Part shown: positions 1 to 64,000 of the stretch, one piece after another
How the letters are laid out: the number at the start of each line of letters is the position of its first letter
Position numbering within the stretch: position 1 is the first letter of the stretch
From: an uncultured Pseudomonadales bacterium
GTDB taxonomy: Bacteria; Patescibacteriota; Microgenomatia; UBA1400; PJMF01
Length of the DNA: 64,000 nt
Reading direction: 5' to 3'
NCBI GenBank assembly: GCA_964457085.1
Contig: CAYWDM010000003.1
Coordinates: forward strand, 186 to 64,185
Translations under genes and position numbers: made by a program
The notes under the pieces: generated by a model
Seen by the model: the letters and a program-made list of their open reading frames with translations, nothing else
Databases searched by the model: none
Told to the model about the DNA's origin: nothing

Positions 1-6
1 ATCATA

Positions 7-1527
7 TCAAAACGTAGCGGTTGCTGTGTAGGTAATGTAATTTTCATAATTACCTGCAGCAGTCGTTATATCTGGCATAATCCGGTAACATACGTAGACA
101 TTGTCATTAGCGGCAACTGTTGTGTCGCTAAAAATTGTTGTGGGGGATTCACTGGCTTCCAAATCCGGGAATCTTCGAGCTGAGAATACACGAGCACTTT
201 CATTATAGGCAAAGGCTTCAGTTACTGTAGTGTTGGCATCGTGTAGTGCAAATCCAAAGCCACTGTTGTCGGTGAGACCGGCATTATTCCATTCATCACT
301 TGTGGTGTGTGTGGCAGCAGCAGCATCTCCGCGGACATCTTGAATACAGCTTGGATTAAAAGAACCACTGCCAATTTGTGCAGTTGGATCACCGGTACAA
401 GTAGCTCCATTTCGACCCAGTTGATCATTTTCAGCAGCAGTGACTACATAGCCACCTGATGCGTTTGTAGCCACACTGAGGCCCTGAGCAGCATCGGTAA
501 AAGTGCCGATGGAGATTTCCTCAAACGGGACGTTGGTTGGGGTAGTGGTGACGTCAGTGGTAAGGCCGCAGACAGAAGCACCAGCATCTACACCGATAAT
601 TTTAAAGGTAATCTGAGGAGCCACATAAGCGGTGACTTTGACTGCTTCTATATATGCAACTTTAACTTCAGTGGTATCCACAGCACTGCCGCCATTATCT
701 AGATGCTGAAGAATTACTAGATAGGTATCAGAGACGCCAGCTACGTGACCTGCTTTAGGTGCTGGGTTGACCACTTGATTGATGGTGATCATTCCATTGG
801 CACCCCCATCAAAGTACGTACCCACTGCACCATTGCCAGTGTAGGAACAAACATATGAATGATAGCTAACACTGTTTATCGAGACTGCATGAGGTGTGGG
901 CACACCTGCTGCAAAGGTATAGCCAGTAATATCTGTTGGACAAGTCACGGTTGGGGCAACATTCCCATAGTCAAATGCACCACCGTCTGGAATACCATCC
1001 TCACTTGCAGTGCCGCCTGCACCTGCAGGAATTAAAATTCTGAAAGAGCCATCAAGTACAGCTGAAACTGTTTGATATCGCACGTTTAAGTTGGCAGCTT
1101 GGGTAGAGATAATATCATCACCTGCATCAGAGTCACCAGCGAGTAAAACGGAGGTTAATTGCATGGTGTTGAGTAAACTAGTCGGACCGATAGCACTAGT
1201 ACTCGCGACTGTGTACAACCCCATGGTGCTCGAATTGCCGATTCTGACGGTATCACCTTCAACTAATTGAGCTGATGAACTCGATGGATATGAGCCAGCA
1301 GTGTTGTTTGCCAAAGTATTAATGATAACTTTTGAGGTGCCAGTTACATTACCAGTATCAAGTGCACCACGAAATGAGGGACGAGAGTTGGTGGTGGTAA
1401 CTGAAACACTCAGTAAGTTAGCTGACTGTGAGCTGCCAAAATATTTGGCCACCACAAAAGCTCCTGTTACCAGGATTGCTGTTACCAATAAAAACCTAAT
1501 ACGACTACGAAACATAGGTGCTTCCAA
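7..1527 (-). CDS. hypothetical cell-surface/secreted protein (N-terminal TM anchor; Thr/Ser/Gly/Val-rich beta-type extracellular region)
   Basis: 506-aa ORF with N-terminal hydrophobic anchor (RFLLVTAILVTGAFVV) and low-complexity T/S/G-rich body. Last of four co-directional minus-strand genes (7-4385). Confidence 0.5.
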   Translation of the reverse strand: MEAPMFRSRIRFLLVTAILVTGAFVVAKYFGSSQSANLLSVSVTTTNSRPSFRGALDTGNVTGTSKVIINTLANNTAGSYPSSSSAQLVEGDTVRIGNSSTMGLYTVASTSAIGPTSLLNTMQLTSVLLAGDSDAGDDIISTQAANLNVRYQTVSAVLDGSFRILIPAGAGGTASEDGIPDGGAFDYGNVAPTVTCPTDITGYTFAAGVPTPHAVSINSVSYHSYVCSYTGNGAVGTYFDGGANGMITINQVVNPAPKAGHVAGVSDTYLVILQHLDNGGSAVDTTEVKVAYIEAVKVTAYVAPQITFKIIGVDAGASVCGLTTDVTTTPTNVPFEEISIGTFTDAAQGLSVATNASGGYVVTAAENDQLGRNGATCTGDPTAQIGSGSFNPSCIQDVRGDAAAATHTTSDEWNNAGLTDNSGFGFALHDANTTVTEAFAYNESARVFSARRFPDLEASESPTTIFSDTTVAANDNVYVCYRIMPDITTAAGNYENYITYTATATF

Positions 1528-1691
1528 TTACCATTATAACTACACTACACATCACCAATTTGACTGTCAAGAGGTGAGTCTTTCTGTCAGGTAGCGGCTA
1601 CCTCAAGTAGTGCAATTTGGGGCAAAAATGAGAACCTTTTTTACTCAGTAATTTTTACAATTATTTGATGGTTGGGTGACTGCATGAGTTG

Positions 1692-2708
1692 TTAACTTCT
1701 TGCTTGTAGTTGCTGAACGCGTTTTTGAAAATATTTGAATGTCACAAATAGTAGTGGGATTGTAAGTAGTACCAGCATGATACTGATAGGTAGGGCAACA
1801 ATAGTTCTCACTTGTTTACCCTGAGGTATGTCAATCAATATGGTGTATGTGCCCAATAAAAAGAGTGGCTGATGTGTTAGGAATTCTGATGGAAGCAGGT
1901 CGGGCTGTTGTAAAAGTGTCTCGAGATCACTTGTTTGCAGTGCAGTGGTGTCAAATGCTCTGGCTTGTCTTGAACTTTTAGCTAACACCATATCTGGATA
2001 CAGCACAAAGGTTTTAATGGGTTTGTTGAATGCGTTGAGAATGGTAATAGTGCCCTTGATTGGAGTTGCATTTTGACCCTGATTTGCAAAAGACAAAGAA
2101 AAACGTAATCTTTGCAAACTATCCATCCAGCTTCCCAATGAAAGTTTGCTCAATTCTAGTTTTCCTCGGTCTCGATCATCTGAACTAATGACAACCACCA
2201 AGTTGCTGCCGATTGCTCCAGTTACTTGTGATTGGCCGGCAAGGTTTGCTCCAATCCGAGAGCCACTCAGTAAAATAGACAACGGATATTCACCCTCAGT
2301 GGCGTCTGCTGGAACCACTAGATCGAGGATTAGTTTCTTTTCTGACTTGGCTTTCAAGGGAAACTCAGATTTCCAATTAATTTTCGGATCCCTAATTTTA
2401 AGATAAGGAAAATCAGAGTCATTGGCTAATACTGGCTGACCAGTGTGTCCATCACTTTTAAAATCTCGCAGTGTTAGGTTTGCAGAGATGTCACTAATTC
2501 CATCATTCTTGATTAATAGGGTATGTTTGCCAACCGTACCTGGCTTAATGCTTAAATAGGTGATTGGCGGAGACAAGCTGATATCGAGATCAGTATTAGT
2601 AGTTTGTGCTGAAACAGATGCGGGTTTGATGATATAGCACCAGCAAACAAAGGTGATGGCTAAGACGGAGAAAAAAATGGTTGGCTTGGGTTTGTGGGTA
2701 AACAACAT
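1692..2708 (-). CDS. hypothetical surface protein with signal peptide and C-terminal TM anchor
   Basis: 338 aa with N-terminal signal/TM and C-terminal hydrophobic helix followed by basic tail (LLFVTFKYFQKR). 3-bp gap to upstream gene. Confidence 0.5.
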   Translation of the reverse strand: MLFTHKPKPTIFFSVLAITFVCWCYIIKPASVSAQTTNTDLDISLSPPITYLSIKPGTVGKHTLLIKNDGISDISANLTLRDFKSDGHTGQPVLANDSDFPYLKIRDPKINWKSEFPLKAKSEKKLILDLVVPADATEGEYPLSILLSGSRIGANLAGQSQVTGAIGSNLVVVISSDDRDRGKLELSKLSLGSWMDSLQRLRFSLSFANQGQNATPIKGTITILNAFNKPIKTFVLYPDMVLAKSSRQARAFDTTALQTSDLETLLQQPDLLPSEFLTHQPLFLLGTYTILIDIPQGKQVRTIVALPISIMLVLLTIPLLFVTFKYFQKRVQQLQARS

Positions 2709-2710
2709 GG

Positions 2711-3517
2711 TTAATATCCTGGAACAGCAATATAGATAATCTCTGTGCGGTAATTGCCAGCAGTTTGGCCACCAACGATGCCAGCTTTGTAGGTCACAGT
2801 TGCTTGATTCTGGAAGGCGACACTTGCTGAACTCATCACTGGTTGCATGGCTTCGCTGGCACTATTATTAGCAAACTGACGGAAATAAGTGGCATCAGTA
2901 AAATCAACAGGAACTTGGCTACCAGTGATCGAAAATCCAAAGCCGGGGGTGGTGGGGTTGGTCCAAGGCTTGGCAATAGTTTCATTGCAGTCACTAGCGT
3001 CACAGGTGGTATCAGGAATGTAATCCAGATTATTTGAATGTTGCAGTGGATGCGACTCATAGGCATAGACGATGTAGCCGCCAGCACCCTTAGTATCAAT
3101 AGTAAGTACATTACTGTCTGACTTGTGTTCCTCTGGGAGCAGTTCTCCAAGTTCAATGAAAAGCTTCGAGATTGCAAACCGGAAGTAATGGATTGTGTAA
3201 ATATATTGAAAACCTGCTCCTAAAAATTTGGTGGCACTTTGATACGGGCCTGAAGCTGTTTGTCCGAGCGTTTCTGTAAGGTTGTAGGTAGTGCTGTCTT
3301 GACGGCCACTTCCGGTATTAAAATTGCCGAATTGGATTACAAAAGAGTCTGATTCAAGTCGTTCTGCAGTAGCTTGCTTGGGTAAGTAAAGAAAGAGAGT
3401 TGCCGCCACGACACAGCTAGTTAGCCAAGTAAAAATGGAGTGTTTTTGAGAAAAGTGAACTTTTCTGTCTCTACTTTTCTGTTGAAACTGTGGTGTCATT
3501 ATTAGTTTCTGTTTCAA
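2711..3517 (-). CDS. hypothetical secreted protein
   Basis: 268 aa with N-terminal hydrophobic segment; same operon as neighbours. Confidence 0.45.
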   Translation of the reverse strand: MKQKLIMTPQFQQKSRDRKVHFSQKHSIFTWLTSCVVAATLFLYLPKQATAERLESDSFVIQFGNFNTGSGRQDSTTYNLTETLGQTASGPYQSATKFLGAGFQYIYTIHYFRFAISKLFIELGELLPEEHKSDSNVLTIDTKGAGGYIVYAYESHPLQHSNNLDYIPDTTCDASDCNETIAKPWTNPTTPGFGFSITGSQVPVDFTDATYFRQFANNSASEAMQPVMSSASVAFQNQATVTYKAGIVGGQTAGNYRTEIIYIAVPGY

Positions 3518-4385
3518 AATGTACTTGTTCCTCTTGATATGGAGGTTCGTCCTGATTCAACTCCATTTCTGAGGTTTGTGCAGCAACATCAGCTATTTGT
3601 GATGTCGGTGTGAGGTTAGATTCAAATATGTCGATAGTAGTGGTGATTTGCTCGGTTATTTCTGGAAGTTCAGCTTCGAGTTCAGCATCGAGTTCGGTTA
3701 CATTATTTTCTCTAGCTTTGGTTTGTGAGATAAGTTCATCTGTAATCAGTGCAATCTCGGCCATTTCTGCTTGCATTTTTTGTTGATTTTCTCGAGGGAA
3801 AAATGACATTCGTTGCAATTTTTCAAGCTTACTTTCAAGAAACCCACTCATGAAGTTTTCTAGTTTTTGATCAATAAGTTGCGCTTCAAGTAGCTGCAGC
3901 TGTTGTTTCTGTAGATTATGTTGTTGAGCAATTGTCTTGGAATATTGGTCTTTAGCAAATAAGAAAAACAACATTACGATCGGTAGGCTGAGTAAAAATG
4001 ATAGCTCACTGAGGCTTGGGTCTGCGGTAAGCGCGAAATGAAATAGTATTATTTCCATGGTGGCTACGATAGCTGTGATCGAGTCAGATTTGATAGCAAG
4101 CACAAATAAATGCACAAAGCTCAAAAAGAACAGCACCGATCGAACGTTGCCAGTTGCTCCAATTAAGAGCAGGAAAGCCAAAGTCACCACCGCCATTTCA
4201 ATAGATGCATGGGTGGGCAATAATTGCCAGACTTTAGCCTTATGAACTTTTTTGATTCCAAAATATGCCAGTACCACTATGGCAAATAGTTGCAATGAAT
4301 AGGCACTCAGCAATGGAGTTTTAAGCCAGACATAGGTAAGACTAATTGCGATCGAGATGATAAGAATATGATAGGCAGATTTCAT
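3471..4385 (-). CDS. hypothetical polytopic membrane protein with acidic coiled-coil C-terminal tail
   Basis: 304 aa with ~5 predicted TM helices in the first 180 aa, then a Q/E-rich coiled-coil region. Confidence 0.45.
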   Translation of the reverse strand: MKSAYHILIISIAISLTYVWLKTPLLSAYSLQLFAIVVLAYFGIKKVHKAKVWQLLPTHASIEMAVVTLAFLLLIGATGNVRSVLFFLSFVHLFVLAIKSDSITAIVATMEIILFHFALTADPSLSELSFLLSLPIVMLFFLFAKDQYSKTIAQQHNLQKQQLQLLEAQLIDQKLENFMSGFLESKLEKLQRMSFFPRENQQKMQAEMAEIALITDELISQTKARENNVTELDAELEAELPEITEQITTTIDIFESNLTPTSQIADVAAQTSEMELNQDEPPYQEEQVHFETETNNDTTVSTEK

Positions 4386-4502
4386 CGGCAGGATTCAAAT
4401 AACAGTACTCAAAAGAGTCTCTGGTCTGCAATTAGTATACCCAAAGTTACGCTGTCTTTCATTGTATAATCAAGTTCTTATCAACAACAACAGTGACTAG
4501 TC

Positions 4503-6983
4503 ATGTCCAAACAAACAATAGTTCCAGAATATCAGCATCAGGAAGTCGAGAAGCGACTTCAAAGTGCTTGGGAACTTGCAGGCCTTTTTCAAAATGTGCC
4601 GGAAGTGGTTGGTGCTCCTGAAAAATCCAAGAAAAAATTTCATTTATTTGCTTTTGCATATCCATCTGGGGCAGGCTTACATGTTGGACACGTCGAGTCG
4701 ATGACGGCCTTAGATATTTTGTCTCGCCACAGTAGAATGCAGGGCAATCAAGTGTATTTTCCAGTTGGTTGGGATGCCTTTGGGTTGCCAGCTGAAAACT
4801 ATGCAATCAAAACTGGAATTCCTCCTGCAAAAACGACTTATGACGCGATTCATACATTCCGTCGGCAGATTAAAAGATTGGGCATCTCATATGATTGGGC
4901 CAATGAGATAGCGACCAGTCATCCAGAGTATTATCGCTGGACACAGTGGCTCTTTTTGCAACTATACCGTAAGGGTTTGGCCTACAAAGACATTGGCATG
5001 GTTAACTGGTGCCCCTCATGTCAAACAGTTTTAGCCAACGAGCAAGTAGTAAATGGACAGTGCGAGCGCTGTGATACCGCTGTGGTGCAAAAAGAATTGG
5101 TGCAGTGGTACTTCAAAATTACCGCCTATACAGAAGAATTACTTTCAGGATTAGATGACGTTGACTGGCCAACTCCAACCAAGCAACAGCAGCGACACTG
5201 GATTGGTAAGAGCAGTGGGGTTGAGATTGATTTTAGCTTGGATATGACGTCAATTAGTAATGCTAAAGTTGACGCGAATATTCAAGCCAAGCCAGAGATA
5301 TTAACCTGTTTTACCACCAGAATTGATACAGTTTTTGGAGTCACTTTTGTGGTGATTTCTCCAGAAAAATGGCAGTCCTTACAACTACAGCAGTACGTTA
5401 CAGCTGACCTGCAGAAATCGGTTGAAGAGTATGTAACTGCAGCTTTCCGCAAGACTGAGGAGGAGCGTAAGATTGGCGAAAAAGACAAGACGGGTGTTAA
5501 CACTGGACTCTTAGTGATAAACCCAATCACTGGCAAATCGGTGCCACTATTTGTCGCTGACTACGTTTTGGCTGGTTACGGCACTGGCATCGTCATGGGT
5601 GTGCCAGCACATGATGATCGTGATGAATCTTTCGCTAAAAAGTTCCAATTGCCGATCGTGCAAGTTGTAAATGAAGACAATTGCTTGGTGAATTCTGGAG
5701 AATTTTCCGGCCAAAGTTCTGCCGAGGCGAGAGCTAATTTGACTAATAAATTTACTCAATTTGTTAGACCAACTGTAAACTACAAGTTGCGAGACTGGTT
5801 GATCTCACGTCAACGGTATTGGGGCGCTCCAATTCCTGTTGTGTACGATCCAGAGGGCAATGCTCATCCAGTGAAAGAAGAGCATTTACCATGGCTACTT
5901 CCTGAAGATGTGGACTTCAAACCAACCGGTGAATCTCCACTAAAATCCTCTAAAGAATTCATCGAACGAACCGAGAGATTGTATGGAAAGGGTTGGAGAC
6001 CAGAGTTTGATACCATGGACACCTTTGTGGATTCCAGTTGGTATTACTTGAGATATTGTGACTCAAGAAATACTGCGGTATTCGCTGATCCAGATCGGCT
6101 CAAATCATGGTTACCAGTTGATATGTATTTAATTGGGCCTGAGCATATTGTGCTTCACCTCCTTTACTCACGTTTCTTTACTAAGTTTTTACGCGATGAA
6201 GGTTACCTAAACATTAACGAGCCATTCCAAAAGATGCGACATCAGGGCATGATTCTCGGTCCTGACGGTCGAAAAATGAGTAAAAGTAAGGGAAACGTTA
6301 TCAATCCAGATGAGGTTATTGAAAATTTCGGGGCAGATACATTGCGTGTATATGAAATGTTCATGGGACCACTTGAATCAGACAAACCATGGGATATCCG
6401 AGCAGTAGCTGGCGTATCACGTTTTCTAAAGAGATTTTTCAGTTTGGTAGTACACGAACAGTTGGCTCCAAAAGAGCGGTCAATTAGTGAACAGCTGACT
6501 AAAAAACTGCATCAGACAGTAGAGAAAGTAACTGAGGACATTCCAGCTTTGAAATTCAACACCGCTATTGCAGCGATGATGGAATTGGTCAATCTTTGGG
6601 AGAGTGAAATCAAAAAACAACGTTGGCTTGGTGCCGCAGGGGCAGAGATGGCAGTGCGGGTTTTAGCACCATTTGCACCTTTTATGTCTGAAGAGCTCTG
6701 GCAGCAGCACCTAGACGTTTCACACAAAGAGTCGATACATCTGCAGAGTTGGCCAGTATTTGATCCGAAACTAACTGCGGAGACAGAGCTGGTGTTGGCA
6801 GTGCAAGTGAATGGCAAGTTACGCGGTGAACTACGAATTTCAGCCGGTGAAATAGCAAACCAGGCACAGGTTATCACTCAATCAAAACAACTTCCTAGCG
6901 TCTTACCCTGGATTAAAGATCGGCAGATTGTGCGTGAGATCTATATCACTGGAAAGATTGTGAGTTTGGTGGTGGACAAGTAA
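4503..6983 (+). CDS. leuS: leucine--tRNA ligase
   Basis: 826 aa with class I HIGH motif (HVGHVES), KMSKS motif (KMSKSKGN) and LeuRS-typical domain layout. Confidence 0.95.
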   Translation: MSKQTIVPEYQHQEVEKRLQSAWELAGLFQNVPEVVGAPEKSKKKFHLFAFAYPSGAGLHVGHVESMTALDILSRHSRMQGNQVYFPVGWDAFGLPAENYAIKTGIPPAKTTYDAIHTFRRQIKRLGISYDWANEIATSHPEYYRWTQWLFLQLYRKGLAYKDIGMVNWCPSCQTVLANEQVVNGQCERCDTAVVQKELVQWYFKITAYTEELLSGLDDVDWPTPTKQQQRHWIGKSSGVEIDFSLDMTSISNAKVDANIQAKPEILTCFTTRIDTVFGVTFVVISPEKWQSLQLQQYVTADLQKSVEEYVTAAFRKTEEERKIGEKDKTGVNTGLLVINPITGKSVPLFVADYVLAGYGTGIVMGVPAHDDRDESFAKKFQLPIVQVVNEDNCLVNSGEFSGQSSAEARANLTNKFTQFVRPTVNYKLRDWLISRQRYWGAPIPVVYDPEGNAHPVKEEHLPWLLPEDVDFKPTGESPLKSSKEFIERTERLYGKGWRPEFDTMDTFVDSSWYYLRYCDSRNTAVFADPDRLKSWLPVDMYLIGPEHIVLHLLYSRFFTKFLRDEGYLNINEPFQKMRHQGMILGPDGRKMSKSKGNVINPDEVIENFGADTLRVYEMFMGPLESDKPWDIRAVAGVSRFLKRFFSLVVHEQLAPKERSISEQLTKKLHQTVEKVTEDIPALKFNTAIAAMMELVNLWESEIKKQRWLGAAGAEMAVRVLAPFAPFMSEELWQQHLDVSHKESIHLQSWPVFDPKLTAETELVLAVQVNGKLRGELRISAGEIANQAQVITQSKQLPSVLPWIKDRQIVREIYITGKIVSLVVDK

Positions 6984-7065
6984 ATAACTTTTGTCTCACT
7001 GCTAGACAGAAAAGCATCCAAATTCAGGCTTTGTCAGTTTTTTGTTGGCATAAAACACTACTGTA

Positions 7066-7764
7066 GTGTTCATGAAGCCCAACTACTTTCATTTTCTGCA
7101 AGATAAATTGCTAAAAATTTCAGATAGAGTCACTGACTATTTGGTAAAGCCAACGACGCAAATCAGCATATTGGTTTTTGGTTGTGCAATTACCATTTTT
7201 GGTGTGGCTGAATTGGCAGCGAGTAGTCAGACATCAGTTGTTGAGTGTCCAGATCAACAGGCTGAACGTCAATTTAGTTGCTCTCAGGAGACAGTGCCAC
7301 AGATTTCACCTCAAGCTAACCGAGTCAGTGTTGACATAGCTGGTGCCGTCAATAAGCCGGGTGTCTATGAGTTAGATAATCAACTAAAAATTGCTGATGC
7401 AATAACTGCAGCTGGAGGGTTTGCTAAAGTCGCCAACAGATCTTTGATTGCTCAAAGAATGAATCTCTCAGAGCAACTCCAGCCGTCTCAAAAAATATAT
7501 ATTCCATTTGAAGAGGAGCGTGATTTACCAGTAAGTAGTTCGATGAGCGAAACAACCAAAGTGGGTGATGAACAACAGACTTCAAAAGTGATCAATGTAA
7601 ATACAGCTGACCAAACGGCACTTGAAACTCTCAGCGGCATCGGTGAGGTCACAGCTCAAAAGATTATCTCAAACAGACCATATTCATCTATGGATGAATT
7701 GGTGGAAAAAAAAGTATTAAGCAACTCGCTGCTAGAAAAGCTCAACCTTTTGATTGAGCTGTAA
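7066..7764 (+). CDS. comEA: competence protein ComEA (SLBB domain + helix-hairpin-helix DNA-binding)
   Basis: C-terminal tandem HhH motif (INVNTADQTALETLSGIGEVTAQKIISNRPY...) plus SLBB-like region (VDIAGAVNKPGVYEL). N-terminal TM. Confidence 0.8.
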   Translation: MFMKPNYFHFLQDKLLKISDRVTDYLVKPTTQISILVFGCAITIFGVAELAASSQTSVVECPDQQAERQFSCSQETVPQISPQANRVSVDIAGAVNKPGVYELDNQLKIADAITAAGGFAKVANRSLIAQRMNLSEQLQPSQKIYIPFEEERDLPVSSSMSETTKVGDEQQTSKVINVNTADQTALETLSGIGEVTAQKIISNRPYSSMDELVEKKVLSNSLLEKLNLLIEL

Positions 7765-8297
7765 AAAAGTAAAAAAGACATAGACATAATAAAAGTTATA
7801 TACAATTTATTATAAGACTAAAAAATGAAGGCAGCTATGAAATAGGGGCAGACTGTAAATAGAAGGCACAGGCAGTGAAAACAAGACTGAGATCAATGTA
7901 TATAAAAAAGAATGGATGAATACAAACAGCTAACAGTGTTCGTCTAAACTTCGTAAGAAAAGTGAACAGTTTATAGTAAATAATAGAATTTCAAATGATA
8001 TATTAAAAAATATTTTGATACATTTATATTACCGCACACTTGATAAATAATTATAAGTGTTCATACTGTAGCAAAATTACTCGAGAAGAGAATGATCTTG
8101 GTTCTACGAACCAAACACGAAATTATGATTACCTTGTGTAATGGGGTTCAGCAGTTATTCGTATTAGGAGAGTACCCAGTTGCATTCAAACACACTTTTT
8201 CAATATGCACACCTCATGGCTGTATACCTGGTTAGCCTGCAGAATTAGCAATCTAACGTGATCGAGTGATAGAGGATCATAAAATAAAAAAAACACT

Positions 8298-9347
8298 ATG
8301 GATCAATATATTCCACACTTTTTCCAGATCATCCATTCGGTAAACAGTTGGCTGGCAGTTTTTTGGCAAGTTGGAGAGCTGGTTCGTTATAGGATACTAG
8401 ACACCCTTGCTCCATGGATTAGTTTGAATGACTTTGAGTTATTCCCGGGGTTGGTATTTGGTGATGTCGATTTGTTGTCAATCGATACAAAAAAGCAGTT
8501 AAAAATAGCTGGCATATTGCATGCACTATCTGCTTCTGGATCAAACGTAGGCATAGTTGGAATGTTTAGTTTTCAGATAACAAGAAGCACCAACAAAAAA
8601 ATCCAGATAATACTCGAGGCGGTATCTATCGTCATCTATTTGGCAATGGTAGGAGAGTCAGCCCCAATTATTAGGGCTATTCTCTCGAGACTGTATTTAC
8701 TTTTTGGACAGCACTTCCATTTACAGACTCATGGCATTTTTGCTTGGGCCATGTCTGCATTATTAATGGTTTGTGCAAAACCATCCTTTTTAGGTAGTAT
8801 CTCTTTTCAGCTCTCAGCATTAGCTTCTCTCGGTATTGTGCTGTTTTTACCAAGATTATCTGATGATAATCTTCATCAGTCGGGGAGACTGGCGGAATTT
8901 TTCCGCGAGGCTTTTTGGCAAACTGCAGCTGCACAACTATTTGTACTACCACTTTCTTTACTTGTTTTCGGTGAGTCGCCCACTAGTGCTCTACTAACCA
9001 ACACGATTCTGGCACCACTATTGCTTGCATTGACACTAAACGCATTTATTCTTGCCGTTTTTGGAGCCATTTGCGGTCTCCTCCAGGCAGGAAACCTCCA
9101 AATGCTAATTACTCTTATTTTGCCACTGAAAGACCTGATAATTGCATCATATAGACTGATAAATCAGTCTTTTATGACCATACTTTCAGCTATAAGTAGC
9201 TATGCAAGCGCATTGAACCACACTATTTCCCATTGGTGGCTGTTTGGCTTCATTATTTTGATCTTCGCTTTTCGTTTCGGCCGAAACTATAAACAAATCT
9301 CACGTTCATGCACATTCGCTCAAAGGCTGGGTCTGCAGTATGTCTAA
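8298..9347 (+). CDS. comEC: ComEC/Rec2 competence (channel) domain protein, N-terminal part of a split comEC
   Basis: Polytopic membrane protein with Competence-domain signature (ILHALSASGSNVGIVGMF). Its stop overlaps the start of the next ORF by 8 nt (ATGTCTAA). Confidence 0.7.
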   Translation: MDQYIPHFFQIIHSVNSWLAVFWQVGELVRYRILDTLAPWISLNDFELFPGLVFGDVDLLSIDTKKQLKIAGILHALSASGSNVGIVGMFSFQITRSTNKKIQIILEAVSIVIYLAMVGESAPIIRAILSRLYLLFGQHFHLQTHGIFAWAMSALLMVCAKPSFLGSISFQLSALASLGIVLFLPRLSDDNLHQSGRLAEFFREAFWQTAAAQLFVLPLSLLVFGESPTSALLTNTILAPLLLALTLNAFILAVFGAICGLLQAGNLQMLITLILPLKDLIIASYRLINQSFMTILSAISSYASALNHTISHWWLFGFIILIFAFRFGRNYKQISRSCTFAQRLGLQYV

Positions 9348-10263
9348 TGAAAAAAATATTTCTACTCACAATTCAAATTCTGTCGTTTTTTTCTCATTTA
9401 TCGTACTGTTAGTTTTTGTGTTAGCTTCGTTTTTTGTACTACTACACAAAAAGAGTGATACATCAGTACATATTGTGTTTTGTGATGTCGGCCAAGGAGA
9501 TGCTATCTTGATATATCAAGGTTTCTTCCAAATACTAATCGATAGCAGCCGAGATGACAGAGTGCTAGCATGTTTATCCCAAAATATTCCCATTTGGGAT
9601 CAAACAATTGAGGTTCTTGTCATCACACATTTTGATGCAGACCACTTTGGTGGTGTCACAACACTACTCAAACATTACAGATTCACTCAAATTTTTGCCC
9701 CAAAACATACTTCAGATGGTTCTCGAGGTGCTGGGCAGGCAGCATCCCAAAACGCTACTGAGTTACCTTTTGGCTTTGAGCCGAAAGAGCCGTTTTTTGG
9801 GCAAACTGTGAGTTTTGCCTCTGGAGCGACTCTAACTTTCTTGCCAATTGTTCCCTTAATCCAGGCTAACAAACAAATCTTTCCTGAATTGGTATCTTCA
9901 AATCTTTCAGATAATGACACCTCGCTTGTGACATTATTTCAGTATGGAACACTACATTTTTTGAGCGTTGGCGACTTGGAAAAGACGGGTGAATCAGTCT
10001 TAACTTCTCTCATCGAGTTTGGCCCGATAGATATCTTTAAGGTCGGTCATCATGGGGCAAAGACCAGTTCAACGATACAATTTCTCCAGGCTATCAACCC
10101 AAGAATGGCGATAATAAGCTCTGGACGCGACAACAGCTACGGCCATCCCGCTCAGCAAACACTGGATCGGCTGGGTCAAATGGGAGCCACTGTGCTCCGC
10201 ACTGACTGGATAGGCACGATCGAATTTGTGAGTGATGGTGCTATATGGTGGTTGGCAAACTAA
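9340..10263 (+). CDS. comEC: ComEC C-terminal metallo-beta-lactamase domain protein (split comEC, second part)
   Basis: N-terminal TM then MBL fold motifs (HIVFCDVGQGDAILI; ITHFDADHFGG; VGHHGAKTS), typical of the ComEC C-terminal domain. Confidence 0.7.
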   Translation: MSNEKNISTHNSNSVVFFSFIVLLVFVLASFFVLLHKKSDTSVHIVFCDVGQGDAILIYQGFFQILIDSSRDDRVLACLSQNIPIWDQTIEVLVITHFDADHFGGVTTLLKHYRFTQIFAPKHTSDGSRGAGQAASQNATELPFGFEPKEPFFGQTVSFASGATLTFLPIVPLIQANKQIFPELVSSNLSDNDTSLVTLFQYGTLHFLSVGDLEKTGESVLTSLIEFGPIDIFKVGHHGAKTSSTIQFLQAINPRMAIISSGRDNSYGHPAQQTLDRLGQMGATVLRTDWIGTIEFVSDGAIWWLAN

Positions 10264-10831
10264 TGTGTTGTAACTACCTATGCAATTATTTAAAGAGCTG
10301 ATAACTACTGTTACATATTTTTTAACGGAATGCAAGTATTTATAGTTCATTTACTATAAATTTCGAGCATTACTCAAGTAAAAAGTTACTCAATTTGGCT
10401 AGATTTGTTAGTACATTTGCTCAAGCTATTGGTGAAAGAGACCTCAATGAGCTTTGCCTTGGATGTATGTGGTGCCACTTGTGGGTAGCATTTTCGTCAA
10501 ATAATTGTTAGAAAGTTGACCAGTACCCATGACTTTCTGGTGCTATTTTTAGTAGTTTAGTGGACATTTGTATGAGAGTATGACGTCACTGTTTATAAAA
10601 ACCAAATAGAATCCGAATAAGAAATGCAAACAATGCCAAAACGAGTAAAAAAATTACATCAATAAACTACTTAAATATGTTAATTATCAAAAGTATAAAT
10701 GAGTAAATAATGTATTCAAAATGTTCGGTATTTTTTTACCATTTTTACTTGAGTAAATTTGAGAAGTATCTCAAGAATAGCGAGGTTCGGTAACTAATGG
10801 CAGTAAGTGAGTTCGTGCTAGAATCAAACCC

Positions 10832-12142
10832 ATGCTCTCATATCACGTTCACAAACTCGCTTCTGGATTAACAGTTTTGGCATTACCAATGCCGGCTGTT
10901 GAATCTCTAACTGTATTAGCTTTGGCCAATACTGGCTCACGCTATGAGTCTGAGAGTAGGTTTGGGGTGGCACATTTTTTTGAACACATGGTGTTCAAGG
11001 GCACTCGTAACTACGCAGACGCACAAGTGTTAGCGAGTGTGGTTGACGGAGTAGGGGCTGACTTTAATGCCTTTACCAGCAAGGAATATACCGGCTATTA
11101 CGTCAAAGCCTCTGCCAAACATTTCGAGCTGGCGTTAGATGTGGTTTCAGACATGTTGCTGGCTCCAAAATTGAATCAAGTTGATATTGATCGAGAAAAA
11201 GGGGTGATCATTGAAGAACTCAATATGTATGTGGATTCGCCACAGCGGCATATTGAAAATTTGTTTGATCAATTGGTGTTTAAGGGATCAGGTTTAGGTC
11301 ATGACATCATTGGTACCAAAGAGACGATTTCCAACCTACAGAGAGCTGACTTCGAGGCATTTTTAAGTGAATGGTATGGTTTGGGGAATTTGGTTTTGGT
11401 GGTAGCTGGTGACGACAGGGTGGTTGGTGGAGAGCACTTTTTAGATCAAGTATCAACTGCATTTGGCAAACAAATTGAGTTTAATCGACAGTCACAAGTT
11501 ACGGTGATGGACAAACTAGGTCCTAATCCACTGTCATCACAGCTGCAGCACCTTGAATTTCGTGAAACTCAGCAGGCTCATTTCGTATTGGGTTGGCCAG
11601 GATTAAAGAGAAATAGTGATCAGCGGTATGCTCAGTCACTGCTTTCAGTGATGCTGGGTGGCAACATGAGCTCGAGATTATTCAGTGAGGTGAGAGAGAA
11701 GCGTGGCCTTTGTTACTATGTACACAGTGCCATAGACCAATTTCATGACACGGGCATGTTTGGTGGGGCAGCGGGAGTCGATCCAGCCAGACTCGAGGAG
11801 GCAATTAAAGTTACTATCGGTGAGTTTGAGCAGGTAGCAAATGGCAAAAAGCCGTTTTCAGACGTTGAATTGAACAGAGCCAAAGAGTACATGAATGGAA
11901 AAATGGTGTTGGGGCTCGAAGATAGTGAGTCAGTGGCACAGTATTTTGGCATGAAGCAGCTATTACTGGGCAAAATCGAGACTCCAGAGGAGGTTCTGGA
12001 ACACATTCAGACGGTGACTTTGGACGAAATTCATCAGTTAGCGAAGCAATTAATCGTGCCAAATGAACTGCGATTTGCGTTAATTGGACCATTCAAAGAG
12101 CCGGAAGTGATTTCAAAATGGGTACAAGAGGCACATCAGTAA
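10832..12142 (+). CDS. M16-family zinc peptidase (insulinase/pitrilysin-like)
   Basis: Inverted zinc-binding motif HFFEHMVFKGT (HxxEH) near the N-terminus; 436 aa, typical M16 length. Confidence 0.8.
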   Translation: MLSYHVHKLASGLTVLALPMPAVESLTVLALANTGSRYESESRFGVAHFFEHMVFKGTRNYADAQVLASVVDGVGADFNAFTSKEYTGYYVKASAKHFELALDVVSDMLLAPKLNQVDIDREKGVIIEELNMYVDSPQRHIENLFDQLVFKGSGLGHDIIGTKETISNLQRADFEAFLSEWYGLGNLVLVVAGDDRVVGGEHFLDQVSTAFGKQIEFNRQSQVTVMDKLGPNPLSSQLQHLEFRETQQAHFVLGWPGLKRNSDQRYAQSLLSVMLGGNMSSRLFSEVREKRGLCYYVHSAIDQFHDTGMFGGAAGVDPARLEEAIKVTIGEFEQVANGKKPFSDVELNRAKEYMNGKMVLGLEDSESVAQYFGMKQLLLGKIETPEEVLEHIQTVTLDEIHQLAKQLIVPNELRFALIGPFKEPEVISKWVQEAHQ

Positions 12143-12287
12143 TTAATAATAAAGTATATTAAAAGATATTAAGATATAATTTGATATAGAAAACAAGAAA
12201 AACCAGACTAAAATAGAGGTAATAAGTTTGATAATTTGAGAAATTAAAGTAATCATTAAGTATCAAAATAGTAAAAAAGGAGACAAC

Positions 12288-12755
12288 ATGCAAGCAAGAA
12301 CTGCAGTGCTGGTAAAACCAGATGGATTACAACGAGGCTTGATCGGTGAGATCATCAGTCGCTTTGAACGTAAAGGCTTGAAGCTGGTGGGTTTGAAGAT
12401 GGTGCAAATGACCGACAAAATGCTGAGTGATTGGTATGTTGAGCACAAAGACAGAAGTTTCTTTGGCGACCTCAAATCATTCATGGGTTCGATGCCAATT
12501 GTGGCCATGGCTTGGGAGGGTGTTGATGCAGTGCCAGTGGTTCGCAAGTTGGTAGGCACCACATTAGGTCGTGAGGCTGAGGCTGGTTCAATTCGAGGTG
12601 ATTATGGTATGAGTCAACAAATGAATCTAATTCATGCATCTTCAAGTAATGATGATGCAGCTCGTGAAATTGATATCGTTTTTACCAAAAAAGAACTCTT
12701 TTCATATCATGGGACTTTAGAGTGTGTGATCTATGCAGATCAGGAGCGCAAATAG
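12288..12755 (+). CDS. ndk: nucleoside-diphosphate kinase
   Basis: 155 aa; TAVLVKPDG...NLIHASSS matches the NDK active-site region (NxxHGSD-like). Confidence 0.9.
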   Translation: MQARTAVLVKPDGLQRGLIGEIISRFERKGLKLVGLKMVQMTDKMLSDWYVEHKDRSFFGDLKSFMGSMPIVAMAWEGVDAVPVVRKLVGTTLGREAEAGSIRGDYGMSQQMNLIHASSSNDDAAREIDIVFTKKELFSYHGTLECVIYADQERK

Positions 12756-12786
12756 TTGCTGATTGTTACTAGATAATTTTGAAACG

Positions 12787-12824
12787 AAAAACCCCGCCTT
12801 GAGAAATCGAGAGCGGGGTTTTAA
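12787..12824. terminator. rho-independent terminator (bidirectional) after ndk
   Basis: aaaaaccccgc-loop-gcggggtttt hairpin flanked by A/T runs. Confidence 0.7.
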
Positions 12825-12833
12825 ATGTATTTT

Positions 12834-13202
12834 TTACCCAAGGACGTTGCCAGCTGCTTTCAGAATACCTACATTGCTTGGTGTAACAAATTTAATCTGG
12901 TCAGCAGTATATTCTCGAGTATATCCAACTCCACCAGGCCAAGTTAACACATTTGCACCTGGATCGGTATCATGCGAACCTGCTTGGGGAAATTCAGCGA
13001 TAATTATACCTTTATCAACTGAAACAACTCTAAAAATTTCCCATATAGTTTTGCCAGATTCACCAACCCAATGGCCACAGTCACCTGGTTGCCAATCATG
13101 GGCTTCTTCTTCTTTCCTGTTCACTTTTTCTTCTACCATAAACCCTTTCTTGTTATTTTGATTAGTATACATCAAGATAATATTGAAATGATGTGCTCCC
13201 AC
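12834..13202 (-). CDS. hypothetical protein
   Basis: 122-aa ORF with GTG start lying inside the duplicated tRNA-Arg 3' segment. An internal ATG (MVEEK, ~13139) is an alternative start. No recognisable domain. Confidence 0.3.
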   Translation of the reverse strand: MGAHHFNIILMYTNQNNKKGFMVEEKVNRKEEEAHDWQPGDCGHWVGESGKTIWEIFRVVSVDKGIIIAEFPQAGSHDTDPGANVLTWPGGVGYTREYTADQIKFVTPSNVGILKAAGNVLG

Positions 13203-13208
13203 CGGGAA

Positions 13209-13347
13209 GCTCCCTTTCAGGGATTAGCCACGGGCTTCGTAGGTTGTGTATCAGTGAAATACCCGCCTCCCTTGGCGGCAGGACCAAATGTCCATTTCCT
13301 ACGATGAGGTCAAATCATTAAAAACATCTTTAGGAAAAGATATTTTT
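13209..13347 (-). mobile_element. ~139-bp mini-element 3' of tRNA-Arg, flanked by a 22-bp direct repeat of the tRNA 3' end (13187-13208 and 13348-13369)
   Basis: Direct repeat aat[g/a]atgtgctcccaccgggaa, 21/22 identical. Insert starts with an A/T-run hairpin and holds a core related to GCCCGTGGC / cccttggcgg shared with other copies. Confidence 0.45.
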
Positions 13348-13354
13348 AATAATG

Positions 13355-13426
13355 TGCTCCCACCGGGAATCGGACCTGGATTTAAGGTTTAGGAAACCTC
13401 CGTTCTATCCGTTGAACTATGGGAGC
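13355..13426 (-). tRNA. tRNA-Arg (anticodon CCT)
   Basis: Hand-folded cloverleaf: acceptor GCTCCCA/TGGGAGC, D-arm GTTC..GAAC, anticodon loop TTCCTAA, T-arm CCAGG-TCCGATT-CCCGG; 72 nt. Confidence 0.8.
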
Positions 13427-13615
13427 ATGCGGATATCTGGATTATAGCGATTTTTTTTGAAAAAGGGGTAAAGTTGGGATGTGGCAGAAAGCTGGTCTTA
13501 GACTGCTGAAATTGTAGACAACATTAACGTTAAAATATTCAATTGGATTGAACTTGACTTGATCTAATAATTCAAATTCTTAACAATCTATTGTATTGGA
13601 GCAACAGCTTTGAGA

Positions 13616-14047
13616 TCAGGATTCCTCTGATCGTCTAACGAGTTCATCCATCAATGCATGCTCATTGTAGGATGCCCCTTTTTCCTCAATTTTTCCAAAA
13701 TATTTATATCCTGGAGTGGCTATCGTTGGGCGTCGTGAATAATCATGCGGGTAACTTCTCCAAGTATTTTCGTCAACCTCTTGACTTAGGCGAAAATGAC
13801 CATGGTAACTATTGCTGGAGCTTGTGAATTGTTTAATTAATTGTAGTAGTCCAACCCAATCCTGTGAGGCACCAAGTTGACTAAGTTGTTGTTTTATTCT
13901 GTCGTCAAAAACGGCTATGGGTTCTTTAGAGTTTAATTCGGTTGTGATGCCCATTGGTTGCAGGATATACTGCAACCTGTTCCAGATATATTCTGTTTTA
14001 AGAGTCTTTGCCCATTCTTTCATTTCCGCTTCATTTTGTTCAGACAT
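13616..14047 (-). CDS. hypothetical protein
   Basis: 143-aa ORF between two tRNA genes; no recognisable motif. Confidence 0.4.
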   Translation of the reverse strand: MSEQNEAEMKEWAKTLKTEYIWNRLQYILQPMGITTELNSKEPIAVFDDRIKQQLSQLGASQDWVGLLQLIKQFTSSSNSYHGHFRLSQEVDENTWRSYPHDYSRRPTIATPGYKYFGKIEEKGASYNEHALMDELVRRSEES

Positions 14048-14235
14048 ATACGAATTGATGCTTTTGTTGAGGCAATTCTTGCACGATCCGAGTGTTTCGT
14101 TTAGGTGTGTGGGAAATCTAGGAGTATTTGTTGAGTGAGTTTTACTTACTTAGCGGGCACGGGCGTCCGCAACTTGAATATATTTATAAAAGCACCTGCG
14201 GCACTTTTCTAAATATATGTCGGAGATGGCGGACT

Positions 14236-14349
14236 TACCTATTCATGCTCATGATTTTGACAAGCTGAATGATTTCGCTTGATTGGGCACAAGTCGTCCT
14301 TTTCTCATCACGTAGCTTCTAAAAAACCACTTTGTGATTTTTTAGAAGC
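14236..14349 (-). mobile_element. ~114-bp mini-element 3' of tRNA-Pro, flanked by a 22-bp perfect direct repeat tatatgtcggagatggcggact (14214-14235 and 14350-14371)
   Basis: Insert starts (tRNA-proximal end) with a 12-bp A/T-run hairpin gcttctaaaaaa/ttttttagaagc. It contains core tttcgcttgattgggcac, and ends with tcatgagcatga. It is homologous to the Trp-associated copy. Confidence 0.5.
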
Positions 14350-14355
14350 TATATG

Positions 14356-14429
14356 TCGGAGATGGCGGACTCGAACCGCCGACCTTACGATCCCGAACCG
14401 TACGCTCTAGCCATCTGAGCTAATCTCCG
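14356..14429 (-). tRNA. tRNA-Pro (anticodon CGG)
   Basis: Hand-folded: acceptor CGGAGAT/ATCTCCG, D-arm GCTC-AGATGGCTA-GAGC, anticodon loop TTCGGGA, T-arm GGCGG-TTCGAGT-CCGCC. Confidence 0.8.
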
Positions 14430-14487
14430 TTTATTTTTAGGGTACCGTGCTGCCAATTTGAACTGTGGACTTGGCAAGATAGCTCAA

Positions 14488-15852
14488 TTATTTTAACTCA
14501 ATTGTGTATAAATTGAGTGGAGAATCTGGACTGAATGCGGTGGTGATTACCAACCGACTGCCATCAGGCCATGGGTAGACAAAATTATTGGCGAATGGTC
14601 CAGAGTAAATAGTGGTGACGTTGGTGCCATCGTACGTCATGACCTGGATCTTATTGTCTCTGATGAAAAGCACATGCTTGGAGTCAGGGAACCACTGCAT
14701 TGTGTTGACATACATCGAACTGTGATATGAGTTGAAGTTGAGTGCAGTTTGAGCCGAAATAGTGGCTTGTAGAGCCTGGAATGCACTAGGACTGGACTCT
14801 AGCGTCATAGCTTGATTGGAGCTGAGGTCAGTAGCTAGAAGTTTTTTGAACACACCGTCGCTTGTGGTGTTTTCAGCGGCAACTTCAAAATTTTTATCTT
14901 CTTCACGGTCATACACATATATCTTCCCCGGGATGATTTGACGAGTTTCTGATTGAGTATTGCTGGCAGGAAGGGTTGGAGCTATGCCTTTGGGAATAGT
15001 TACTGATTGGGTGGCGGTATAAATGAGGCGTTTTTTGTCTGGTGAAAAATAAACATTTTTTGCAGATTGTGTAGCAACGGCAATTATTTCAGCTGGAAAC
15101 TTGTCCATAAACTGTCTCTCCCGTAGATACATTTCATGTTCCCACTCGGAAAGAATGGTTTTTTTCTTCCATCCAATATCTGGAGTGCGGTCAAGTTCAA
15201 TTTTTTTATCAATGCCAATCAACACATCACCTACAGCTGACATGATCAGTAACTCAGTGCTATCTGGTGACCAAGCTATATTGGCAGTGGCTAAATCATA
15301 TCGAGTGCTGTTGTCAGTGATTTGGCGAGGTCCTTTTTGCATACCAATTAAGTTGCTGATGTTGTTGAAATCAAGTATGTATAGTCCGGTTTTTAGTTGG
15401 CCAGAAGCGGTTGCAACGTAATACACGAGTTTTTGTCCATCTGGTGATGGTAAAACAGAGGAAACTCCAGTAAATGACAGTGGGGTGAGTGTGGGTGCTG
15501 AAGGAAAAAGTTGTGCGTTAGTTTGGGTGACTAGTTGCTCTTCAATGGAAAGGTTTTTTTCCCAAGAAGAATAGCCATCTTTGGAAATCTTGACGTGATA
15601 TTGCTTTGGTTCGAGATAGATAGTGCCATCAGTGGCAGTGACTAATTTGCCGTCAATATAGACTTCAGCACCAGTCGGAAATGAGTTGGCATTGAGCAGC
15701 CCCGTTCGTGGTGTAAAGCCACGGTCGGTATAGCGGAAGTTACCTTGTGCATACTGAATCGCCAAAAAAGTGCCGGCAATAATTATCAGTGCTGAAAATA
15801 CTGTATAGAGTAGTCGGGTATTAATGTGGGCCCATTTTTGTTGCTTCATCAT
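14488..15852 (-). CDS. membrane-anchored PEGA-domain protein with TolB-like beta-propeller repeats
   Basis: N-terminal TM, then PEGA signature (FPTGAEVYIDGKLV...YHVKISKDGY), then repeated WSPD/FSPD propeller-blade motifs. Confidence 0.6.
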   Translation of the reverse strand: MMKQQKWAHINTRLLYTVFSALIIIAGTFLAIQYAQGNFRYTDRGFTPRTGLLNANSFPTGAEVYIDGKLVTATDGTIYLEPKQYHVKISKDGYSSWEKNLSIEEQLVTQTNAQLFPSAPTLTPLSFTGVSSVLPSPDGQKLVYYVATASGQLKTGLYILDFNNISNLIGMQKGPRQITDNSTRYDLATANIAWSPDSTELLIMSAVGDVLIGIDKKIELDRTPDIGWKKKTILSEWEHEMYLRERQFMDKFPAEIIAVATQSAKNVYFSPDKKRLIYTATQSVTIPKGIAPTLPASNTQSETRQIIPGKIYVYDREEDKNFEVAAENTTSDGVFKKLLATDLSSNQAMTLESSPSAFQALQATISAQTALNFNSYHSSMYVNTMQWFPDSKHVLFIRDNKIQVMTYDGTNVTTIYSGPFANNFVYPWPDGSRLVITTAFSPDSPLNLYTIELK

Positions 15853-16897
15853 TTCAGTGTATTATAGCAACACCATGCCTAGAACATTATTACAAATTGT
15901 GCCCAAACTGGGTGTTGATATGGGTCGAGCGACCACCAGGTTTTGGCTGGAGGGTAGAGGAGTGGTTTTGGAAGAGGCAAGCTGCATCGCAATCGATGAC
16001 ACAACAGGAAAACTGATTGCAGTTGGTAATCAAGCCGCTCAGTTGCATCAGCGACTAGGTGAAGGGGTGCGAGTCGAGTGGTTGATCCAAGATGGCTTAA
16101 TTACAGATAGTGAACTAGTTATAAAGTTTTTGCATGCATTGTTGGGTAGGGTTTTGCCATATCGACTCATTGGTCCGATTGTATTGCTCAGCTTGCCCAG
16201 CGGTACCGCAGTAGCCATGGAGTCTGCATTGGTAAAAATCTGGCATAGTTTGGGAGCTCTTGAAGTATCTGTAATCGCTCAACCACTAGCTGCGGCTATT
16301 GGTTCTGGCGTACCTATTGCGGAGGCAAGCGGGGCGTTAATTGCGGTGTTAGGTGCTGGTGTTTTGGAAGCAGCTGGAGTGGCACTGGGAAGTCAAATCG
16401 TGGCTCGAAAGTCGCTCCAAGGTGGAGAATATATTGATGATTTAATCATGGCAGAGTTACGACAAAATCAACACTTTCTAGTGAGTAAAGAAGTTGCTCA
16501 ATTATTAAAAGAAAAACTGCTGAGTGTCAAAAAATCAATGCAACCACAAACAGTGATAGGCAAAAGTACGCTGTCAGGTGCTCCACAAGAATTAACCATC
16601 AAAACTGCACTACTTCATGAACCAGCAGTATTTCTCGCACAAGAAGTTTCTGGTTTAGTTAAAGAAGTATTGCGAGTACTCAGTCCAGCTGTAACCACAG
16701 ATGTAGTGACCAAGGGGTTGTTGCTGGCTGGTGGTTTGTCTCAAGTTGCTGGATTAGATGATTACTTGGTGCAGCGTTTGGGAATACCAGTGTCTGTGGT
16801 TGAAGATCCAAAGCATGTGGTAATCAACGGAATTGGTGAAGTGCTGACGAATTACCTCGAGTTTAAGGGGAGTTTGGGGTATCGGCAAATAAAGTAA
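15824..16897 (+). CDS. MreB/actin-like protein with degenerate nucleotide-binding motifs
   Basis: Collinear with MreB (LGVDMGRATT...; QPLAAAIGSGVPI...; LLAGGLSQVAGLDDYL...IPVSVVEDP). Phosphate-2 motif DIGGGTT is replaced by VLGAGVL. Likely true start is MPRTLL (~15875). Confidence 0.6.
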   Translation: MWAHFCCFIISVYYSNTMPRTLLQIVPKLGVDMGRATTRFWLEGRGVVLEEASCIAIDDTTGKLIAVGNQAAQLHQRLGEGVRVEWLIQDGLITDSELVIKFLHALLGRVLPYRLIGPIVLLSLPSGTAVAMESALVKIWHSLGALEVSVIAQPLAAAIGSGVPIAEASGALIAVLGAGVLEAAGVALGSQIVARKSLQGGEYIDDLIMAELRQNQHFLVSKEVAQLLKEKLLSVKKSMQPQTVIGKSTLSGAPQELTIKTALLHEPAVFLAQEVSGLVKEVLRVLSPAVTTDVVTKGLLLAGGLSQVAGLDDYLVQRLGIPVSVVEDPKHVVINGIGEVLTNYLEFKGSLGYRQIK

Positions 16898-16935
16898 AGA
16901 TGATATAGTTATTTTCAATTAAATGAAAGGAAGAT

Positions 16936-17232
16936 ATGGTAGATACAAAAGTTCCTGGACCAGCTGATGCTGAAACTTGGGTTAGAAACGTAATGGAAAT
17001 AAATGCAGATGCTAAAGATGGAGCTGGCAGTGCAAAAGAAGGTGAAGTTGAAATGTTGGTAGAAACTCAAGTAGATGCTGCACTTAACGTATTAGGCTTT
17101 GATCCAACTGTAATTGAGGAACTAAGACCAGAGTTAATCAAAGTTGCATTGGAAGCAGTGAATTCTGGCAAGATCAAAGCTGACCAGGTTGCCGCTTTTA
17201 TTACTGAAGACCTTTCGCAACCTAATGATTAG
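16936..17232 (+). CDS. hypothetical small acidic protein
   Basis: 98-aa ORF, good RBS (aaggaag), no domain recognised. Confidence 0.35.
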   Translation: MVDTKVPGPADAETWVRNVMEINADAKDGAGSAKEGEVEMLVETQVDAALNVLGFDPTVIEELRPELIKVALEAVNSGKIKADQVAAFITEDLSQPND

Positions 17233-18650
17233 GGTATTTCTAACAGTTTCTTAAACTGTTCCCCTCGATCTCGATAATCTTTGAATGTATTAAAACTGGC
17301 TGCAGCTGGACTCAGTAAAACGACGTCTCCAGCTAAGGCCAGTTTTTTAGTAGCAGTTATTGCTTCCTGCATGGTGGTGATGAAGAAATATTCAGGAATG
17401 TGTGTTGCACCAGCTGATTGTGCAGCTGCTTGTGCAGCTGCTTGAACATCGTTCAGTAATCTCTCCCCAGTGGTTGGAAAAAGAATCAAAGCTTTGATAT
17501 TTGCACTCACGATTTTTTGAGCGAGCTCAGTGTAATCTTGATGCCGTTCATATCCACCAGCCAGTAAAACAATGGGGTTTCCAGCGAAAGCTTCGATAGC
17601 ACTGATGGTTGCATTTGGCTCAGTGGCGAGTGAGTCATTGAAGTAACGTACCCCATCGACCTCGCCGACAAATTCCAGGCGGTGAGGAAGCGAACGGAAA
17701 CTGAGAATGCCGTCAGCTATCTGTTGGTTGCTCAGTCCATAGTGTTTGCCAATGATGATACTCGGAATGATATTAAGTAGGTTGTGCTTACCAGGTAACG
17801 GTATTTGGTTGGCAGACATCAGAGCTTCACCATGGTAGCAAATAGTTCCGCCGTCTAGCCAAACGATCTCTGATGATGCATGTGTGGTTAGGCTAAAAGT
17901 AAGTTGTTTTGCTGAGCCAAGCTTAGCAATTTTAGTTGGGTTAGTAAAATCTCGATTAAAAATTACTAAGTCGTCACTAGTTTGGTGTGAAGCTATCGCA
18001 GATTTGGCTGCAACATATGCCTCGGTAGTGGGGTAGTAGTCAAGATGTTCAGTGGTAATATCTTGAATAACGCTAATGTGTGGGCTGTAGGGCAAGTGTT
18101 GTAATTGATGGCAAGAAAGTTCTACGACTGCGAGACTTTTTTCTGTTAAATTATCGAGGCCAGAAAGTGGGGGAGTCCCAATGTTTCCGAGTAATACTGC
18201 GTCAAGACCACCAGCAACTAGTACGTGATGAATTACACTTGAGGTAGTGCTTTTGCCTTTGGTTCCAGTGATGCCAATGATTGGACAAGGGCAAAGTTCA
18301 AAAAAAAGTTGCGTGTTTGAGTGCAGCTGGCAGCCATGACTAAGTGCCTGTTGGATTGGTGGTTGGTCGGTGCGAATTCCTGGTGTGATGAATAGCACCT
18401 CAGATTTTTCAAGCTCAGATAAATATGAGTCTCCCAATTTCCACTCAAGCAATTGGTCAGTTTTTTTAATCTCAAACCACTCTGGCGATAGCTGTTCAAG
18501 ACTTTGACGATCAGCCAAGCTAAAAATTTGGTTGGGTAGGGCAGCACGCAAAAAGTGATATGTAGCCAGTCCCTCTCGAGCCAAACCAATAATGCAAATC
18601 GATTTGTTTTGCAGTTTAGTGATGGCTGGATGTGTTGACCAATTTGTCAT
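17229..18650 (-). CDS. murD: Mur ligase, most likely UDP-N-acetylmuramoylalanine--D-glutamate ligase
   Basis: N-terminal Rossmann-like segment (ICIIGLAREGLATYHFL), Mur ligase P-loop GITGTKGKSTTSS, 473 aa. Confidence 0.65.
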   Translation of the reverse strand: MTNWSTHPAITKLQNKSICIIGLAREGLATYHFLRAALPNQIFSLADRQSLEQLSPEWFEIKKTDQLLEWKLGDSYLSELEKSEVLFITPGIRTDQPPIQQALSHGCQLHSNTQLFFELCPCPIIGITGTKGKSTTSSVIHHVLVAGGLDAVLLGNIGTPPLSGLDNLTEKSLAVVELSCHQLQHLPYSPHISVIQDITTEHLDYYPTTEAYVAAKSAIASHQTSDDLVIFNRDFTNPTKIAKLGSAKQLTFSLTTHASSEIVWLDGGTICYHGEALMSANQIPLPGKHNLLNIIPSIIIGKHYGLSNQQIADGILSFRSLPHRLEFVGEVDGVRYFNDSLATEPNATISAIEAFAGNPIVLLAGGYERHQDYTELAQKIVSANIKALILFPTTGERLLNDVQAAAQAAAQSAGATHIPEYFFITTMQEAITATKKLALAGDVVLLSPAAASFNTFKDYRDRGEQFKKLLEIP

Positions 18651-18654
18651 AATT

Positions 18655-20175
18655 TTAGGTGCTCGGACTTGGAGTTAATAAGTCTTTAAGAGCAAACTCT
18701 AAGTCCTGCGGTAAGTGATGTTCGCTATCCCAGGCATTGAGTAGCTCGCTGAGCGGTTTTGCAGTTTCTAATGCAACAGCGACTTTCTCTTTAATATCTT
18801 TGAGTACCACTGGCAAGGTGAGGTCTTTTTCTTCAAGCTGTTTGATGCGATGAGCAAGCGCAGATAGCACTTCGGCTTTGGTGCCGACACACTCAAATGG
18901 TTTGTTAGCCTCAAAGCCAATTAATTGGTGAAAAATCGGTATCAAGTCAGCATCTTCATATAAGTTATGATCAAAAATTTGACCAACCAAAATTGTCTCC
19001 TCTAAGAAGCAGGACAACAAAGTGAAGACAAAGGCACATTTAGGACATTTTTGGCACCAGGTATTGGTTTTTTGGCCCACATTACAGCTGCGGAAAACCG
19101 GCCAAAATCCTGGATAGTGACTGAATTGTTTAGCAATTTGAACTTCTCCTAGTGGTCGTAAGATTGAAAAATAGCCTGGTTGGACGGGATATTGGCCAAA
19201 CCACTCATTTAAATATTCGCGAAAAGTTGTTTCAAATGCAAAGGTTTTTGAATATTGATGGTTGATGGTGAGATCGTGCCAAATTAGATTTCCTTCGTTG
19301 GCTGAGTTTTCATTCGAGACAACCACTTGCTCATATCCATAGATGCGAGCGGCCAGGATGCTGACAAACGCAAAATAGGCACTAAATGGCGTGTGTCCAT
19401 TTAGATATCCTAGAGCATTCAATTCGAGTAGGTGTGGATCAATTACTCGAGTAATACGGTGAATTTGAGTTGCATTAGACTGTGCTGCGACTGCTTCCGC
19501 AGCAGGGGAGAGTGGTGCTAATAAAATGGCACCATATGCAAAGCGATCGCTTTGGGTGCGGTTAAGCTGATCTAAGAAACCTAAAGTTACCGCTGAGTCT
19601 TTACCACCACCGACACCAACTAAAAATCGAGTTCGTGGGAGTATTGGAGGTTGTTCCAATTCAGATGAAGCGATAATAGTGTTTGCGGCAGCGGCAGAAA
19701 GCACGTCACCATCAAGCACAGTTTCTTGGTTAGTGATAGTGGATAGGTGAATATCTTGGTCTGAATCTGATGTGCTGTCAGATTGGCACTCAAACCGCAA
19801 TAAGCCTGGTTGCGATGGATCAATCTCATTTCGGTAAAAAAACTCAGCTAAACCATTGAGATAAAGTTCATGCCACCAAGCCAACTGTCCTGTTGATAAT
19901 TGACCTGCCTGAATAATAAATTGCGGTGAGCAAGTGGCTTTCCAGTAGCTGATTGCCTCAATCATTCCTAAATGAAGTAAATAATTGTTAGCTTCACTGG
20001 TGGCCAACCATTGACTAGTGGTATCTGGTACAGAATGAAAAGTGAGGTGAGGCACAAATTGATACTCACCAACTTGAAACTGAAACTCTACCACCAAATC
20101 ATTTTCAGAAAAATGCCAAGAGAATGATTTGAAGACAAACAATGGATATTGTTTTCTGAGCTGAGTAAACTGCAT
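18655..20175 (-). CDS. PP-loop superfamily ATP pyrophosphatase-like protein of unknown specificity
   Basis: SGGxDS-type PP-loop (LVGVGGGKDSAV) at ~residue 190, preceded by an unknown N-terminal domain, followed by a Cys cluster (CQKCPKC). Co-operonic with murD. Confidence 0.5.
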   Translation of the reverse strand: MQFTQLRKQYPLFVFKSFSWHFSENDLVVEFQFQVGEYQFVPHLTFHSVPDTTSQWLATSEANNYLLHLGMIEAISYWKATCSPQFIIQAGQLSTGQLAWWHELYLNGLAEFFYRNEIDPSQPGLLRFECQSDSTSDSDQDIHLSTITNQETVLDGDVLSAAAANTIIASSELEQPPILPRTRFLVGVGGGKDSAVTLGFLDQLNRTQSDRFAYGAILLAPLSPAAEAVAAQSNATQIHRITRVIDPHLLELNALGYLNGHTPFSAYFAFVSILAARIYGYEQVVVSNENSANEGNLIWHDLTINHQYSKTFAFETTFREYLNEWFGQYPVQPGYFSILRPLGEVQIAKQFSHYPGFWPVFRSCNVGQKTNTWCQKCPKCAFVFTLLSCFLEETILVGQIFDHNLYEDADLIPIFHQLIGFEANKPFECVGTKAEVLSALAHRIKQLEEKDLTLPVVLKDIKEKVAVALETAKPLSELLNAWDSEHHLPQDLEFALKDLLTPSPST

Positions 20176-20212
20176 TGGAAGCTATTATAATGGACTTGCT
20201 GCAAAACTTGCT

Positions 20213-21130
20213 TTGGCAATGTTTGTACAGAGCTTGGTTATCAAAAAAAATACCTACATGTCTTCGACCACATTTACACCACCAACTCATTCAAAATATC
20301 GCACCATCTCAATTTTGGGCCTGCCAATTTTTGCACAGTCTCGAGAAAATTGGCAAACATGGTTGAATAAAACTATCGACAGCCAAATTAAATCAGCAAC
20401 CACGCCAACTCTGATTTTTACTCCAAATGCTGAACAGTTAGTTCAGGCATATCAAGATCCCGGATTTTTAGATGATTTGCAGCAAGCAGATATTTTGTTG
20501 CCAGATGGTGTTGGACCGATATTGGCTTCATATTGGTTTGATCGGCACCATCCATTTACAGAACGACTGGCGGGTGCGGATGTAATTAATGATGTGTTGG
20601 CACAAGCAAAAGCAAAGCAATTGAGCGTGCTGATTGTGGGTGGCAGAGGATACGGATTTCCCAGTCAACTGGGATTTGCGCCAATTAAATTGCCTTTAGC
20701 TACTGGTTCGACACTCGAAGTGAACTGGATGCCGGGATACGCCGATATTGCTCATCCTACCCCCACAGAACACGCTACTGTTCGATTCGTAATCAACCAT
20801 CAAAAACCCGCGATTGTGTTGGTGGCCTTTGGTGCACCGTGGCAAGAAGCCTGGGCAATTAGACACCAAGAATTACTGGGTGCAGTTGGCACGAAATTAG
20901 TGATGGCGGTGGGTGGCTCGATTGACTTTATGCTCGGGAAAGTACCCAGAGCCCCTAAATTCATGCGCCAATTTGGCTTGGAATGGTTATTTAGGTTAGT
21001 GCTGGAGCCATGGCGGTGGCAGCGACAGCTGCGACTGGTGAGTTTTGTGCAGTTGTTGTTATCAGGCAAATTACAACAACTACCCATGGCAGTAAATACA
21101 ACTAAAAAAGATGCCGCTTGGCGAGATTAA
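20213..21130 (+). CDS. WecB/TagA/CpsF-family glycosyltransferase
   Basis: FTPNAEQLV...ADILLPDGVGPILAS matches the TagA/WecG N-terminal signature; 305 aa. True start may be an internal Met (~20258). Confidence 0.7.
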   Translation: MAMFVQSLVIKKNTYMSSTTFTPPTHSKYRTISILGLPIFAQSRENWQTWLNKTIDSQIKSATTPTLIFTPNAEQLVQAYQDPGFLDDLQQADILLPDGVGPILASYWFDRHHPFTERLAGADVINDVLAQAKAKQLSVLIVGGRGYGFPSQLGFAPIKLPLATGSTLEVNWMPGYADIAHPTPTEHATVRFVINHQKPAIVLVAFGAPWQEAWAIRHQELLGAVGTKLVMAVGGSIDFMLGKVPRAPKFMRQFGLEWLFRLVLEPWRWQRQLRLVSFVQLLLSGKLQQLPMAVNTTKKDAAWRD

Positions 21131-21141
21131 CAAGGAAAAAT

Positions 21142-21693
21142 ATGAAAAATGCCCTGATTTTACATGGCACAAATGACAACTCGAAAAAGAATTGGTTCGA
21201 GTGGCTTAGCCAACAATTGCAGAGTAAGGGGTATAAAACCTGGGTGCCAAACCTGCCTGGTTCCGATCGTCCAAATATTAAAAAATACAACGAATTTATC
21301 TTTTCACAAAACTGGAAATTTAACGATGAATCGATTTTAATTGGTCATTCATCAGGTGCGGTTGAAATCCTTGGTTTGTTGCAAGCATTGCCTGATGACG
21401 TAATAGTTGATCGTTGTTATTTGGTTGGCTCTTTCATTGATAATTTGGGCTGGGAGATACTCGACGGTTTGTTTGAGGAGCCATTTGATTTACCAAAAAT
21501 CAAAACTAAAGCTAATAAATTCATCTTCATTCACTCAGACAACGATCCCTATTGTCCGTTAGATCATGCTGAATATTTGTCCAAAGAGTTGGGCGGTGAG
21601 TTGGTGCTGGTTCCTGGACAACAACACTTCAGCATTGGGACTGGTGGAGAACAATATAGTCAGTTTCCATTACTGTTGGAATTACTACGGTAA
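21142..21693 (+). CDS. alpha/beta-fold serine hydrolase (YdeN/RBBP9 family)
   Basis: ALILHGTNDNSKKNWFEW... and nucleophile elbow IGHSSGA; ~185 aa, typical of this family. Confidence 0.6.
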   Translation: MKNALILHGTNDNSKKNWFEWLSQQLQSKGYKTWVPNLPGSDRPNIKKYNEFIFSQNWKFNDESILIGHSSGAVEILGLLQALPDDVIVDRCYLVGSFIDNLGWEILDGLFEEPFDLPKIKTKANKFIFIHSDNDPYCPLDHAEYLSKELGGELVLVPGQQHFSIGTGGEQYSQFPLLLELLR

Positions 21694-21709
21694 CTACTTT
21701 TATTAGCTC

Positions 21710-22906
21710 ATGAACGAAAAAGGCCTCAATCAGCGAGAGCACTTATTGCCAAAGATCAAAATTGATTGGAGTGAAAAATGGTCACAATATCAGAGAATAT
21801 TGAAAAATGAGAGTCAACTGATTGGCTTGAGTGAACTAACTGAAGAGAAGGGTGCTGAGATCACTGACAGCCTGCAATCAAGTGCAGGTCCAAACTGGAA
21901 ACTTGATGTACCTACGGCACATACTCGATCACCTAAGAACTGTGATCTGGCTTTTATCGACGATGAACAGTTGCAACATTCTATTAGGGAACTAATCACT
22001 ACAAATCCAGGTCAATTATTACAGTTGCAGGCATATTTTGAACAGCAACTTAGTTCTATAGAGGCACATGAAGATGCTTTGCGAGAATCACTATTTACGG
22101 CTGAGGATCTTTCTGAAGAAAATCTCAAACAACGATTAGGGGAACTCAAAAAACAACAAGAAAAGACTCGAATTGAGCTGATAACTAATGCATTGGCAAC
22201 TGCAGGGATACATTTGGGAGAATTTGACACAAATCAGTTGGGAAAACTATTTGAAACTATCCGACGCTCCGCAAACGAGTGGCAGAATTTAGCATACATC
22301 AACCATTTATTGGCAACAGCGGCCGGCATACTCACACATGTGTTGGTGACTGCTCATGAATTACTGCATTCACTTATTGGCGGGAAGCTGATTGATATGA
22401 ATGGAACTGCCTACCATGAGTCCACAAAGAGAAACCATAAAGGGATTTTGGGGAGAGTAATACATGAAGCGTGTACTCTTGCTCTGGAATACCTAATTCA
22501 AAATCAAAGCAATGAAAATGAAGCTCAAGATCCAGCATGGAAAACCATTGCTGAGTTTGGTGCGGGACGTATGCGAGCAGTTCGAGAGGCGAATAGATTG
22601 AGGATCCCAGCTACATTTGCGGAAGCTGCTAAAACACTAGAACAACCAGATTTACAACTCTCTGATTTAGACACAGTGGTGTACTCTGAAGGTGCCAAAC
22701 TAGCAATTGCACTTCGTCGAAATGGTTGGAAGTTAACAGATTTACCAGAGTTGTTAGAACGAATTGACACTACAGTTGTTACTATAACTGATTATGGTGA
22801 TTCGACTGAGTGGTCAAAAATATTTATCACCAAGAGTGAGAATGGGGTGCCAACGGAATATGAAAAAGTTATTCAAGCACTGAGACAATTAAAGCCAGTC
22901 ACTTAG
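21710..22906 (+). CDS. hypothetical protein with HExxH zincin-like motif
   Basis: 398 aa, coiled-coil-rich N-terminal half; TAHELLHSLIGG then downstream HES/HEA candidate third-ligand residues. Confidence 0.4.
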   Translation: MNEKGLNQREHLLPKIKIDWSEKWSQYQRILKNESQLIGLSELTEEKGAEITDSLQSSAGPNWKLDVPTAHTRSPKNCDLAFIDDEQLQHSIRELITTNPGQLLQLQAYFEQQLSSIEAHEDALRESLFTAEDLSEENLKQRLGELKKQQEKTRIELITNALATAGIHLGEFDTNQLGKLFETIRRSANEWQNLAYINHLLATAAGILTHVLVTAHELLHSLIGGKLIDMNGTAYHESTKRNHKGILGRVIHEACTLALEYLIQNQSNENEAQDPAWKTIAEFGAGRMRAVREANRLRIPATFAEAAKTLEQPDLQLSDLDTVVYSEGAKLAIALRRNGWKLTDLPELLERIDTTVVTITDYGDSTEWSKIFITKSENGVPTEYEKVIQALRQLKPVT

Positions 22907-22913
22907 TACTATG

Positions 22914-23741
22914 TTATAGCTCTGCACTTCCAAACGAATCTGTAACTGTCATAGGCTTTGCTTGTTTCCACACAAATTTGAAGAGCTGTTTTTGCATTTG
23001 TGCCAAATTTGCATTGTGAATTTCTACACAGAACGCTTCACCACCTTGGTAAGTGTAGAGTGCAGAAACGTCGTTGTAGAGCAATACTTCAAAGCGAATT
23101 CGAAATTCTTTTGGCGGAATATGGCGGATGTTCCAGTACGATTCCACCAATTCACTTACTTCTGTATGTGGCAAGATTTTAGTAAGGTTGGTGAGTTGAT
23201 TAGTTGTAATTTGGTGACTGACTAGCTCACGGCGAATATGTTCAGAAAACTCATAGTCAATGAATTTGCTCATATCTTGATCGAGTTCAAAAATGTAGAG
23301 TTTGTTTTTGGCGGCGAGTGAGTTGCAGGTAACTTGTTTGAGACCGTCCAGACCGCTAAAGTAGCGAACTTCAGATGACGAATGAAAAGTACTGGCCAGT
23401 GTGGATAGTTCTGCAATTAAATCTTGGCTTTGCTGTTGTAGTTTTCTCAACTGGGCTGCGTTCTCTTTCAAGTTAACTTCAAGCTGCTGAGGGTTGGCTG
23501 CTAAGAATCTAAAACCTGAAGATGCCATGGTACGAATCACTAGTTTTTTGTCAGTTAAATTGTCCAATATTCGATACACTTTTGTCCGAGGAAGTGGTAG
23601 CTGTCGACTGATCTCAAGTGCTGACTTTTCACCGTGTTCCAGAAGAAAAAGATATATTTTTGCGGTCTCAATATCCAAACCATGAGACTCAAGTTTATTA
23701 ATAATAATTGGTGAAAAACTGTCTGATTTTTTGGACATCAC
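22914..23741 (-). CDS. TrmB-family transcriptional regulator (N-terminal winged HTH)
   Basis: IETAKIYLFLLEHGEKSALEISRQLPLPRTKVYRILDNLTDKKLV matches TrmB N-terminal wHTH; C-terminal effector-like domain. Confidence 0.6.
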   Translation of the reverse strand: MMSKKSDSFSPIIINKLESHGLDIETAKIYLFLLEHGEKSALEISRQLPLPRTKVYRILDNLTDKKLVIRTMASSGFRFLAANPQQLEVNLKENAAQLRKLQQQSQDLIAELSTLASTFHSSSEVRYFSGLDGLKQVTCNSLAAKNKLYIFELDQDMSKFIDYEFSEHIRRELVSHQITTNQLTNLTKILPHTEVSELVESYWNIRHIPPKEFRIRFEVLLYNDVSALYTYQGGEAFCVEIHNANLAQMQKQLFKFVWKQAKPMTVTDSFGSAEL

Positions 23742-23780
23742 TTTGCATTATAACCCAAATACAGCTATAGTTGCCAAAAT

Positions 23781-24686
23781 ATGAAGCAATTATCAAGATT
23801 AACAGTTTTTCATAACAGTCGTGGCCTGTGGATGATTACATTGTCAGCAGTTTGTTTTGGTTCATACGGTATTTGGAATCGGTTAATGGGAGGTCAGTTT
23901 GGTGAGTTTTCTCAGGCAACACTTAGAGGTTTACTCTTAGTACTCTTACTGTTACCAGTTTTATTGGCAAAAAAACTATGGCATCCAATACAGGCAAAGG
24001 ACTGGAGGTGGTTTTTAGCAGTCGCTCTGACTGGAGGTTTGAATCAAGCACCAATTTTTATTGCGTTTCAGCAACTCTCTGTGGGGATGGCTACATTTTT
24101 GTTTTACGCCGGTTTGACCTTGGCTGGATACATAGTAGGTTGGCTAGGATTTGGTGAGAAATTAGATAGCGTGAAATGGATCTCATTTGGGTTGGCTATG
24201 ATTGGAGTTGCCTTGTTGTTTGGGCTGAGTATTGATAGTTCAAATTGGTTTGGTGGAGTAATGGCAATTTTGGCAGGGTTAATGGGTGGCGTGGAGGTAA
24301 GTTTTACTAAAAAAATTTCTGGAACATATTCATCAATACAAATTATGCTGTTACTGTTTGTGGCGATGGTGATTGGAAATGGAATTTTAGCAATACTCTT
24401 CAAAGAAGTGTTGCCACTGCAATTTGCACTTCCCGCAGTAAAAACTGCATGGCTATCGCTGATCGCGTATGCGTTGGCACTGGTCATCGCAATGGCAGCT
24501 GTTGTGGAGGGGTATAAAACGACTGAGGCTAGTTTGGGTAGTATTGTGGGACTTTCAGAAGTAGTATTTGCGGCAATTTTTGGCTTGCTGGTATTTGGAG
24601 AGCAGTTAAGCATGGTCCAGCTAGCTGGAGGTGTATTAGTGACTTTGTCTGCTGCAATGCCAGTACTGTTTCAGAAAAAAACTTGA
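23781..24686 (+). CDS. EamA/DMT-family transporter
   Basis: ~10 predicted TM helices in two repeats; 301 aa. Confidence 0.7.
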   Translation: MKQLSRLTVFHNSRGLWMITLSAVCFGSYGIWNRLMGGQFGEFSQATLRGLLLVLLLLPVLLAKKLWHPIQAKDWRWFLAVALTGGLNQAPIFIAFQQLSVGMATFLFYAGLTLAGYIVGWLGFGEKLDSVKWISFGLAMIGVALLFGLSIDSSNWFGGVMAILAGLMGGVEVSFTKKISGTYSSIQIMLLLFVAMVIGNGILAILFKEVLPLQFALPAVKTAWLSLIAYALALVIAMAAVVEGYKTTEASLGSIVGLSEVVFAAIFGLLVFGEQLSMVQLAGGVLVTLSAAMPVLFQKKT

Positions 24687-24716
24687 GCGTGTATTTTATA
24701 ATCTCGTTTTGGTTCT

Positions 24717-24744
24717 AAAAAACCCGGCTTGTGGCCGGGTTTTA
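24717..24744. terminator. bidirectional rho-independent terminator
   Basis: aaaaaacccggc-ttgt-ggccgggtttt between convergent genes. Confidence 0.7.
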
Positions 24745-24768
24745 CATTTTCTGTGAATATGAATCTAA

Positions 24769-25047
24769 CTAGTCTTCGTCACTGGGATTTACTCCAAGTA
24801 GCCAAAGCACTGCTTCTTTCTTGTAGCGACGATCGCCACGAGAGTTGATTCTAATAGCGGGTAGTTTGCCACGTTTGCCCCAGCGCTTGATGGTTAGGGG
24901 AGAGACGCGCAATAAGTCTGCCACTTCACGTACAGTGAGCAAATCAGGTAAGTTAGCAATATCAAGCTTGGTGGCATCTGTCGCCAAGCCGGTTTTTTTG
25001 CTTTCAGTCATCATGTCAACAGCTTGGTTGGCAGGTTGGTCAGTCAT
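24769..25047 (-). CDS. excisionase/AlpA-family helix-turn-helix DNA-binding protein
   Basis: LLTVREVADLLRVSPLTIKRWGKRGKLPAIRI..RGDRRYKKEAV matches the excisionase-family (MerR-like) HTH domain; 92 aa. Confidence 0.6.
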   Translation of the reverse strand: MTDQPANQAVDMMTESKKTGLATDATKLDIANLPDLLTVREVADLLRVSPLTIKRWGKRGKLPAIRINSRGDRRYKKEAVLWLLGVNPSDED

Positions 25048-25347
25048 GTAGAGTCCCTTTCTCCTTTATTACGTTAATTCAAAAAATGTCGATCATTATT
25101 AGCTTTCAACCATTACAAATCAGGTCAAAAGCCAACAACTTCCGGGGTGAGGGGTGATCGATATGGATCAAATATTGGCTTATCTATATCTAAAGTAGCA
25201 GAGTGGAAAGAACTGGGTCAAGGGGGAGTTTGGATTAATTGAGTTTTTACATGAATTTGTTTCATTTTGCTCATAACTTGCACATCTAATATGTAAGTAG
25301 TATGCTACAAACCAGAGTGAGCCCATACTAGTGTTGAGGAGAGAAGT

Positions 25348-25602
25348 GTGATTAAAGTTGCATCCACGTCCCACTCTAAGGTCGACAGTCGATATTATTG
25401 CAGTGACATGATTTTTGCAAACGTATTGACTCGAATTAGTGAGTTGGGAAGCATGGTTGGTGTCAATGTACTTGACATCGATGGTGTTCTAGTCGAGCTG
25501 GAGGAAGATGCTGATGACAAGATGGTCATCTTTACTCTCAAGCACGAGCTTGGTCACAAACGTGACCAAGTGTGGCGATCAATCTGTAGATTGTATAGTT
25601 AG
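25348..25602 (+). CDS. possible small ORF in AT-rich accessory spacer
   Basis: 84-aa ORF followed by a hairpin+T-run terminator (~25648-25685). Weak coding evidence. Confidence 0.2.
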   Translation: MIKVASTSHSKVDSRYYCSDMIFANVLTRISELGSMVGVNVLDIDGVLVELEEDADDKMVIFTLKHELGHKRDQVWRSICRLYS

Positions 25603-25810
25603 GCAGTCGCTGCTTAATGACACAGTTTACAGAACTTATTTGAAGGGTCGTGGCGTTACAGCCATGACCCTTTTTTATGAAAAGTGCTTTTAAGACTTGC
25701 GTTTGCAATTTACATAACAAATACACACTGGTTCTTGCGTAAAACGTCCCATAGTATGATAATTATGCCATCATCAGCAATGGTGAAATCCGCTCTTTAG
25801 AGGTGAGTAC

Positions 25811-26086
25811 ATGAAGGTTCAGCTGTTGTATCTGAGTGCAGATACTGCACGACTACAGATTCATGGGTCAGAGAAAGAAATGATCCAACTCTTTGATGCA
25901 CATTTTTCTCGGACGGAGGTGCAAACACCCCAGTCAGTCGAATATGCTGTCAACGGAGACACATGCCGTATTTCGTGCGGACAGATAGTGGTATCTGGCC
26001 GAAGCAGTGTGGCTACAGTTCTTGAGTCAATTTACCGACTCACAGGCAGGCCTGAGAATGAGGCTGCTTTCTCGAGCGATGATTAG
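25811..26086 (+). CDS. small hypothetical protein, paralog family member 1
   Basis: 91 aa with strong RBS (agaggtgagtacATG) and own terminator at 26154-26184. Shares motifs (RLQIHGSEKEMIQLF; YRLTGRPENEAAF) with the next ORF. Confidence 0.45.
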   Translation: MKVQLLYLSADTARLQIHGSEKEMIQLFDAHFSRTEVQTPQSVEYAVNGDTCRISCGQIVVSGRSSVATVLESIYRLTGRPENEAAFSSDD

Positions 26087-26153
26087 CACGACCTACGTTG
26101 TTCCTTAACCAATCTGGTTTGTGGAACGTCATAGCGTTGTGATATTACGACTA

Positions 26154-26184
26154 CCCCGGCTTGCAAAGGTCGGGGAGTTTTTTT
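26154..26184 (+). terminator. rho-independent terminator
   Basis: ccccggc-ttgcaaaggt-cgggg followed by agttttttt. Confidence 0.7.
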
Positions 26185-26342
26185 AATTCAATTGCTTACT
26201 TCCAATCAACCTGTAATTTAAATCACAATTCACTAACGATTTTTTATCGGCAGTATAATAGGCTTGCGTGTTGATCAATCCGTATTTATACGGGTCTTTC
26301 CCAAGTAACAACTGGGTACTTATGTTTTAAGTTGGAGGTCGT

Positions 26343-26627
26343 ATGAGTGTGCAATTGCTAGAACCAAGAAGTAGTGAAGTTCGGCTTGGCATTCAAGGGT
26401 CAAGCGATGAGATTCTTACTCGATTGAAGGCAAGTGATTCGTTGTTCTTGGCGAGTCCACAGCCTGCACAAGGTACCTTGTTTTACTATGGTGCCTCAGG
26501 TCAAATCACTGTTGTGGCTGGTCAGATTACCGTAGTCGGTAATGAAAGTGATCGGCGAATGGCTGTGGAAGCAGTGTACGAAATGGTGGGTCGCCCCACC
26601 AATGAAGCCGTATTTGTGGTTTCATGA
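26343..26627 (+). CDS. small hypothetical protein, paralog family member 2
   Basis: 94 aa; RLGIQGSSDEILTRL and YEMVGRPTNEAVF parallel member 1. Own terminator 26692-26721. Confidence 0.45.
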   Translation: MSVQLLEPRSSEVRLGIQGSSDEILTRLKASDSLFLASPQPAQGTLFYYGASGQITVVAGQITVVGNESDRRMAVEAVYEMVGRPTNEAVFVVS

Positions 26628-26691
26628 AGAAAACTATTGTGGATACCGGTTATTTCTTAGAAATGATTCGGTGTTTGAAGTAGCAGGCGAA

Positions 26692-26721
26692 AGGCCTTGG
26701 ATTCGTCCAAGGCCTTTTTTT
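26692..26721 (+). terminator. rho-independent terminator
   Basis: aaggccttgg-attcgt-ccaaggcc + ttttttt. Confidence 0.7.
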
Positions 26722-26800
26722 ATTTCTAAAACAAATTTTTTTTGATAAATTGCTGCAAATTTGATCATTGAAGTATAATTTATATTGAATTCCAACTGTT

Positions 26801-27061
26801 TTGGAGGGCACTATGCCTAAGATTGAAAGTGTTGAGAAGTTGGATGGTGAGGTGAGATTTCACCTCACCGGAGTTACGTACGCTCAAATAGAAGAGTTGC
26901 TTCGTAAGAAATGCCAGGGATCAGAGCAAGTGCGCGTGTTTTACTGGCAGGAGCATCGAGTGAGCGTATTTCAACCTGGAGCTGAGGTGCTTGTTGATAT
27001 CAACAGCACACAAGCAGAATTCCAGGAAATACTGGAGGGTTGGCTCAAGGAATTGGGCTAA
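26801..27061 (+). CDS. small hypothetical protein, divergent paralog family member 3
   Basis: 86 aa; VRFHLTGVTYAQIEELL parallels RLQIHGSEKEMIQLF. Own terminator 27074-27108. Confidence 0.4.
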   Translation: MEGTMPKIESVEKLDGEVRFHLTGVTYAQIEELLRKKCQGSEQVRVFYWQEHRVSVFQPGAEVLVDINSTQAEFQEILEGWLKELG

Positions 27062-27073
27062 ATCCTTAATCTA

Positions 27074-27108
27074 GACTCTGGTGCCAGAAGTGGTGCCAGA
27101 GTCTTTTA
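27074..27108 (+). terminator. rho-independent terminator
   Basis: gactctgg-loop-ccagagtc + ttttac. Confidence 0.6.
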
Positions 27109-27385
27109 CTTTGCACTGAAAAAAATTTACAACAACCAAATATTGACATATTCATATGTTATAGGATAATACTACATATGTGTTGAAAGTAGCTGCCAAG
27201 TGGTAGCCAGTCAGTTTCCCTTCAATAATTGTGGGAATCGTGCCTGGCAGCTTGGGGTTGCGACTCCGGGGTTTCGTCTCCGGTTTCAACATATCTTCAT
27301 AACTGCATTCCGGAGGGCCCTTTGGAATGCAGTTTATTTTTTTGTATGCACATTTTTTATCGAACTACTCGATTTGACCTGAACC

Positions 27386-27417
27386 AAAAACCCCGCCTGG
27401 TTTCCCAGGACGGGGTT
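27386..27417 (-). terminator. rho-independent terminator after rplL
   Basis: Minus strand aaccccgtcctgggaaaccaggcggggttttt. Near-identical copy at 43046-43083. Confidence 0.75.
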
Positions 27418-27448
27418 AGTTGTTTGCTTAAATTAAGCGTGAGTTCAA

Positions 27449-27850
27449 TTACTTGAGCTCGACGACGCAACCAGCATCTTCCAAGAGTTTCTTGGCTGCT
27501 TGTGCATCTTCTTTCTTAGCACCCTCAAGCACGGTTTTAGGAGCGGACTCGACGAAAGTCTTAGCCTCACCCAAACCAAGTTCAGCCTTTAATTGGCGAA
27601 CTGCTTTAATAGCACCGATTTTGTTTGAACCAGCATCTTTGAGGATGACGTCAAACTCAGTTTGCTCTTCAACTGGAGCAGCTGCTGCTGCACCTGGCAT
27701 AGCACCCATCATCATTGGAGCTGCAGCGGAAACGCCGAACTCATCTTCCAAAGCTTTAACGAGCTCTGAAACATCCATGAGGGATAACTTTTTAACTGCG
27801 TCCACAATGCTCTGGACTGGAGCGGAAAGGGTTTTCTTGTCTTCTGACAT
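27449..27850 (-). CDS. rplL: 50S ribosomal protein L7/L12
   Basis: 133 aa; N-terminal dimerisation segment, Ala/Pro/Met-rich hinge, C-terminal domain ([34 protein letters not shown]). Confidence 0.9.
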
Positions 27851-27891
27851 ATTGTTCCTTTATTAATTTTCTTATTACTACTTACTACTAA

Positions 27892-28401
27892 TTAAACTGC
27901 TTGTTTATCGGCAATTGCCTTTAGGGCATACACCAAGTTACGAGTACCAGCCTGCAAGACATTGACCAAGCCATATGCTGGACCGTTAATTCTACTAATT
28001 AAGAGTGAGATCAATTCTTTCTTGCCTGGCAACTTACTGAGAGCTTCAACTTCACCGATTGAGAGAGTAGCATCGCCCATGACACCTTCTTTAATATCAA
28101 GTTTCTCGGTCTCTTTTTTGAACTCAAAGAGTTTTTTAAGAGCACTGACCTCATCTTGAAACGAGAAGATGATGGCGTTCATACCCTCGAGGGATTTACT
28201 GACCTTGCCTTTACCGATAGCGATATCGATCAAAGTATTTTTACTGACATACATCTCACCACCAACTTCTCGCAGACTGGCACGAAGTTTGTTCTGTTGG
28301 TTCACACTGGTGGTGGAGTAATCGACGACCACAGCTGATTTAGCTCGGCTCAATTTCTCTTGCAGCAAGGCGATTTGACTTTGATTGTGTTTGTTTGGCA
28401 T
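27892..28401 (-). CDS. rplJ: 50S ribosomal protein L10
   Basis: 169 aa; directly upstream of rplL; L10-like N-terminal region ([25 protein letters not shown]). Confidence 0.85.
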
Positions 28402-28788
28402 ACCAAAACCTTAGTTGTAACTTGTCTTGCGACAAGTGTGTTGTCTAATTACTACTGAGTGGTCCAAAGTGGGGAGTCACCAAATTACTTGGTGCAAAAG
28501 TTGTCAAAATGACAAATGTTGTTTTCCTCGGCGTGCAATTTTCATCTGCTGGTTGGCGTTTTTGGCGCTAATCGCAGAACACGCTGTCTTTGGACTAGAG
28601 GGACATTATAACATAGGGGTGGAGTGGAGCAACTATGAGGCGACGGTGTGCTTTTGGGATTAAAGAGTTGGAGATTTTTTTTGGCCAGATTAGAGAAAAA
28701 TCTAGAGCATTTAGAAAAACTACTCGGGGACACAATGAGTTTCACTGTGTCCCCGGTAGCTCTGAAGTAAATTGTTTGTATCTTTTTG

Positions 28789-29124
28789 TTACGAGCCGCA
28801 ACCTAAGGCGCCATCAACTGGCGGGAAACAATCGTCACTTGCTGACATTGCAATCACTGGGATGAGTACCACTGCGGCACTCACGCCCAACGCTTTCAAC
28901 GCATGACTCTTGCCTTTAGGACAACGGTTTTGCATGTTGGTGATGGCTGTGCCAGCGCCAGCGGCGTTCAAATCTGCGGCGAAAAGTTCACTGCAAGCCT
29001 GGTCGCCTTCGCAGGGAAGGCGGTGTGGGCGACGACCTGCGGCAATAGCCGTGTTGGCGTGCTTTGAGTAACGGGCGATGAACCAAGCGATCAACGTGCT
29101 GGGTAATGCAAGAAGTTTTTTCAT
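28789..29124 (-). CDS. small secreted Cys-rich hypothetical protein encoded in a GC-rich (~54%) segment
   Basis: 111 aa with signal peptide and 6 Cys. Local GC clearly above the ~40% surroundings. Confidence 0.4.
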   Translation of the reverse strand: MKKLLALPSTLIAWFIARYSKHANTAIAAGRRPHRLPCEGDQACSELFAADLNAAGAGTAITNMQNRCPKGKSHALKALGVSAAVVLIPVIAMSASDDCFPPVDGALGCGS

Positions 29125-29136
29125 GTTACCTCCAAA

Positions 29137-29553
29137 CTATCTGATTGGGATTGACCAACCAGCTTCGCTGTAGGTGTAGCCGTCAGCATTAAGGGAAATT
29201 TCACCCTCATGTTTGACTGCTAAGCCACCTGCAACGGTGTACCATTGGTTAAACTTGCCACCTTGTTCGGGCAGACCATAACCAAATGTCTCGACGCAAT
29301 GGTCGTAAAAACGATCAATGTAGATTGCAATTCCATCAGCTATTTTTTCATCGCTGACATACAACTGGTCATGCACGATGTACATACGGTCAAGCGTAAT
29401 ATCGGCTGGCTTTGAATCAATGGGGGCACAGCCAGCACTAGCCAATAGTGCACATAGCACGATGAATAGGACTATCCCCACCATAAGATAGTAGAACCAG
29501 CGATTTTTCTCTCCTGGACCAAGTCCAGGATTGTACAGACGGTGCTTTTTCAT
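29137..29553 (-). CDS. hypothetical lipoprotein
   Basis: 138 aa; TM/signal followed by lipobox-like LASAGC. Confidence 0.45.
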   Translation of the reverse strand: MKKHRLYNPGLGPGEKNRWFYYLMVGIVLFIVLCALLASAGCAPIDSKPADITLDRMYIVHDQLYVSDEKIADGIAIYIDRFYDHCVETFGYGLPEQGGKFNQWYTVAGGLAVKHEGEISLNADGYTYSEAGWSIPIR

Positions 29554-29820
29554 TTGTTAGTCTCCTCGTTCGATTTTTGGCCCAAGAATTTGGGACGCGT
29601 AAAATGATCGAAGTTCAATCATTCAATGCGTCCCAAAAAAGACCAGTGTCATCACCCAAAGATATATATTTACTTCAGAACTGTTAAAGCACCTTCATAT
29701 CAAGCATTTACTTGCAATAAGAACAACTTAATTTGAAGTGGAGGAATGGTACCAAGGCCCATAATAAGTTGTTTGAGTACAACCTGAGTGAAACCTGATT
29801 TTTTGTTGGGCTGAGTGTCT

Positions 29821-31806
29821 TTAGCTAGTCAGAGGAAAATGCTTGCGTTTTCTGTTAATCAAAGCATCCTGGTGGCGAATTTTTTGGTTTTGTGTATCGA
29901 GTTGAGATATAGCTGTACTCATAATTTTGTCGGTTGGATCGAGACTGAGTTTTCGTTTTTCCCAACCAAATCGATTGAGTAAATTACCAAGAATATTGAT
30001 GGGCAAACAGAGTTGGGTCTCGCACCATACGATGGAGTTTCTATTTTCCTGTGACATGTTAGTAAACTCCACTGGGAGTATTCGATGAATCTGATTAGTT
30101 GCAGCATCATACCTAGTAGGCAGGAGAATATAGAGCATGCCAAATCCGACGCCACCCTCTGGTGTTGAAACAACAATGTCTTTGAGAAAACTGATGGGAA
30201 TTTGTGCATCTGGAGTTGTAACATTGCCATCCTGATACATTTCTTGCAACTGTTGATAACTGAATTTTTGATGCCAATAACCATCTAAATTGCTGATAAC
30301 ACCAACTGCCTCGGTAGAGGCATGCTCTACGTCAGCAGAATACTTCGATGACAATTGATTTGCTTTTAATACTGTTTCTGCCAATTTAGCTTCATCGCCA
30401 TTAGTTGGGACAGCTCGTGCACGAATAATATATTGCAGTGAGCGAGCCTCTTTCTCTACGGGGGTGATGATGTCTTGCAACTCTTGAGTATCTCTTGGAT
30501 TTTTTAAAGCATCTGTAATAAGATTTTCTAAATCTGCCAGGGAGTTGAATGCTTCATCAATTGGTGTTTCTGCAGTATTTTCATTTATTTGCAATTCACG
30601 ATTTTTAAGTGCCGCTTTAATGGCGGCTCGTAGTGGCGCACTAGCATCGCGGCTGAGAATATCAGCTAAGGCTGAGCCTGAGGATTTCATGCCTGCCTGA
30701 ATGGTCCAATTCGTGTCGTTAGCATCAATAATGCCACTCTCGTGGAGAAATCTATCCATGATCATGGTTGAAAATTGTGCATTTGAACGAAGTGCATCTG
30801 GTATAGGAATTTTTTCGTGCATGCACTTGTGTGTGATTGCATACGCGTGTGGAAATGCACGCGAGATCCAAAGTTCTTGTAGATAGACCATAGCGTCATT
30901 GATATTTGATTCAAGAGCTTTTTTTAATGGATCTGAAGCAATACTAACGATGTTGACATCTCGGAGTATTTTTCGAATGCTTGCCAACTCTTGTAGCTTT
31001 GACTCTGGCATTTTCTCTGCAGGAATCATCAGCGTGCTTGTGATTTTATCCAATAAAAAAAGCAAAATTTGTCTCGGCTGTTCTTGAAATAAGCTGATTA
31101 GTTCGGCTCGTGCTTCGGAAGAGTAATTCTTGATCAACTCGTCGATGCGAGCTAGATCTTTCTCAAGAGTTGAAAGGTAAAAGTCTGGTGTGGTTTTTTT
31201 TGAAAAGACGCTAGTTAGTGCGGCTTCATGTTTGGGCGAAATGGAGTTCCAGCGTGATACTTTTCGATAGGCAGTTAACGCACAGAGCATCTCCGCATTT
31301 CTATATCCATCCATGCCACCGGCGATTAGAGTATCGACCTCCCAAATAGTTTGCATCCGACGGACGTCTTGTTTGCTTAGTGGATTGCCGCCAAAAATTT
31401 CTTTTACAATTCCGCTGCCAGTAGCCCGTCTTATCATCGATGGATAAAACTGAGCTGATTCACCTACTATAAACGGTGTGTGTTCGTGCCGATCGCTACT
31501 ATTAATCCACTGGGGCACAACTCTACCAGTTGCTGGATGAGGACTATAGGAAATGCTGGCACCGGTTGCATTTGTGCCACTTTGAGCTTTTTTTGTAAGA
31601 AAAGCCTCGTATTCATATGTTAAAGTGGGTATATTTCCATCCCCAAGTTGTAGCTGATTGGGTGTTTGTAGAGTTTCAAATGGCTGATATTCTGCCTGCC
31701 ATTGTTGGACAAATTCGTTTGGTGCCTTTTCTTGTTTTGAAAACAATGAGCGAAAGAATCGACTTGCCGAGTCTGGATGTGATGCTTCGCTACCATTATT
31801 TCCCAT
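29821..31806 (-). CDS. large hypothetical protein (661 aa), no recognisable domain
   Basis: Long ORF co-directional with, and 20 bp downstream of, the wHTH regulator gene; soluble, no signal peptide. Confidence 0.5.
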   Translation of the reverse strand: MGNNGSEASHPDSASRFFRSLFSKQEKAPNEFVQQWQAEYQPFETLQTPNQLQLGDGNIPTLTYEYEAFLTKKAQSGTNATGASISYSPHPATGRVVPQWINSSDRHEHTPFIVGESAQFYPSMIRRATGSGIVKEIFGGNPLSKQDVRRMQTIWEVDTLIAGGMDGYRNAEMLCALTAYRKVSRWNSISPKHEAALTSVFSKKTTPDFYLSTLEKDLARIDELIKNYSSEARAELISLFQEQPRQILLFLLDKITSTLMIPAEKMPESKLQELASIRKILRDVNIVSIASDPLKKALESNINDAMVYLQELWISRAFPHAYAITHKCMHEKIPIPDALRSNAQFSTMIMDRFLHESGIIDANDTNWTIQAGMKSSGSALADILSRDASAPLRAAIKAALKNRELQINENTAETPIDEAFNSLADLENLITDALKNPRDTQELQDIITPVEKEARSLQYIIRARAVPTNGDEAKLAETVLKANQLSSKYSADVEHASTEAVGVISNLDGYWHQKFSYQQLQEMYQDGNVTTPDAQIPISFLKDIVVSTPEGGVGFGMLYILLPTRYDAATNQIHRILPVEFTNMSQENRNSIVWCETQLCLPINILGNLLNRFGWEKRKLSLDPTDKIMSTAISQLDTQNQKIRHQDALINRKRKHFPLTS

Positions 31807-31826
31807 GTATCTAATATACCAGGGGA

Positions 31827-33002
31827 TTAGGAGAGATAAATGTAGCCCTCTCTTTTCTTAGTGACAATACGGCTCTCAGGAAGAACAAGCTCAAGTTTAT
31901 CTCGTAGTGCTGAAATAAGTTGGTCAATTGCCCAGTCAGAATATTTAGTTTCCCAAGATTCTTTCCAAATTGCTTCAGCGATCATGTCTCGAGATACTAT
32001 ATCTCCTTGATTCTCTTCAAAGAGATTGAGAAGTGTTCGTTGTGATGGAGTTAACATTAATACTTGAGATACAACATTCGGTATTTTTGGTTCAATTTTT
32101 TCAAGCTTCATTCGACCAAAGTACTCCTTGAGTAGGGGAGTGAAAGGGGAAAAACTATCAGCGGCATTTTTGATGTAGCCAAATTTAAGTAAAAAACGTG
32201 TTTCTTTTGAATTAATTTCTAGGTTATTTGTAAATAATGCTGTTTGGTAACTAGCTGTAAGATCATTGAGAATACCAATTACTTGAGATTCCAGGCGAGA
32301 ATCTCTGAGATTTGGTTTTATCCATGATGGATTTTCAGAAATTTGTAAACAGAGGGTTTTAATAATACCTGGCAAGCCGCCAGAAAAGTAAATTACTGCT
32401 TCGGTTTGTTGTTTTGATAGTTGAATGTCATATCTGGCTTCTTGAACCGCGATCATGACTCGCGAATCAGTATCGTTTTCAGGCCTGAGTGGTGTGATCG
32501 CTCCAATAATTTGTTCGTGATAGTTGGCGTTCTTCTCTATTGGGGATAGTAAATATGGCAACATATTACTCACTGTAGTGAGAGTGACGAATGTGCAGCC
32601 GGACCTGTTGCCATGTCGAAGCTGGGTAAAAAGTCGTACCAACGTTGGATCGAGCAGTGTCTCGTGAAGCCCAGTATAAATGACAAATACAATTGGTTTT
32701 TTTTGTATTTGTATTTCAATTTTATTTATGAGGTCGAGTGAATTCAGGGTGTTTGGTTGATGAAGTGCCTCTGAAAAAGAAGCTTCTAATTCTTGAAGTT
32801 GTTGAGCTGACTGGTCACATAATGAAAAATCAAGGAATACTGGGGTATAAGAACTGTCGCTGCTCTTAATTGCCTCGACTATGGCAGCGTACCAAAAATC
32901 CAATCCTGTCTCATACATACTGACAATAGTGATGGGATCACAAGCTTTTATCTGTTTGCATACAATCTGGATGACTGATTTCGCGTAATTAGTTAACTGC
33001 AT
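31827..33002 (-). CDS. transcriptional regulator with C-terminal OmpR/PhoB-type winged-helix DNA-binding domain and unknown N-terminal domain
   Basis: C-terminus LTPSQRTLLNLFEENQGDIVSRDMIAEAIW...ISALRDKLE...KKREGYIYL matches the trans_reg_C wHTH. N-terminal ~290 aa lacks a receiver domain. Confidence 0.55.
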   Translation of the reverse strand: MQLTNYAKSVIQIVCKQIKACDPITIVSMYETGLDFWYAAIVEAIKSSDSSYTPVFLDFSLCDQSAQQLQELEASFSEALHQPNTLNSLDLINKIEIQIQKKPIVFVIYTGLHETLLDPTLVRLFTQLRHGNRSGCTFVTLTTVSNMLPYLLSPIEKNANYHEQIIGAITPLRPENDTDSRVMIAVQEARYDIQLSKQQTEAVIYFSGGLPGIIKTLCLQISENPSWIKPNLRDSRLESQVIGILNDLTASYQTALFTNNLEINSKETRFLLKFGYIKNAADSFSPFTPLLKEYFGRMKLEKIEPKIPNVVSQVLMLTPSQRTLLNLFEENQGDIVSRDMIAEAIWKESWETKYSDWAIDQLISALRDKLELVLPESRIVTKKREGYIYLS

Positions 33003-33146
33003 ATTTTTTTACTACAACTAGCACACAACATAGATTTTTTTAACAACTGAATTCAATTCTATTATAGATGGATATACAACTGATATTCGTAGCATCATTA
33101 TGGGTTTATAACCTCCGGGAAATCCAATCCCGCGGGAGGTGCACGT

Positions 33147-33422
33147 ATGGCAAGAATCGATACATATCTGATTCCTGCCACTTCCAGTAGCACTGGGTAC
33201 ACCATGTACCTACTCCAGACTGAAAACGACTGGGAGCGGGCAGGAATTACCGCGTTGAGTCAACGCGGCCATGACGTCTCATCAAGACCAGTATTTGTTA
33301 ATGGTGAGACACTTTGGTGCGTTTGTTTCCGAACTACAATTTCGGAGATCGAAGGCATGCGAACGTTGGTGGAGGAAGAGGCGCAATTGTGCAAACAAAC
33401 TGCTCAGCCTGCACTTCTCTAA
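33147..33422 (+). CDS. hypothetical small protein
   Basis: 91-aa ORF followed by a strong terminator at 33438-33470. Confidence 0.3.
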   Translation: MARIDTYLIPATSSSTGYTMYLLQTENDWERAGITALSQRGHDVSSRPVFVNGETLWCVCFRTTISEIEGMRTLVEEEAQLCKQTAQPALL

Positions 33423-33437
33423 AACCATCATGGAATG

Positions 33438-33470
33438 AAAGCCGTCCCTACTTAGTGGGGACGGCTTTTT
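33438..33470 (+). terminator. rho-independent terminator
   Basis: agccgtccc-tacttagtg-gggacggct + ttttt. Confidence 0.7.
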
Positions 33471-33484
33471 ACATTGTTTAGCTA

Positions 33485-35563
33485 ATGGTACTTGAGGTGG
33501 CTGTAATCATCCAATTGCCATTTGAGCTCAAAAAGTATTTGATACAGACAATGAGAAAAAATACTTTATTTGGCTTGATTGTTAGCTTTTTGTTAGTTAT
33601 CACTGCAATACTTGGCATGGCCAAGGAAGCACAAGCTGCTGATAAGTCATATTCAATAGATTCTGTTTTGATTGATTCTACGATTCTGCCCAGTGGTGCC
33701 ATGAAAGTGCAGGAGCGGCGCACCTACGACTTTACCGGCGATTATCGTTTTGCATATCAGACCATCAAGTTTCAACCTGATCAACAAACTAACCCTCAGC
33801 GTATTGAGCCATACATATTGAGTCAATTTCAGTTGTGCGAACGTGAGGTTTGTTATCAATTATTGCCAAGTAACCAAGTAAATTGGCAAACTCCAAGAGA
33901 GAACCCAGATCAAACTTTTGTGGTTGAGAAAAAGGCGGATGAATATTACATCCAATGGCATTTTCGTGCAGATTCAATCAAAAAAGAATTTACTCTATCG
34001 TATGTTGTAGACAATGCGGTAACCCAGCACGATGATACTGCGGAACTCTATTGGCAGTGGATTGGCAGCGGTTGGGCGGTTTCACAAAATTTGGTTAAGA
34101 TTACCACACATTTGCCAGTTGGTATTGCCAGTGATCAAATAAGTGCTTGGGCTCATGGTCCATTGACTGGAATAGTGTCGATTCCCAGCACTACTGAAGT
34201 TGAGTTCTCGGTACCTTCTGTTCCAACCGGCAAGTTTTTTGAAGGCAGGATTGTGTTGCCAAAATCCATAATTTATGGAGGGGCCAAAGGTAGTGGGAGC
34301 TTGGCAAGCATCGGAAATCAAGAAGCCACATTTATCGAGAAGACCAAGCAAAAAGTTGCAAAATACGATTGGATGGCACGCATGGCCATTTTTGGCTTTT
34401 TAGGCTTGCTTGGAGTGATGGTATTTGGGTTTGTTTTAATGTTACACAACTTTTGGTTGCATCATAAAGATCAGATGTTGCCATGGTTGCTGAGTAGTCA
34501 GGGACAATGGGAACCACCCAGTGATATAGATGCAGCACAGGTCGACCAATTACTAACAGCACAGAAAGCGATTACACCGAGAGCTTTTACAGCCACGATT
34601 TTGTCGCTAGTGCGGAAAAAAGTTTTAAAGTTTAGACGTAGTGATACCAAACAAGGGTGGTTATTTCCTGACTACGTTTATTATTTGGAGTTTATGGCTC
34701 ATGACGAAGTAATTGCAGCAAAACTTTCTGGAATTGAAAAGCATGTTAAGAACTTTCTGTTTAATATTCCCGAGACAATGATCTCATTTGGTGGCAAAGA
34801 AATCTCGGTGTTGCCAGTTAAAAGCATTACTGCTTGGGCACAAAGTCACAGAGAAACCAGTTATCAATTTTTTCAAGATTTAGCAGAAAAAACCCTTAAA
34901 GAAAACCTGAGTGAAGGCTTTTTTGATCAGGAGGCTCATAAGCGTTCAAGTCACTTTATTTTTTACGGTGTGGGTTTTATTGTTTTTGCAGTCGCAATTT
35001 TAATTGGATCCCTATCACTAGCTGATTCGTTGCAAACTGCGTCTGGATTTGCCGATGGGCTGCGTGTCATCGGACCAATTGCGATGTTCTTAGGTGTTGG
35101 CATGGGGTTAATTTCATTTTATCTGACTTCTCGAGGTGAAAAGCGTACTGAACAGGGTTTTGCAGAGGCCAAGAAGTGGGCAGCATTCAAAAAACACATG
35201 CAGGACTATCAAAAAACGAAACAATATCCGATCGACTCGATTATTTTGTGGGAGAAATATTTGGTATACGGCACAGTCTTGGGAGTTTCAGCAAAAGCAC
35301 TATCGCAGTTACCAGTGCAATTTAGTCCAGCAGATCAAGCGATACTCACTGGCTATTGGTTGGGAAGTACGGATAGTGTGGGAGGCGGTGGTATGAATAG
35401 TATTGGTGATTTATCTTCGAGTTTTCAATCTCTTTCGAATGCATTAACGAGCGTTTCCAGTGCTGCATCCAGTAGCTATGGAGCCTCTGGCTCAGGATCA
35501 TCTGGTGGATCATCCGGTGGTGGTGGCGGAGGAGGTGGCGGTGGTGGCGGTGGTGCGGGGTAA
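33485..35563 (+). CDS. DUF2207-like membrane protein with C-terminal poly-Gly tail
   Basis: Signal/TM, large extracytoplasmic domain, TM helices, then Ser/Gly tail ending GGGGGGGGGGGGGAG, as in DUF2207 proteins. Probable start MRKNTLF (~33551). Confidence 0.5.
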   Translation: MVLEVAVIIQLPFELKKYLIQTMRKNTLFGLIVSFLLVITAILGMAKEAQAADKSYSIDSVLIDSTILPSGAMKVQERRTYDFTGDYRFAYQTIKFQPDQQTNPQRIEPYILSQFQLCEREVCYQLLPSNQVNWQTPRENPDQTFVVEKKADEYYIQWHFRADSIKKEFTLSYVVDNAVTQHDDTAELYWQWIGSGWAVSQNLVKITTHLPVGIASDQISAWAHGPLTGIVSIPSTTEVEFSVPSVPTGKFFEGRIVLPKSIIYGGAKGSGSLASIGNQEATFIEKTKQKVAKYDWMARMAIFGFLGLLGVMVFGFVLMLHNFWLHHKDQMLPWLLSSQGQWEPPSDIDAAQVDQLLTAQKAITPRAFTATILSLVRKKVLKFRRSDTKQGWLFPDYVYYLEFMAHDEVIAAKLSGIEKHVKNFLFNIPETMISFGGKEISVLPVKSITAWAQSHRETSYQFFQDLAEKTLKENLSEGFFDQEAHKRSSHFIFYGVGFIVFAVAILIGSLSLADSLQTASGFADGLRVIGPIAMFLGVGMGLISFYLTSRGEKRTEQGFAEAKKWAAFKKHMQDYQKTKQYPIDSIILWEKYLVYGTVLGVSAKALSQLPVQFSPADQAILTGYWLGSTDSVGGGGMNSIGDLSSSFQSLSNALTSVSSAASSSYGASGSGSSGGSSGGGGGGGGGGGGGAG

Positions 35564-35596
35564 ACAAATTTTCTGATTTGATTGCGGCAACTCATC

Positions 35597-35701
35597 TGGC
35601 GGTACACCCCAAGAGTGTTTGCAGGGTGAATTTCATTCACTCAGCGGGCACGGGCTTTGTAACTCCTGCTTGCTCAATAACTGAGACCACCCTTGGCGGT
35701 A
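35597..35701 (+). repeat. solo copy of the GGGCACGGGC-core mini-element, not at a tRNA, bracketed by 8-bp direct repeat tggcggta
   Basis: ttcactcagcgggcacgggctttgta...cccttggcgg matches the Arg-associated element (cacgggctt[ct]gta...cccttggcgg) and the solo copy at 14133-14170. Confidence 0.4.
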
Positions 35702-35714
35702 TAATCAAGATCTA

Positions 35715-36995
35715 ATGTTTTTAACTTCATTAACTACTGTATTCAAAAATAGCTGGTTGCTCGGCAAAAATTTTAATAATCTGACGACCAAACCTTCGCT
35801 GAATCGTAATATTTGGCTCTTCTATCTATCCAGTTTTCTTTCCGGACTGATTTTTATTATTCCAGTGTGGGTGTGGTTCGAGCGGCGGATGTTGACTGTT
35901 GGCCAGATGGCTGGACTCGAGGCAGTTGGTACCGCTCTAACACTAGTATTGGAGTTACCAACAGGAGCGTTTGCTGATCTATTTGGTCGAAAGGCAACAG
36001 CTGCCATTGGGTTATTGCTGCAGGGAATTGGTAATGTTGTTTGTGGGTTATCGATTGAGCCAGTGCAGTTTACCGTTGGTTTCATGATCTGTAGTGTGGG
36101 CTCAGCTTTGCTGTCTGGAGCCAATGACGCGTTGTTATTTGACTCGCTCAAAGAAATGGGAAGAGAAGATGAGTTTGCTAAAATGAGCAGCAAAAACGCC
36201 ATGAGTTTCCAAGCTGGAATCGTGATTGCGACTCTGATTGGTGGATACCTTGCAGCTTATTCGCTGAGTTTGCCATATATGCTTTATGGCGTGGCTTTAT
36301 TATTGGCAGCAGTAGCGTTTTCATTCAAACAAGAGCCAAATATCGATAGTGAAGTATTCACCCTCAAAAACTATCTGCTGCAAACGAAAGCAGGAGTGAT
36401 GGAGTTGTTTCGTAGTGAGAAAGTATTTGAGTTATCCTTGTTTTACATTCTAGTCGGTGGCATCACTTGGTCATCTCAGTCATTTTTCAATCAAAATTTT
36501 GCGGTAGATCTTGGACTGACGCCAGTTGAGATTGGCTGGATTTTTAGTGTTGTTCGAATTGTTAACTCAATAGTAATCTGGAAATTAGTGCATTCAAGTT
36601 GGCTGAAGCCGCACATTGCATTTATTTTATTTGCTGTGTTGTTGGCGGTGGCATATCTACCTGGATATTGGGTGGGCAAATGGGTTGGGGCAGCAGTTAT
36701 TGCTCTTGCTACTTTTGGAAGCACAGCTCGGTTTGTGATTTTGGGTCAATATTGCAATCATGAATTTCGATCGAAGAATCGGGCTACGGCAATATCTGCT
36801 CTAAACATGGGTGTGAGCATATTTTATGTGGCAGCAATGGTGCTGGGTGGATGGTTGATGGAGCAGTTTTCAACTAAATTAGTTATCTCACTGCTGGGAG
36901 TTTTTACAGTAATGACTGTCTGGCCACTCACTTTCGTGTTAGTGAAAAAATATCACACGGCAAAAGCATGCGGGCAACAAACCTCAGATACTTGA
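35715..36995 (+). CDS. MFS transporter
   Basis: 12 predicted TM helices; MFS loop 2-3 motif (GAFADLFGRKAT). Confidence 0.75.
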   Translation: MFLTSLTTVFKNSWLLGKNFNNLTTKPSLNRNIWLFYLSSFLSGLIFIIPVWVWFERRMLTVGQMAGLEAVGTALTLVLELPTGAFADLFGRKATAAIGLLLQGIGNVVCGLSIEPVQFTVGFMICSVGSALLSGANDALLFDSLKEMGREDEFAKMSSKNAMSFQAGIVIATLIGGYLAAYSLSLPYMLYGVALLLAAVAFSFKQEPNIDSEVFTLKNYLLQTKAGVMELFRSEKVFELSLFYILVGGITWSSQSFFNQNFAVDLGLTPVEIGWIFSVVRIVNSIVIWKLVHSSWLKPHIAFILFAVLLAVAYLPGYWVGKWVGAAVIALATFGSTARFVILGQYCNHEFRSKNRATAISALNMGVSIFYVAAMVLGGWLMEQFSTKLVISLLGVFTVMTVWPLTFVLVKKYHTAKACGQQTSDT

Positions 36996-37000
36996 GAACA

Positions 37001-37036
37001 AAAAACCAGCCCACATTTCATGCAGGCTGGTTTTTA
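37001..37036. terminator. bidirectional rho-independent terminator
   Basis: aaaaaccagcc-loop-ggctggttttt between convergent genes. Confidence 0.65.
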
Positions 37037-37045
37037 GAATAACTA

Positions 37046-37978
37046 CTAGACTTGTTTCTGTCTTCTTTGCCAGAACCAGTAGATAACTGCTGCTGGGATC
37101 CAAATCGGTGAATAGACTACGATCCAGATTGCTAGGTTGGCAAAACTACGAGCAGTTTGAATCATTGACCGAACTGCTTCTTTGTAAATTTGCTGTGGTC
37201 TCCAACTGTTGTCAGGTGCATATGGCAATGCAAGCTCATCGGTCGAGAGATATACACTGACACTAGCCAATTGTGTGGTTTTCTCTAGATATCGTTGTTG
37301 ACCTTTGAGTCCATCAAGCTCTGCTTGGAGGTTCATGATTTCGCGCTGAACTTCAAGCATATCGCTGATTTTATTGGCTGAGCGAAGCATTTCTTCCATT
37401 TTTGCCTTTGTGGCGATGACGATTCGGAGTCGCTCTTCAATATCAGTGTATTGATCAGTTACATCTGTGCCACTGACATATTCTGAGACTACTTTGACAC
37501 CGATGCCCCTGATTTGTTCGAGGGTTTCGGTTAGTTTTTCAGCTTGAACTTTGATATTAACTGAGCCGCTCGAACCACCTTCAGGTGAGCTCATTTGTGA
37601 ATTAACCATGAAACCACCATTTTGGAATGCCAAACCTGAAACTTGATTAATGGTAGATTTTACGTCTTTCACTTTCATTGAAAGATTGGTGTCAGTAGAG
37701 ACCATGCGGTCTGCTTGATTGTAGCTGTTTTGAACTTCACCACCACCGCCTGCAACTGGCAAAGCCATTCTTTTGGCCATCATTGGAGCCGGAGCAACAT
37801 CTGCCATTGAATTAACACCACCCATGCCTGAGTCATAGCTGATGGAACGAGTAGCCCCGTATTGAGGTACGTTGTTACCAAGCAATAGATACAGCACCAA
37901 AGCAATAGCTGCGGTGGCAAGTTTATTATGTTTAATCCATTCCAGGATTCTGGTGGGGAAACTTTGCATATCAATCAT
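37046..37978 (-). CDS. membrane protein, DUF4349-like architecture (N- and C-terminal TM flanking a coiled-coil extracytoplasmic domain)
   Basis: 310 aa; TM at residues ~20-40 and ~280-300; central coiled-coil (EEMLRSANKISDMLEVQREIMNLQAELDGLKGQQ). Confidence 0.4.
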   Translation of the reverse strand: MIDMQSFPTRILEWIKHNKLATAAIALVLYLLLGNNVPQYGATRSISYDSGMGGVNSMADVAPAPMMAKRMALPVAGGGGEVQNSYNQADRMVSTDTNLSMKVKDVKSTINQVSGLAFQNGGFMVNSQMSSPEGGSSGSVNIKVQAEKLTETLEQIRGIGVKVVSEYVSGTDVTDQYTDIEERLRIVIATKAKMEEMLRSANKISDMLEVQREIMNLQAELDGLKGQQRYLEKTTQLASVSVYLSTDELALPYAPDNSWRPQQIYKEAVRSMIQTARSFANLAIWIVVYSPIWIPAAVIYWFWQRRQKQV

Positions 37979-38068
37979 TGTAGCAAACTGGAGTTAGGAT
38001 AAGTATATGGTTAGATTGATCCCTTATGTAATATTTAAAACATTGTTAGAACCATTTAGACTAGTGCT

Positions 38069-39243
38069 GTGTTGTCAGGTGAATATTCGTTTTTTGATAT
38101 GAGTAAAGTGTCTAGGATAATTAATTTTATAAAGCACAGATCAGTATTTTTATCTTTACTGCTAATTGTTTTGGTGGCAGTGGGCCTAAGATTTGTTAAC
38201 CTCGAGCTAAGCAGAGACGTAGAATTTGATCAGGCCAGAGACTTATTAGTGACAAACACATGGCTTTCTATGGTGCTGACAAAATGGTTGTTCCACATGC
38301 TGCAGGAGGAGCATGGGTTTTATTAAACACTCCAGTTTATTTTTGGTTAGTCATGATCCTGTGGTGGATTGCGAGAACCCATTTGGGTGTCTTGTTCTTA
38401 TACACTTTGATTAGTACATTGGTCAGCGTGTTAGCTTTTTTGGTAATGCGTCAGCTAATACCTCAGCAACCTAAATTGGCAGTCATTTTAGCCACAATTG
38501 TGGCTTTTTCTGAACCACTTATTATGGCTGCAAAAGATATTTGGCAGCCACATTTTGTACCACTGTTTACCTTATTAACTTTGTTGCTTTATTTTTTTGG
38601 TTTGAGGAAACGTTCTAGCCTATTTATATTTTTAGCACTACTTTGTGCATTTATAACTTTTCTAGAGCATTACTCAGGAATTTTTATTCTGTTGCCAATC
38701 AGTGTTTTGGCAATCGGAGTTTTCGTGACACAAAGAAAATGGCGACAGTTAATGATGACTCTGTTTTGTTTGATTGGTTTTTTTTGGATGTGGGTAGCTT
38801 TGAGCAAATCGAAGCTAGATCAAGTGACTATGGTTCCAGCTTTCGATTTGAGCACAAGTAGTTTGGCTGGCAGGGTTATTCAGCCAACTTTTATAACAAA
38901 TGTTTCGCTGACAGCCAAATTTTTTTTTGATCTCAAATCAGACAGCTTGGCATTTTTTATCACCATTGGCTTAGTCGTAGGACTTGTTTTAGTTGTAATT
39001 TTTGATGGAAAGAGGGACTTAAGTAAACAATCACTGTTGTTCTTGACAGTAAGCATGCTAGCTTTTGGTTTCTATCCAGAATCGTTAGCACAAACGCAAC
39101 ACTACTTATTTGTTTCTTATATTGTTATGGCAGTAACAACTACGGTTTTAATTGGTTTTTTATGGCGAAAAAATGTACCACTCGGACTTTGTGTTTTATT
39201 ACTTGTGCTAGAGGGTGTAAACCGTAATTACATTGTCGGCTGA
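38069..39243 (+). pseudogene. GT-C (ArnT/PMT-like) glycosyltransferase gene interrupted by a frameshift near 38245-38265
   Basis: ORF 38069-38326 carries the GT-C N-terminal region incl. acidic loop motif (EFDQARD). The continuation (GADKMVVPH...; many TM helices) is in the -1 frame as ORF 38260-39243. Confidence 0.5.
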
Positions 39244-39402
39244 AGTAGAGGATCCATACACATATGTAGTCTGTCGAGTGCCTGGCATGATTTGTCCGCC
39301 GGCTGCCATGGTGTATAGTGCAAGCAAAGAAGTATATATTGGACCTATCTCCAAAGTCTACCAAGTTGAAGGTTTAGACTTACGTTTTCCAATTTCGGAT
39401 TT

Positions 39403-39717
39403 TTAATCAATTTTTTCCTCAGGGGATATGCTGGCTGAAGGCGTGGCGTTGTCTAGTTCTGGCAGGAGTACTGGTCTTTCAACTTTAGTGCCCGTTTTGT
39501 ATGAAATTGCAACATCAGTCTTCAATAGATTCTCAAGTATTACCACTAAGTGTGGTTTGACTGTAATTGGACGAATAATCTCTCCTTTTTCATTGGGAGG
39601 TGGGGAACATGTTTGGTTTGGAGCATTGCAGGTAACGGTTATGGGCCAAGCAAGCACAGCGATGACTAGCAAAATGATGACTTCAACGAACTGCAGCGGT
39701 TTTACGAATTGAGACAT
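39403..39717 (-). CDS. small hypothetical membrane protein (pilin-like hydrophobic N-terminus)
   Basis: 104 aa; N-terminus KPLQFVEVIILLVIAVLA resembles prepilin hydrophobic helix with Glu at +5 but lacks the canonical Gly. Confidence 0.35.
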   Translation of the reverse strand: MSQFVKPLQFVEVIILLVIAVLAWPITVTCNAPNQTCSPPPNEKGEIIRPITVKPHLVVILENLLKTDVAISYKTGTKVERPVLLPELDNATPSASISPEEKID

Positions 39718-39870
39718 ATTGACAAGCTATTGTAATCCAAGTGGAGCACGATGAAATAGATAGAGAACTAGTGTTACAATATCACTCACAATGTTTGCTC
39801 ATTTATCAACTACCACTACAACTACAATCCCCGCCGGGGAGTAGATGACTGTGGTTTGTTGCTGTCATCA

Positions 39871-39896
39871 CCTCCCTGATCGGGGAGGTTTTTTTA
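39871..39896 (+). promoter_or_regulatory. terminator/attenuator hairpin in thrS leader
   Basis: cctccctgatcggggagg followed by ttttttt, ~120 nt upstream of the likely thrS start. Confidence 0.45.
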
Positions 39897-39913
39897 TTAA
39901 ACAATAGCAATGT

Positions 39914-41833
39914 ATGGTGCATCACGCATCAAAAAATCAACAACCTATCGTAAAATATACCTATTCGAATGAACGCAACTGTTTACGCTCAAATCGAATA
40001 CAATCAACTAAGGAAATTATGTCAAAAGCAGAAGCAAAATTAGTCAATAAATCAGAACAAGAGCAATACTTGCTCAAATTACGTCACACTGCGGAACATG
40101 TGTTACATCAAGCCATGAAGGAACTGTATCCCAGCATCCACTTGGCTATGGGTCCAGCTACCGATGAGGGATATTATTTTGATTTTGATGGAGCAGTTGC
40201 TGGCCAAGAAAAAGTGACGATCGCAGAGAGTGACTTCCCAAAAATCGAGAAACGAATGCAGCGAATTATTCAGCAAAATCTGCCGTTAATTCGTCAAGAA
40301 GTCGAAGTGTCACAAGCACGCGAGTTCTTCATCGGCAATCCATATAAACAAGAGTGGTTGGATAGTATTGAAGCCAAAGGTGAAAAAGTAACAGTCTATT
40401 GGACGGGCGAACCAGGTGCTCCGAACAGCATGGTTGATCTATGTGCTGGCCCACACGTTGAGCGAACGGGTGAGATTAAAGCAGTTAAATTGCTGAGTGT
40501 GGCAGGTGCCTATTGGCATGGTGATGAGAAAAATAAAATGCTAACGCGTGTATATGGCACCGCATTTACTGCAAAAGAAGATCTCGATCAATTTTTATGG
40601 CAGCGCGAAGAAGCCAAGAAGCGTGATCATCGCAAGCTGGGTCGTGAATTAGAACTATTTTTCATCGATGAAATGGTGGGCAAGGGATTGATTATGTGGT
40701 TGCCCAAGGGCACCATTGTTCGTGATGAAATCGAGAAATTGGTGCGTGAAACCGAGAAAAAAGCTGGGTTTGTGAGGGTAGTGACGCCACACATCGCCAA
40801 GGAAGAACTCTATCTCACTTCAGGTCATTTGCCTTATTACAAGGATAGCATGTACCCACCCATGGTGATGGATGACGGCACCTACTACCTCAAGGCCATG
40901 AACTGTCCGCATCATCACCGCATCTATAGTCACAAGCCTCGAACCTATCGTGAATTACCACTGCGCATTGCTGAATATGGCACTTGTTATCGTAATGAAT
41001 TGTCCGGTACGTTGTCTGGTTTACTCAGAGTGCGTGCATTGGCAATGAATGACGCACACATGTATTGTCGCCGTGATCAGATCAAACAAGAATTCAAGAG
41101 TGTGATGGAGATGATTCAGGAATACTTCAAGATTTTTGGATTGGAGAATTACTGGTTCCGACTTTCTAAATGGGATCCAGCTCATACCGAGAAATATATT
41201 AACCAACCCGAGAACTGGGAGTATGCACAGCAGATGATTCGAGAGGTGCTGCAAGAAATGCAGGTGAAATTTGTGGAGGCAGATGACGAGGCAGCTTTCT
41301 ATGGACCAAAAGTTGATGTTCAATTCAAATCAGTAATTGGTCGGGAAGAGACCATGTCGACGGTTCAGTTGGATTTCTTAGCAAAAGAGCGATTTGGCTT
41401 ATCGTATGTCGATGAAAAAGGCGAGAAAAACGATCAAGTGTTTGTAATTCATCGAGCACCATTATCTGTGCATGAGCGATTTATGGCATTTTTGCTTGAA
41501 CAATACGCTGGTGCATTTCCAACTTGGTTGGCTCCAGTCCAAGTAATCGTTTTGCCAATCGCAGATCGCCACAATGAGTACGCTCTGAAGGTTAAAAACG
41601 CCCTTGAATTAGCAGATGTGCGGGTTGAGTTGGATGACCGCTCAGAACGGCTAAATGCCAAGATTCGCGACGCTCAGATGCAGAAAGTTCCCTACATGCT
41701 TGTTGTCGGAGATAAAGAAGCAGAGGCTGAACAGGTGGCAGTGAGAAAACGTGAAGGTGGGGATCAAGAAGTGATTAGTCTGGCAGATTTTGTGCAACTG
41801 ATTTCAGCAGCTATCTCAGAGCGAACAAACTAG
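39914..41833 (+). CDS. thrS: threonine--tRNA ligase
   Basis: Class II core motifs and second-additional-domain His motif (HTAEHVLHQA). Likely true start MSKAEAK (~40020), giving ~604 aa and lacking the N-terminal TGS domain. Confidence 0.9.
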   Translation: MVHHASKNQQPIVKYTYSNERNCLRSNRIQSTKEIMSKAEAKLVNKSEQEQYLLKLRHTAEHVLHQAMKELYPSIHLAMGPATDEGYYFDFDGAVAGQEKVTIAESDFPKIEKRMQRIIQQNLPLIRQEVEVSQAREFFIGNPYKQEWLDSIEAKGEKVTVYWTGEPGAPNSMVDLCAGPHVERTGEIKAVKLLSVAGAYWHGDEKNKMLTRVYGTAFTAKEDLDQFLWQREEAKKRDHRKLGRELELFFIDEMVGKGLIMWLPKGTIVRDEIEKLVRETEKKAGFVRVVTPHIAKEELYLTSGHLPYYKDSMYPPMVMDDGTYYLKAMNCPHHHRIYSHKPRTYRELPLRIAEYGTCYRNELSGTLSGLLRVRALAMNDAHMYCRRDQIKQEFKSVMEMIQEYFKIFGLENYWFRLSKWDPAHTEKYINQPENWEYAQQMIREVLQEMQVKFVEADDEAAFYGPKVDVQFKSVIGREETMSTVQLDFLAKERFGLSYVDEKGEKNDQVFVIHRAPLSVHERFMAFLLEQYAGAFPTWLAPVQVIVLPIADRHNEYALKVKNALELADVRVELDDRSERLNAKIRDAQMQKVPYMLVVGDKEAEAEQVAVRKREGGDQEVISLADFVQLISAAISERTN

Positions 41834-41889
41834 CTAATTCCAGTAATTATATTGGGATTTTTTAGAGTTTTATTCCAACTCTTTATCCA

Positions 41890-43038
41890 TTAAGACTGTT
41901 TCTTGTCACCGAGTCGTATTGCAACCGCATAATCATGAGTTTGAATGTTGCTAGATGAAGTATCTATCATTGCAAGTCCTCCGCCTCCTGGCACGCCATC
42001 GAGTGGGATGCCAATGCCAATTTCAGAACCAGTCAAACTGATTCCGGTAGTGAGTCCGCCGCCGAGTGGAGTACCAGCTCCCACATCAAGTCCAATCTCC
42101 CAATCCTTAGATGTGGAGCTGGTGGTGTATCGACCCTGACGATTGAGTACGGGAGATTTGGCTTTTTTATTTGCCTCCGCTAGGATTAATCGCGTTGCTG
42201 TTGCTTGATCGAGTTTGTTTTTAGTAATCAATAGCTTCAGAATGGTTGTGGTTTGGCTTGAGTCAAGGTTGCCGATGACTTCTGCTAAAACAAGAAATGC
42301 TCTTGATCCTTCAGTGACTTTATCCGATTTTTTAAACAACTTTTTAGCTATTATTTCAGTAGATAATTGTTGATATCTAGTTAGAACAGCCTCAATAGAA
42401 CTTTGTAGAGCTGCTTGCATCAACGCACAGTGTGTAGTTTCAGAGTCTTTTGCGGCGTCACTTACAGCAATATATGTGTCCATGATTTTTTTGTAGTCAT
42501 TGTTTTCAGCATATGTCGCCGAGGCCATTGAAATAGCAGTGGACCACTCCATGCTTGTAAATGTCTTGTCGCTTTTGAATTTCTGTGCAAGGGTGATGAC
42601 ATTTTCTATAGGAACTTGATTGGTTTCAGCGATTACTGCAGCATCAGCTGCATAACTCGGATCCCAACCCAGTGCTTTGGCACTTTCAAATGCTGCGATC
42701 ATTTTCTCCTGAGTTTTAGTAGTTAATTCAGGTCTGTCTGCAACCTGCCAGCCTATTCCGGCAGTTAATTCGCAAATAATTTCATGTGAGAGCCGTATCC
42801 CTCTGAGTTTTTGTGAAAATGTTGGTTTGTATTTTTCGACGAATGCATCGAAAATATCGAGAGCTTTTTCATTTCCACTTAACCAATTGCCAGCTGTAAC
42901 TAAGTTGGTGCTGGCAGCAGCATCCAACTTACGCTTGTCTTTTGTGAATGGATTTTCAATCTGGTGTAGCTGCTCAGTCATAACCATATGATGCCACACT
43001 TCTATTTGAGTCACAACTTTAATGTGGGGAAACTCCAA
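41890..43038 (-). CDS. hypothetical protein with Gly-rich C-terminal region
   Basis: 382 aa; helical N-terminal part, C-terminal GLDVGAGTPLGGGLTTGISLTG...GVPGGGG. Confidence 0.4.
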   Translation of the reverse strand: MEFPHIKVVTQIEVWHHMVMTEQLHQIENPFTKDKRKLDAAASTNLVTAGNWLSGNEKALDIFDAFVEKYKPTFSQKLRGIRLSHEIICELTAGIGWQVADRPELTTKTQEKMIAAFESAKALGWDPSYAADAAVIAETNQVPIENVITLAQKFKSDKTFTSMEWSTAISMASATYAENNDYKKIMDTYIAVSDAAKDSETTHCALMQAALQSSIEAVLTRYQQLSTEIIAKKLFKKSDKVTEGSRAFLVLAEVIGNLDSSQTTTILKLLITKNKLDQATATRLILAEANKKAKSPVLNRQGRYTTSSTSKDWEIGLDVGAGTPLGGGLTTGISLTGSEIGIGIPLDGVPGGGGLAMIDTSSSNIQTHDYAVAIRLGDKKQS

Positions 43039-43045
43039 GGAGAAC

Positions 43046-43083
43046 CAAAAACCCCGCCTGGTTTCCCAGAGCGGGGTTTTTAT
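43046..43083 (-). terminator. rho-independent terminator after rplA
   Basis: aaaaaccccgcctggtttcccagagcggggttttt, near-identical to the rplL terminator. Confidence 0.75.
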
Positions 43084-43121
43084 TTCAATTTCAATCGATC
43101 TGACTCCTTCGGTCGAAAATC

Positions 43122-43862
43122 TTAAGCCACTAAGGCGATTTTAACGCCTGGACTCATGGATGCTGCGATGGAAACTTTAATTGCTTTGCCACGGAGAGCT
43201 TTAAGAGCTGCTTCGAGGTTTTCAACTAATTGTTTACTATCCATGTCGAGTTTTCCAACTACCATGTGTAGTAATGGAGCTTTTTTCTCACCTCGAATGG
43301 TGACCTTGCCACCTTCAAGCTCTTTTTTCTTGAGCTCTGGGTTATCAGTTAAAGTGCCATTCTTTGGGTTTGGCATTAAACCTTTTGGACCCAAGACTCG
43401 AGCAAATTTTGCGAGTTTTGGCATGAATTGAGGTGCACAGACTAAGACGTCGAAGTCGATTGTGCCTGCACCAATTGAGGTTAACAGCTCGTCAGAGACG
43501 ATCGCCACCTTAAGTGTACGACCAGTTGAGTGAGGGAGACTGAGGGTGATATTGGCACCTTCTTCTCTAATCACTGCGTGAAGTTCTAGCGAACCAGTAA
43601 ACGAAGTGTATGAGAGTTTTTTAATTAACTCGATGGCTACTGCTGGCTCGTAGTGTTTGGTCTTATCGACCTTAGAACGAACTGAGTAGTATTTGCGGCT
43701 GCGAGCACTCACTTTAGTGGGTTTTTTGTCCACTGCAGCTACTGCTTCGCCATCTACTATTTCAACTTCACCAGTTTCTGATTCAGATTCTGCATCAGGA
43801 GCGGCGACGATTTTAATTTCGTCGGTCGAAGTCATGTCGGTATTGCGTTTTCTTGATCCCAT
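43122..43862 (-). CDS. rplA: 50S ribosomal protein L1 with ~50-aa acidic N-terminal extension
   Basis: Core L1 similarity (KVAIVSD...VLGPKGLMPNPKNGT...KVTIRGEKKAPLLHMVVGKL) preceded by E/D-rich extension. Confidence 0.85.
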   Translation of the reverse strand: MGSRKRNTDMTSTDEIKIVAAPDAESESETGEVEIVDGEAVAAVDKKPTKVSARSRKYYSVRSKVDKTKHYEPAVAIELIKKLSYTSFTGSLELHAVIREEGANITLSLPHSTGRTLKVAIVSDELLTSIGAGTIDFDVLVCAPQFMPKLAKFARVLGPKGLMPNPKNGTLTDNPELKKKELEGGKVTIRGEKKAPLLHMVVGKLDMDSKQLVENLEAALKALRGKAIKVSIAASMSPGVKIALVA

Positions 43863-43876
43863 ATATTTCCTTTGAG

Positions 43877-44302
43877 TTAGTCGGTAACTTCCACACCCAT
43901 ACTTCTAGCAGTACCGATCACAGATTTGACGGCACTGTCTACATCATTGGTGTTTAGTTCTGTTAATTTTTGCTCTGCAATCTCGCGAGCCTGTGCCATG
44001 GTCAATTTACCCACTGACTTAGTCTTGGGAGTTGCACTTCCAAGCTTTATCTTCAGTGCTTGCTTGATCATGTTTGAGACTGGAGGCAATTTCAACACAA
44101 AAGTGAAAGAGCGATCCTCGAAAACAGTGATCTCGGCAGGAATGACTTGACCACGCTTATCGGCAGTTTTGTCGTTGTACTGTCGCAGAAAGTCCATCAT
44201 GTTAATACCTGCTTGACCCAAAATTGGACCTACTGGAGGCGCTGGAGTTGCACTACCGGCTGGTAGATTTAGTTTTAAGATTGTTTTGACTTTTTTAGCC
44301 AT
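43877..44302 (-). CDS. rplK: 50S ribosomal protein L11
   Basis: KLNLPAGSATPAPPVGPILGQAGINMMDF, classic L11 N-terminal domain; 141 aa. Confidence 0.9.
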   Translation of the reverse strand: MAKKVKTILKLNLPAGSATPAPPVGPILGQAGINMMDFLRQYNDKTADKRGQVIPAEITVFEDRSFTFVLKLPPVSNMIKQALKIKLGSATPKTKSVGKLTMAQAREIAEQKLTELNTNDVDSAVKSVIGTARSMGVEVTD

Positions 44303-44423
44303 TATTTTGTACCTCTATTTTGTTAGTAGCTCGTAGTTTTGTTTGTCCCCGGGCATCAGATAGTCAGTGAATGCGATCTGATGAGAAGCCCCGGCCCTTT
44401 GGACCGCCAAAACCTTGGCTGAT

Positions 44424-45092
44424 TTATACTTTTTGAATCTGCAGAAAATCGAGTTCGACTGGTGTCTCACGACCAAAGATATTGATCAAGACCTCAACCT
44501 TACCCTTACCTTCATCAATTGCGTTAATAGTACCCAAGAAGTCGTTGAATGGCCCGTCCACAATCTTGACGGCTTCACCTTCCACAAAATCAGCTTTGAA
44601 TTGTGGCTCCTTCTGAGTCATGTATTTTTGAATTGCTTCAACCTCATGCTTTGGCAGGGGAGTAGGCTTACTACTCATACCCACAAAACCAGTCACACCC
44701 TGAGTGGTGCGAACTGCCAACCAAGAATCATCAGCCATTTCCATGTTTACTAGAATATAACCTGGGAAAATCTTCTCACTGATGGTTTTGCGTTGACCGC
44801 GGCGAATTTGAATTTTTTCTTGAGTTGGAATTAAAACTGCCAAGACTTTGTTGGTTAAATGCAGTGTTTCTGCACGTTGCTTCAGAGTTTCAGCCACTTT
44901 TCGCTCATGGCCAGAGTAGGCATGAACCACGTACCATTTGGCTTTTTTATTCTCAAGCGTGGAGATAATCACCACATTTGGAGAATCAACTTTGACCTCT
45001 TGTACCTCTGGAGGAACAATGACTTCAGTCTCGATTGTTGTAGCTGCTGCTTTGGCTTTTTTAGGCATAAGATTTCTTTTTATGGTTCTCAA
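44424..45092 (-). CDS. nusG: transcription termination/antitermination factor NusG (with N-terminal extension)
   Basis: NGN domain (KWYVVHAYSGHERKVAETL) and C-terminal KOW (GEAVKIVDGPFNDFLGTINAIDEGKGKVEVLINIFGRETPVELDF). Confidence 0.85.
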   Translation of the reverse strand: MRTIKRNLMPKKAKAAATTIETEVIVPPEVQEVKVDSPNVVIISTLENKKAKWYVVHAYSGHERKVAETLKQRAETLHLTNKVLAVLIPTQEKIQIRRGQRKTISEKIFPGYILVNMEMADDSWLAVRTTQGVTGFVGMSSKPTPLPKHEVEAIQKYMTQKEPQFKADFVEGEAVKIVDGPFNDFLGTINAIDEGKGKVEVLINIFGRETPVELDFLQIQKV

Positions 45093-45188
45093 GGTTGATG
45101 GGGCAATTAGGCTGACACCACAGACCTTTTTGACCAGGATATTGTATCGTATATTTTATGATTTACTAGATATCGTCTCAATGCTAGG

Positions 45189-45413
45189 TTAGCGAGAAAT
45201 TAAACTACTGATTAGTTTTTGAAAGATAAAATCAAGTCCACCAATATAAAGAGCTACAACTGCACTCACACCAATCACTAAAAGGGTGAGGTTGGTAGTT
45301 TGTTGCTTGGTTGGCCAACTCACTTTCTTGAGTTCAGCTACCACATCTTTCATATACTCTGTTAGTTGTCGCATGTGAGAGTGGATTGTATCAAATTCCT
45401 GGTGGTTGTACAC
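45189..45413 (-). CDS. secE: preprotein translocase subunit SecE
   Basis: 74 aa; single C-terminal TM with SecE-like VSWPTKQQTTNLTLLVIGVSAVVALYIG; upstream of nusG. Confidence 0.7.
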   Translation of the reverse strand: MYNHQEFDTIHSHMRQLTEYMKDVVAELKKVSWPTKQQTTNLTLLVIGVSAVVALYIGGLDFIFQKLISSLISR

Positions 45414-47499
45414 CGCGCTGCTTGAGACGCTCCATCATTGAGTTTGCAGATTCATTTTTTGGTGTCTGCATGTTGAGGTTTTGTTTCAAGTGCTCAAGAC
45501 GTCTTTGCTCTGATTCTAGATCACTCGTTTTTTGGGCAGTATTTGGATTTATGTAGCGTGCGTCTTTGCGGCGACTGTCACCAAAGAGCATTGGGAGCAC
45601 TAATAATGCTACAACTATTAAGAGTAGGCCACCAAGAATGAATGGCAATTTAGTGAACAAGCTGGTGATCCAGGCTGGTTTTTGTGTTGTCTTATTATCA
45701 GTTCCGCCAGTTGAATCAACTTTTTTCGTAGTACTGGTAGTTGCAGCTGGACTAACTGAAGGCTTGCTGTCGATAACACCAGAAGTGGTTGATCCAATTG
45801 CTAATTCTGGATCCTCACCAATTTCAGTAGCACTGCAAATGAAGCTGGCTAAGTTGGCTGGTAATCTACAGCGATTTGAATAGCAGCGTAGTCCCAATGC
45901 ACAATCGCTGTTGCCGGCACAGGTTTCATTACACTGCATTTCAGCAGCCTCTGTAGTGAGTTCTGAGCCACCTTTTTCGTTCGAATAAGACTCAATTACA
46001 CGGTACACAGATTTCTTCGCTGGTGCCTTGCAACTAGTATCTGGTTGGTTTTTGGGGTTGCGGCAACGATTCCAGTAACAACTGAGTCCAGCAGTGCACT
46101 CTCTTGAGTCTGCACAGTACTCATTACAACTGCGGTTTAGACCTTTGTCTGGAGCTAAAACACATGAGGTGCTATCAACATTGCCAGCACGGCGACATTG
46201 GTTGTTGGAACAAGTGAGGTTTGGAGCACATTCAGTATTAGAACTGCATGACTCATTACATTGTTTGTAGCTCACTCCACCCACACCTGCACATTTGGGG
46301 ATAAAGAAGCGCACCACACTACTATGTTTACCATTCCATAGCCTGAAATAGTAATTTACTTCAGGATAGAAAGAGTAGAGAGTTTTTTTGCCATCACTAT
46401 AGGTTCGGAAGTTGGTACTATCTGTTACTAAGTACGAGTCACCCAGAGTACTTGTACCACCAGAAACTTCTTTATTTGCGAAATCACGGAAGTCACTGTA
46501 GATACTGACATCGATTGCAGTAACATTTGGGTAACGGTTTTTGTTCCAGAGAACGTATGTTGAGTTTCCGATTGTGCGGTCATACCAACATGCTTCGTAG
46601 GTATACAAGCTGAAGTCTGGGTCATAACCAACTGTTTCACAGGCTTGAGTCAACTCTTGCATAGCTTCAGTTTGGTACCAAGTACAGTTGGCTGGAGTGG
46701 TCGCCACGGTGCGAGTTTTCCAACCATTGGTACATGCACCCCAATCTGAGTAGGTGTAAGCACATTGTTGGAGACAACTCTGCTCAAGTTGAGTGGCATC
46801 TGGGGCAGCGCAAGTTGACGGGTTTGCGGTATAAGTGCGGATTTGTTTACCGTTTTGGCAGCTTGACCAAGCCCCAAACGAATAACTGCAGACATCTTGG
46901 ATCACATTCAATACTACGTTTTCTACGGTGTTTAGTACGTCTTGATTGGCGGTTTGATACCGAGTAACAATTGTTTTACTTTGGTCGAAATCTAGGCGGT
47001 ATGCATTAGTGGAAGCAGGAATCAAGCTGAGGGCCATCAAAGACTCGTTCCCAGAGGTGCTGAATGGGTCACCGACGACATTTGGTAACAGCATGAATTG
47101 ATATTGGTATCCATTTGTAGTGGCCTTGCCATTCCAATCGGCTAAACGTAATTTCGGATTAGTGACTCGGTAGGAAAAACCCGATCCAAATTGTTGGTTC
47201 TCTCCAGTAACTGTCAAATCAAGGGTTAATTGGACGGCACTTACTTGAGTATTATTGGTGTTGATGTCAATCTGAATCGGAGATTCTGTGCCAAGTTTGA
47301 GCGTAGTAGTGGGACTAGTTATGTGCACCACACCATTGGTTACGCTGGCTTGACCTCGCAAATCGGTGTCTTCGCGTAATTGTTTTTGTAACAGCAAGGA
47401 ACTAACAGCTAAAAAGCCAAAAAGTGTTAATATCACCACCCATAAAACAGTGGAAATGGGCTTGGTAAGTAGTGGTTGAGTGCCGAGTGTGCGCTTCAT
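45391..47499 (-). CDS. large secreted/anchored Cys-rich repeat protein with N-terminal cohesin-like module; paralog of 48450-50483
   Basis: N-terminal TM, cohesin-like segment (LGTESPIQIDINTNNTQVSAVQLTLDL). Central region collinear with the paralog (YTYEACWYDRTIGNSTYVLWNKNRYPNV...KCAGVGGVSYKQCNESC...). Four ~25-aa 5/6-Cys modules ending C..NRCR. Start overlaps secE by 23 nt. Confidence 0.55.
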   Translation of the reverse strand: MKRTLGTQPLLTKPISTVLWVVILTLFGFLAVSSLLLQKQLREDTDLRGQASVTNGVVHITSPTTTLKLGTESPIQIDINTNNTQVSAVQLTLDLTVTGENQQFGSGFSYRVTNPKLRLADWNGKATTNGYQYQFMLLPNVVGDPFSTSGNESLMALSLIPASTNAYRLDFDQSKTIVTRYQTANQDVLNTVENVVLNVIQDVCSYSFGAWSSCQNGKQIRTYTANPSTCAAPDATQLEQSCLQQCAYTYSDWGACTNGWKTRTVATTPANCTWYQTEAMQELTQACETVGYDPDFSLYTYEACWYDRTIGNSTYVLWNKNRYPNVTAIDVSIYSDFRDFANKEVSGGTSTLGDSYLVTDSTNFRTYSDGKKTLYSFYPEVNYYFRLWNGKHSSVVRFFIPKCAGVGGVSYKQCNESCSSNTECAPNLTCSNNQCRRAGNVDSTSCVLAPDKGLNRSCNEYCADSRECTAGLSCYWNRCRNPKNQPDTSCKAPAKKSVYRVIESYSNEKGGSELTTEAAEMQCNETCAGNSDCALGLRCYSNRCRLPANLASFICSATEIGEDPELAIGSTTSGVIDSKPSVSPAATTSTTKKVDSTGGTDNKTTQKPAWITSLFTKLPFILGGLLLIVVALLVLPMLFGDSRRKDARYINPNTAQKTSDLESEQRRLEHLKQNLNMQTPKNESANSMMERLKQRGVQPPGI

Positions 47500-47505
47500 A
47501 TACAG

Positions 47506-48366
47506 TTATCTAGTCCATTCTTTAACCATGACTGAGTAATCAAAAATGTCGATCTTTTTATCGTGATTGATGTCATACATCAAATCGGCTGGTGAGCTAT
47601 CAAAGAAGTGCATGCTGAGCAGGTCAAAATCACTTTGGTTTACTAAACTATCTCCGTTTAAGTCTGAATCTGCACAAAAGACATAGTTTGGTTGTAGTTT
47701 AATTTCACAGGCTGGATCCTCAAACATACATGCAGATTTCCGGATACAACCAATTTTCTGTTTCTCGCAACGTTGGCCATTTACTGATACACCGCAGCTG
47801 TATCCGATTGGTGGTGCAATTAAGATGCAAGAACGTCCAGCATCGACTGGTAAACATTCTGTGCCACACCAATCACATTTCAGAGGTCCTTGAGTTGGAG
47901 TGGGGGTGGCTGTTGGCTGTGGTGCTTTACAATCTTGAGAGCAATTGCAGTAGTTTTCACCAAGACCACAAACGCCATCGCCACATTTGGTACAAACAAT
48001 TGCACCTTCGGCACGCATACATTGACCAGTAGTATCTGGCTTGTCTCCAGTTATTTGAGTTAACCCTGAGCAACATTGTGGTTTAGTTCCATCAATAATG
48101 CTTGCTTTACCACCTTCGTATATACAGGGCGGTGGATATGAGTCTACAGCTGCAGTTAGGCTATTTTCTGCGACTACATTTGTACTGGCAGCTCGTCGTA
48201 AATCTTGAGAGCGTGAGACCATTGCCAAGCTAACAACGACTCCAACAGAAAGTATTGTAAGAAATAGTAGCGAAACAACAATTGTTATTGGCAGTTTTTT
48301 AAGATCAGCAGCAGTTTTTTTTGAATCAACTGAGATCGTTTGACCGGTAATTTCAGGCATCACCAT
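47506..48366 (-). CDS. membrane-anchored Cys-rich protein with C-terminal dockerin-like repeats
   Basis: N-terminal TM; Cys-rich body (KCGDGVCGLGENYCNCSQDC...). C-terminal duplicated Ca-binding-loop segments DLNGDSLVNQSDFDLL / DINHDKKIDIFDYSVM. Confidence 0.6.
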   Translation of the reverse strand: MVMPEITGQTISVDSKKTAADLKKLPITIVVSLLFLTILSVGVVVSLAMVSRSQDLRRAASTNVVAENSLTAAVDSYPPPCIYEGGKASIIDGTKPQCCSGLTQITGDKPDTTGQCMRAEGAIVCTKCGDGVCGLGENYCNCSQDCKAPQPTATPTPTQGPLKCDWCGTECLPVDAGRSCILIAPPIGYSCGVSVNGQRCEKQKIGCIRKSACMFEDPACEIKLQPNYVFCADSDLNGDSLVNQSDFDLLSMHFFDSSPADLMYDINHDKKIDIFDYSVMVKEWTR

Positions 48367-48449
48367 CTAGCATAGAATCAAGTCAGGGTACAAGTCAATA
48401 GAACACAACAGCCCAAATGATAGATGGGCTGTTGTGTTCTTAAATGCGA

Positions 48450-50483
48450 TTATTTTTGCTCTGGAGTAGAACTCGAAATTGGTCTGCCATAACTCTGACC
48501 TCCAGTTGCAGGAGTTGTGGGAGTTGCGGGACCATTGTTTAGACCAGCAGCTGGTCGAGTTGCAGTTGGCTGTACTGGTTGTGCTGGTTGCATTGGTGTC
48601 GGATTTGCAATCAATGACTGACCAGACTTTGCCTGCAGGGCAGATAGAATCCGTGGTACCCCAAGCACTGCTGCCACAGCAATGATAATAATCCCAAGGA
48701 TTAATGGCACAGCTGCGAATGGTGAACTGGCTTTTTTGGCTGGAGCGGGGGTAGCCTCAGTTTTGTCAGGGAAATCATTAACCAATTTCTTCACAGTGGT
48801 TGGCTTAGCACTTGGTTTGGCACTAACTTTAGGTGAAGGTGACACGTTTAACACCACATTTGCTTTTGGTGTTGGTGAAACGGTACTGGTCACCACTATG
48901 GTTGGACTGACTTTTGCAATTGGCTTAACTGTTGGTCTGCGAGTTGGTCTGACTGTGTCCCCATTATCGTCAACATAGCCACCAGTACCAGTGTCATCAG
49001 TACTAGATGTAGGTGGTTGGCAACGAGTATTGGCTGGGTTTGTCAGCAGACGACATTGATCGTTGTAACAGCGGAGATTGGCTGGGCAGTCGCTATTGGT
49101 GCTACAACTCTTATTACAGTCAACTACAACACCTGGCTTCACTATGGTTCTGCAAGAGACATCCTCAAGACTTTGAGAGTTGCGGCAGCGGTTGTACCAG
49201 CAAGTAAGTCCATTTGAACACTCGCTACTGTCTGCACAATATTTGTTGCAACTGGTTGTGGTGGTAGTGACACTTGAGCAGCTCTGGTCGTCGGTTTTTT
49301 GAGGTGCACGGCAGCGGTTGTACCAACAGGTGAGACCGTCGGAGCATTCGCTGTTGTCACTACAGTATTCATTACAACTGCGTTTAATACCTTTGTCTGG
49401 AGGCAACACACAACTAGTGTTGTCTTGATTGTTGATACGGCGACACTTACTGTTGTAACAATATAAGTTGGTAGCACATTCATCGTTGTTGCTACATGCC
49501 TCATTACATTGTTTGTAGCTAACTCCGCCAACTCCAGAGCATTTAGTTACTTTGTAGGTGGTGATTGCACTGTGTCGATTATCGTAGAACAGTCGCAAAT
49601 AATAAGTAATTTCTGGATCAAAGGTAAATGCACCTTTACTGCTGTTGTACCAGCGGAAATTGGTGCCATCAGTCATGGCGAAGCCATTACTGAGTGGTTT
49701 TGGATTAGTCACATCCTTATTTGCATACTCACTAAAGTCGGCTTTAGTGCTAATGTCTACAGATTTGATGTTGGGATAACGGGTGTTATTCCAGACGATG
49801 TATGTAGATGAACCATTTGAGCTATAGTTCAAACAAGCTTCGTAACTATAGACAAAGAATTCTGCGTTAGTGGGGACAAGAGTGGGTGTTGGAATGATTG
49901 CCACATCAGCAATTTTTACATCCAAATCTGTATGTAAACTAACTGCATCAGTGGATTCTCCCTGAGCACCAACAGTAGTATCTTCTTGAGAAAAGGTGAC
50001 TCTAGTTGAGTCCGATTTTTGTAGTGCTTTGAATGTTGCTGTCGCTAAGACTCCTTGGCCGGTTAAATAGGGTGGGTTGGCATTTGTTGGGACAATTACA
50101 GAGTATGAGGCAATGCCAGCAGCTCCGTTGACAGAGTTAATTAGTTCTTGTGCTTGAGAGGCAAACGCACCCTTTTCAATCTTTATTAACTCTAGATAAC
50201 TTTTGTCATATCGCAAGCCAACGTCCACAGCCTTAACTAAATTGGCATTGGTGTTAATATCAACTTTTACGGTAAAAATTTGTCCTGGGCCAACTGTTGC
50301 GTTTGATGTGGTTAGTCCTAATGTGGTGGCTGGCGCAGCTTTGCTACCCAAATCTTGATTCCCACCAAGTAACGCTATGCCTGCAGCCAATCCAACCATG
50401 ACAATAACCAGCAAAAACCCGACGATTGGCACTAACAGTGGTAGATGGGTGTGGTGAAAGCTGTGTGATTTAAGTTTGGGCAT
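48450..50483 (-). CDS. large secreted/anchored protein with cohesin domain, Cys-rich repeat modules and Pro/Thr-rich C-terminal region
   Basis: Cohesin signature GPGQIFTVKVDINTNANLVKAVDVGLRYDKSYLELIKIEKGAF...GVLATATFKAL (cf. CipA cohesin PGDTV.IPV....I..CDF.L.YDPNVLEI.EIEPG). Four C-x3-C-x5-C...NRCR modules. TPTP-rich tail with C-terminal TM. Confidence 0.65.
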   Translation of the reverse strand: MPKLKSHSFHHTHLPLLVPIVGFLLVIVMVGLAAGIALLGGNQDLGSKAAPATTLGLTTSNATVGPGQIFTVKVDINTNANLVKAVDVGLRYDKSYLELIKIEKGAFASQAQELINSVNGAAGIASYSVIVPTNANPPYLTGQGVLATATFKALQKSDSTRVTFSQEDTTVGAQGESTDAVSLHTDLDVKIADVAIIPTPTLVPTNAEFFVYSYEACLNYSSNGSSTYIVWNNTRYPNIKSVDISTKADFSEYANKDVTNPKPLSNGFAMTDGTNFRWYNSSKGAFTFDPEITYYLRLFYDNRHSAITTYKVTKCSGVGGVSYKQCNEACSNNDECATNLYCYNSKCRRINNQDNTSCVLPPDKGIKRSCNEYCSDNSECSDGLTCWYNRCRAPQKTDDQSCSSVTTTTTSCNKYCADSSECSNGLTCWYNRCRNSQSLEDVSCRTIVKPGVVVDCNKSCSTNSDCPANLRCYNDQCRLLTNPANTRCQPPTSSTDDTGTGGYVDDNGDTVRPTRRPTVKPIAKVSPTIVVTSTVSPTPKANVVLNVSPSPKVSAKPSAKPTTVKKLVNDFPDKTEATPAPAKKASSPFAAVPLILGIIIIAVAAVLGVPRILSALQAKSGQSLIANPTPMQPAQPVQPTATRPAAGLNNGPATPTTPATGGQSYGRPISSSTPEQK

Positions 50484-50491
50484 ATATACTT

Positions 50492-51412
50492 TTATGTTCC
50501 TATAAGTTGAGTGATGATTGCGTAGTCAATTGCATTGATTTTGCCATCATGATTGAGATCCGCTTCTGGCAAAATTGAAACTGGACGTAAATATGCAAAC
50601 ACTAACAAGGCGACATCTTGGCTGTCGACAGCACCATCGTGATTAAGGTCGCCTGTTTTATACCCAATTGGGGTAGTGGGGGTAGGACTGGCAACTCCAG
50701 AGATGGTTGGGGTGACAGTTGGGGCATTGGGACATGCTGTCATATTTGTTGACCATGTGCCGTTTACAGCTGGACAGCAATACAGACGATTGCCGCAAGA
50801 CTCGGCACGACCTACAGCATTACAGGTACTGTCAGTCGAAGTACCGTCAGATTCTGGTGGGTGACAGTTTCGCAATACGCCATCTGTGCCTGGACATTCT
50901 TCTACACAGGGGATTGGTATTGTGGGTGTTGGTGTGCCAGCATTGGGAGTGGGTGTTGGTGTCGAAGTCGGTGCGGGTGTCGGAGTTGGTGTCTTGGTGG
51001 GAGTGGGACTTGCAACATTAGGAGTAGGAGTTGGCGTCTTGGATGGTGCAGGTGTTGGAGTGGCACAAGCAGTCATTGCGGTGGTCCATGCACCACCAGC
51101 GGAGGGACAACAGTAACTCTTGCCACCGCATGGTTCAACTCTTCCTTTAACGTTACAGGTACTATCTGCTGAGCTGCCATCTGGTTCTGGTGGAGTACAG
51201 TTTCGCAAAACATTATCTTTGCCAGGGCATTCTTCTTTACAGCCGCCAGCTGCGAGATTGTTAGTGTTAAATCCAGCTGCATCCCTGCGTGGATCTTGGT
51301 TTTGTTGCACGAGTACGACTGCGGCGGGAATAGCCACAGCCATGAATACTAATCCAAGCACAATACGGAGTTGGCTTGTATTTGGCTGTTGCTTAGGGTG
51401 TTTAGAACTCAT
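50492..51412 (-). CDS. secreted Cys-rich protein with internal tandem duplication, PT linkers and C-terminal dockerin
   Basis: Two ~48-aa copies (ECPGKDNVLRNCTPPEPDGSSADSTCNVKGRVEPCG / ECPGTDGVLRNCHPPESDGTSTDSTCNAVGRAESCG), TPTPTP linkers. C-terminal dockerin repeats GDLNHDGAVDSQDVALL / ADLNHDGKINAIDYAII. Confidence 0.6.
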   Translation of the reverse strand: MSSKHPKQQPNTSQLRIVLGLVFMAVAIPAAVVLVQQNQDPRRDAAGFNTNNLAAGGCKEECPGKDNVLRNCTPPEPDGSSADSTCNVKGRVEPCGGKSYCCPSAGGAWTTAMTACATPTPAPSKTPTPTPNVASPTPTKTPTPTPAPTSTPTPTPNAGTPTPTIPIPCVEECPGTDGVLRNCHPPESDGTSTDSTCNAVGRAESCGNRLYCCPAVNGTWSTNMTACPNAPTVTPTISGVASPTPTTPIGYKTGDLNHDGAVDSQDVALLVFAYLRPVSILPEADLNHDGKINAIDYAIITQLIGT

Positions 51413-51542
51413 AAAACAAGCGAAAATATTCGCTAATTCATTGAATCATTATCGGCGGTGTTTATCAACTAACAAGAATGTCGTCCTGATGATTCAGTAT
51501 CAAATAATTGGGTCACTTACGTAGTGGACAATTGATAGTCAA

Positions 51543-53618
51543 TTAGGTTCCAATCAAATCAAGCAGTTTCGCGTAGTCGATCGCGTTGATTCGATTATCG
51601 GAGTTAAGATCGGCTTTTGGTTTGGCAGATGCTGCCTGGCCATATACTGTGATCATCATTTGTACATCTTGTTGGTTAACTATATTGTCTTGATTCAAGT
51701 CACCCAATTTATTAGTGGTTACAGTTGGCACAGTAGTATTGGTTGGCAATGGGGCGGTAGTACTGGTGATGATGGGAGTAACGCTTGGTGTAATGGCTGG
51801 ATTTCTTGTTGGAGTTGGTGAAGGTATTCTGGTTGGTGTTGGGGTAACAATACGAGTTGGGGTTGGTGTGGCTGCAGGGACAGTTGGCGTTGGTGTTCTG
51901 GTTGGCGTAGGGGTGCGTGTGGCTGTCGGTGTGGGAGTGGCTGTTGCCTGTGGTGTGATGGCAGTGCAGTTTGGCCCAACGGTGTTTGAACCATCATTGC
52001 AGTCTGGAATTGCATGTGCTGCACAGGAAGCTGGACAGCCTGTTGCTGGTTTGGTGTTGTCAGTACCCCAGAAACAGTAGCTGTCGTTGTCGCGGTCACT
52101 ACAGGTGATCGCAGCCTTGCTGGCTGGTGGAATAATGTTTTTGCTATAGAGAACTGCTGGGTCACTGGCAGCGACATAAATACCCGCCATGGTTTCTATA
52201 CCTGGGTCACTGGTGATGGTTTTGGCCACAATTTGGTTGTATGCAGTGAGTACATTAGATGTGGCTCCTGGAATAGTGCCTTGCATCACATAGCGGAAAT
52301 AGCCGCCCTCACCGAAAGTGGTGTTCCAGCTGTTTTTTATGATCCAATATTCAAGTCCAGTTGCATTGTCTTTGCCCCAGCCAACAATAGAGATTACATG
52401 CAAACCCTGGTATGGAGCAGTGACTGTTTTGGCGTAAATACCGCTTTGGTAATAATACAAATCTTCAAAGACAGCAATACTTGCTGTGACTGGGCCATGT
52501 TCAATGATTGCACGCTTAATATTTTGGGCAGTGGCATACGTGTCTAAAATATAGTTTGTTTGATCTTTCCAGACGACTGCAACCGCTTCTTTATCTGATT
52601 TATAGAGTGAATCAGCGGTCGACTGTCCACATCTGGGATTTGGACATGCACAGCTGGCAGTTGAGCGATCACATGCCTTGTAGCTGTTGCAGGACTCAGG
52701 GATGATCCCTGAGTTTTTTGCATAGATAAAATAGTCACTCGAAAATCCACCAGTGGCACAAATATTGTTGTAAGCTGTGGCGGTGTTACAAACGATCGCA
52801 TCTTGTTCAGAAAAATCTAAATTGAGTCCAGGTTGGTTAAGGTGGGAGCCGACGTTAGCCTCTAAAGTTGCAGTGCTCCCAAAAACGGTACAAGAACCAC
52901 AATTTGCTTGATCTTTTACAGAGGATACAAAGTTGCCGCCGTGAATTTGTCGCCAGTCATAGTTTGCAGGAAGAGTAACTCCCTGATCAAGCTCCGCACT
53001 AAGGCCATTGCTGCTACCCAAAATACTTGTATTTGCTGAGTAGGTTGTGGTGACATTTGCTGCTGGTTTGCCGGATGACTTCAACTCATTGAGGTTTGCA
53101 ATATTTTGCAGTTGAAATGGCTTGGCGTAGTTTTCCTCTTTGAGACGCTTTGCGGCTACGGGACTATATGAGGAGACCTTCCAGGTTTTTTCAACACTAT
53201 TTTTCCCTGGGGGTGGCACAGCTAGAGCAGCATTCTCAAATTGAGTAATTTTATTGGAGTGAGCAATGATTTGGGTCTGATTTAGGTTAAGACCTGCTTG
53301 ATTAGATTGTTGTTGAATTTGCAGTGTTTTTGCATCAAGACTGTAGTTACCTCCAGAAGCTTGTTGTCGTAAATCTTGGCCAGTTGCGTTCAGTGCAAGT
53401 GCAGTAATGACGCCTACTACTAGTAAGCCTAATAAACCAATCGCTCCAAAAAATTTAAGTTTTTTTTGAGGGTTATGGTGTGGTTGGAATGAGTCTGTGG
53501 CAGGGGGTTGGGTGGTAACAACATGGACATCTGCAGAAACAGGTAAAACTACAGGACTCGGCAAGATATCTGCTAAGTTGTTGTGATTCTGTGGTGATTG
53601 TTGAGAACTGCCAAGCAT
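51543..53618 (-). CDS. membrane-anchored papain-family (C1A) cysteine protease with Pro/Thr linker and C-terminal dockerin
   Basis: Catalytic signatures: Gln/Cys (VKDQANCGSCTVFGS), His (HVISIVGWGKD), Asn-Ser-Trp (WIIKNSWNTTFGEGGYFRY). Linker TPTPTATRTPTPT. Dockerin GDLNQDNIVNQQDVQMM / ADLNSDNRINAIDYAKL. Confidence 0.8.
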   Translation of the reverse strand: MLGSSQQSPQNHNNLADILPSPVVLPVSADVHVVTTQPPATDSFQPHHNPQKKLKFFGAIGLLGLLVVGVITALALNATGQDLRQQASGGNYSLDAKTLQIQQQSNQAGLNLNQTQIIAHSNKITQFENAALAVPPPGKNSVEKTWKVSSYSPVAAKRLKEENYAKPFQLQNIANLNELKSSGKPAANVTTTYSANTSILGSSNGLSAELDQGVTLPANYDWRQIHGGNFVSSVKDQANCGSCTVFGSTATLEANVGSHLNQPGLNLDFSEQDAIVCNTATAYNNICATGGFSSDYFIYAKNSGIIPESCNSYKACDRSTASCACPNPRCGQSTADSLYKSDKEAVAVVWKDQTNYILDTYATAQNIKRAIIEHGPVTASIAVFEDLYYYQSGIYAKTVTAPYQGLHVISIVGWGKDNATGLEYWIIKNSWNTTFGEGGYFRYVMQGTIPGATSNVLTAYNQIVAKTITSDPGIETMAGIYVAASDPAVLYSKNIIPPASKAAITCSDRDNDSYCFWGTDNTKPATGCPASCAAHAIPDCNDGSNTVGPNCTAITPQATATPTPTATRTPTPTRTPTPTVPAATPTPTRIVTPTPTRIPSPTPTRNPAITPSVTPIITSTTAPLPTNTTVPTVTTNKLGDLNQDNIVNQQDVQMMITVYGQAASAKPKADLNSDNRINAIDYAKLLDLIGT

Positions 53619-53684
53619 GCCAAGTTGTTGTGAACAAAACTCATTCTACAGTGTAAGAAACTCGACTCACAATAGGGAACAAGT

Positions 53685-54074
53685 CTATTTGGACACCGGC
53701 TGAATTGGGGCCAGACCGCCAGTACAACGCCAATTAACAGTTGCTTGTTGAGTCACTTCCTGCACTACACACGCAGGATTACAACCAGTCTTTTTCTGGT
53801 CAAGGTCAAACCACCAAGTTTGAGAGTGGGGGTTGTAGAAAGATTCTGTACTTAAATTGCCAAATTTATTACAGTCACTAGCAAGTGCAATTGCACGAGC
53901 TTCATCCTGAGTTAGTTTGCTTGCCGGAGTGGGGATAATGGTTGGTTTGTTCAGATCTTGACTTGGTTGGACGATGTTTTCTGCAGGTGAAGTGTTGGTG
54001 GTGCAACCAGATAATACTGCTCCGGACAATAGCACGGTGATAAGATATGTGAGTTGTCGACTAGATGTAGACAT
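53685..54074 (-). CDS. small lipoprotein, possibly PepSY-like
   Basis: Lipobox LSGC; TQDEARAIALAS...YNPHSQTWWFDLD weakly resembles PepSY domain pattern. Confidence 0.4.
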   Translation of the reverse strand: MSTSSRQLTYLITVLLSGAVLSGCTTNTSPAENIVQPSQDLNKPTIIPTPASKLTQDEARAIALASDCNKFGNLSTESFYNPHSQTWWFDLDQKKTGCNPACVVQEVTQQATVNWRCTGGLAPIQPVSK

Positions 54075-54117
54075 AAGCTAGTTATAGTATACTGCGTACA
54101 GCTCGTGGAGAGCAGCA

Positions 54118-55032
54118 ATGAATATGTTACAAAACTCAAAAATGCCTAAAAAAGTTCGTAAAGCAATTGTCACTGATGCCGGTTTTGCAAGTCGTTATTT
54201 GCCAATAACCAAGACCATGCCGAAGGCAATGCTGCCCCTTGGAAACAGACCAATCATGCAGTTTGTGGTCGAGGAGTGTGTGGAGGCCGGAATCGAGGAG
54301 ATCATTATTGTATCCACTCCTGAGGGCAAGCCAATTTATGAGGATTACTTCAATAATAATGTCAACCGTATTCGCAAACAATTAGCTGAACAAGGCAAAG
54401 AAGATCGATATGAGTCGGTTCAAGATGTGCTCAACTTCCCTAAAATTCATGTGATCACACAAGATCCCAGTTTGCCGTATGGCAACGGTTCTCCAGTAGC
54501 GTCAGCTCAAAAATTTGTGGAAGCAGAAGAAGCATTTCTAGTGCTATATAGCGACGATGTTGTGTTTGGGCAGCCTGGTGATGCCAAAACCTTGGTTGAT
54601 GCTTATGAAAATAATCCTGATAGCGAAGCCATTATTATGGCTCAGGAAGTTGATTCTGATGTAGTTGATAAATATGGCATCATTTCATTTAAGAGCGGTA
54701 CTAAAAATGAACTGAGTCATATCGTAGAAAAACCAAAAAAAGGTACTGAGCCATCGCGCCTCGCATCATATGGCCGTTACCTGATGAAGCCATCCATTTT
54801 TCAGTATTTGAGCTCAAATAATACTGGGCTAGACGGTGAGCTATGGACAGTTGATGCTATTACTCAAATTGCACAGACGAATAAAGTTTTAGTATCAACC
54901 ACTAAAGCACAGTGGGTGACAACTGGTGATCCAGAGAACTATTTCAGAGCACATTTACAGTTTGTGATGACCAAAGAAAAGTATGGAGAAAAAGTTCCTA
55001 CTTGGGTGAAAGAAATCGCCAGTGGACACTAA
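54118..55032 (+). CDS. galU: UTP--glucose-1-phosphate uridylyltransferase-like sugar nucleotidyltransferase
   Basis: N-terminal KAIVTDAGFASRYLPITKTMPKAMLPLGNRPIMQFVVEE matches GalU G-x-G-T-R loop region; 304 aa. Confidence 0.7.
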   Translation: MNMLQNSKMPKKVRKAIVTDAGFASRYLPITKTMPKAMLPLGNRPIMQFVVEECVEAGIEEIIIVSTPEGKPIYEDYFNNNVNRIRKQLAEQGKEDRYESVQDVLNFPKIHVITQDPSLPYGNGSPVASAQKFVEAEEAFLVLYSDDVVFGQPGDAKTLVDAYENNPDSEAIIMAQEVDSDVVDKYGIISFKSGTKNELSHIVEKPKKGTEPSRLASYGRYLMKPSIFQYLSSNNTGLDGELWTVDAITQIAQTNKVLVSTTKAQWVTTGDPENYFRAHLQFVMTKEKYGEKVPTWVKEIASGH

Positions 55033-55423
55033 TCGAGCATTTGGGTGTCACAAATATCGTGTCAATAGTTGGTTTTAAATTGTAATTAGATACAATACAA
55101 ATAGAGCACATTTACAGATTTCCACAGTCAAACGCGAGAGGTGGCAAGTCATTTTCCTCAACAGCTTTTGACAGGGTTCGCTTGTGCGACAGTTCCTTGG
55201 AATTGTAGCCGGCTTACCCACCTGGATTTATTTCCGGGGAAAGAACGTCGCCTCGCGCGCTGGGCTGTGGCACTTTTGTTTGATTTAGAGATGGGCTTTC
55301 CATTTTCACTTCGTCAGTTAGTCATCATTTTGCACACAGTACTTTCAGAAAAATTCCTGATACAATACCTTTTTGTCTCAACTGGATTTATACTGTCCTG
55401 GTAGAAAATAGATGAGATGGATG

Positions 55424-55496
55424 CCTTCGTAGCTCAGTCGGTAGAGCGCAGTCTTGGTAAGACTGAGGTCTCGGGTTCGATTCCCGACGAAGGCTC
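55424..55496 (+). tRNA. tRNA-Thr (anticodon GGT)
   Basis: Hand-folded: acceptor GCCTTCG/CGAAGGC, D-arm GCTC-AGTCGGTA-GAGC, anticodon loop TTGGTAA, T-arm TCGGG-TTCGATT-CCCGA. Confidence 0.85.
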
Positions 55497-55537
55497 AGAA
55501 GTTGGTTCTGCAGCCAAATACTGCAAAAACAGCTTAA

Positions 55538-55619
55538 GCCAAGTTACTCAAGTGGCAACGAGGGCAGTCTGTAAAACTGCTGGCATTAGCCTTCCCAGGT
55601 TCGAATCCTGGACTTGGCA
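55538..55619 (+). tRNA. tRNA-Tyr (anticodon GTA), type II with long variable arm
   Basis: Acceptor GCCAAGT/ACTTGGC, 3-bp D-stem, anticodon stem GCAGT/ACTGC loop CTGTAAA, 14-nt variable arm, T-arm CCAGG-TTCGAAT-CCTGG. Confidence 0.8.
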
Positions 55620-55640
55620 CAAACAAACTGTGCAAACCAA

Positions 55641-55666
55641 ATCACCTGTCATGGGTGATTTTTTTG
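55641..55666 (+). terminator. rho-independent terminator after tRNA-Thr/Tyr pair
   Basis: atcacc-tgtcatg-ggtgat + ttttttt. Confidence 0.7.
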
Positions 55667-55904
55667 TGAATTTAATTTATTTGTCCAAATTTTCAAAAAT
55701 TGAATCGAGTCGACAAGGGGGTACTGCTCATCTTAAGAATGGCTATTGTCTTATTAACATCCTATAACATTGACAAAAGGGATGCATGGTGCTACCTTTG
55801 ATAGTGGCAATATTTTCTGGTAACAAATGCTGTTTTCCAAGAGATGTTGCAAATAATACTCGCACTTTAAAATCTTTACTTTATTCAGTTGTAAGTAACT
55901 TTCT

Positions 55905-56675
55905 GTGCATATCGTGCCTGGAGAGTTACTTACAATTCAAAAAAATCATGGAGATAAGATGAGCCTCAAACGAAAGATATGGACTTTGGTAGCGGTGACC
56001 ATTATTACCGCTGGAATATGCATTACTAATCCGTTTGGAATTAATGAACGGATTACAGATTTGCTTAATGGTAATTATGATGTTGTTGCGGCAACGGCTT
56101 ATGTCGATACCACAACAACTATCACACTACCTGAAAGCGAGTTTAGCATTTCACTCTCATTTGATTTTGGGAGTGAATATCCAGCAGGGAGTAACGACCC
56201 CGAACTGTGGAATGAACTGCAGCGTGAGCTGCAGGAACTGTTCCTAAGCAACGGCGTGTTCAACCAAAAAAAGATTGTCAGCCAAGTGCCGACAATCAAC
56301 TGGTTAAAACAGAATGCTGAAGTTTGGAGTTCTGGAACCAGGGTACACTACGTACTTGATTTACCAGTTGATGGCATCCTGATGGCTGCCAGTACCAAAC
56401 AACAGTACCAATCGGTCACTGCCTATGATGATGCTCCATTTGCTGGTGAAGTGAACGGATACTATTTCACTTACCAAATCAAGGACTATACCAGCCAGCA
56501 CGTTATGGGTTGGTATGCAAATGACAGCGTAACTGCTGATATTCTCCACGAAAAACAACTCCTGTTTATATATCCAGACGGGCATAAGATTATTTTGACT
56601 GTGCCATCTGAGATGTTGAATGAAGGGGTTGCAGAAGGCGACACATTTAGTCTTCGAATGAAGAAAGTAGAGTAG
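55905..56675 (+). CDS. hypothetical membrane-anchored/secreted protein
   Basis: Likely start MSLKRK (~55949) followed by TM (IWTLVAVTIITAGICI); 240-256 aa; terminator at 56786-56813. Confidence 0.45.
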   Translation: MHIVPGELLTIQKNHGDKMSLKRKIWTLVAVTIITAGICITNPFGINERITDLLNGNYDVVAATAYVDTTTTITLPESEFSISLSFDFGSEYPAGSNDPELWNELQRELQELFLSNGVFNQKKIVSQVPTINWLKQNAEVWSSGTRVHYVLDLPVDGILMAASTKQQYQSVTAYDDAPFAGEVNGYYFTYQIKDYTSQHVMGWYANDSVTADILHEKQLLFIYPDGHKIILTVPSEMLNEGVAEGDTFSLRMKKVE

Positions 56676-56785
56676 TGTGAGAAGCACCCAAAGGTGTTTG
56701 TGTGGATTAAAATCCATGCGAATACTGGAGGGTGCTTTTCTATTAATGCAGTTACTTGCTTAAAGTGGATGTGGGAACTGTCAAA

Positions 56786-56813
56786 AAACCCTCGTTTTTC
56801 GACGAGGGTTTAT
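56786..56813 (+). terminator. rho-independent terminator
   Basis: aaccctcg-tttttcg-acgagggtt + tat. Confidence 0.6.
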
Positions 56814-57148
56814 ACATTCAAAAATTTGAAAATTTGTGCTTAGTGAGCAGCGTTATATTCAAGTGAAGAATGATGATTTTGGATTATCTATCGTGAATAT
56901 GACTGCCACTACGAAGTGGTGGCTGAACGCGATGATGGTGCTAAGTTGCCTATGGGATATTAACAAGCTACAAAGATCAGAGCCGCCTCGTAAGGGCGGC
57001 TCTGATCTTTCAGTCCGTAAAACTAGGGGTTAAAAAGTGTATTTTTTTCAGACCAAACATTCAAAAATCATCGGACTTGCAGCTACCTCGTGCATACTTG
57101 CCATGTGTCGGGTAAAATAGCCTACGTCGATAGTGTTGTGATCGATCT

Positions 57149-57220
57149 GCCACCTTAGCTCAGCGGTAGAGCACCTGTTTTGTAAACAGGTGGTCCTGGG
57201 TTCGAGACCCAGAGGTGGCT
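57149..57220 (+). tRNA. tRNA-Thr (anticodon TGT)
   Basis: Acceptor GCCACCT/AGGTGGC, D-arm GCTC-AGCGGTA-GAGC, anticodon loop TTTGTAA, T-arm CTGGG-TTCGAGA-CCCAG. Confidence 0.85.
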
Positions 57221-57281
57221 CAGTTTTTTTCAAAATAAATTGTGATCGCTGACGACTGAGTCAGTTCAGGACGCATCTGCT

Positions 57282-58070
57282 ATGACACTATTTCACGCGT
57301 TGGTATTGGGAGTTATTGAGGGCATAACTGAGTTTCTACCAGTTTCTTCAACATTCCATATGATTGTGGCCGCTAAATTTTTGGGCATTCCACAGGACGA
57401 ATTTACTACATTTTTCGAGGTTTTTATTCAAGCTGGAGCTGTATTACCCCTAGTAGTGATGTTTGCCAAAGAGTTGCTTTTAGATCGCAAATTATTGATA
57501 AAAGTTGTTGCTGGGTTCATTCCAGCGGCAGTAATTGGATTGATATTACATAAAATCATTAAATCGGTATTTTTCTCTGCAGACTGGTTGATGGTGGCGA
57601 TGTTTATTGGAGTTGGACTGCTGTTTATCTTGATTGAATGGTTACTCAAGAAACAAAAACTATTGGCTGAGAAATCATTAGCAGAAATCACCACTTTTGA
57701 ATCGATGAAAGTGGGCTTTTTCCAGGCATTGGCGGTGGTTCCAGGTGTTTCGCGCTCAGGTGCGACTATGGCAGGGGGTATGTTGTCTGGTTTGAATCGT
57801 GAATCAGCAGCAAAATTTTCATTTTTATTGGCAATTCCAACTATTTTTGCAGCATCTGCACTCGATTTATTTCAATCAAGAGAGATGCTTGCTGGCATCA
57901 CTTCAGAACAGTGGACCATGATCGCGGTTGGTTTTTTAAGTGCTATGGTTGTTGGCTGGCTCTGTGTCAAATGGTTGCTTGGTTACTTAAAACAACACGG
58001 CTTGGCCTGGTTTGGTTGGTATCGAGTGATCGCTGGCGTGATGCTGCTATCTTGGATGCTTTTAAAATGA
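57282..58070 (+). CDS. uppP: undecaprenyl-diphosphatase
   Basis: LGVIEGITEFLPVSSTFHM signature of UppP/BacA; ~8 TM; 262 aa. Confidence 0.9.
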   Translation: MTLFHALVLGVIEGITEFLPVSSTFHMIVAAKFLGIPQDEFTTFFEVFIQAGAVLPLVVMFAKELLLDRKLLIKVVAGFIPAAVIGLILHKIIKSVFFSADWLMVAMFIGVGLLFILIEWLLKKQKLLAEKSLAEITTFESMKVGFFQALAVVPGVSRSGATMAGGMLSGLNRESAAKFSFLLAIPTIFAASALDLFQSREMLAGITSEQWTMIAVGFLSAMVVGWLCVKWLLGYLKQHGLAWFGWYRVIAGVMLLSWMLLK

Positions 58071-58095
58071 GAACGAGTAAGCACAACAGTGTTTC

Positions 58096-58818
58096 GTGTT
58101 TAGTATGAAACACATCGAGTTATCGCCACAAATATCAATCGTAATTTCGCATAAAATTGATGGTAACTTTCGAGGTGTGGAAAGTGTGTCTCCATGGTTA
58201 CAGCAGGTTGGTGTTAGTACTCCAAAAATGACGCATCTGCAGTTGGAGCATGGTGACCAGGTGGCAGTGATTAATGCGGAATCTGCATTATTGCTGGCTG
58301 CTGATAGTGCTGTTTTGTCTGGCGGAGCTGGCGGCATAAGTCTGGTAGTTGGCGATTGTATTCCGGTGGTGATGGTTGATCCTGAGACTCATCTTTTGGC
58401 TTTAGTGCACGGTGGCTGGAGGTCACTTCGCTCTGGAATCATTCAAAAAACAATTACCACTCTATGTGACAATGGAGCGAAAGCTTCCCGAATTCAAGTT
58501 TGGATTGGACCGGGAATTAGACCTTGTTGCTATCGAAGTGATACGGAGCCACTGCAGGCAAATGAACAAGATTGGTGTTCATTTGTGACTAAGATTGACC
58601 AAGATGAACAGGAAAAAATTGACTCAGAAATGAGGTGGCAGATTGATTTACCAGGGTATATTTCTTCTATTAGTCAGAAACTTGGAATTTCAAAAAAACA
58701 GATCATAGACGAAGGAGTTTGTACATGCTGTCATCCACAGGATTTTTATTCTCATGTGCGTAGTAAGCAAACTGAGGAAGTGGATGGTAGATTTTTTGTA
58801 GCGACTTTTTGGAAGTAA
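58096..58818 (+). CDS. pgeF: peptidoglycan editing factor PgeF / YfiH-family (DUF152) protein
   Basis: VVGDCIPVVMVDPETHLLALVHGGWRSLRSGI matches the conserved Cys/His active-site block of the YfiH/PgeF family. Confidence 0.75.
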   Translation: MFSMKHIELSPQISIVISHKIDGNFRGVESVSPWLQQVGVSTPKMTHLQLEHGDQVAVINAESALLLAADSAVLSGGAGGISLVVGDCIPVVMVDPETHLLALVHGGWRSLRSGIIQKTITTLCDNGAKASRIQVWIGPGIRPCCYRSDTEPLQANEQDWCSFVTKIDQDEQEKIDSEMRWQIDLPGYISSISQKLGISKKQIIDEGVCTCCHPQDFYSHVRSKQTEEVDGRFFVATFWK

Positions 58819-58923
58819 TCAAATCACTTCAACAGCAATACGCTGCTAATAAACAGCCAGTCAACAAATTTCTGATTCATGATAAAATACCTGTCTGTAG
58901 TCTGAATCTGAAGGAGTAATCGT

Positions 58924-59133
58924 ATGGCAGCCACTAAGAAGAAAAAAGGTCCTCGTCAAGCAACCGGCTTGCAATGTAGCAAATGCAAAGCATTTGGGTA
59001 CGTGACCGAATACAACAAAAACAACGAAACCTTAAAGAAGCAAACCTCTGGTGAGAGTACTTTCCCAATCCAGAAATATTGCAAGAAGTGCAAGGCACGA
59101 ACCGAGCACAAGATGATGAAGAAACTTAAGTAA
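58924..59133 (+). CDS. rpmG: 50S ribosomal protein L33 (zinc-ribbon type)
   Basis: LQCSKCKAFGYVTEYNKNNETLKKQ...KYCKKCKARTEHK parallels B. subtilis L33 (LACTECGERNYISKKNKRN...KKYCP) with CxxC...CxxC. Confidence 0.65.
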   Translation: MAATKKKKGPRQATGLQCSKCKAFGYVTEYNKNNETLKKQTSGESTFPIQKYCKKCKARTEHKMMKKLK

Positions 59134-59232
59134 AAGTTTATTTCTTTTTCAGAATTTCCCATTCGCAAATAAACCAACACATAGTCTAGTCTTATGTTGT
59201 CGGCTCTGCTGTCGTAAGATGGTAGTGCAACT

Positions 59233-60333
59233 ATGGCACTTGAGCAGGGCAAACCTACCATCAACTCCTATGACATCACTCAGACTCAAAATTGGGAGCA
59301 TGATCGAGATATCAGAGAAATTGAAGGTACTTGGAGACTCGAGGACGAATTTGCAATTCCAACGGTTGATCAGTTGCTTTCTGAACAAATTGAACTGGCG
59401 ATAGCGAGTGGCAAATCTGAAGTTGCAGTTTTGGACATTGGCAGTGGCGATGGTGGGTTACTGTATGACGTGGTTAATCATCCCAAGAAATTAGCAAAAA
59501 CTTGGCAACTACTGCAAACTCACCCTGAATTAAAAATTAAATTGATCGGTCTAACTGACGCCAAAAAACCTGAAGACTTTTTGGCTAAAATTGCCATACC
59601 AACTAGTACTGAGAATCCACAACTGACGGCAGATAATTATTTTTATACCGTGACTGCCACACAAACCATTGAGCAGTTTCTGGAAGCAGCACAGCAACCT
59701 GAAGTGCAACTTATACTAGCAACGGTTTCATTGGCGTATATGGGTGCCAATACTTTTTCAAAGACAATGGACGATAGCTTTGCAGCGCTTGGGCCATCAG
59801 GGAAGATGCTTGTTTCTAATTATGGAACCAAGCATCCCGGCTTTCATGTTTCTTCGATTGTAAAAACACTTAATGCTTCTGGACTGCAAAACTCAGAGCA
59901 GGAATGGCAGCAAGATTTACACGCATTGTTCACCGGTGATGCTTCGGCAGATGATGTTGATTTAAATACATTCCTTGGAATGGCGAATGACATTATGAAA
60001 AGATTTCAGCGTATCCCTGAAATGGCTCAAGCTTTTGAGATTGCCAAGAAAAAAATGGAACTGCGAATGCAGACTCTTCCCAAGTTGTTACGAAATATTT
60101 TTGTGGGTAGAAAGAAAAAAGAGCATGAGTTGTATGGGTATAAGAATGTGTTCGTGGTGGCACTAATTACTGCGATTCAAGAATTGGGGGAACGAAAAGT
60201 GCGTGAGCTTTGGCATGAAAAAATCAATATCCTTGATAGATTTGTGGAGCAGTATCAAGATCAGCTGGCCAAAATAGAGCGGACAGACACGACTATTTAT
60301 TTACAAAAAAATGCTGCCGTGCAGCCTGTATGA
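59233..60333 (+). CDS. hypothetical protein with class I SAM-dependent methyltransferase-like N-terminal motif
   Basis: Motif I-like VAVLDIGSGDGGLLYDV; 366 aa. Confidence 0.45.
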   Translation: MALEQGKPTINSYDITQTQNWEHDRDIREIEGTWRLEDEFAIPTVDQLLSEQIELAIASGKSEVAVLDIGSGDGGLLYDVVNHPKKLAKTWQLLQTHPELKIKLIGLTDAKKPEDFLAKIAIPTSTENPQLTADNYFYTVTATQTIEQFLEAAQQPEVQLILATVSLAYMGANTFSKTMDDSFAALGPSGKMLVSNYGTKHPGFHVSSIVKTLNASGLQNSEQEWQQDLHALFTGDASADDVDLNTFLGMANDIMKRFQRIPEMAQAFEIAKKKMELRMQTLPKLLRNIFVGRKKKEHELYGYKNVFVVALITAIQELGERKVRELWHEKINILDRFVEQYQDQLAKIERTDTTIYLQKNAAVQPV

Positions 60334-60372
60334 GACGGAATTTTCGCTCACAAAAGGTGGTCTGATACCAGA

Positions 60373-61860
60373 CTAGTGGCGTACCTCTGACATCATTTTG
60401 ACAATATTTTTAGCACCAGTTAGATAGAGATCAGGTAGGTTTTTGGCAGCCAGTTGGGCTTGGTATACCCATGGCAACCCATGTCGTTGCATTTTAGTGA
60501 TGGCTTTAATTTGTTCAAAAATATTCATCACTTCTGCTTTTTGAGCTACTCCAGCAATCTCAAAACGCTGACGCACATTGTGTTCCCATTCACCCCATTC
60601 TTGGAGTGTCAGCAGGAAGCAACCAGCTGCAGCCACGTCATAAGCCATGTCACCGGATGGTTTGGAGATGAAGCCATCTGCCCAAGGGAAACCGTATTTA
60701 ATCAGTAATTCATTGGCATCGACAATCTGTGGATGATAGAGCACTGTCAGTTCATGGTGCTGTTGGTGTAGTCCCAGCCAGTGTCGAATTCGACCACTAA
60801 TGGTGTATTCTGCAGGATCATGTTCATTGATTAATTTGGTGGTTAATCGCTCTTTTCTGGCGATATCGAGGACACTATTCTTAATATCGCTATGTGTGCC
60901 GGCATAGACCATTATTTGCAACAGTCCGTGATGGTGTCGCATCACTGGAGCTAATTGACTCATAATCGTTTCAATCTCAACTTTGTTGGTTCCCAGTCCG
61001 CCAGTGGTAATACAAATACGGAGTGGTCGATTGGCACGCCATGGTTTTTTGTGGGTTCCGGCTGCGATCACTCGGGGATCAATTGGCGGTCCAGTCACAA
61101 ATACGTGACGGGGATCAACATATTTGCCCATACTTACCGCTTTTTCAAAAAATTCATGCTTGGTGGCTTCATCGAATAAACAAAACCACATATTTGGTTT
61201 TTCTGCATTGGCTAAATAATCAGAGCGAACGTGTGGATCGGTAATAACTTGAACAACTGTTTTGCCCATTTCAGCCAAAATATTCCCGGCTGCGATATGT
61301 AGGGATAAAATTGGTTTTTTTATGTCTTTGCATAAGTAGTAAAGCGGAGGAGTGATGCTCGAGAGAATGGGCAGTTTTTGACGTCCAAATCGATCAACAA
61401 TGTCTTTTAGTTGTTTGAGAAGTGGATGTCTAGCTAAAATTTTCCCAACAGTCTCAGTGATAGTTATTTTTGACCAATCAGTGCGACTGACATAGTTAGT
61501 TGGGTCAACAATCCAGGCTTTTTTTGGGTCAATTTTACTGCCCCAAGCAGCGACGCCGATACCTAGAGCCATAGAAAAGTGTGCACGAGAGAGCACAATA
61601 TCGTTTGTGGTATCGTTTTCAGCTAAACCATGCAAACCTTTCAGGTCTTCTTGATAGGTACCAGCTACTGTGATCACAGGCAAGTTGGTTGATTCAAGAA
61701 ATTTTTTGTCTTTGGCAAATGTCTGTTGCAGTGCGGAGTCGAGGGTGACAGGTGCTAAGTTTTTCCGTTTGGGTACGGCAGACGTACCATATGAACTGGC
61801 AGTTTTTTCGGTCGGGGCAGACATACTACTAGCGTAGCTGGTTTTGGTGTAGTTTGCCAA
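60373..61860 (-). CDS. GT-B fold glycosyltransferase (MGDG-synthase/MurG-like, GT28-type C-terminal domain)
   Basis: RICITTGGLGTNK...LQIMVYAGTHSD...ISKPSGDMAYDVAAAGCFLLTL pattern typical of diacylglycerol glycosyltransferase/MurG-like enzymes; 495 aa. Confidence 0.5.
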   Translation of the reverse strand: MANYTKTSYASSMSAPTEKTASSYGTSAVPKRKNLAPVTLDSALQQTFAKDKKFLESTNLPVITVAGTYQEDLKGLHGLAENDTTNDIVLSRAHFSMALGIGVAAWGSKIDPKKAWIVDPTNYVSRTDWSKITITETVGKILARHPLLKQLKDIVDRFGRQKLPILSSITPPLYYLCKDIKKPILSLHIAAGNILAEMGKTVVQVITDPHVRSDYLANAEKPNMWFCLFDEATKHEFFEKAVSMGKYVDPRHVFVTGPPIDPRVIAAGTHKKPWRANRPLRICITTGGLGTNKVEIETIMSQLAPVMRHHHGLLQIMVYAGTHSDIKNSVLDIARKERLTTKLINEHDPAEYTISGRIRHWLGLHQQHHELTVLYHPQIVDANELLIKYGFPWADGFISKPSGDMAYDVAAAGCFLLTLQEWGEWEHNVRQRFEIAGVAQKAEVMNIFEQIKAITKMQRHGLPWVYQAQLAAKNLPDLYLTGAKNIVKMMSEVRH

Positions 61861-61988
61861 GTGGGAACGATTGTCTATTTAATTCTTTGCAGCTTTGGCT
61901 AACTCGTTTCTGGCTGACATCTCGAGAGTGATACGGTACAATTACCAACACTGACTTGTTGAGGATTTTTGTCAGTGCACTTTAACTT

Positions 61989-62059
61989 AGGGCTATTATG
62001 TAATGGTAGCATTGAGGTCTCCAAAACCTTCCGTCAAGGTTCGAATCCTTGTAGCCCTG
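61989..62059 (+). tRNA. tRNA-Trp (anticodon CCA)
   Basis: Acceptor AGGGCTA/TAGCCCT, D-arm ATGT-AATGGTA-GCAT, anticodon stem GAGGT/ACCTT loop CTCCAAA, T-arm CAAGG-TTCGAAT-CCTTG. Confidence 0.8.
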
Positions 62060-62061
62060 CA

Positions 62062-62186
62062 CTTATAAAAAAACGAGCAACAGCTCGGATTTTTTATAAG
62101 TATGAGAGACGAGGATGCCCGTGCCCAATCAAGCGAAAACATCCAGGAAAACATCCAGTTAGTAAACTCATGAGCATGATGGGGTA
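62062..62186 (+). mobile_element. ~125-bp mini-element 3' of tRNA-Trp, flanked by 18-bp direct repeat aatccttgtagccctgca (62044-62061 and 62187-62204)
   Basis: Starts with A/T-run hairpin aaaaaaacgagc-aaca-gctcggattttttt (doubles as tRNA terminator). Core gcccgtgcccaatcaagcgaaa, end motif ctcatgagcatga; homologous to the Pro-associated copy. Confidence 0.5.
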
Positions 62187-62241
62187 AATCCTTGTAGCCC
62201 TGCAGAAATAACAAACCAGCTGTGATAAGAATTTAATTCTT

Positions 62242-62460
62242 ATGATTGAATCAAGATTACTTCACGCTCAAACTATGTTTGAGTTGAGTCTAGAATGCGG
62301 TGAAGATTTAGTTAAAATTAAGACCGCATTTGATGGTCTAAAATTACGTGAGAAACAAGAATCTTTTTTGAAATTTTTTACCGATGACCAGATTATTAAA
62401 TCTGGCATATTTGCCAGTATGTCAGATTTAACAACCGCCTTTCCTAATTTAAGGTACTAA
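62242..62460 (+). CDS. hypothetical small protein
   Basis: 72-aa ORF; weak evidence. Confidence 0.25.
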   Translation: MIESRLLHAQTMFELSLECGEDLVKIKTAFDGLKLREKQESFLKFFTDDQIIKSGIFASMSDLTTAFPNLRY

Positions 62461-62781
62461 TAAATTGACCTTTTAAAGGTTCATTATTTAGTACTGACAA
62501 ACGTGTATTTGAAATAGGTTCCTGCATCCTCAACCAGTGCCTACAGTATCCTATAATATTTGACTTGTCGTATTTTTCTCTATATAATTATCTCGTTATT
62601 TTGGATGTGTTATTCTGGTTGCCAGATTAATTCGTCAAAATGACATTGTTCTTTAACACTTGATGAGATAAATGAGCTAGCGAGTGGCATCTTTTCCATC
62701 TTAAGTGGTGGATAAGCTTCCACTCGTTAGGTAGCTGCGTAGCTATTATGTGAGTGAATAAATTTTTCGGGAGAACAAAGC

Positions 62782-63159
62782 ATGTTTAATCCGTACAACG
62801 AACTTACAACAATCTACGCCATCGCTGGGCTGATAATGGGACTTTTGTCTTTACTATTAGCATTGATTGAAATCGTCTCTTTTTTCGAAGCCAAAAAAAA
62901 TAAGGGGCTGTTTTGTTTTGCGACTGTCATGGCAATAGCCGCAGTGTTTGACTTTGGACTTGCCAGATCAATTTACATTTTTGTTTTCTTGGTAACCATA
63001 GTTATCATGATCAAAAAAATAGAATTGAACGAATCAAAGTTCGCTCAAACATTGAGGATAGTACTTTGGCTACTTATCCCAGCTATTGCAATTCTGGCAT
63101 TAAAAATGATCACACCAATCTGGTGGGATCAAATTATGCGCATCTTGTCAACGTATTAA
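62782..63159 (+). CDS. hypothetical small membrane protein
   Basis: 125 aa, 3-4 predicted TM helices, followed by terminator at 63164-63195. Confidence 0.35.
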   Translation: MFNPYNELTTIYAIAGLIMGLLSLLLALIEIVSFFEAKKNKGLFCFATVMAIAAVFDFGLARSIYIFVFLVTIVIMIKKIELNESKFAQTLRIVLWLLIPAIAILALKMITPIWWDQIMRILSTY

Positions 63160-63163
63160 AGAA

Positions 63164-63195
63164 AAGACCCTGGGTTAAAATCCAGGGTCTTTTCG
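63164..63195 (+). terminator. rho-independent terminator
   Basis: agaccctgg-gttaaaat-ccagggtct + tttcgg. Confidence 0.6.
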
Positions 63196-63253
63196 GTTTA
63201 ACTTGTTATTTAAATTTGAGTTCAAGCGATGCTCTCTAGAGTACAATTACTAG

Positions 63254-63673
63254 ATGACTTTAATTTCAAATGCCATGGTTCCAGAGCTAAGTATCTCCAA
63301 TTTTGAAAAGAGTTTGGATTTCTATACCAGAATTTTAGTTTCTCCATTTAATATATAAGAGAAGAAGAAGGGTTTGCATATCTCACTTTAGGTGATGTTC
63401 AACTCATGATTGATCAGATTGGAAAAGGAGGAGCTTGAGAAACGGGCAAATTTTAATACCCTCTTGGGCCTGGTGTTAGTATGCAAATTGAAGCTCTGAG
63501 CATTGAGCCTTTATAAATAATCTTGAGCGGGATGGCGTTAAACTATTTTTAGAAGTTGAAGAGAAGTGGTACCGTAAAGATGAAGTGGAAGTTAGAAATA
63601 GGCAATTTATAGTTCAGGACCCTGATGGATATTTGTTGAGATTTACTGAAGATCTGGGCGAGAGAGTGATTAA
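63254..63673 (+). pseudogene. decayed VOC-family (glyoxalase/bleomycin-resistance-like) gene with multiple frameshifts/stops
   Basis: Frame 1 gives MTLISNAMVPELSISNFEKSLDFYTRIL then a stop. Other frames carry GFAYLTLGDVQLMIDQIGKG and the VOC C-terminal block FIVQDPDGYLLRFTEDLGE. Confidence 0.45.
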
Positions 63674-64000
63674 ATAAGTTCCCACACCCTTCACTAGTGC
63701 CTGCAGATATAAAAAACGAGCATTTAGTTCGTTTTTTAATACCTGAGCTTTGTGAAAAATATATCAGCTATTTTTTTATTGATTGCTCTCTTCTCGACCA
63801 AATCTTGCTTCCAGCGAACCCAATAAATCTCATGACTCTTATTACTCGAGGATCTTCAGTTGAACTCTGACCTTTCACTGAAAGCATGATTTTTTCCTCA
63901 AACTCACCTTTTGTACTAGATGACAATACAAGTAAATTAATCATACTGAGTGTTTGTGCCGTAACTTCACTGCTTGGCATTCCTGCTAGTTCAGAAATTT

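Follow-up and report, generated by a model that had tools for sequence, protein, structure and literature searches.

Direct Repeats of tRNA 3' Ends in the Window

Are very short inserts that follow tRNA genes, and that are closed by a second copy of the tRNA 3' end, the remains of site-specific integration, or are they RNA modules imitating the end of the neighboring tRNA? This question is raised by a 64-kb stretch of DNA (hereafter the window, meaning the whole stretch analyzed) from a Pacebacteria-like CPR bacterium, in which the initial annotation had described 22-bp repeats behind tRNA-Arg and tRNA-Pro. Both were recovered: at tRNA-Arg, the sequences 13187-13208 and 13348-13369 are identical in 21 of 22 positions and lie 139 nt apart; at tRNA-Pro, 14214-14235 and 14350-14371 are identical throughout (22/22) and lie 114 nt apart. 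The tRNA-Trp locus, beyond the coordinates originally noted, represents a third case, with 125 nt between its two copies. All three tRNA genes were called by both ARAGORN and Rfam.

The tRNA-Arg(CCT) gene occupies 13354..13426 (minus strand, as do all the parts of this locus), and its proximal copy R1 (13348-13369) comprises the last 16 nt of the tRNA plus 6 nt of trailer. Directly 3' of the gene lies an A/T-rich hairpin (13315..13352), which resembles a bidirectional terminator and is kept, with ~72% identity, in a related genome (L013). Farther downstream are a conserved 5' block (UCCUGCCGCCAAGGGAGG, 13263..13283) and a conserved 3' block (UACGAAGCCCGUGGCUAAUCCCUGAAAGGGAGC, 13209..13241), and in the latter the GCCCGUGGC motif is found together with an additional, degenerate repeat of the tRNA end. 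The distal copy R2 (13187..13208) consists of nt 59-73, CA, and trailer. As had been annotated, the GTG start of ORF 12834-13202 falls within this distal copy; the frame is not conserved (a stop follows after 5 codons in L013), and the ORF has no homologues in the protein database.

At the second locus, also on the minus strand, tRNA-Pro(CGG) (14355..14429) is accompanied by R1 (14350-14371, from the repeat search) and, directly 3' of the gene, by an A/T-rich 18-bp hairpin (14313..14351). Pro module A (14236..14299), homologous to the Trp module and to the Pro module of L013, is made up of the 5' strand of stem P1 (GGAC, 14296-14299), GUGCCCAAUCAAGCGAA (14274-14290), a variable tip, and UCAUGAGCAUGAAUAGGUA (14236-14254). 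R2 (14214..14235) runs from A58 to the discriminator, followed by CAUAUA.

The third locus is on the plus strand and harbors tRNA-Trp(CCA) (61989..62060), R1 (62044-62061), a bidirectional terminator hairpin (62062..62100), the Trp module (62110..62186), and R2 (62187..62204; A58 to discriminator plus CA). The module opens with the P1 5' strand (CGAGGAU, 62110-62116) and GCCCGUGCCC (62117-62126), and its core is homologous to that of Pro module A. The initial annotation held that A/T-run hairpins replace the terminators of the tRNAs; such hairpins do exist 3' of the tRNAs, but a replacement is not obvious, the one at Trp resembling the native terminator of L021, a relative with an empty site.

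Counting the window Arg, Pro, and Trp loci and the Arg and Pro loci of L013, five units are available. Each of them (5/5) follows a tRNA gene, on whose strand it lies, and its last part repeats that tRNA from A58 through the 3' end; the copies begin at tRNA position 58 (59 for the window Arg copy) and extend through the discriminator and CA into 0-10 trailer bases. The duplicated length varies from 18 to 27 nt, and the distal end of the identity is variable too. The inserts measure ~80-140 nt and are non-coding, in line with the earlier description of the intervening DNA as small and lacking genes.

Within the window, distal copies are present at three of the six tRNAs (Arg, Pro, and Trp), and the 3' ends of the remaining ones (Thr, Tyr, and Thr) do not recur. 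An exact 22-mer pair is expected by chance in 64 kb with a frequency of ~1e-4; here, there are three pairs with the same anchor position in the tRNA, and a chance origin is not plausible. Nor are the repeats an assembly artefact, since the same sequences were recovered in independent assemblies of three sequencing runs.

Presence, Absence, and Conservation in Related Genomes

A search of relatives for tRNA sites lacking the insert, as the initial annotation had proposed, did retrieve them. The relative at ~74% protein identity, L013, harbors the Arg and Pro modules, and five other relatives have clean empty sites. Presence and absence with clean boundaries occur at three tRNAs, a pattern implying that modules come and go as whole units. 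The copy at Trp is specific to one lineage, and Pro and Trp have the same core. The gene content of the interval between tRNA-Pro and tRNA-Arg varies among the relatives.

Between the window and L013, identity reaches 94-100% in the blocks adjoining the distal copy, against 72-76% in genes of the same two genomes (at the DNA level, 76% for the NDK gene and 72% for the PEGA gene); the linkers have diverged. For Arg, 31 of 32 positions of the 3' block and 16 of 18 of R2 are identical, versus 8 of 24 in the variable stretch; for Pro, the core blocks agree at 17/17 and 14/16 positions, and the tip has diverged. To judge from these identities, the blocks adjoining the distal copy are under strong purifying selection. 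Moreover, the two Arg units are colinear from end to end, which looks like vertical descent. R2 also tracks its own tRNA: both copies read GGGAGC in the window and GGGGGC in L013, so that the Arg R2 shares the A/G difference that separates the tRNAs of the two genomes.

The position of the hairpin relative to the module differs between loci. At the L013 Pro locus, no hairpin precedes the module, and the terminator hairpin comes after it; the 5' half of the terminator is part of the duplication, and a complete hairpin follows the distal copy. At Trp, the hairpin resembling the native one of L021 follows the proximal copy, and no such hairpin is found after the distal copy.

Predicted RNA Structure of the Modules

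In the common core of the Pro and Trp modules, a segment of 6-8 nt pairs with the tRNA-end copy beside it, at nt 59-65. The sequence of this segment changes with the identity of the tRNA; its pairing closes a long, irregular hairpin from which the acceptor strand protrudes as a 3' tail. The same stack of stems P1-P4 was obtained from single-sequence MFE folds of all three units of the Pro/Trp type (z = -3.1 to -5.2) and was recovered by RNAalifold. For each P1 5' strand, the best partner is the end of its own tRNA (GCGGAC against GUCCGC for L013 Pro; ACGAGGAU against AUCCUUGU for Trp). P1 is 6-8 bp long in Trp and L013 Pro, and 4 bp long, not above chance, in the window Pro unit. No acceptor 5' strand adjoins P1; therefore, a recognition of the RNase Z or RNase P type is not obviously possible.

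In the Arg modules of both genomes, the MFE folds contain an outer helix in which CCGCC of the conserved 5' block pairs with GGUGG of R2; this helix is rich in G.U pairs, has many alternatives, and reaches a z of only -1.2 to -2.0, which is statistically weak. Covariation statistics are likewise weak for both types, because only three and two independent sequences per type exist. The initial annotation had reckoned with the possibility that the shared core is a conserved functional RNA and that relatives lack any duplication polymorphism: the core does behave as a conserved structured RNA, but duplication polymorphism exists as well.

Partial and tRNA-Less Copies and Searches for Further Members

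The relatedness of the cores behind different tRNAs, already noticed in the initial annotation, was confirmed, but not the placement of the shared sequence inside both inserts. The decamer GGGCACGGGC (GCCCGTGCCC in the tRNA sense) occurs exactly at 14155-14164, 35646-35655, and 62117-62126, and the Pro-locus copy lies downstream of the distal repeat, outside the insert. The Pro insert itself carries only GTGCCC, and the Arg insert carries the variant GCCCGTGGC.

The Pro-locus decamer belongs to a second, partial unit (14122..14218, minus strand) composed of a second hairpin (14178-14218) and of GCGGAC plus GCCCGUGCCC (14155-14170); no recognizable third copy of the tRNA end was found in it. 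A 43-nt stretch of this unit (14122-14164) is 79% identical to 35613-35655, which is part of a related motif copy (35613..35712, putatively on the minus strand) with neither a tRNA nor a tRNA-end copy. There, CCGCCAAGGGUGG ... ACAAAGCCCGUGCCC, similar to the Arg module, precedes the 43-nt stretch. The motif takes up the intergenic region immediately 5' of a transporter gene, on the opposite strand. On both strands, the folds of the 35.6-kb motif and of the second Pro unit were no better than those of shuffled sequences.

At the loci, Rfam matched only the tRNA family, with either gathering or relaxed thresholds. The covariance model of RtT (RF00391) had no match in the window at the gathering threshold, nor at E<=10 in the regions 13000-14500, 61900-62300, and 35500-35800; as a control, the same search retrieved the four RtT copies of E. 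coli (133-138 bits). An 18-mer of the core probed against GTDB genomes gave 5 chance matches, none of them with the second motif; a two-part core pattern gave 4 chance matches in JGI metagenomes, none near a tRNA; and three patterns gave 0-2 chance matches each in IMG/VR. A covariance model of the Pro/Trp core did not retrieve further copies from 153 kb of related sequence. No terminal inverted repeats (TIRs) were found at the inserts, and promoter scans returned nothing above the shuffled background. The initial annotation suggested looking for a cognate integrase; a Pfam scan of 20 window ORFs, all neighbors included, did not reveal any recombinase. In the literature, no described equivalent in Patescibacteria was found.

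Several other candidates were considered and rejected. Hammerhead, twister, and other small ribozymes, which strings similar to GAUGAG and CGAAA might recall, gave no matches and have a different motif order. A degenerate whole-tRNA pseudogene was discarded by inspection (the core has no similarity to the 5' part of a tRNA), and so was a T-box (the module is in the sense of the tRNA, not complementary to it). A guide RNA of the IS200/IS605 or TnpB type would oblige the element to carry each tRNA end itself, an integron attC or a CTX-type folded attP finds no matching core sites, and the pairing of an antisense-strand primer-binding site would stop at C74 of the mature tRNA. MITEs or DDE transposons are not matched by inserts that have no TIRs and whose duplication is variable (18-27 nt), nor are casposons by inserts with neither coding capacity nor TIRs.

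Comparison with RtT and Other Known Systems

To our knowledge, RtT RNA has remained unexplained for decades and has been known only from enterobacteria and only at tRNA-Tyr. In the E. coli tyrT locus, which we read directly, the repeat copy begins at A58 (AATCCTTCCCCCACCACCA). In the Rfam consensus of RtT, an internal GGGGAAGG.U pairs with A59 and C61-C67 of the copy, and the last 9 nt are single-stranded; the annotated E. coli rttR ends at the CCA of the copy. The rtT RNA has been described as a processing product of the tyrT transcript (bioRxiv 10.1101/2024.07.17.603846).

The units described here share with RtT RNA/rttR (RF00391; 178-bp repeats distal to tyrT-tyrV) the position immediately 3' of a tRNA gene and on its strand, the closure of each unit by a tRNA copy from A58 to the 3' end plus trailer, the internal segment that pairs with the copy (nt 59-67 in RtT) so that the acceptor strand remains as an unpaired 3' tail, and the possibility of more than one unit in tandem. 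Unlike RtT, they belong to a CPR bacterium rather than to Enterobacteria, with no similarity at the level of sequence or covariance model, and they involve three tRNAs (Arg, Pro, and Trp) and two core types, whereas RtT occurs only at tRNA-Tyr. Furthermore, one or two units are present here versus four in E. coli, a hairpin usually separates the tRNA from the unit, and the copy ends in CA instead of CCA, because the tRNA genes of this organism do not encode CCA. Finally, the E. coli units keep recognizable internal tRNA-derived sequence, which those of the window do not.

The attL/attR sites of prophages, genomic islands, and CIMEs resemble the loci in that direct repeats of a tRNA 3' end bracket extra DNA, empty sites exist, and several tRNAs are used. 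They differ in that the inserts of the window are tiny, non-coding, and unaccompanied by any integrase found; the identity begins at nt 58, without the T-loop; and the insert is conserved, pairs with the distal repeat, and has the same core at tRNAs whose repeats are unrelated. The attL/attR-like signature proposed initially is supported as regards the real duplications, their start in the T-loop, and the clean presence/absence, but not as a classical integration scar, in view of, among other points, the lack of an integrase among the 20 ORFs scanned and the nt 58 start.

Small RNAs from the 3' external transcribed spacers of tRNA operons (e.g., 3'ETS-leuZ) derive from the trailer of the tRNA transcript and are freed by tRNA processing. 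The modules would likewise yield a small RNA from a tRNA trailer; the 3'ETS RNAs, on the other hand, sit between the tRNA and the terminator and have no copy of the tRNA end. Integrases of the Cas1 family (casposons at tRNA 3' ends; CRISPR repeats) produce long target duplications of 14-37 bp, and a casposon possesses a Cas1 gene, TIRs, and a 14-15 bp duplication. In such systems, too, tRNA 3' ends can serve as the long target that is duplicated; the present loci differ in having no TIRs and no Cas1, a duplication of 18-27 nt, and a conserved structured module as the insert.

A Model for the Modules and Its Alternatives

The explanation that we prefer, with a probability of about 0.5, is that the units are RtT-like RNA modules mimicking the tRNA 3' end, which would make them analogous in function, though not homologous, to the RtT repeats that follow tyrT/tyrV in E. 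coli. According to this model, each module would be composed of a short linker after the tRNA hairpin, a conserved core, and, at its 3' end, the copy of the neighboring tRNA; a 5'-side segment of the core and nt 59-65 of the copy would form a pseudo-T-stem, followed by a free acceptor 3' strand and the native trailer. The module would be transcribed from the tRNA promoter; in four of the five units, tRNA and module are separated by a terminator-like hairpin, and co-transcription therefore needs read-through. The enzymes of tRNA 3'-end maturation may then treat the module as they do the tRNA, cutting and trimming it at the equivalent position. This would set free a stable small RNA whose tail resembles that of a tRNA and which might titrate a factor that binds tRNA ends or act on the small ORF downstream (both roles being guesses). 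The modules would be inherited vertically under purifying selection and occasionally lost, plausibly by recombination between the two copies. Occasionally, a module would be copied to another tRNA gene, e.g., from Pro to Trp in the lineage of the window, its tail and pairing segment then matching the new tRNA. How a module comes by the 3' end of another tRNA is not explained by the model, and neither are the tRNA-less motif copies at 35.6 kb and 14122-14170.

In principle, each unit might instead be a miniature non-autonomous integrative element (MITE- or CIME-like), consisting of a gene-less module and one tRNA-end copy and moved by a recombinase encoded elsewhere; the copies would be attL/attR or a long target duplication, and the hairpin stem (nt 59-65) a recombinase recognition structure or "guide". 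Integrating elements are the normal source of tRNA-fragment repeats (PMC9897764), and the clean presence/absence at three tRNAs agrees with this possibility, but neither an integrase nor a transposase was found among the 20 window ORFs scanned, and the inserts have no TIRs. The copies share their start position in the tRNA and have variable ends; however, a T-loop crossover requires identity covering T-loop positions 54-60, and nt 54-57 are outside the identity, with GGUA, GGCA, or GGAG in place of UUCG. Pro and Trp share a core, of which the Trp copy is lineage-specific; yet a single attP cannot match both, their repeats being wholly different. The L013 Pro locus, with its duplicated terminator half and full hairpin after the distal copy, is what a target duplication predicts, whereas at Trp a native-like terminator stands behind the proximal copy. 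The possible second unit in tandem at Pro and the high density (three of six tRNAs in 64 kb) would also suit an element; against this stand the colinear, vertical-descent-like Arg units and the lack of further copies in 153 kb of related sequence, GTDB genomes, JGI metagenomes, and IMG/VR. On balance, we regard such an element as rather unlikely. A bolder version, which we hold to be improbable, depicts the modules as a new kind of gene-less mobile element "adopting" the adjacent tRNA gene: it would copy the 3' end from A58, through reverse transcription halted at a modified A58 or structure-guided recombination, and use the 6-8 nt segment complementary to nt 59-65 as a reprogrammable T-arm guide, the E. 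coli RtT being a fossil of the same process. A retro-copy has also been considered, in which a reverse transcriptase copies the precursor tRNA from the trailer to a modified A58 and switches to the module RNA, the cDNA then recombining beside the tRNA gene. The stop at m1A58 is known from retroviral plus-strand transfer, and every copy starts at nt 58/59 (as in E. coli RtT), carries the precursor trailer and not CCA, and has a variable distal end. The role of nt 59-65 as a stem strand explains the A58 start equally well, though; the window encodes no reverse transcriptase, the inclusion of the trailer and the pairing segment each need extra assumptions, and this purely inferential scenario appears far-fetched.

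Two further explanations do not involve an active element. If large prophages or genomic islands had integrated in the tRNA genes and later lost all but their ends, leaving decaying scars, the units would have the common origin of tRNA 3' fragments beside tRNA genes (PMC9897764), and the variable gene content between tRNA-Pro and tRNA-Arg would be accommodated. What would be expected, however, is decay, and the blocks are instead far better conserved than the genes, with a distal copy that still matches its tRNA. In addition, three loci would have been reduced to one gene-less architecture, with a core common to different tRNAs and a conserved secondary structure that takes in the distal copy. 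From this conservation, we conclude that the units are not decaying scars, and we deem that origin very improbable. Alternatively, each module could regulate the small ORF behind it in cis, as a leader or a promoter, the tRNA-like sequence being incidental or part of an RNA switch. In four of the five units, the distal copy is followed within 0-170 nt by the start of an ORF on the same strand, Rfam classes RtT as cis-regulatory, and the 35.6-kb motif precedes a transporter gene, though one on the opposite strand. These ORFs are nevertheless unrelated orphans, the L013 Pro unit has no same-strand ORF downstream, and no consistent promoter or ribosome-binding-site geometry was found; moreover, a leader would leave unexplained why the tail must equal the neighboring tRNA. 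It seems to us quite improbable.

Implications

If the modules are RtT-like, they would represent an independent, non-homologous occurrence of the RtT design in a CPR bacterium, at three tRNAs and with a pairing segment that tracks the identity of the tRNA. Short tRNA fragments next to tRNA genes are routinely taken for integration scars; these loci suggest that not all of them need be. They also suggest a general principle, according to which a mimic of the tRNA 3' end may serve as a processing or stability handle for small RNAs derived from tRNA transcripts, and the filled and empty sites, together with the two core types, provide natural variation with which this principle could be tested.

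Duplication of tRNA 3′ Ends

ARAGORN and Rfam concordantly identified six tRNA genes in the window, three of which (Arg, Pro, and Trp) have their own 3′ end repeated downstream. For tRNA-Arg(CCT) (13354-13426, minus strand), the proximal copy, i.e., the 3′ end of the gene itself (13348-13369), and the distal one (13187-13208) are identical at 21 out of 22 positions, with 139 nt between them; the two copies of tRNA-Pro(CGG) (14355-14429, minus strand), located at 14350-14371 and 14214-14235, are 22/22 identical and separated by 114 nt. Both duplications had been reported in the initial annotation and are borne out here; a third one was found at tRNA-Trp(CCA) (61989-62060, plus strand), whose proximal (62044-62061) and distal (62187-62204) copies share 18 out of 18 residues, with 125 nt between them. 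The repeat search of the window revealed no recurrence of the 3′ ends of tRNA-Thr(GGT), tRNA-Tyr, and tRNA-Thr(TGT). Since assemblies obtained independently from three sequencing runs contain identical sequences, the copies are not assembly artefacts; a chance origin is excluded as well.

In the tRNA sense, the distal copies start at T-loop residue A58 (at 59 in the window Arg copy) and embed the T-stem 3′ strand, the acceptor 3′ strand, the discriminator, and "CA", followed by a trailer of 0-10 nt. The small non-coding stretch ending in such a copy is referred to as a module. At all six tRNA genes (ends 13354, 14355, 55496, 55620, 57221, and 62060) the discriminator is followed by CA (N73-CA) and not by CCA or unrelated bases; several relatives likewise have C or CA in this position.

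Distribution of the Modules in Relatives

The proteins encoded nearby assign the organism to the Patescibacteria (CPR), close to "Pacebacteria/Microgenomates"; its species was absent from the GTDB representatives scanned. The syntenic loci of related genomes were located through the flanking PEGA-domain and DUF6938 proteins. In contigs L013 and L022 (run SRR17578869; about 74% protein identity), the Arg and Pro sites are filled, with modules of 141 and 80 nt, respectively, and the Trp site is empty. Further empty sites, as sought by the initial annotation, are harbored by other contigs of relatives, namely L010/L011 (Pro and Arg; about 74%), L012 (Pro and Arg; 65-68%), L021 (Trp and Thr; 76%), L027-L030 (Trp, Thr, Tyr, and Thr; about 56%), and L031-L035 (Arg; about 57%), so that Arg, Pro, and Trp are all represented. 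Empty sites have one tRNA end only, with other sequence immediately after it; therefore, modules are gained or lost as units. The Trp module is restricted to the lineage of the window.

The T-loop of the window tRNA-Arg is TCCGATT, with a C at position 55. The tRNA-Arg(CCT) genes of the window (13354-13426) and of L013 (2978-3050) share an A51.C63 mismatch in the T-stem, where the other relatives have T63. This shared derived state suggests that the two lineages are sisters, a relation consistent with the Arg module having been gained only once.

The interval between tRNA-Pro and tRNA-Arg has a different gene content in every relative (window 13427-14213, L010 11496-15291, L012 11549-13029, L013 2440-2977), from one orphan ORF up to glycosyltransferase and sugar-isomerase genes, and represents a small hypervariable region between two tRNA genes. 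In L003, a public Logan contig of the window's organism, the sequence jumps within tRNA-Arg to unrelated high-G+C sequence (3358-3825), probably through chimeric joining at a tRNA that is conserved; breaks at tRNA-Arg and just past tRNA-Trp are found in further contigs of the organism.

Other Features of the Window

A 1.5-kb stretch (55621-57148) parts tRNA-Tyr from tRNA-Thr(TGT) and embeds an orphan ORF of 256 aa (55905-56675) with no Pfam match. In L027, from a more distant Pacebacteria relative, the same gap is 8 nt; the stretch thus resembles another tRNA-cluster insertion, and it has no tRNA-end repeat. The small-ORF cluster at 24769-27061 includes an HTH_17/excisionase-like protein of 92 aa (24769-25047) and three ORFs of about 90 aa similar to each other (25811-26086, 26343-26627, and 26801-27061). 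Since the HTH_17 gene adjoins rplJ/rplL in relatives as well, it is probably a core gene and does not belong to a mobile element. A 37-nt G+C-rich terminator-like hairpin occurs twice, 15.7 kb apart and with 95% identity (27381-27417 and 43042-43078). Lastly, several large adjacent ORFs (about 290-700 aa) at 45391-51412, which have internal DNA repeats in common (69-72% identity; families D1-D3), look like a repetitive surface-type protein family.

Conservation of the Modules

The Arg modules of the window and L013 can be aligned colinearly across their full length. Identity is 31/32 in the 3′ block UACGAAGC(C/G)CGUGGCUAAUCCCUGAAAGGGAG, 16/18 in the distal tRNA-end copy, 14/17 in the CUGCCGCCAAG block, and 8/24 in one internal stretch; the NDK and PEGA genes share 76% and 72% of their DNA sequence, respectively. 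The sole internal change in the distal copy (GGGAGC vs. GGGGGC) is the one that distinguishes the two tRNAs. In the Pro modules, GUGCCCAAUCAAGCGAA (17/17) and UGAGCRUGAAUAGGYA (14/16) flank a diverged tip. According to these alignments, the modules are conserved and not decaying. The window Trp module possesses the same core as the Pro ones; hence, one family lies behind two tRNAs with sequence-unrelated repeats. A covariance model built from these three units did not retrieve any further core copy from the 153 kb scanned.

The decamer GCCCGUGCCC is present in the Trp module, at 14155-14164, i.e., downstream of the distal Pro copy and just after the pairing strand of the Pro type (GCGGAC), and also at 35646-35655, a site without a tRNA. 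At this last site, the 5′ part is of the Arg type (CCGCCAAGGGUGG ... ACAAAGCCCGUG), and the 3′ part, of 43 nt, is 79% identical to 14122-14164, so that modules appear mosaic around the decamer. Both tRNA-less copies fold no better than shuffled sequences; they may be remnants, a second unit in tandem (compare the E. coli repeat RNA RtT), or something else.

Predicted RNA Structure

Folded singly, the three Pro/Trp-type units adopt one common stack (z = -3.1 to -5.2), with an outer helix P1, P2 (UGCC/GGYA), P3 (UCA/UGA), P4 (GC/GC plus tandem G.A pairs), and a variable tip; P1-P4 were recovered by RNAalifold from their alignment. In P1, the segment immediately 5′ of the (G/A)CCCG motif is predicted to pair with nt 59-65 of the distal copy: GCGGAC with GUCCGC in L013 Pro, (A)CGAGGAU with AUCCUUG(U) in window Trp, and only GGAC with GUCC in window Pro. 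Its 5′ strand differs from tRNA to tRNA, and the best pairing partner of each strand is the end of its own tRNA. In shuffle tests with unrestricted position, the two long helices gave 72/5000 and 182/5000, and the 4-bp helix of window Pro was not significant. The acceptor 3′ strand, the discriminator, and CA form an unpaired tail in the predicted fold.

In the MFE folds of both Arg orthologues, a conserved CCGCC block pairs with GGUGG of the distal copy, enclosing the core; this outer helix is tentative, because the G-rich tail has many possible partners and z-scores are weak. By eye, a possible hairpin is recognised in the last 20 nt of the window Arg module (13209-13228, GCUAAUCCCUGAAAGGGAGC), with a stem (GCU..CCC/GGGAGC) equivalent to the tRNA-Arg acceptor stem. 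Evidence on the strand is mixed: the G.U pairs of P1 and P2 speak for the tRNA sense, but one C.A would be a G.U on the opposite strand.

Comparison with the E. coli RtT RNA

The E. coli tyrT operon contains 178-bp repeats that include the tRNA-Tyr end. Reading the locus directly, tyrV ends with ...GGTTCGAATCCTTCCCCCACCACCA, followed by TCACTTTC..., and each tyrT-operon repeat ends with ...GCTGAGTAATCCTTCCCCCACCACCA, followed by TCACTTTC...; therefore, the E. coli copy begins at A58, as in the window modules. The Rfam search of this locus retrieved four RtT copies. In the Rfam consensus, the outer helix pairs an internal GGGGAAGG.U with A59 and C61-C67 of the copy, and the final nine bases (ccaCCACCA) are single-stranded; the annotation of the rttR RNA extends as far as the CCA of the first copy. 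The rtT RNA has been described as a processing product of the tyrT transcript that may be connected to the stringent response (bioRxiv 10.1101/2024.07.17.603846).

RtT and the CPR modules are alike in position, strand, copy from A58, outer helix using the copy, and free acceptor tail. The Rfam RtT model detected neither sequence nor covariance similarity in the module loci; the CPR modules are thus analogues and not members of RF00391.

Origin of the Modules

The initial annotation had interpreted the duplications as an attL/attR-like signature of site-specific integration at tRNA 3′ ends. When tRNA fragments lie next to tRNA genes, their usual source is an integrating element with a size of 9-23 kb or more (PMC9897764), and the presence/absence pattern fits insertion; several features, however, are unlike a scar. 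The suggested cognate integrase was not found: no recombinase is encoded by the 20 window ORFs tested, and the inserts are unable to encode one. Because T-loop nt 54-57 are not part of the identity between the distal copies and the tRNA, crossover cannot have taken place in the T-loop, and a single attP could not match the Pro and Trp repeats alike. Terminal inverted repeats were not revealed by the repeat search. The tRNA-Trp hairpin beside the proximal copy shares a CGAGC/GCUCG stem and its flanks with the terminator of the L021 empty site, and the distal copy has no comparable hairpin behind it; this is the reverse of the prediction for a crossover within the repeat or for target duplication. 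Moreover, module blocks are under selection and paired with the distal copy, which also speaks against a scar. Plain decay scars are unlikely.

The main rival is a gene-less element mobilised in trans, since the L013 Pro duplication takes in the 5′ half of the terminator, with the whole hairpin after the distal copy, as in target duplication, and since some mechanism is required to bring the core from Pro to Trp and to equip it there with another tail and another pairing strand. On the whole, we regard such an element as rather doubtful.

The reading that we prefer, with a probability of about one half, is that the modules are RtT-like, i.e., conserved structured RNAs at tRNA genes, whose ends imitate the 3′ strand of the T-stem, the acceptor strand, and the trailer. 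The tRNA 3′-end machinery would probably release the module RNA, and modules would be gained, lost, and occasionally copied from one tRNA gene to another. What the initial annotation observed holds, and its interpretation does so only in part. On the preferred reading, RtT would no longer be an isolated oddity but one case of a design that recurs, and short tRNA fragments should not always be taken as att scars.

Follow-up and report, generated by a model that had tools for sequence, protein, structure and literature searches.

Related systems

Tandem, co-oriented runs of small genes for acidic, soluble proteins, whose members are gained, lost or replaced and which neighbour a small HTH gene ('aca'), are found in the orphan immunity clusters of polymorphic toxins and in anti-CRISPR loci. 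The TBP domain has the topology S1-H1-S2-5-H2. Monopartite TBP-domain proteins occur in some Euryarchaea (PMC3597702). BldC is the founding member of a family of small MerR-like winged-HTH proteins (PDB 6AMK/6AMA); many BldC-like proteins carry excisionase-like labels in databases, and direct repeats in promoters are bound by proteins of this type (PMC5859096). The locus described here lies next to rplL in a 64-kb window (the whole stretch of DNA that was analysed). It is best, and rather likely, explained as a variable slot of the chromosome, reaching from the rplL terminator to the promoter of an HTH gene, which is filled in five genomes by an array of independent small genes of an acidic orphan family.

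A variable slot beside rplL

The interval is framed by the following features.

27892-28401, minus strand: rplJ (confirmed)
27449-27850, minus strand: rplL (confirmed)
27396-27409, minus strand: terminator of rplL, right boundary of the variable slot (terminator scan)
25192-25221, minus strand: sigma-70 promoter driving the HTH gene; marks the left edge of the variable slot (nhmmer iteration)
24769-25047, minus strand: BldC-like MerR-type winged-HTH protein of 92 aa, a core gene of the clade (Pfam, NCBIfam and PDB matches)
24719-24743, strand not assigned: terminator stem-loop lying between two convergent genes, those of the EamA transporter (plus) and the HTH protein (minus)

The last of these, listed as a plus-strand site with an 11-bp stem of which 6 pairs are GC, probably also ends transcription of the HTH gene. 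In about 50 related loci rplL is likewise followed by the HTH gene, across a gap of 160-3999 bp whose cargo is unrelated between genomes and includes PIN/Phd toxin-antitoxin pairs (L009, L047), an IS200-like transposase (L064), a VTT-domain protein and an ATP-grasp enzyme. The cargo here is four monocistronic small genes (ORF84, P1, P2 and P3), each with its own RBS and terminator and all on the plus strand; rplL and the HTH gene are both on the minus strand. Between P3 and rplL, only 27383-27417 gave blastn matches in related loci, and these were weak (24-35 nt, E 2e-4 to 9e-3); only those in L007 and L058 are positionally equivalent, because the match in L088 lies far from its rplL.

The initial annotation had remarked that rpoB, expected after rplL, was missing. 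No ORF of rpoB or rpoC size occurs anywhere in the 64-kb window, and a tblastn search of it with an RpoB query found nothing, yet rpoB was not adjacent to rplL in any Patescibacteria locus fetched, and its absence is therefore not a local disruption. The label of accessory patch given to the region was apt, in that the slot is hypervariable across the clade and the small-protein family does not extend beyond a very narrow lineage. The proposed AT-rich, low-coding spacer of ~750 bp (25048-25810) is, on the other hand, not notably AT-rich, because its GC content is 0.40 compared with 0.42 for the window, nor is it empty, since ORF84 lies in it, as do the leader and promoter that precede the HTH gene (about 25048-25221). 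The rplL-HTH interval is probably an ordinary hypervariable accessory slot of the Microgenomatia (Patescibacteria) chromosome and not what remains of a mobile element.

The HTH gene and the mobile-element interpretation

The HTH protein had been described as an excisionase/AlpA-family DNA-binding protein of 92 aa. Its length and domain were read correctly: it matches Pfam HTH_17 (PF12728, E 2.4e-10, 40.9 bits against a cutoff of 27), MerR_1 and MerR, and with 34.8 bits it passes the cutoff of 28.8 for TIGR01764 'excise'. The role of excisionase is not supported, the gene being a clade-wide core gene whose nearest solved relative is BldC (6AMK/6AMA, E 1.5e-8 over residues 34-88). The HTH_17/TIGR01764 domain is itself generic and common to MerR and BldC regulators. 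The score against NF033787 HTH_BldC (44.8 bits) is below the cutoff of 77, and the protein is for that reason named BldC-like and not a BldC ortholog. Similarly to Streptomyces BldC, it is small, with a single wHTH and lacking the MerR coiled-coil or an effector domain; it differs in being a Patescibacteria core gene linked to rplL and in having an N-terminal extension, which is 33 residues long and contains a conserved KKTGRxxDAxKLD motif. The gene was found downstream of rplL in ~50 of ~60 Microgenomatia loci (MAG loci) at 75-90% identity, with a dN/dS of 0.008-0.03, below that of L10/L12. It is a clade-wide, vertically inherited core gene outside any mobile element.

The promoter of the HTH gene is composed of a -35 element TTGACC (25221-25216), an 18-nt spacer and an extended -10 element TGcTACTTT (25200-25192), and is near-invariant, being present upstream of the gene in 49 of 52 loci with the consensus TTGACCcA...TCTGcTACttT (nhmmer iteration and alignment). 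It is followed by a leader:

25048-25185, minus strand: 5' leader (~140 nt) of the HTH gene; contains a CUCACC motif and, near the promoter, a hairpin/palindrome region

The position of the TSS would follow from the -10 element. Identity to the four closest relatives is 92-94% over 25130-25237, as compared with ~80% for coding DNA, and most of 45 distinct HTH leaders contain a hairpin whose stem sequences differ (mean MFE -5.4 vs -3.5 in shuffles).

It had been suggested that the region is a remnant integrated element, in which case the HTH protein would be the excisionase of a former mobile element or prophage and the small genes its cargo. As in the excisionases of the lambda Xis, AlpA and TorI type, the protein is small and has the HTH_17/TIGR01764 winged-helix domain; beyond passing TIGR01764, it also matches PHROG excisionase families, and members of its cluster are labelled 'excisionase family DNA binding protein' in IMG. 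The slot holds mobile cargo in other genomes, namely the IS200-like transposase and toxin-antitoxin pairs mentioned above, and an imperfect 21-nt direct repeat (17/21) at 25169-25189 and 27137-27157 brackets the four small genes. In contrast to phage and ICE excisionases, however, the HTH gene has no integrase partner, att sites or mobile-element context; it is clade-wide, vertically inherited and under very strong purifying selection, is syntenic with rplL in the ~50 genomes whatever the slot contains, and is preceded by a conserved promoter of its own. Pfam matched no integrase, recombinase or transposase on genes within +/-10 kb, and there is no tRNA within 10 kb, the nearest lying at 14355 and 55423. 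A search for att sites, which the initial annotation had proposed along with that for an integrase, gave no convincing flanking repeats: the lone 21-mer is not duplicated in the four related arrays, and chance alone can yield two copies from a 9-nt seed. The region shows no compositional anomaly, the GC content of the small genes (0.47-0.48) equalling that of core genes (0.478 for rplL), and no relatives of the small proteins were found on viral contigs or in BFVD. The mobile-element interpretation is largely refuted and must be considered highly improbable.

Another explanation is that the array forms the regulon of the adjacent BldC-like regulator, which would bind the shared divergent intergenic region and control the small genes, these in turn acting in the regulator's pathway. 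The first gene of the array is always divergent from the HTH gene, their promoters being back-to-back within about 100-300 bp, and a TAGATA-TAGATA direct repeat is found where the TSS of the HTH gene is predicted, direct repeats in promoters being what BldC-type proteins bind (PMC5859096). However, ~50 genomes without the family, whose slots have unrelated cargo, also conserve the HTH gene and its promoter, so that the association of the HTH gene with the array is positional, and an operator-like motif shared upstream of the array genes was not found. We therefore regard such a regulon as unlikely.

Four independent small genes

The variable slot contains the following features between the HTH promoter and the end of P3.

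25348-25602, plus strand: ORF84, 84 aa, GTG start, SD GAGGAGAG
25811-26086, plus strand: P1, acidic small protein of 91 aa, P1-type orthogroup
26154-26175: terminator of P1, strong intrinsic
26260-26342, plus strand: 5' UTR of P2 with two stem-loops (leader comparison, RNAalifold on 4 sequences)
26343-26627, plus strand: P2, acidic small protein of 94 aa, P2-type, in all five arrays
26689-26718: terminator of P2, strong intrinsic
26813-27061, plus strand: P3, acidic small protein of 82 aa (86 aa from TTG 26801), strain-specific
27073-27104: terminator of P3, strong intrinsic

The earlier description of three tandem small ORFs, each with its own RBS and terminator, agrees with the SD reading and the terminator scan, to which ORF84 is added as a fourth gene. 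All four ORFs have an SD, a codon usage that is the best of the six frames and a dedicated strong terminator (-19 to -24 kcal/mol); the region has 10 terminator-like sites, as against 2.5 +/- 1.6 in shuffles. The spacing of 170-260 bp, together with the separate RBS and strong terminator of every gene, shows that this is not an operon.

The three ORFs had also been described as paralogs with shared motifs. This is clear for P1 and P2 (34% identity, E 8e-12). P3 shows no similarity to either in BLASTP and does not have the GRPxNEA motif, although it has the N-terminal R-[LF]-x-[IL]-x-G motif in common with them; profile comparison with the family by hhalign, on the other hand, gave E 2.5e-3, a score reached by 0 of 200 shuffles, and among 308 ORFs of this slot from other genomes the family HMM ranked P3 first of the non-members. 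A remote paralogy of P3 with P1 and P2 is supported by these profile comparisons. A search of a word-indexed database of 5.8 billion entries returned no P3 homolog except itself. ORF84, which is called as a gene in public assemblies and is followed by a terminator hairpin of ~-24 kcal/mol at about 25642-25680, has its best codon log-odds in its own frame and no homologs in the fetched loci; its hhalign score with the P1/P2 family is marginal (reached by 3 of 200 shuffles), and this strain-specific orphan is possibly a very divergent fourth member of the array.

P1 has orthologs in P0004/L086_a and L089_a (47-48% identity; dN/dS 0.14-0.26), and P2 in P0003, P0006, P0012 and L086_b (47-54%; dN/dS 0.085-0.185). 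Both are real genes under purifying selection. The stem-loops of the P2 leader keep their positions in orthologous leaders while their stem sequences differ, a conservation that is suggestive only, because the 4 sequences amount effectively to one independent comparison. The possibility that the small ORFs, or some of them, are non-functional, being either spurious or decaying pseudogenes, draws on the lack of orthologs of P3 and ORF84 anywhere and on the codon score, which separates true from spurious ORFs of such length weakly (95th percentile of spurious ORFs 0.138; P3 and ORF84 0.10). It is therefore from gene-like signals and a weak profile similarity that these two are taken to be coding. 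Against a lack of function stand the conservation of P1/P2 in five genomes with dN/dS of 0.09-0.26, a confident AF2 model of P2, the SD, codon usage and terminator found for all four, and the score of P3 above shuffles in the family profile, and it is extremely unlikely that these ORFs are without function.

Distribution and evolution of the family

An exhaustive profile HMMER search of 1.84e9 representatives retrieved 4 true extra clusters only, and a further search added one. The family was seen in four other metagenomic genomes only (L086, L088, L089 and L090), always in the rplL-HTH slot, in which the HTH gene (minus) is followed by 2-3 called small ORFs (plus) and rplL (minus). The four have the same MurL-WecG-TrmB-EamA genes as flanks where the contig reaches; that of L090 starts inside the HTH promoter core. 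All five arrays were assembled from metagenomes, within one narrow lineage (L12 at least 94% identical), and sampling is thus thin. A P2-type gene is present in all five, and a P1-type gene in three, being absent from L088 and L090; further members come and go: P3 and ORF84 in this genome, types B, C and D in the others. The family and the B type are linked by hhalign (0 of 200 shuffles reach the score), as are B and C+D (E 2e-4), and on these profile links the P1, P2, P3, B, C and D types appear to constitute one superfamily.

P1 and P2 are 48-54% identical between genomes, slightly lower than the neighbouring EamA (55%), and because their divergence is only slightly above that of EamA between the same genomes, there is no clear signal of an arms race for these two core members. 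The array genes are vertically inherited in place. The initial annotation had held that a region syntenic in related genomes, with paralogs from a well-known housekeeping family, would speak against its view; the region is indeed syntenic in the relatives that bear the family, whereas the paralogs match no known housekeeping family. Profile searches of the small proteins, which it had recommended, matched no Pfam, NCBIfam, PHROG or PADLOC model while linking P3 remotely to the others. As far as sequence comparison can tell, the P1/P2 family is an orphan of a very narrow lineage.

Predicted fold

The pI is 4.3-5.5 in 14 of 15 array proteins, one B-type member having 6.8, with net charges from 0 to -10; no TM segments and no matches to enzyme or nucleic-acid-binding families were found among them. 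Structure prediction, also recommended at the outset, gave a confident AF2 model of P2 (pLDDT 86.6, pTM 0.77), a TBP-like/helix-grip alpha+beta domain. In the model, strands at 12-18, 35-40, 44-49, 53-58 and 61-65 and helices at 21-30 and 68-82 are preceded by an extra N-terminal strand at 2-5. The predicted fold is beta0-beta1-alpha1-beta2-5-alpha2, followed by an invariant, flexible Y-x3-G-R-P-x-N-E tail, and the invariant residues (E76, Y79, G83, R84, P85, N87, E88) cluster in helix 2 and in this C-terminal tail. Foldseek returned no significant neighbour (best E 0.03, TM ~0.5). The N-domain of RNase HIII (3vn5/4py5) superposes over ~70 columns with an rmsd of 2.7-3.0 A (TMq 0.51, Foldseek probability 0.97-0.99), and other fold-level neighbours are the OGG1 N-domain, the phosphohexomutase C-domain and BamC.

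The order of secondary structures and the two-layer alpha+beta architecture predicted for P2 are those of TBP-domain/helix-grip proteins, from which it differs by the extra strand and the conserved GRPxNE tail. The family is also acidic rather than basic, and the likeness is at the level of fold only, no PDB or Pfam profile match linking P1/P2 to known members. It could be argued that the small proteins are stand-alone TBP-domain nucleic-acid binders, perhaps forming homo- or heterodimers with a TBP-like saddle: the predicted beta1-alpha1-beta2-5-alpha2 equals the TBP domain topology, the best fold-level neighbours are TBP-like/helix-grip domains, and monopartite proteins with this domain have a precedent in Euryarchaea (PMC3597702). 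However, all Foldseek E values are at least 0.03 with TM ~0.5, a sequence-profile link is lacking, the helix-grip fold is common and functionally promiscuous, and the acidity of the proteins (pI 4.3-5.5) argues against a saddle that binds DNA or RNA, which makes this function improbable. A more far-reaching proposal, to which we give a low probability, is that P1/P2 may be a new bacterial family of stand-alone TBP-like (helix-grip) proteins, expanded as a fast-turnover tandem array in one Patescibacteria lineage. Its members would dock through the invariant Y-x3-G-R-P-x-N-E tail at the C-terminus and could, for instance, be acidic proteins that mimic or inhibit a conserved partner, either ribosomal or nucleic-acid-binding. 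If true, monopartite TBP-domain proteins, so far reported only in some Euryarchaea, would extend to bacteria.

Possible functions of the array

A toxin-antitoxin, anti-defence or phage-derived small-protein system had been proposed for these genes. Models for toxin-antitoxin and defence systems in Pfam, NCBIfam, PHROG and PADLOC matched neither ORF84, P1, P2 and P3 nor any of the 7 family members, PADLOC assigning the HTH protein alone (generic mad1, E 4.9e-11); there was no BFVD match at E<0.01, and no viral contig carried the family motif, the single match being due to chance. The proposal thus found no toxin-antitoxin, defence or phage model and no viral relative to sustain it. An addiction module made of P1/P2 and other members could account for the small size of the proteins and for the joint presence of P1-type and P2-type genes in three of the five arrays, and genuine PIN/Phd pairs occupy the same slot elsewhere. 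In comparison with these type II systems (VapBC/Phd-PIN; L009, L047), the array genes are not bicistronic, each having its own RBS and strong terminator at a spacing of 170-260 bp, and are devoid of toxin or antitoxin domains; unlike a toxin and its antitoxin, the members are all homologous, acidic and of one predicted fold, and P2-type genes persist in L088 and L090 where the P1-type is absent. A two-component module of this kind is very unlikely.

By analogy, the P1-P3 array may be likened to orphan immunity-gene clusters and anti-CRISPR loci, as it would share with them the tandem, co-oriented arrangement of small genes for acidic, soluble proteins, members that are gained, lost or replaced from one close genome to the next, and an adjoining HTH gene. 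It differs in having no toxin, CRISPR, phage or mobile-element context, in that its genes are monocistronic with P1/P2 under ordinary purifying selection, and in that the HTH gene is an independent core gene, not specific to the small genes and present in ~50 genomes whose slot lacks the family.

On the preferred explanation of a chromosomal variable slot, the slot in this genome and its four close relatives would be a tandem array of independently transcribed small genes (82-95 aa, with acidic, soluble, single-domain products), the family would have arisen by duplication and divergence, and each gene may be tuned via its own promoter and structured leader. It is conceivable, if still doubtful, that these proteins are stoichiometric modulators which bind other proteins, much as inhibitors, immunity proteins or adaptors do. 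A conserved partner would then be docked by the helix-2 patch together with the conserved tail, and partners that vary would be followed by the variable members; no partner gene for P1/P2 was seen.

A candidate small RNA

Downstream of P3, beyond the stretch covered by the initial annotation and inside the same slot, lies one further feature.

27143-27340, plus strand: candidate strain-specific small RNA gene (promoter, structured body, intrinsic terminator)

It showed no match in Rfam even at E<=5 and no similarity in related loci. Its putative promoter, TTGACA-16-GATAAT (27143-27170), matches at 11 of 12 positions, and its terminator is at 27301-27334. The body of ~120 nt is highly structured, with an MFE of -69.6 kcal/mol (z = -6.1), a stability reached by 0 of 200 shuffles.

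Gene organization between rplL and the HTH gene

The gene for a 92-aa HTH protein, initially described as an excisionase, lies downstream of rplL on the same strand, and the interval between the two holds four small genes in the opposite orientation:

27892-28401, minus strand: rplJ
27449-27850, minus strand: rplL
26813-27061, plus strand: P3, 82 aa
26343-26627, plus strand: P2, 94 aa
25811-26086, plus strand: P1, 91 aa
25348-25602, plus strand: ORF84, GTG start
24769-25047, minus strand: HTH gene, 92 aa, about 2.4 kb downstream of rplL

A Shine-Dalgarno sequence could be read in front of each of the four small genes, and each is followed by a private strong terminator (hairpin and T-run, -19 to -24 kcal/mol), the region containing 10 terminator-like sites vs 2.5 ± 1.6 in shuffled sequences. 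The initial annotation is thus partly confirmed and its features are real: the three small ORFs that it reported do each have a ribosome-binding site and a terminator of their own. As for the paralogous array, P1 and P2 are clear paralogs (34% identity, E 8e-12), but P3, without BLASTP similarity to either, is only a remote one, and the fourth gene, ORF84, had been missed. The 750-bp AT-rich, low-coding spacer did not hold up, as 25048-25810 has a GC content of 0.40 vs 0.42 for the window and is occupied by ORF84 and by the promoter and leader of the HTH gene. An Rfam scan of 24650-27500, at the gathering cut-off and at E≤5, returned no family.

A BldC-like regulator linked to rplL

The HTH protein matches the HTH_17, MerR and generic TIGR01764 'excise' domain models and scores below the cutoff of the NCBIfam BldC model. 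In the PDB it is related only to two BldC-DNA complexes, 6AMK and 6AMA (E 1.5e-8), and annotation as integrase- or excisionase-like is frequent among BldC-like proteins (PMC5859096). By tblastn, the protein is 75-90% identical in about 50 related loci, where the gene is always found downstream of rplL, on the same strand and 160-3999 bp away. Between the window and its closest relatives the protein is 95-96% identical, with a dN/dS of 0.008-0.03 as compared with about 0.06 for L12 and about 0.08 for L10. Iterated nhmmer searches recovered a near-invariant sigma-70 promoter (TTGACC, an 18-nt spacer and TGcTACTTT) upstream of the gene in 49/52 Microgenomatia loci, with the following elements in the window:

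25221-25216, minus strand: -35 element of the HTH promoter
25200-25192, minus strand: extended -10 element of the HTH promoter

Over the segment 25130-25237, identity to the closest relatives is 92-94%, vs about 80% for coding DNA. The near-invariant promoter and a dN/dS of about 0.01-0.03 mark the HTH gene as encoding a core regulator, probably an essential one, whose linkage to rplL extends over the class. BldC-like, rplL-linked and driven by this promoter, it encodes one of the most conserved proteins of Microgenomatia and thereby a candidate for a global regulator or an architectural protein; transcription control has hardly been studied in this phylum. Gene and promoter, a by-product of the analysis, are arguably more useful than the small-protein family.

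The promoter is followed by a leader:

25048-25185, minus strand: HTH leader of about 140 nt, with a promoter-proximal hairpin/palindrome and a downstream CUCACC motif

The stem sequence of the hairpin varies between genomes, and the hairpin is reported from per-sequence folds only, because RNAalifold on 48 leaders, in an alignment that was too gappy, gave no consensus structure. The CUCACC(G)G motif downstream of it is common to many loci, and a TAGATA-TAGATA direct repeat is present at the predicted transcription start. The leader element may act as RNA or serve as a BldC-type autoregulatory operator. A TTGATC/GATC motif considered as a link between the leader and the array promoters was not enriched and was rejected.

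Taxonomic placement and the position of rpoB

L7/L12 of the window is 75-86% identical to that of metagenome-assembled genomes (MAGs) labelled Pacebacteria, Woesebacteria or Patescibacteria, which places the organism in the class Microgenomatia. Many public MAGs (loci L006, L007, L012, L015 and others) are titled 'uncultured Pseudomonadales bacterium' despite a clearly Patescibacteria-like rplL region, a mismatch that suggests systematic taxonomic mislabelling of these submissions.

The initial annotation had pointed to the lack of rpoB after rplL, where it would be expected. Using as tblastn query an RpoB sequence from an outgroup locus, its identity confirmed by Pfam, a match just downstream of rplL was obtained only in four non-Patescibacteria outgroups (L069, L071, L072 and L074), with none in any Patescibacteria locus fetched or anywhere in the 64-kb window. 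Both rpoB and rpoC are absent from the window and from within 8 kb of rplL in every Patescibacteria locus fetched (L006-L068). In this sample, the absence is a trait of the phylum rather than a local disruption.

An insertion hotspot, with no sign of a mobile element at this locus

In other genomes the interval carries unrelated cargo, which bears out its description as an accessory patch:

Locus L047, 978-1603: PIN and Phd/YefM (toxin-antitoxin genes)
Locus L009, 6630-7296: PIN (toxin-antitoxin gene)
Locus L064, 8543-9115: IS200-like Y1 transposase
Locus L012, 8529-9035: VTT/DedA-type membrane protein
Locus L006, 8826-10280: ATP-grasp enzyme

The remaining cargo consists of assorted proteins without an assigned family. 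From the rplL terminator to the HTH promoter, the interval is an insertion hotspot in this clade, and its lineage-specific cargo makes it useful for comparing how reduced CPR genomes acquire novelty.

An excisionase beside a diversified array of small genes had suggested the remnant of an integrated element. No Pfam match to an integrase, recombinase or transposase was found on any gene within ±10 kb, and no tRNA within 10 kb. An imperfect 21-nt direct repeat (17/21; 25169-25189 and 27137-27157) does flank the four small genes, one copy lying in the HTH leader and the other overlapping the -35 element of a small RNA candidate promoter; as an att-like scar it was rejected, since a second copy was not found in the four related arrays and the match is within chance expectation, and it is probably due to chance or local duplication. 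The small genes have a GC content of 0.47-0.48, the same as rplL (0.478), and in 4/4 ORFs the annotated frame has the best codon usage, so that composition gives no sign of a recent foreign origin. With an HTH gene that is rplL-linked throughout the clade (about 50 loci), has a low dN/dS and a private promoter, and has no recombinase or tRNA nearby, the excisionase or integrated-element reading is rejected; at this locus, the label 'excisionase family' on a neighbour of orphan genes does not mark a mobile element.

A second patch lies upstream of rplJ:

28789-29553, minus strand: two orphan genes, 111 aa and 138 aa

Neither gene has a Pfam match or a tblastn match in any related locus, and the product of the 138-aa gene is predicted from its translation to carry, at the N-terminus, a hydrophobic stretch with a lipobox-like LLASAGC at its end. 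GC content peaks locally at 0.53 (28800-29199), and one JGI contig with an identical L12 has other genes in this place. Of the two patches, this one appears the more foreign.

Distribution and evolution of the small-protein family

A HMMER search of 1.84 billion representative proteins with a P1+P2 profile (E≤1e-3) gave 11 matches, namely the two queries, four proteins of 92-95 aa and five long repeat-rich proteins judged spurious by inspection; one more member was gained by further alignment-based search. In word-indexed searches for homologs, P2 and P3 each retrieved nothing but themselves. Neither ORF84, P1, P2 and P3 nor any of the seven family members matched Pfam, PHROG, NCBIfam or PADLOC, and together with a PDB profile search these comparisons give no known family. 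All members map to metagenome contigs with the order HTH gene (minus strand), two to three called small ORFs (plus strand) and rplL (minus strand), flanked by the MurL-WecG-TrmB-EamA genes of the window wherever the contig is long enough; that of L090 begins within the HTH promoter core. The array-bearing genomes have an L12 at least 94% identical to that of the window.

Table. Composition of the array in the window and in four related metagenomic loci (B, C, D and P2' are member types found in the relatives).
Window: ORF84-P1-P2-P3
L086: P1-P2
L089: P1-B-P2
L088: C-B-P2
L090: D-P2'-P2

Because the P1 and P2 types form distinct orthogroups, the duplication that gave rise to them is older than these genomes. 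Amino-acid identity between the window and L086 is 96% for the HTH protein, 94% for L12, 89% for L10, 67% for TrmB, 55% for EamA, 52% for P2 and 48% for P1, which puts the small genes at the fast end of the local evolutionary range, not dramatically so. In the closer pairs dN/dS is 0.085-0.185 for P2, 0.14 for P1 and 0.36 for B; these are real genes, subject to purifying selection.

Profile comparison linked the family to P3 (E 2.5e-3) and to B, with scores reached by 0/200 shuffles in both cases, and B to C+D (E 2e-4); for ORF84 the relationship was marginal (3/200 shuffles). P3 also ranked first among 308 non-member ORFs from the same interval of other genomes scored with the family HMM. By these comparisons, the array appears to be a single diverged superfamily whose members have been gained, lost and replaced. 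The core of the P3 terminator (window 27073-27104, CTCTGGTGCCAG...TGGTGCCAGAG) is similar to the terminator found behind P2 in the relatives (GGCTCTGGCA...TGCCAGAGCC; L086 ~9915-9945, L088 and L089 ~10355-10385), whereas the window's own P2 terminator differs, which hints that P3 may have arisen or been inserted between P2 and its ancestral terminator. The small proteins form an orphan family that is new and very narrow. Their setting is of a known type, tandem expansion within one lineage in a variable slot of the chromosome, and nothing so far points to a new kind of system.

RNA features

Two further features of the interval were found at the RNA level:

26260-26342, plus strand: P2 leader, two stem-loops at the same positions as in orthologs, with different stem sequences (equivalents at L086 9478-9562, L088 9922-10003 and L089 9922-10003)
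27143-27340, plus strand: candidate small RNA gene between P3 and rplL, with promoter, structured body and terminator

In P2 and its orthologs, a conserved GCUUGC..UGAyCAAUCC box lies in the 5' UTR upstream of the two stem-loops. In sequence, the stems of the window have almost nothing in common with those of the other three loci, a difference that looks compensatory in what amounts to one independent comparison. The promoter of the candidate small RNA (27143-27170) agrees with consensus at 11/12 positions, its structured body of about 120 nt (MFE -69.6 kcal/mol, z = -6.1) is enclosed by a long-range helix, and the terminator at 27301-27334 is strong. As no Rfam match (E≤5) and no similar sequence in the related loci were found, it appears to be strain-specific, like the adjacent P3.

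Predicted structure and possible function of the small proteins

Structure prediction, as proposed in the initial annotation, gave a confident AlphaFold2 model of P2 (pLDDT 86.6, pTM 0.77) from the seven-sequence alignment. The model has the order β0-β1-α1-β2-β3-β4-β5-α2, followed by a short C-terminal turn or helix of lower confidence. Foldseek against the PDB (two models) and BFVD gave nothing at E<0.01, the best neighbours at the fold level being TBP-like/helix-grip domains: the RNase HIII N-domain (rmsd 2.7-3.0 Å over about 70 columns, TMq about 0.5), the OGG1 N-domain, the phosphohexomutase C-domain, BamC and the TrmE N-domain. The predicted topology of P2 matches that of a TBP domain, any homology being putative, and Pfam and PDB profile searches were empty. 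Resemblances to Rpo11/RpoL and to HPF-like structures were weak (TM 0.3-0.4) and were rejected, as was HPF in the PDB profile search with the family alignment (E 0.65), the remaining matches of which were noise.

Among the array proteins, 14/15 are acidic (pI 4.3-5.5, one B-type member having a pI of 6.8), which argues against nucleic-acid binding, and 15/15 are predicted to be soluble, without transmembrane segments. Invariant positions comprise the hydrophobic core and a cluster (E76, Y79, G83, R84, P85, N87 and E88) that corresponds to a Y-x3-G-R-P-x-N-E tail. The favoured proposal, at low confidence, is that the small proteins are stoichiometric protein-binding modulators (inhibitor-, immunity- or adaptor-like) that would dock through this tail patch; the account of how the locus is built and has evolved is much more secure. 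A toxin-antitoxin system, one of the possibilities initially raised, is disfavoured by the monocistronic genes, the homology among all members and the absence of any TA domain found, and phage-derived or anti-defence genes by the lack of a mobile or viral context and by an HTH gene that is independent of the array; the Y-x3-GRPTNEA pattern had a single chance match on viral contigs, in an unrelated high-GC ORF. Its confidently predicted fold and well-defined conserved tail make the family tractable for interaction screens.

Follow-up and report, generated by a model that had tools for sequence, protein, structure and literature searches.

A short insertion upstream of an MFS transporter gene as a candidate solo member of a family of cargo-less DNA elements at tRNA genes in Patescibacteria

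Introduction

Little is known about the mobile DNA of bacteria of the candidate phyla radiation, whose genomes are very small. The closest described counterparts of the elements reported here are the integration marks left by tyrosine integrases at the T-loop sublocation of tRNA genes, the decayed remnants known as CIMEs, and the short intergenic repeats of bacterial genomes. Integration at the T-loop has been described for mycobacteriophage Ms6, whose attP cores can be retargeted to other tRNA T-loops through base changes in the core (PMC1762012). CIMEs are decayed remnants of ICEs or IMEs that keep attL and attR, and they can accrete in tandem at a single tRNA gene (PMC5704250).

Here we describe five related copies (A to E), all of them intergenic, in a 64,000-nt stretch of DNA, hereafter the window. 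As in the T-loop class (class II, Ms6 attP/attB), the repeats span the region from the T-loop to the tRNA 3′ end, and the tRNA is rebuilt from element sequence, with the element's own sequence following the tRNA; the retargeting of Ms6 also resembles the relationship between D and E, which share arms and have Trp and Pro cores, respectively. Unlike class II elements, ours have no integrase gene and no cargo, measure 80–145 bp, which is about the size of a compact attP, and include one copy at a non-tRNA site with only an 8-bp repeat. CIMEs are alike in their att-type flanks at the tRNA 3′ end, their lack of integration and transfer genes and their tandem stacking, and the pattern that defines them, attL and attR kept and genes lost, is seen in C, D and E. 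The CIMEs described to date, however, are, as far as is known, kilobase-sized remnants of identifiable ICEs in Firmicutes, whereas the present inserts are about 100 bp long, have no recognisable parent, reside in a Patescibacteria host, and contain conserved internal blocks and modules common to three tRNA targets. MITEs, Correia, RUP, REP and BIME sequences are likewise short, non-coding, intergenic and repeated, and can adjoin and alter promoters, but our copies lack terminal inverted repeats, occur in low copy number and are mosaic, and their flanks derive from the tRNA T-arm and 3′ end and not from a target duplication of fixed length. What sets the elements apart is their size of only 80–145 bp, the arms common to three tRNA cores, and the short conserved blocks at fixed spacing.

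Results

Copy A and its position upstream of the transporter gene

Judged by homologues of its MFS transporter and PEGA-domain protein, the window belongs to the Patescibacteria, within the Microgenomates/Pacebacteria group. The features of the locus are as follows.

33485–35563: DUF2207 gene (Pfam)
35597–35604, + strand: left copy of the 8-bp direct repeat tggcggta, flank of A, read directly
35605–35693, − strand (family orientation): body of the putative solo element A, 89 bp; the motif reads GCCCGTGCCC on the − strand
35626–35640, + strand: hairpin GTGAAT-TTC-ATTCAC of A, adjoining the motif
35646–35655, + strand: core motif GGGCACGGGC of A, at the junction of the B-shared and C-shared modules
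35694–35701, + strand: right copy of tggcggta, overlapping block CCCTTGGCGG (35690–35699, common to C) and reaching two bases into the −10 box
35700–35705, + strand: TATAAT −10 box of the MFS gene, directly downstream of A and kept as GTATAATC in relatives (alignment)
35715–36995: MFS gene, ATG at 35715

As an aside on this gene, it is apparently leaderless or nearly so, with TATAAT-N9-ATG in the window (35700–35717) and TATAAT-N6-ATG in relatives (L001, 9990–10003).

Copy A (35597–35701) is in the 151-bp spacer between the two genes, lies more than 19 kb from the nearest tRNA gene and has no terminator. The 8-bp direct repeat that the original prediction had placed around it is present at both ends, its copies 97 nt apart from start to start. 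An exact 8-mer repeat within 60 nt on each side brackets 6% of all window positions, so this bracket alone is weak evidence for an insertion. The orthologous DUF2207–MFS spacers in three relatives (L001, L003 and L004) measure only 51–69 bp (69, 68 and 51 bp, respectively) and are without A; subtracting 97 bp from the 151-bp spacer leaves 54 bp. The short orthologous spacers without A and the fitting arithmetic make A look inserted, although base-exact insertion boundaries are out of reach since the MFS proteins of the relatives without A are only 60–66% identical to that of the window. The only conserved intergenic feature of the orthologous spacers is GTATAATC, the −10 box, located 6–9 nt before the ATG.

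These observations bear directly on the suggestion in the original prediction that A might act as a cis-regulatory RNA, that is, a riboswitch or leader of the MFS transporter, for which its position upstream of a transporter gene is the only argument. The downstream end of A falls on the first bases of the conserved TATAAT, which stands 9 nt ahead of the start codon, and since A therefore lies upstream of the promoter core it is not part of the 5′ UTR and not a riboswitch. It is also missing from the three orthologous loci, folds no better than shuffled sequences (z = −1.1 on the + strand and −1.7 on the − strand), gives no Rfam match even at E ≤ 10, and has sister copies beside tRNAs and unrelated small genes. 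We therefore consider a cis-regulatory RNA extremely improbable.

Related inserts at tRNA genes

Three of the six tRNA genes in the window (Arg, Pro and Trp) carry an insert of 115–145 bp, each bounded by a perfect 18–22-nt duplication of the tRNA 3′ end, while the remaining three show no such 3′-end repeat. The features at these genes are listed below, with the parts of each element in their order along the tRNA strand.

13191–13208, − strand: distal 18-nt repeat of the tRNA-Arg 3′ end, TTCCCGGTGGGAGCACAT
13209–13351, − strand: element C at tRNA-Arg, with terminator hairpin, linker, CTGCCGCCAAGGGAG (13267–13281), 25-nt variable spacer, TACGAAGCCCGTGGC and hairpin TCCCTGAAAGGGA
13226–13235, − strand: TACGAAGCCCGTGGC of C, motif-like
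13352–13369, − strand: proximal 18-nt tRNA-Arg repeat, inside the intact tRNA-Arg(CCT) (13354–13426)
14105–14213, − strand: element B (left boundary approximate), second unit stacked at tRNA-Pro, with two-way terminator hairpin, GCGGACGCCCGTGCCC and the module shared with A
14214–14235, − strand: distal 22-nt repeat of the tRNA-Pro 3′ end
14236–14349, − strand: element E at tRNA-Pro, with terminator hairpin, degenerate motif (14285–14294), GTGCCCAATCAAGCGAA, and TCATGAGCATGA near the distal end
14350–14371, − strand: proximal 22-nt tRNA-Pro repeat, covering the final 3 nt of the T-loop, the 3′ strands of T-stem and acceptor, and a small number of further bases
14355–14429, − strand: intact tRNA-Pro(CGG)
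62044–62061, + strand: proximal 18-nt tRNA-Trp repeat, AATCCTTGTAGCCCTGCA, starting at the fifth T-loop base of tRNA-Trp (61989–62060)
62062–62186, + strand: element D at tRNA-Trp, with two-way terminator (62074–62087), motif (62117–62126), GTGCCCAATCAAGCGAA, two tandem 12-nt repeats and TCATGAGCATGA (62168–62179)
62187–62204, + strand: distal tRNA-Trp repeat

The duplications begin at the fifth or sixth base of the 7-nt T-loop, span the T-stem 3′ strand and the acceptor 3′ strand, and end 2–8 nt past the tRNA gene. All three insert-bearing tRNAs are of full length according to ARAGORN and Rfam; in C, D and E the tRNA is kept intact at the proximal junction and gains a new terminator. These three inserts have perfect flanking repeats and contain no ORF. 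Behind B, we found no distal tRNA-Pro repeat. In B, C, D and E, the end next to the tRNA carries a terminator hairpin, so that on the tRNA strand a strong two-way terminator comes first, followed by the motif in the form GCCCGTG(C/G)C. Polarity relative to the flanking repeats is identical in all five copies, including A. Where A has GTGAAT-TTC-ATTCAC, B and C also form a hairpin, of different sequence, and the blocks GTGCCCAATCAAGCGAA and TCATGAGCATGA are invariant between D and E. A tRNA-primed retroelement was rejected as an origin, given that the repeats extend into genomic sequence beyond the tRNA and have no CCA.

With its roughly 90-bp non-coding body between 8-bp direct repeats, A could on its own pass for a conventional MITE moved by a DDE transposase, with tggcggta as the target-site duplication, and several IS families make duplications of 8 bp. 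The ends of A without the repeat (CACCCCAAGAGTG and AGGGTGGTCTCAG), however, are not inverted repeats of each other, and the only inverted repeat spans the direct repeat itself. Moreover, the sister copies are bounded by tRNA-derived repeats of 18–22 nt and not by 8-bp repeats, the duplication length is not constant, and the copies are mosaic and diverged where near-identity would be expected of a MITE. We judge this origin of A to be very improbable.

Two further observations concern individual tRNA elements. The hairpin at the distal end of C (13209–13223, − strand, TCCCTGAAAGGGAGC) resembles the tRNA-Arg repeat, with TCCCGGTGGGAGC matching at 11 of 14 positions with a 2-nt gap, and could be a degenerate third core copy from an earlier integration. 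In addition, the assembly of SRR12261223 (L114, whose position 1 corresponds to window position 62074) breaks exactly inside D, at the terminator, which suggests repeat-induced or coverage-related fragmentation.

The core motif and the mosaic structure of the copies

The motif GGGCACGGGC occurs exactly three times in the window (14155+, 35646+ and 62117−), compared with a mean of 0.02 expected from dinucleotide shuffles, and none of 100 shuffles reached three copies, in agreement with the earlier statement that its frequency is beyond chance. Two near-copies that had also been noted are present as well, AGCCACGGGC in the tRNA-Arg element (13226) and GGGCACAAGT in the first of the tRNA-Pro elements (14285). 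When one mismatch is allowed, the count becomes unremarkable (17 of 100 shuffles reach three). A role as a DNA-uptake sequence was discarded, the motif being confined to these elements.

What had been described as a partial copy of the repeat at 14133–14170 does match A, and over a greater length than claimed, since 14122–14164 is 79% identical to 35613–35655 over 43 nt; it is, however, not a partial copy but the core of B, the second element stacked at tRNA-Pro. A and C have in common the blocks CACGGGCTT[CT]GTA and CCCTTGGCGG, with unrelated sequence between them. The similar spacing reported for the tRNA-Arg element was borne out, the distance from CCGCCAAG to TAC(G/A)AAGC being 38 nt in A, 37 nt in C and 37 nt in C′, the counterpart of C in the related genome L117.

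Overall, the five copies found in about 75 kb are only 60–80% alike in pairwise comparison, and their flanking repeats measure 8, 18, 18 and 22 nt. A is C-like on the proximal side and B-like on the distal side of the motif, while B joins a proximal side like that of D and E to a distal side like that of A. To score these modules, we excluded the motif and compared the flanks with 500 shuffles. The observed score was reached in 3 of 500 shuffles for the distal side of A and B, in none for the distal side of D and E, in 9 for the proximal side of B and D, and in 1 for the proximal side of D and E. The inserts are mosaics, with modules apparently swapped at the motif.

An alternative reading of the motif is that it marks a conserved short peptide gene of 25–31 codons, as A, B and the L013 sequence described below each have a short open frame (..AGTG..) running through it. 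D and E, however, use another frame (GGG-CAC-GGG versus GGC-ACG-GGC), only one of five codon differences between A and B is synonymous, the peptides diverge completely past the motif, and the neighbouring small ORFs have no match in Pfam or PHROGs, all of which makes a peptide gene barely credible.

Presence, absence and conservation in related genomes

Each of three samples of this organism has unchanged copies of A, C, D and E; the contigs were identical, and none of them held an empty-site variant. No further copy was found in the approximately 9 kb beyond the right end of the window. In two other species, L099 (74% identity in the PEGA-domain protein) and L118 (65%), both tRNA-Pro and tRNA-Arg are clean. 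A further genome, L117, which is roughly equidistant from the window genome and L099 (74% PEGA identity), carries inserts at tRNA-Pro and tRNA-Arg at the same sites as in the window. Its Pro insert is of the E type, with the terminator gone and one mismatch in the distal repeat, and its Arg insert is of the C type, with a perfect 18-nt repeat. The identities between C and its L117 counterpart, segment by segment, were as follows.

tRNA body: 88%
Terminator: 71%
Linker: 61%
CTGCCGCCAAGGGAG: 93%
25-nt spacer: 32%
TACGAAGCCCGTGGC: 93%
TAATCCCTGAAAGGGAGC: 94%

The short blocks are better conserved than the tRNA body, whereas the product of the next gene downstream shares only 32% identity between the two genomes. 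The acceptor stem differs between the genomes (GGGAGC versus GGGGGC), and the two Arg repeats of each have the variant of their own tRNA, which points to recombination that made or homogenised the repeats after the lineages split.

The block-wise conservation between species would fit a non-coding module selected by the host, either a target of a host DNA-binding protein or a small RNA converging on the tRNA and ending at the two-way terminator, with the tRNA duplications being incidental. Such a module would also be in keeping with the terminator hairpin that follows the motif by 0–25 nt, in the GGGCACGGGC direction, in B, D, E and the possible L013 copy. It leaves unexplained both the precise duplications from T-loop to 3′ end and the absence of inserts from two of four related lineages. 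Promoter scans detected no sigma-70-like promoter inside the elements, A has no terminator, and Rfam, at the gathering threshold and at permissive E-values, returned only tRNAs. The RNA structure that the original prediction had proposed to look for did not emerge, as the alignment folds of D/E and of A/B show no covariation and folding does not exceed that of shuffles; between the hairpins of A and B, a single pair is compensatory (A-T to G-C) and another is broken, which is weak. We regard a host-selected module as improbable.

As a separate observation, the stretch from tRNA-Pro to tRNA-Arg is a hotspot of variable content (window 13427–14354, L117 2340–2977, L099 11496–15291 and L118 11549–13029). 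In the window it holds a 143-aa gene with no detectable homologue, and in L117 a 147-aa gene that is unrelated and lies on the opposite strand; L099 has seven genes there and L118 about 1.5 kb. The 11-mer ACTCCTGCTTG of A (35664–35674) recurs in L117 at 2442–2452, 5 nt past the distal tRNA-Pro repeat and in the opposite orientation relative to the tRNA; the chance of such a match in loci of this size is about 0.2, and it may be meaningless.

Searches for further members, a recombinase and a parent element

No recombinase or Phage_integrase family matched any of 19 window ORFs in Pfam, and no integrase families are listed in the gene tables of the relatives' loci. Scans of viral contigs yielded nothing or chance matches in coding sequence; the patterns used were an 18-mer (TTTCGCTTGATTGGGCAC), a 17-mer (ACTYAGCGGGCACGGGC), two patterns with gaps and two of the conserved blocks. 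The 17-mer matched 85 times among one genome per species (the source genome not included), all by chance in GC-rich genomes with the possible exception of L013, and the 18-mer matched 12 times in JGI metagenomes, all by chance. Searches of A and D against phage and plasmid collections using blastn gave no match. Across these viral, phage, plasmid, genome and metagenome searches, no parent element was found.

The L013 sequence, from a Paceibacterota MAG, is an intergenic ACTCAGCGGGCACGGGC followed directly by a terminator, and is tentatively a further relative of the family. The members at hand are therefore five in the window, two in L117 and one doubtful copy in L013. In its own right, the region of L013 at 3313–3420 contains a promoter-like TTGACA-N17-TAAAAT, about 60 nt of sequence and then a perfect 16-bp palindromic terminator, and is possibly a small RNA or leader; in Rfam it gave only weak, sub-threshold leader matches.

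Discussion

Direct repeats from the T-loop to the tRNA 3′ end flank C, D, E and both L117 inserts, while A is flanked by only 8 bp, which resemble the end of the T-loop and the T-stem 3′ strand. The duplication from T-loop to 3′ end, the intact rebuilt tRNA, the terminator, the tandem stacking, and the presence or absence of the inserts among related species are classical signs of integration at the T-loop by a tyrosine integrase (PMC1762012). For A, the same junction geometry as in the tRNA repeats and the likeness to AGTCCGCCA suggest integration at a pseudo-site. The claim that the repeat family reaches a non-tRNA site holds, with A intergenic, distant from any tRNA and missing from the orthologous spacers. 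A may be a solo insertion from a lineage-specific family of DNA elements without cargo, of which it is the smallest, a description to which we give about an even chance. That A is a cargo-less integrase-type mini-element, or the remnant of one, at a T-arm-like pseudo-site is a proposition we hold with middling confidence, and that its family acts at the DNA level, and not as RNA, is part of the same reading.

Under such a mechanism, a recombinase encoded elsewhere would recognise a T-arm-like inverted repeat and cross over in its loop. Circularisation of A would create the junction CTTGGGG-TGTA-CCGCCAAG. This junction is an inverted repeat whose 3′ arm would be covered by the duplicated TACCGCCA, beginning in the loop, as in the tRNA repeats. 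The predicted circle junction is GACCACCCT-TGGCGGTA-CACCCCAAG, and the predicted empty site AACTCATC-TGGCGGTA-TAATCAAG. A would then have integrated at a pseudo-site with only about 8 bp of identity, resembling the AGTCCGCCA start of the tRNA-Pro repeat, and its insertion would have parted the −10 box of the MFS gene from its former upstream sequence while leaving the gene intact. The conserved blocks (CCGCCAAG, the spacer, TAC(G/A)AAGCCCGTG(C/G)C and GTGCCCAATCAAGCGAA) are putative protein-binding sites of the arm or accessory type, and the motif may be the site of recombination between family members or of interior deletion in larger parent elements. Counting against an integrase model, circles of 97–145 bp are near the lower size limit for recombinase-mediated excision.

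A more specific form of this model is that the elements are active as "mini-attP" sequences, that is, cargo-less circles of 80–145 bp consisting only of a T-arm-mimicking core, a terminator and recombinase-binding blocks, which would be moved in trans by an integrase encoded elsewhere, exchange modules at GCCCGTG(C/G)C and be retargeted by new cores (Arg, Pro, Trp and the promoter-side pseudo-site). We think this unlikely, though if it were true the elements would be to integrases what MITEs are to transposases, within the reduced genomes of Patescibacteria.

The contending explanation is that the copies are inert scars, the tRNA inserts being islands or prophages that have lost their interior and A a product of illegitimate recombination or segmental copying, so that nothing is mobile now. 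Decay into att-flanked remnants is well known (PMC5704250), and several results would be expected from it, namely the lack of recombinase families among the 19 window ORFs, the decayed appearance of the L117 Pro insert with its distal-repeat mismatch and lost terminator, the missing distal repeat of B, and the statistical weakness of the 8-bp repeat of A. Conversely, three independent decays would have to arrive at the same 115–145 bp, the same layout and a central motif; blocks conserved at 93–94% beside a spacer at 32% across species are unlike neutral scars; and the Arg repeats are perfect in both genomes and follow each genome's tRNA variant. We consider inert scars a rather doubtful, if substantial, alternative. 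Constraint in active parents combined with repeated deletion at an arm site could mimic the block pattern, in which case the scar explanation overlaps with the integrase-type one. Both readings, mobile mini-elements and remnants shaped in active parents, stand.

Either way, half of the tRNA genes in a 64-kb stretch carry att-flanked inserts of about 100 bp, and the blocks conserved in a second species, together with the promoter-side copy, suggest that site-specific recombination shapes these genomes without a visible integrase. Should the elements still move, no smaller natural substrates of an integrase would be known, and strain history could be followed with them as a simple marker. As scars, they would mark out tRNA-Pro/tRNA-Arg as an island hotspot, and would still show annotators that such repeats are neither riboswitches nor small RNA genes.

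Other features of the window

Two observations concern other parts of the window. A near-identical terminator hairpin, AAAAACCCCGCC...GGCGGGGTTTTT, is present at no fewer than three gene ends, that is, at least at 27381–27417, 43042–43078 and 12787–12821; two of its copies are 95% identical over 37 nt, and it also occurs in L117 at about 3580–3612. Judging from these copies, it may be a separate small repeat family. Finally, the region at 45391–53618 contains several large ORFs of 677–702 aa with long, diverged internal and mutual repeats (one of 236 nt at 71%), and relatives have a Dockerin-domain gene as a neighbour; these ORFs probably encode paralogous surface proteins.
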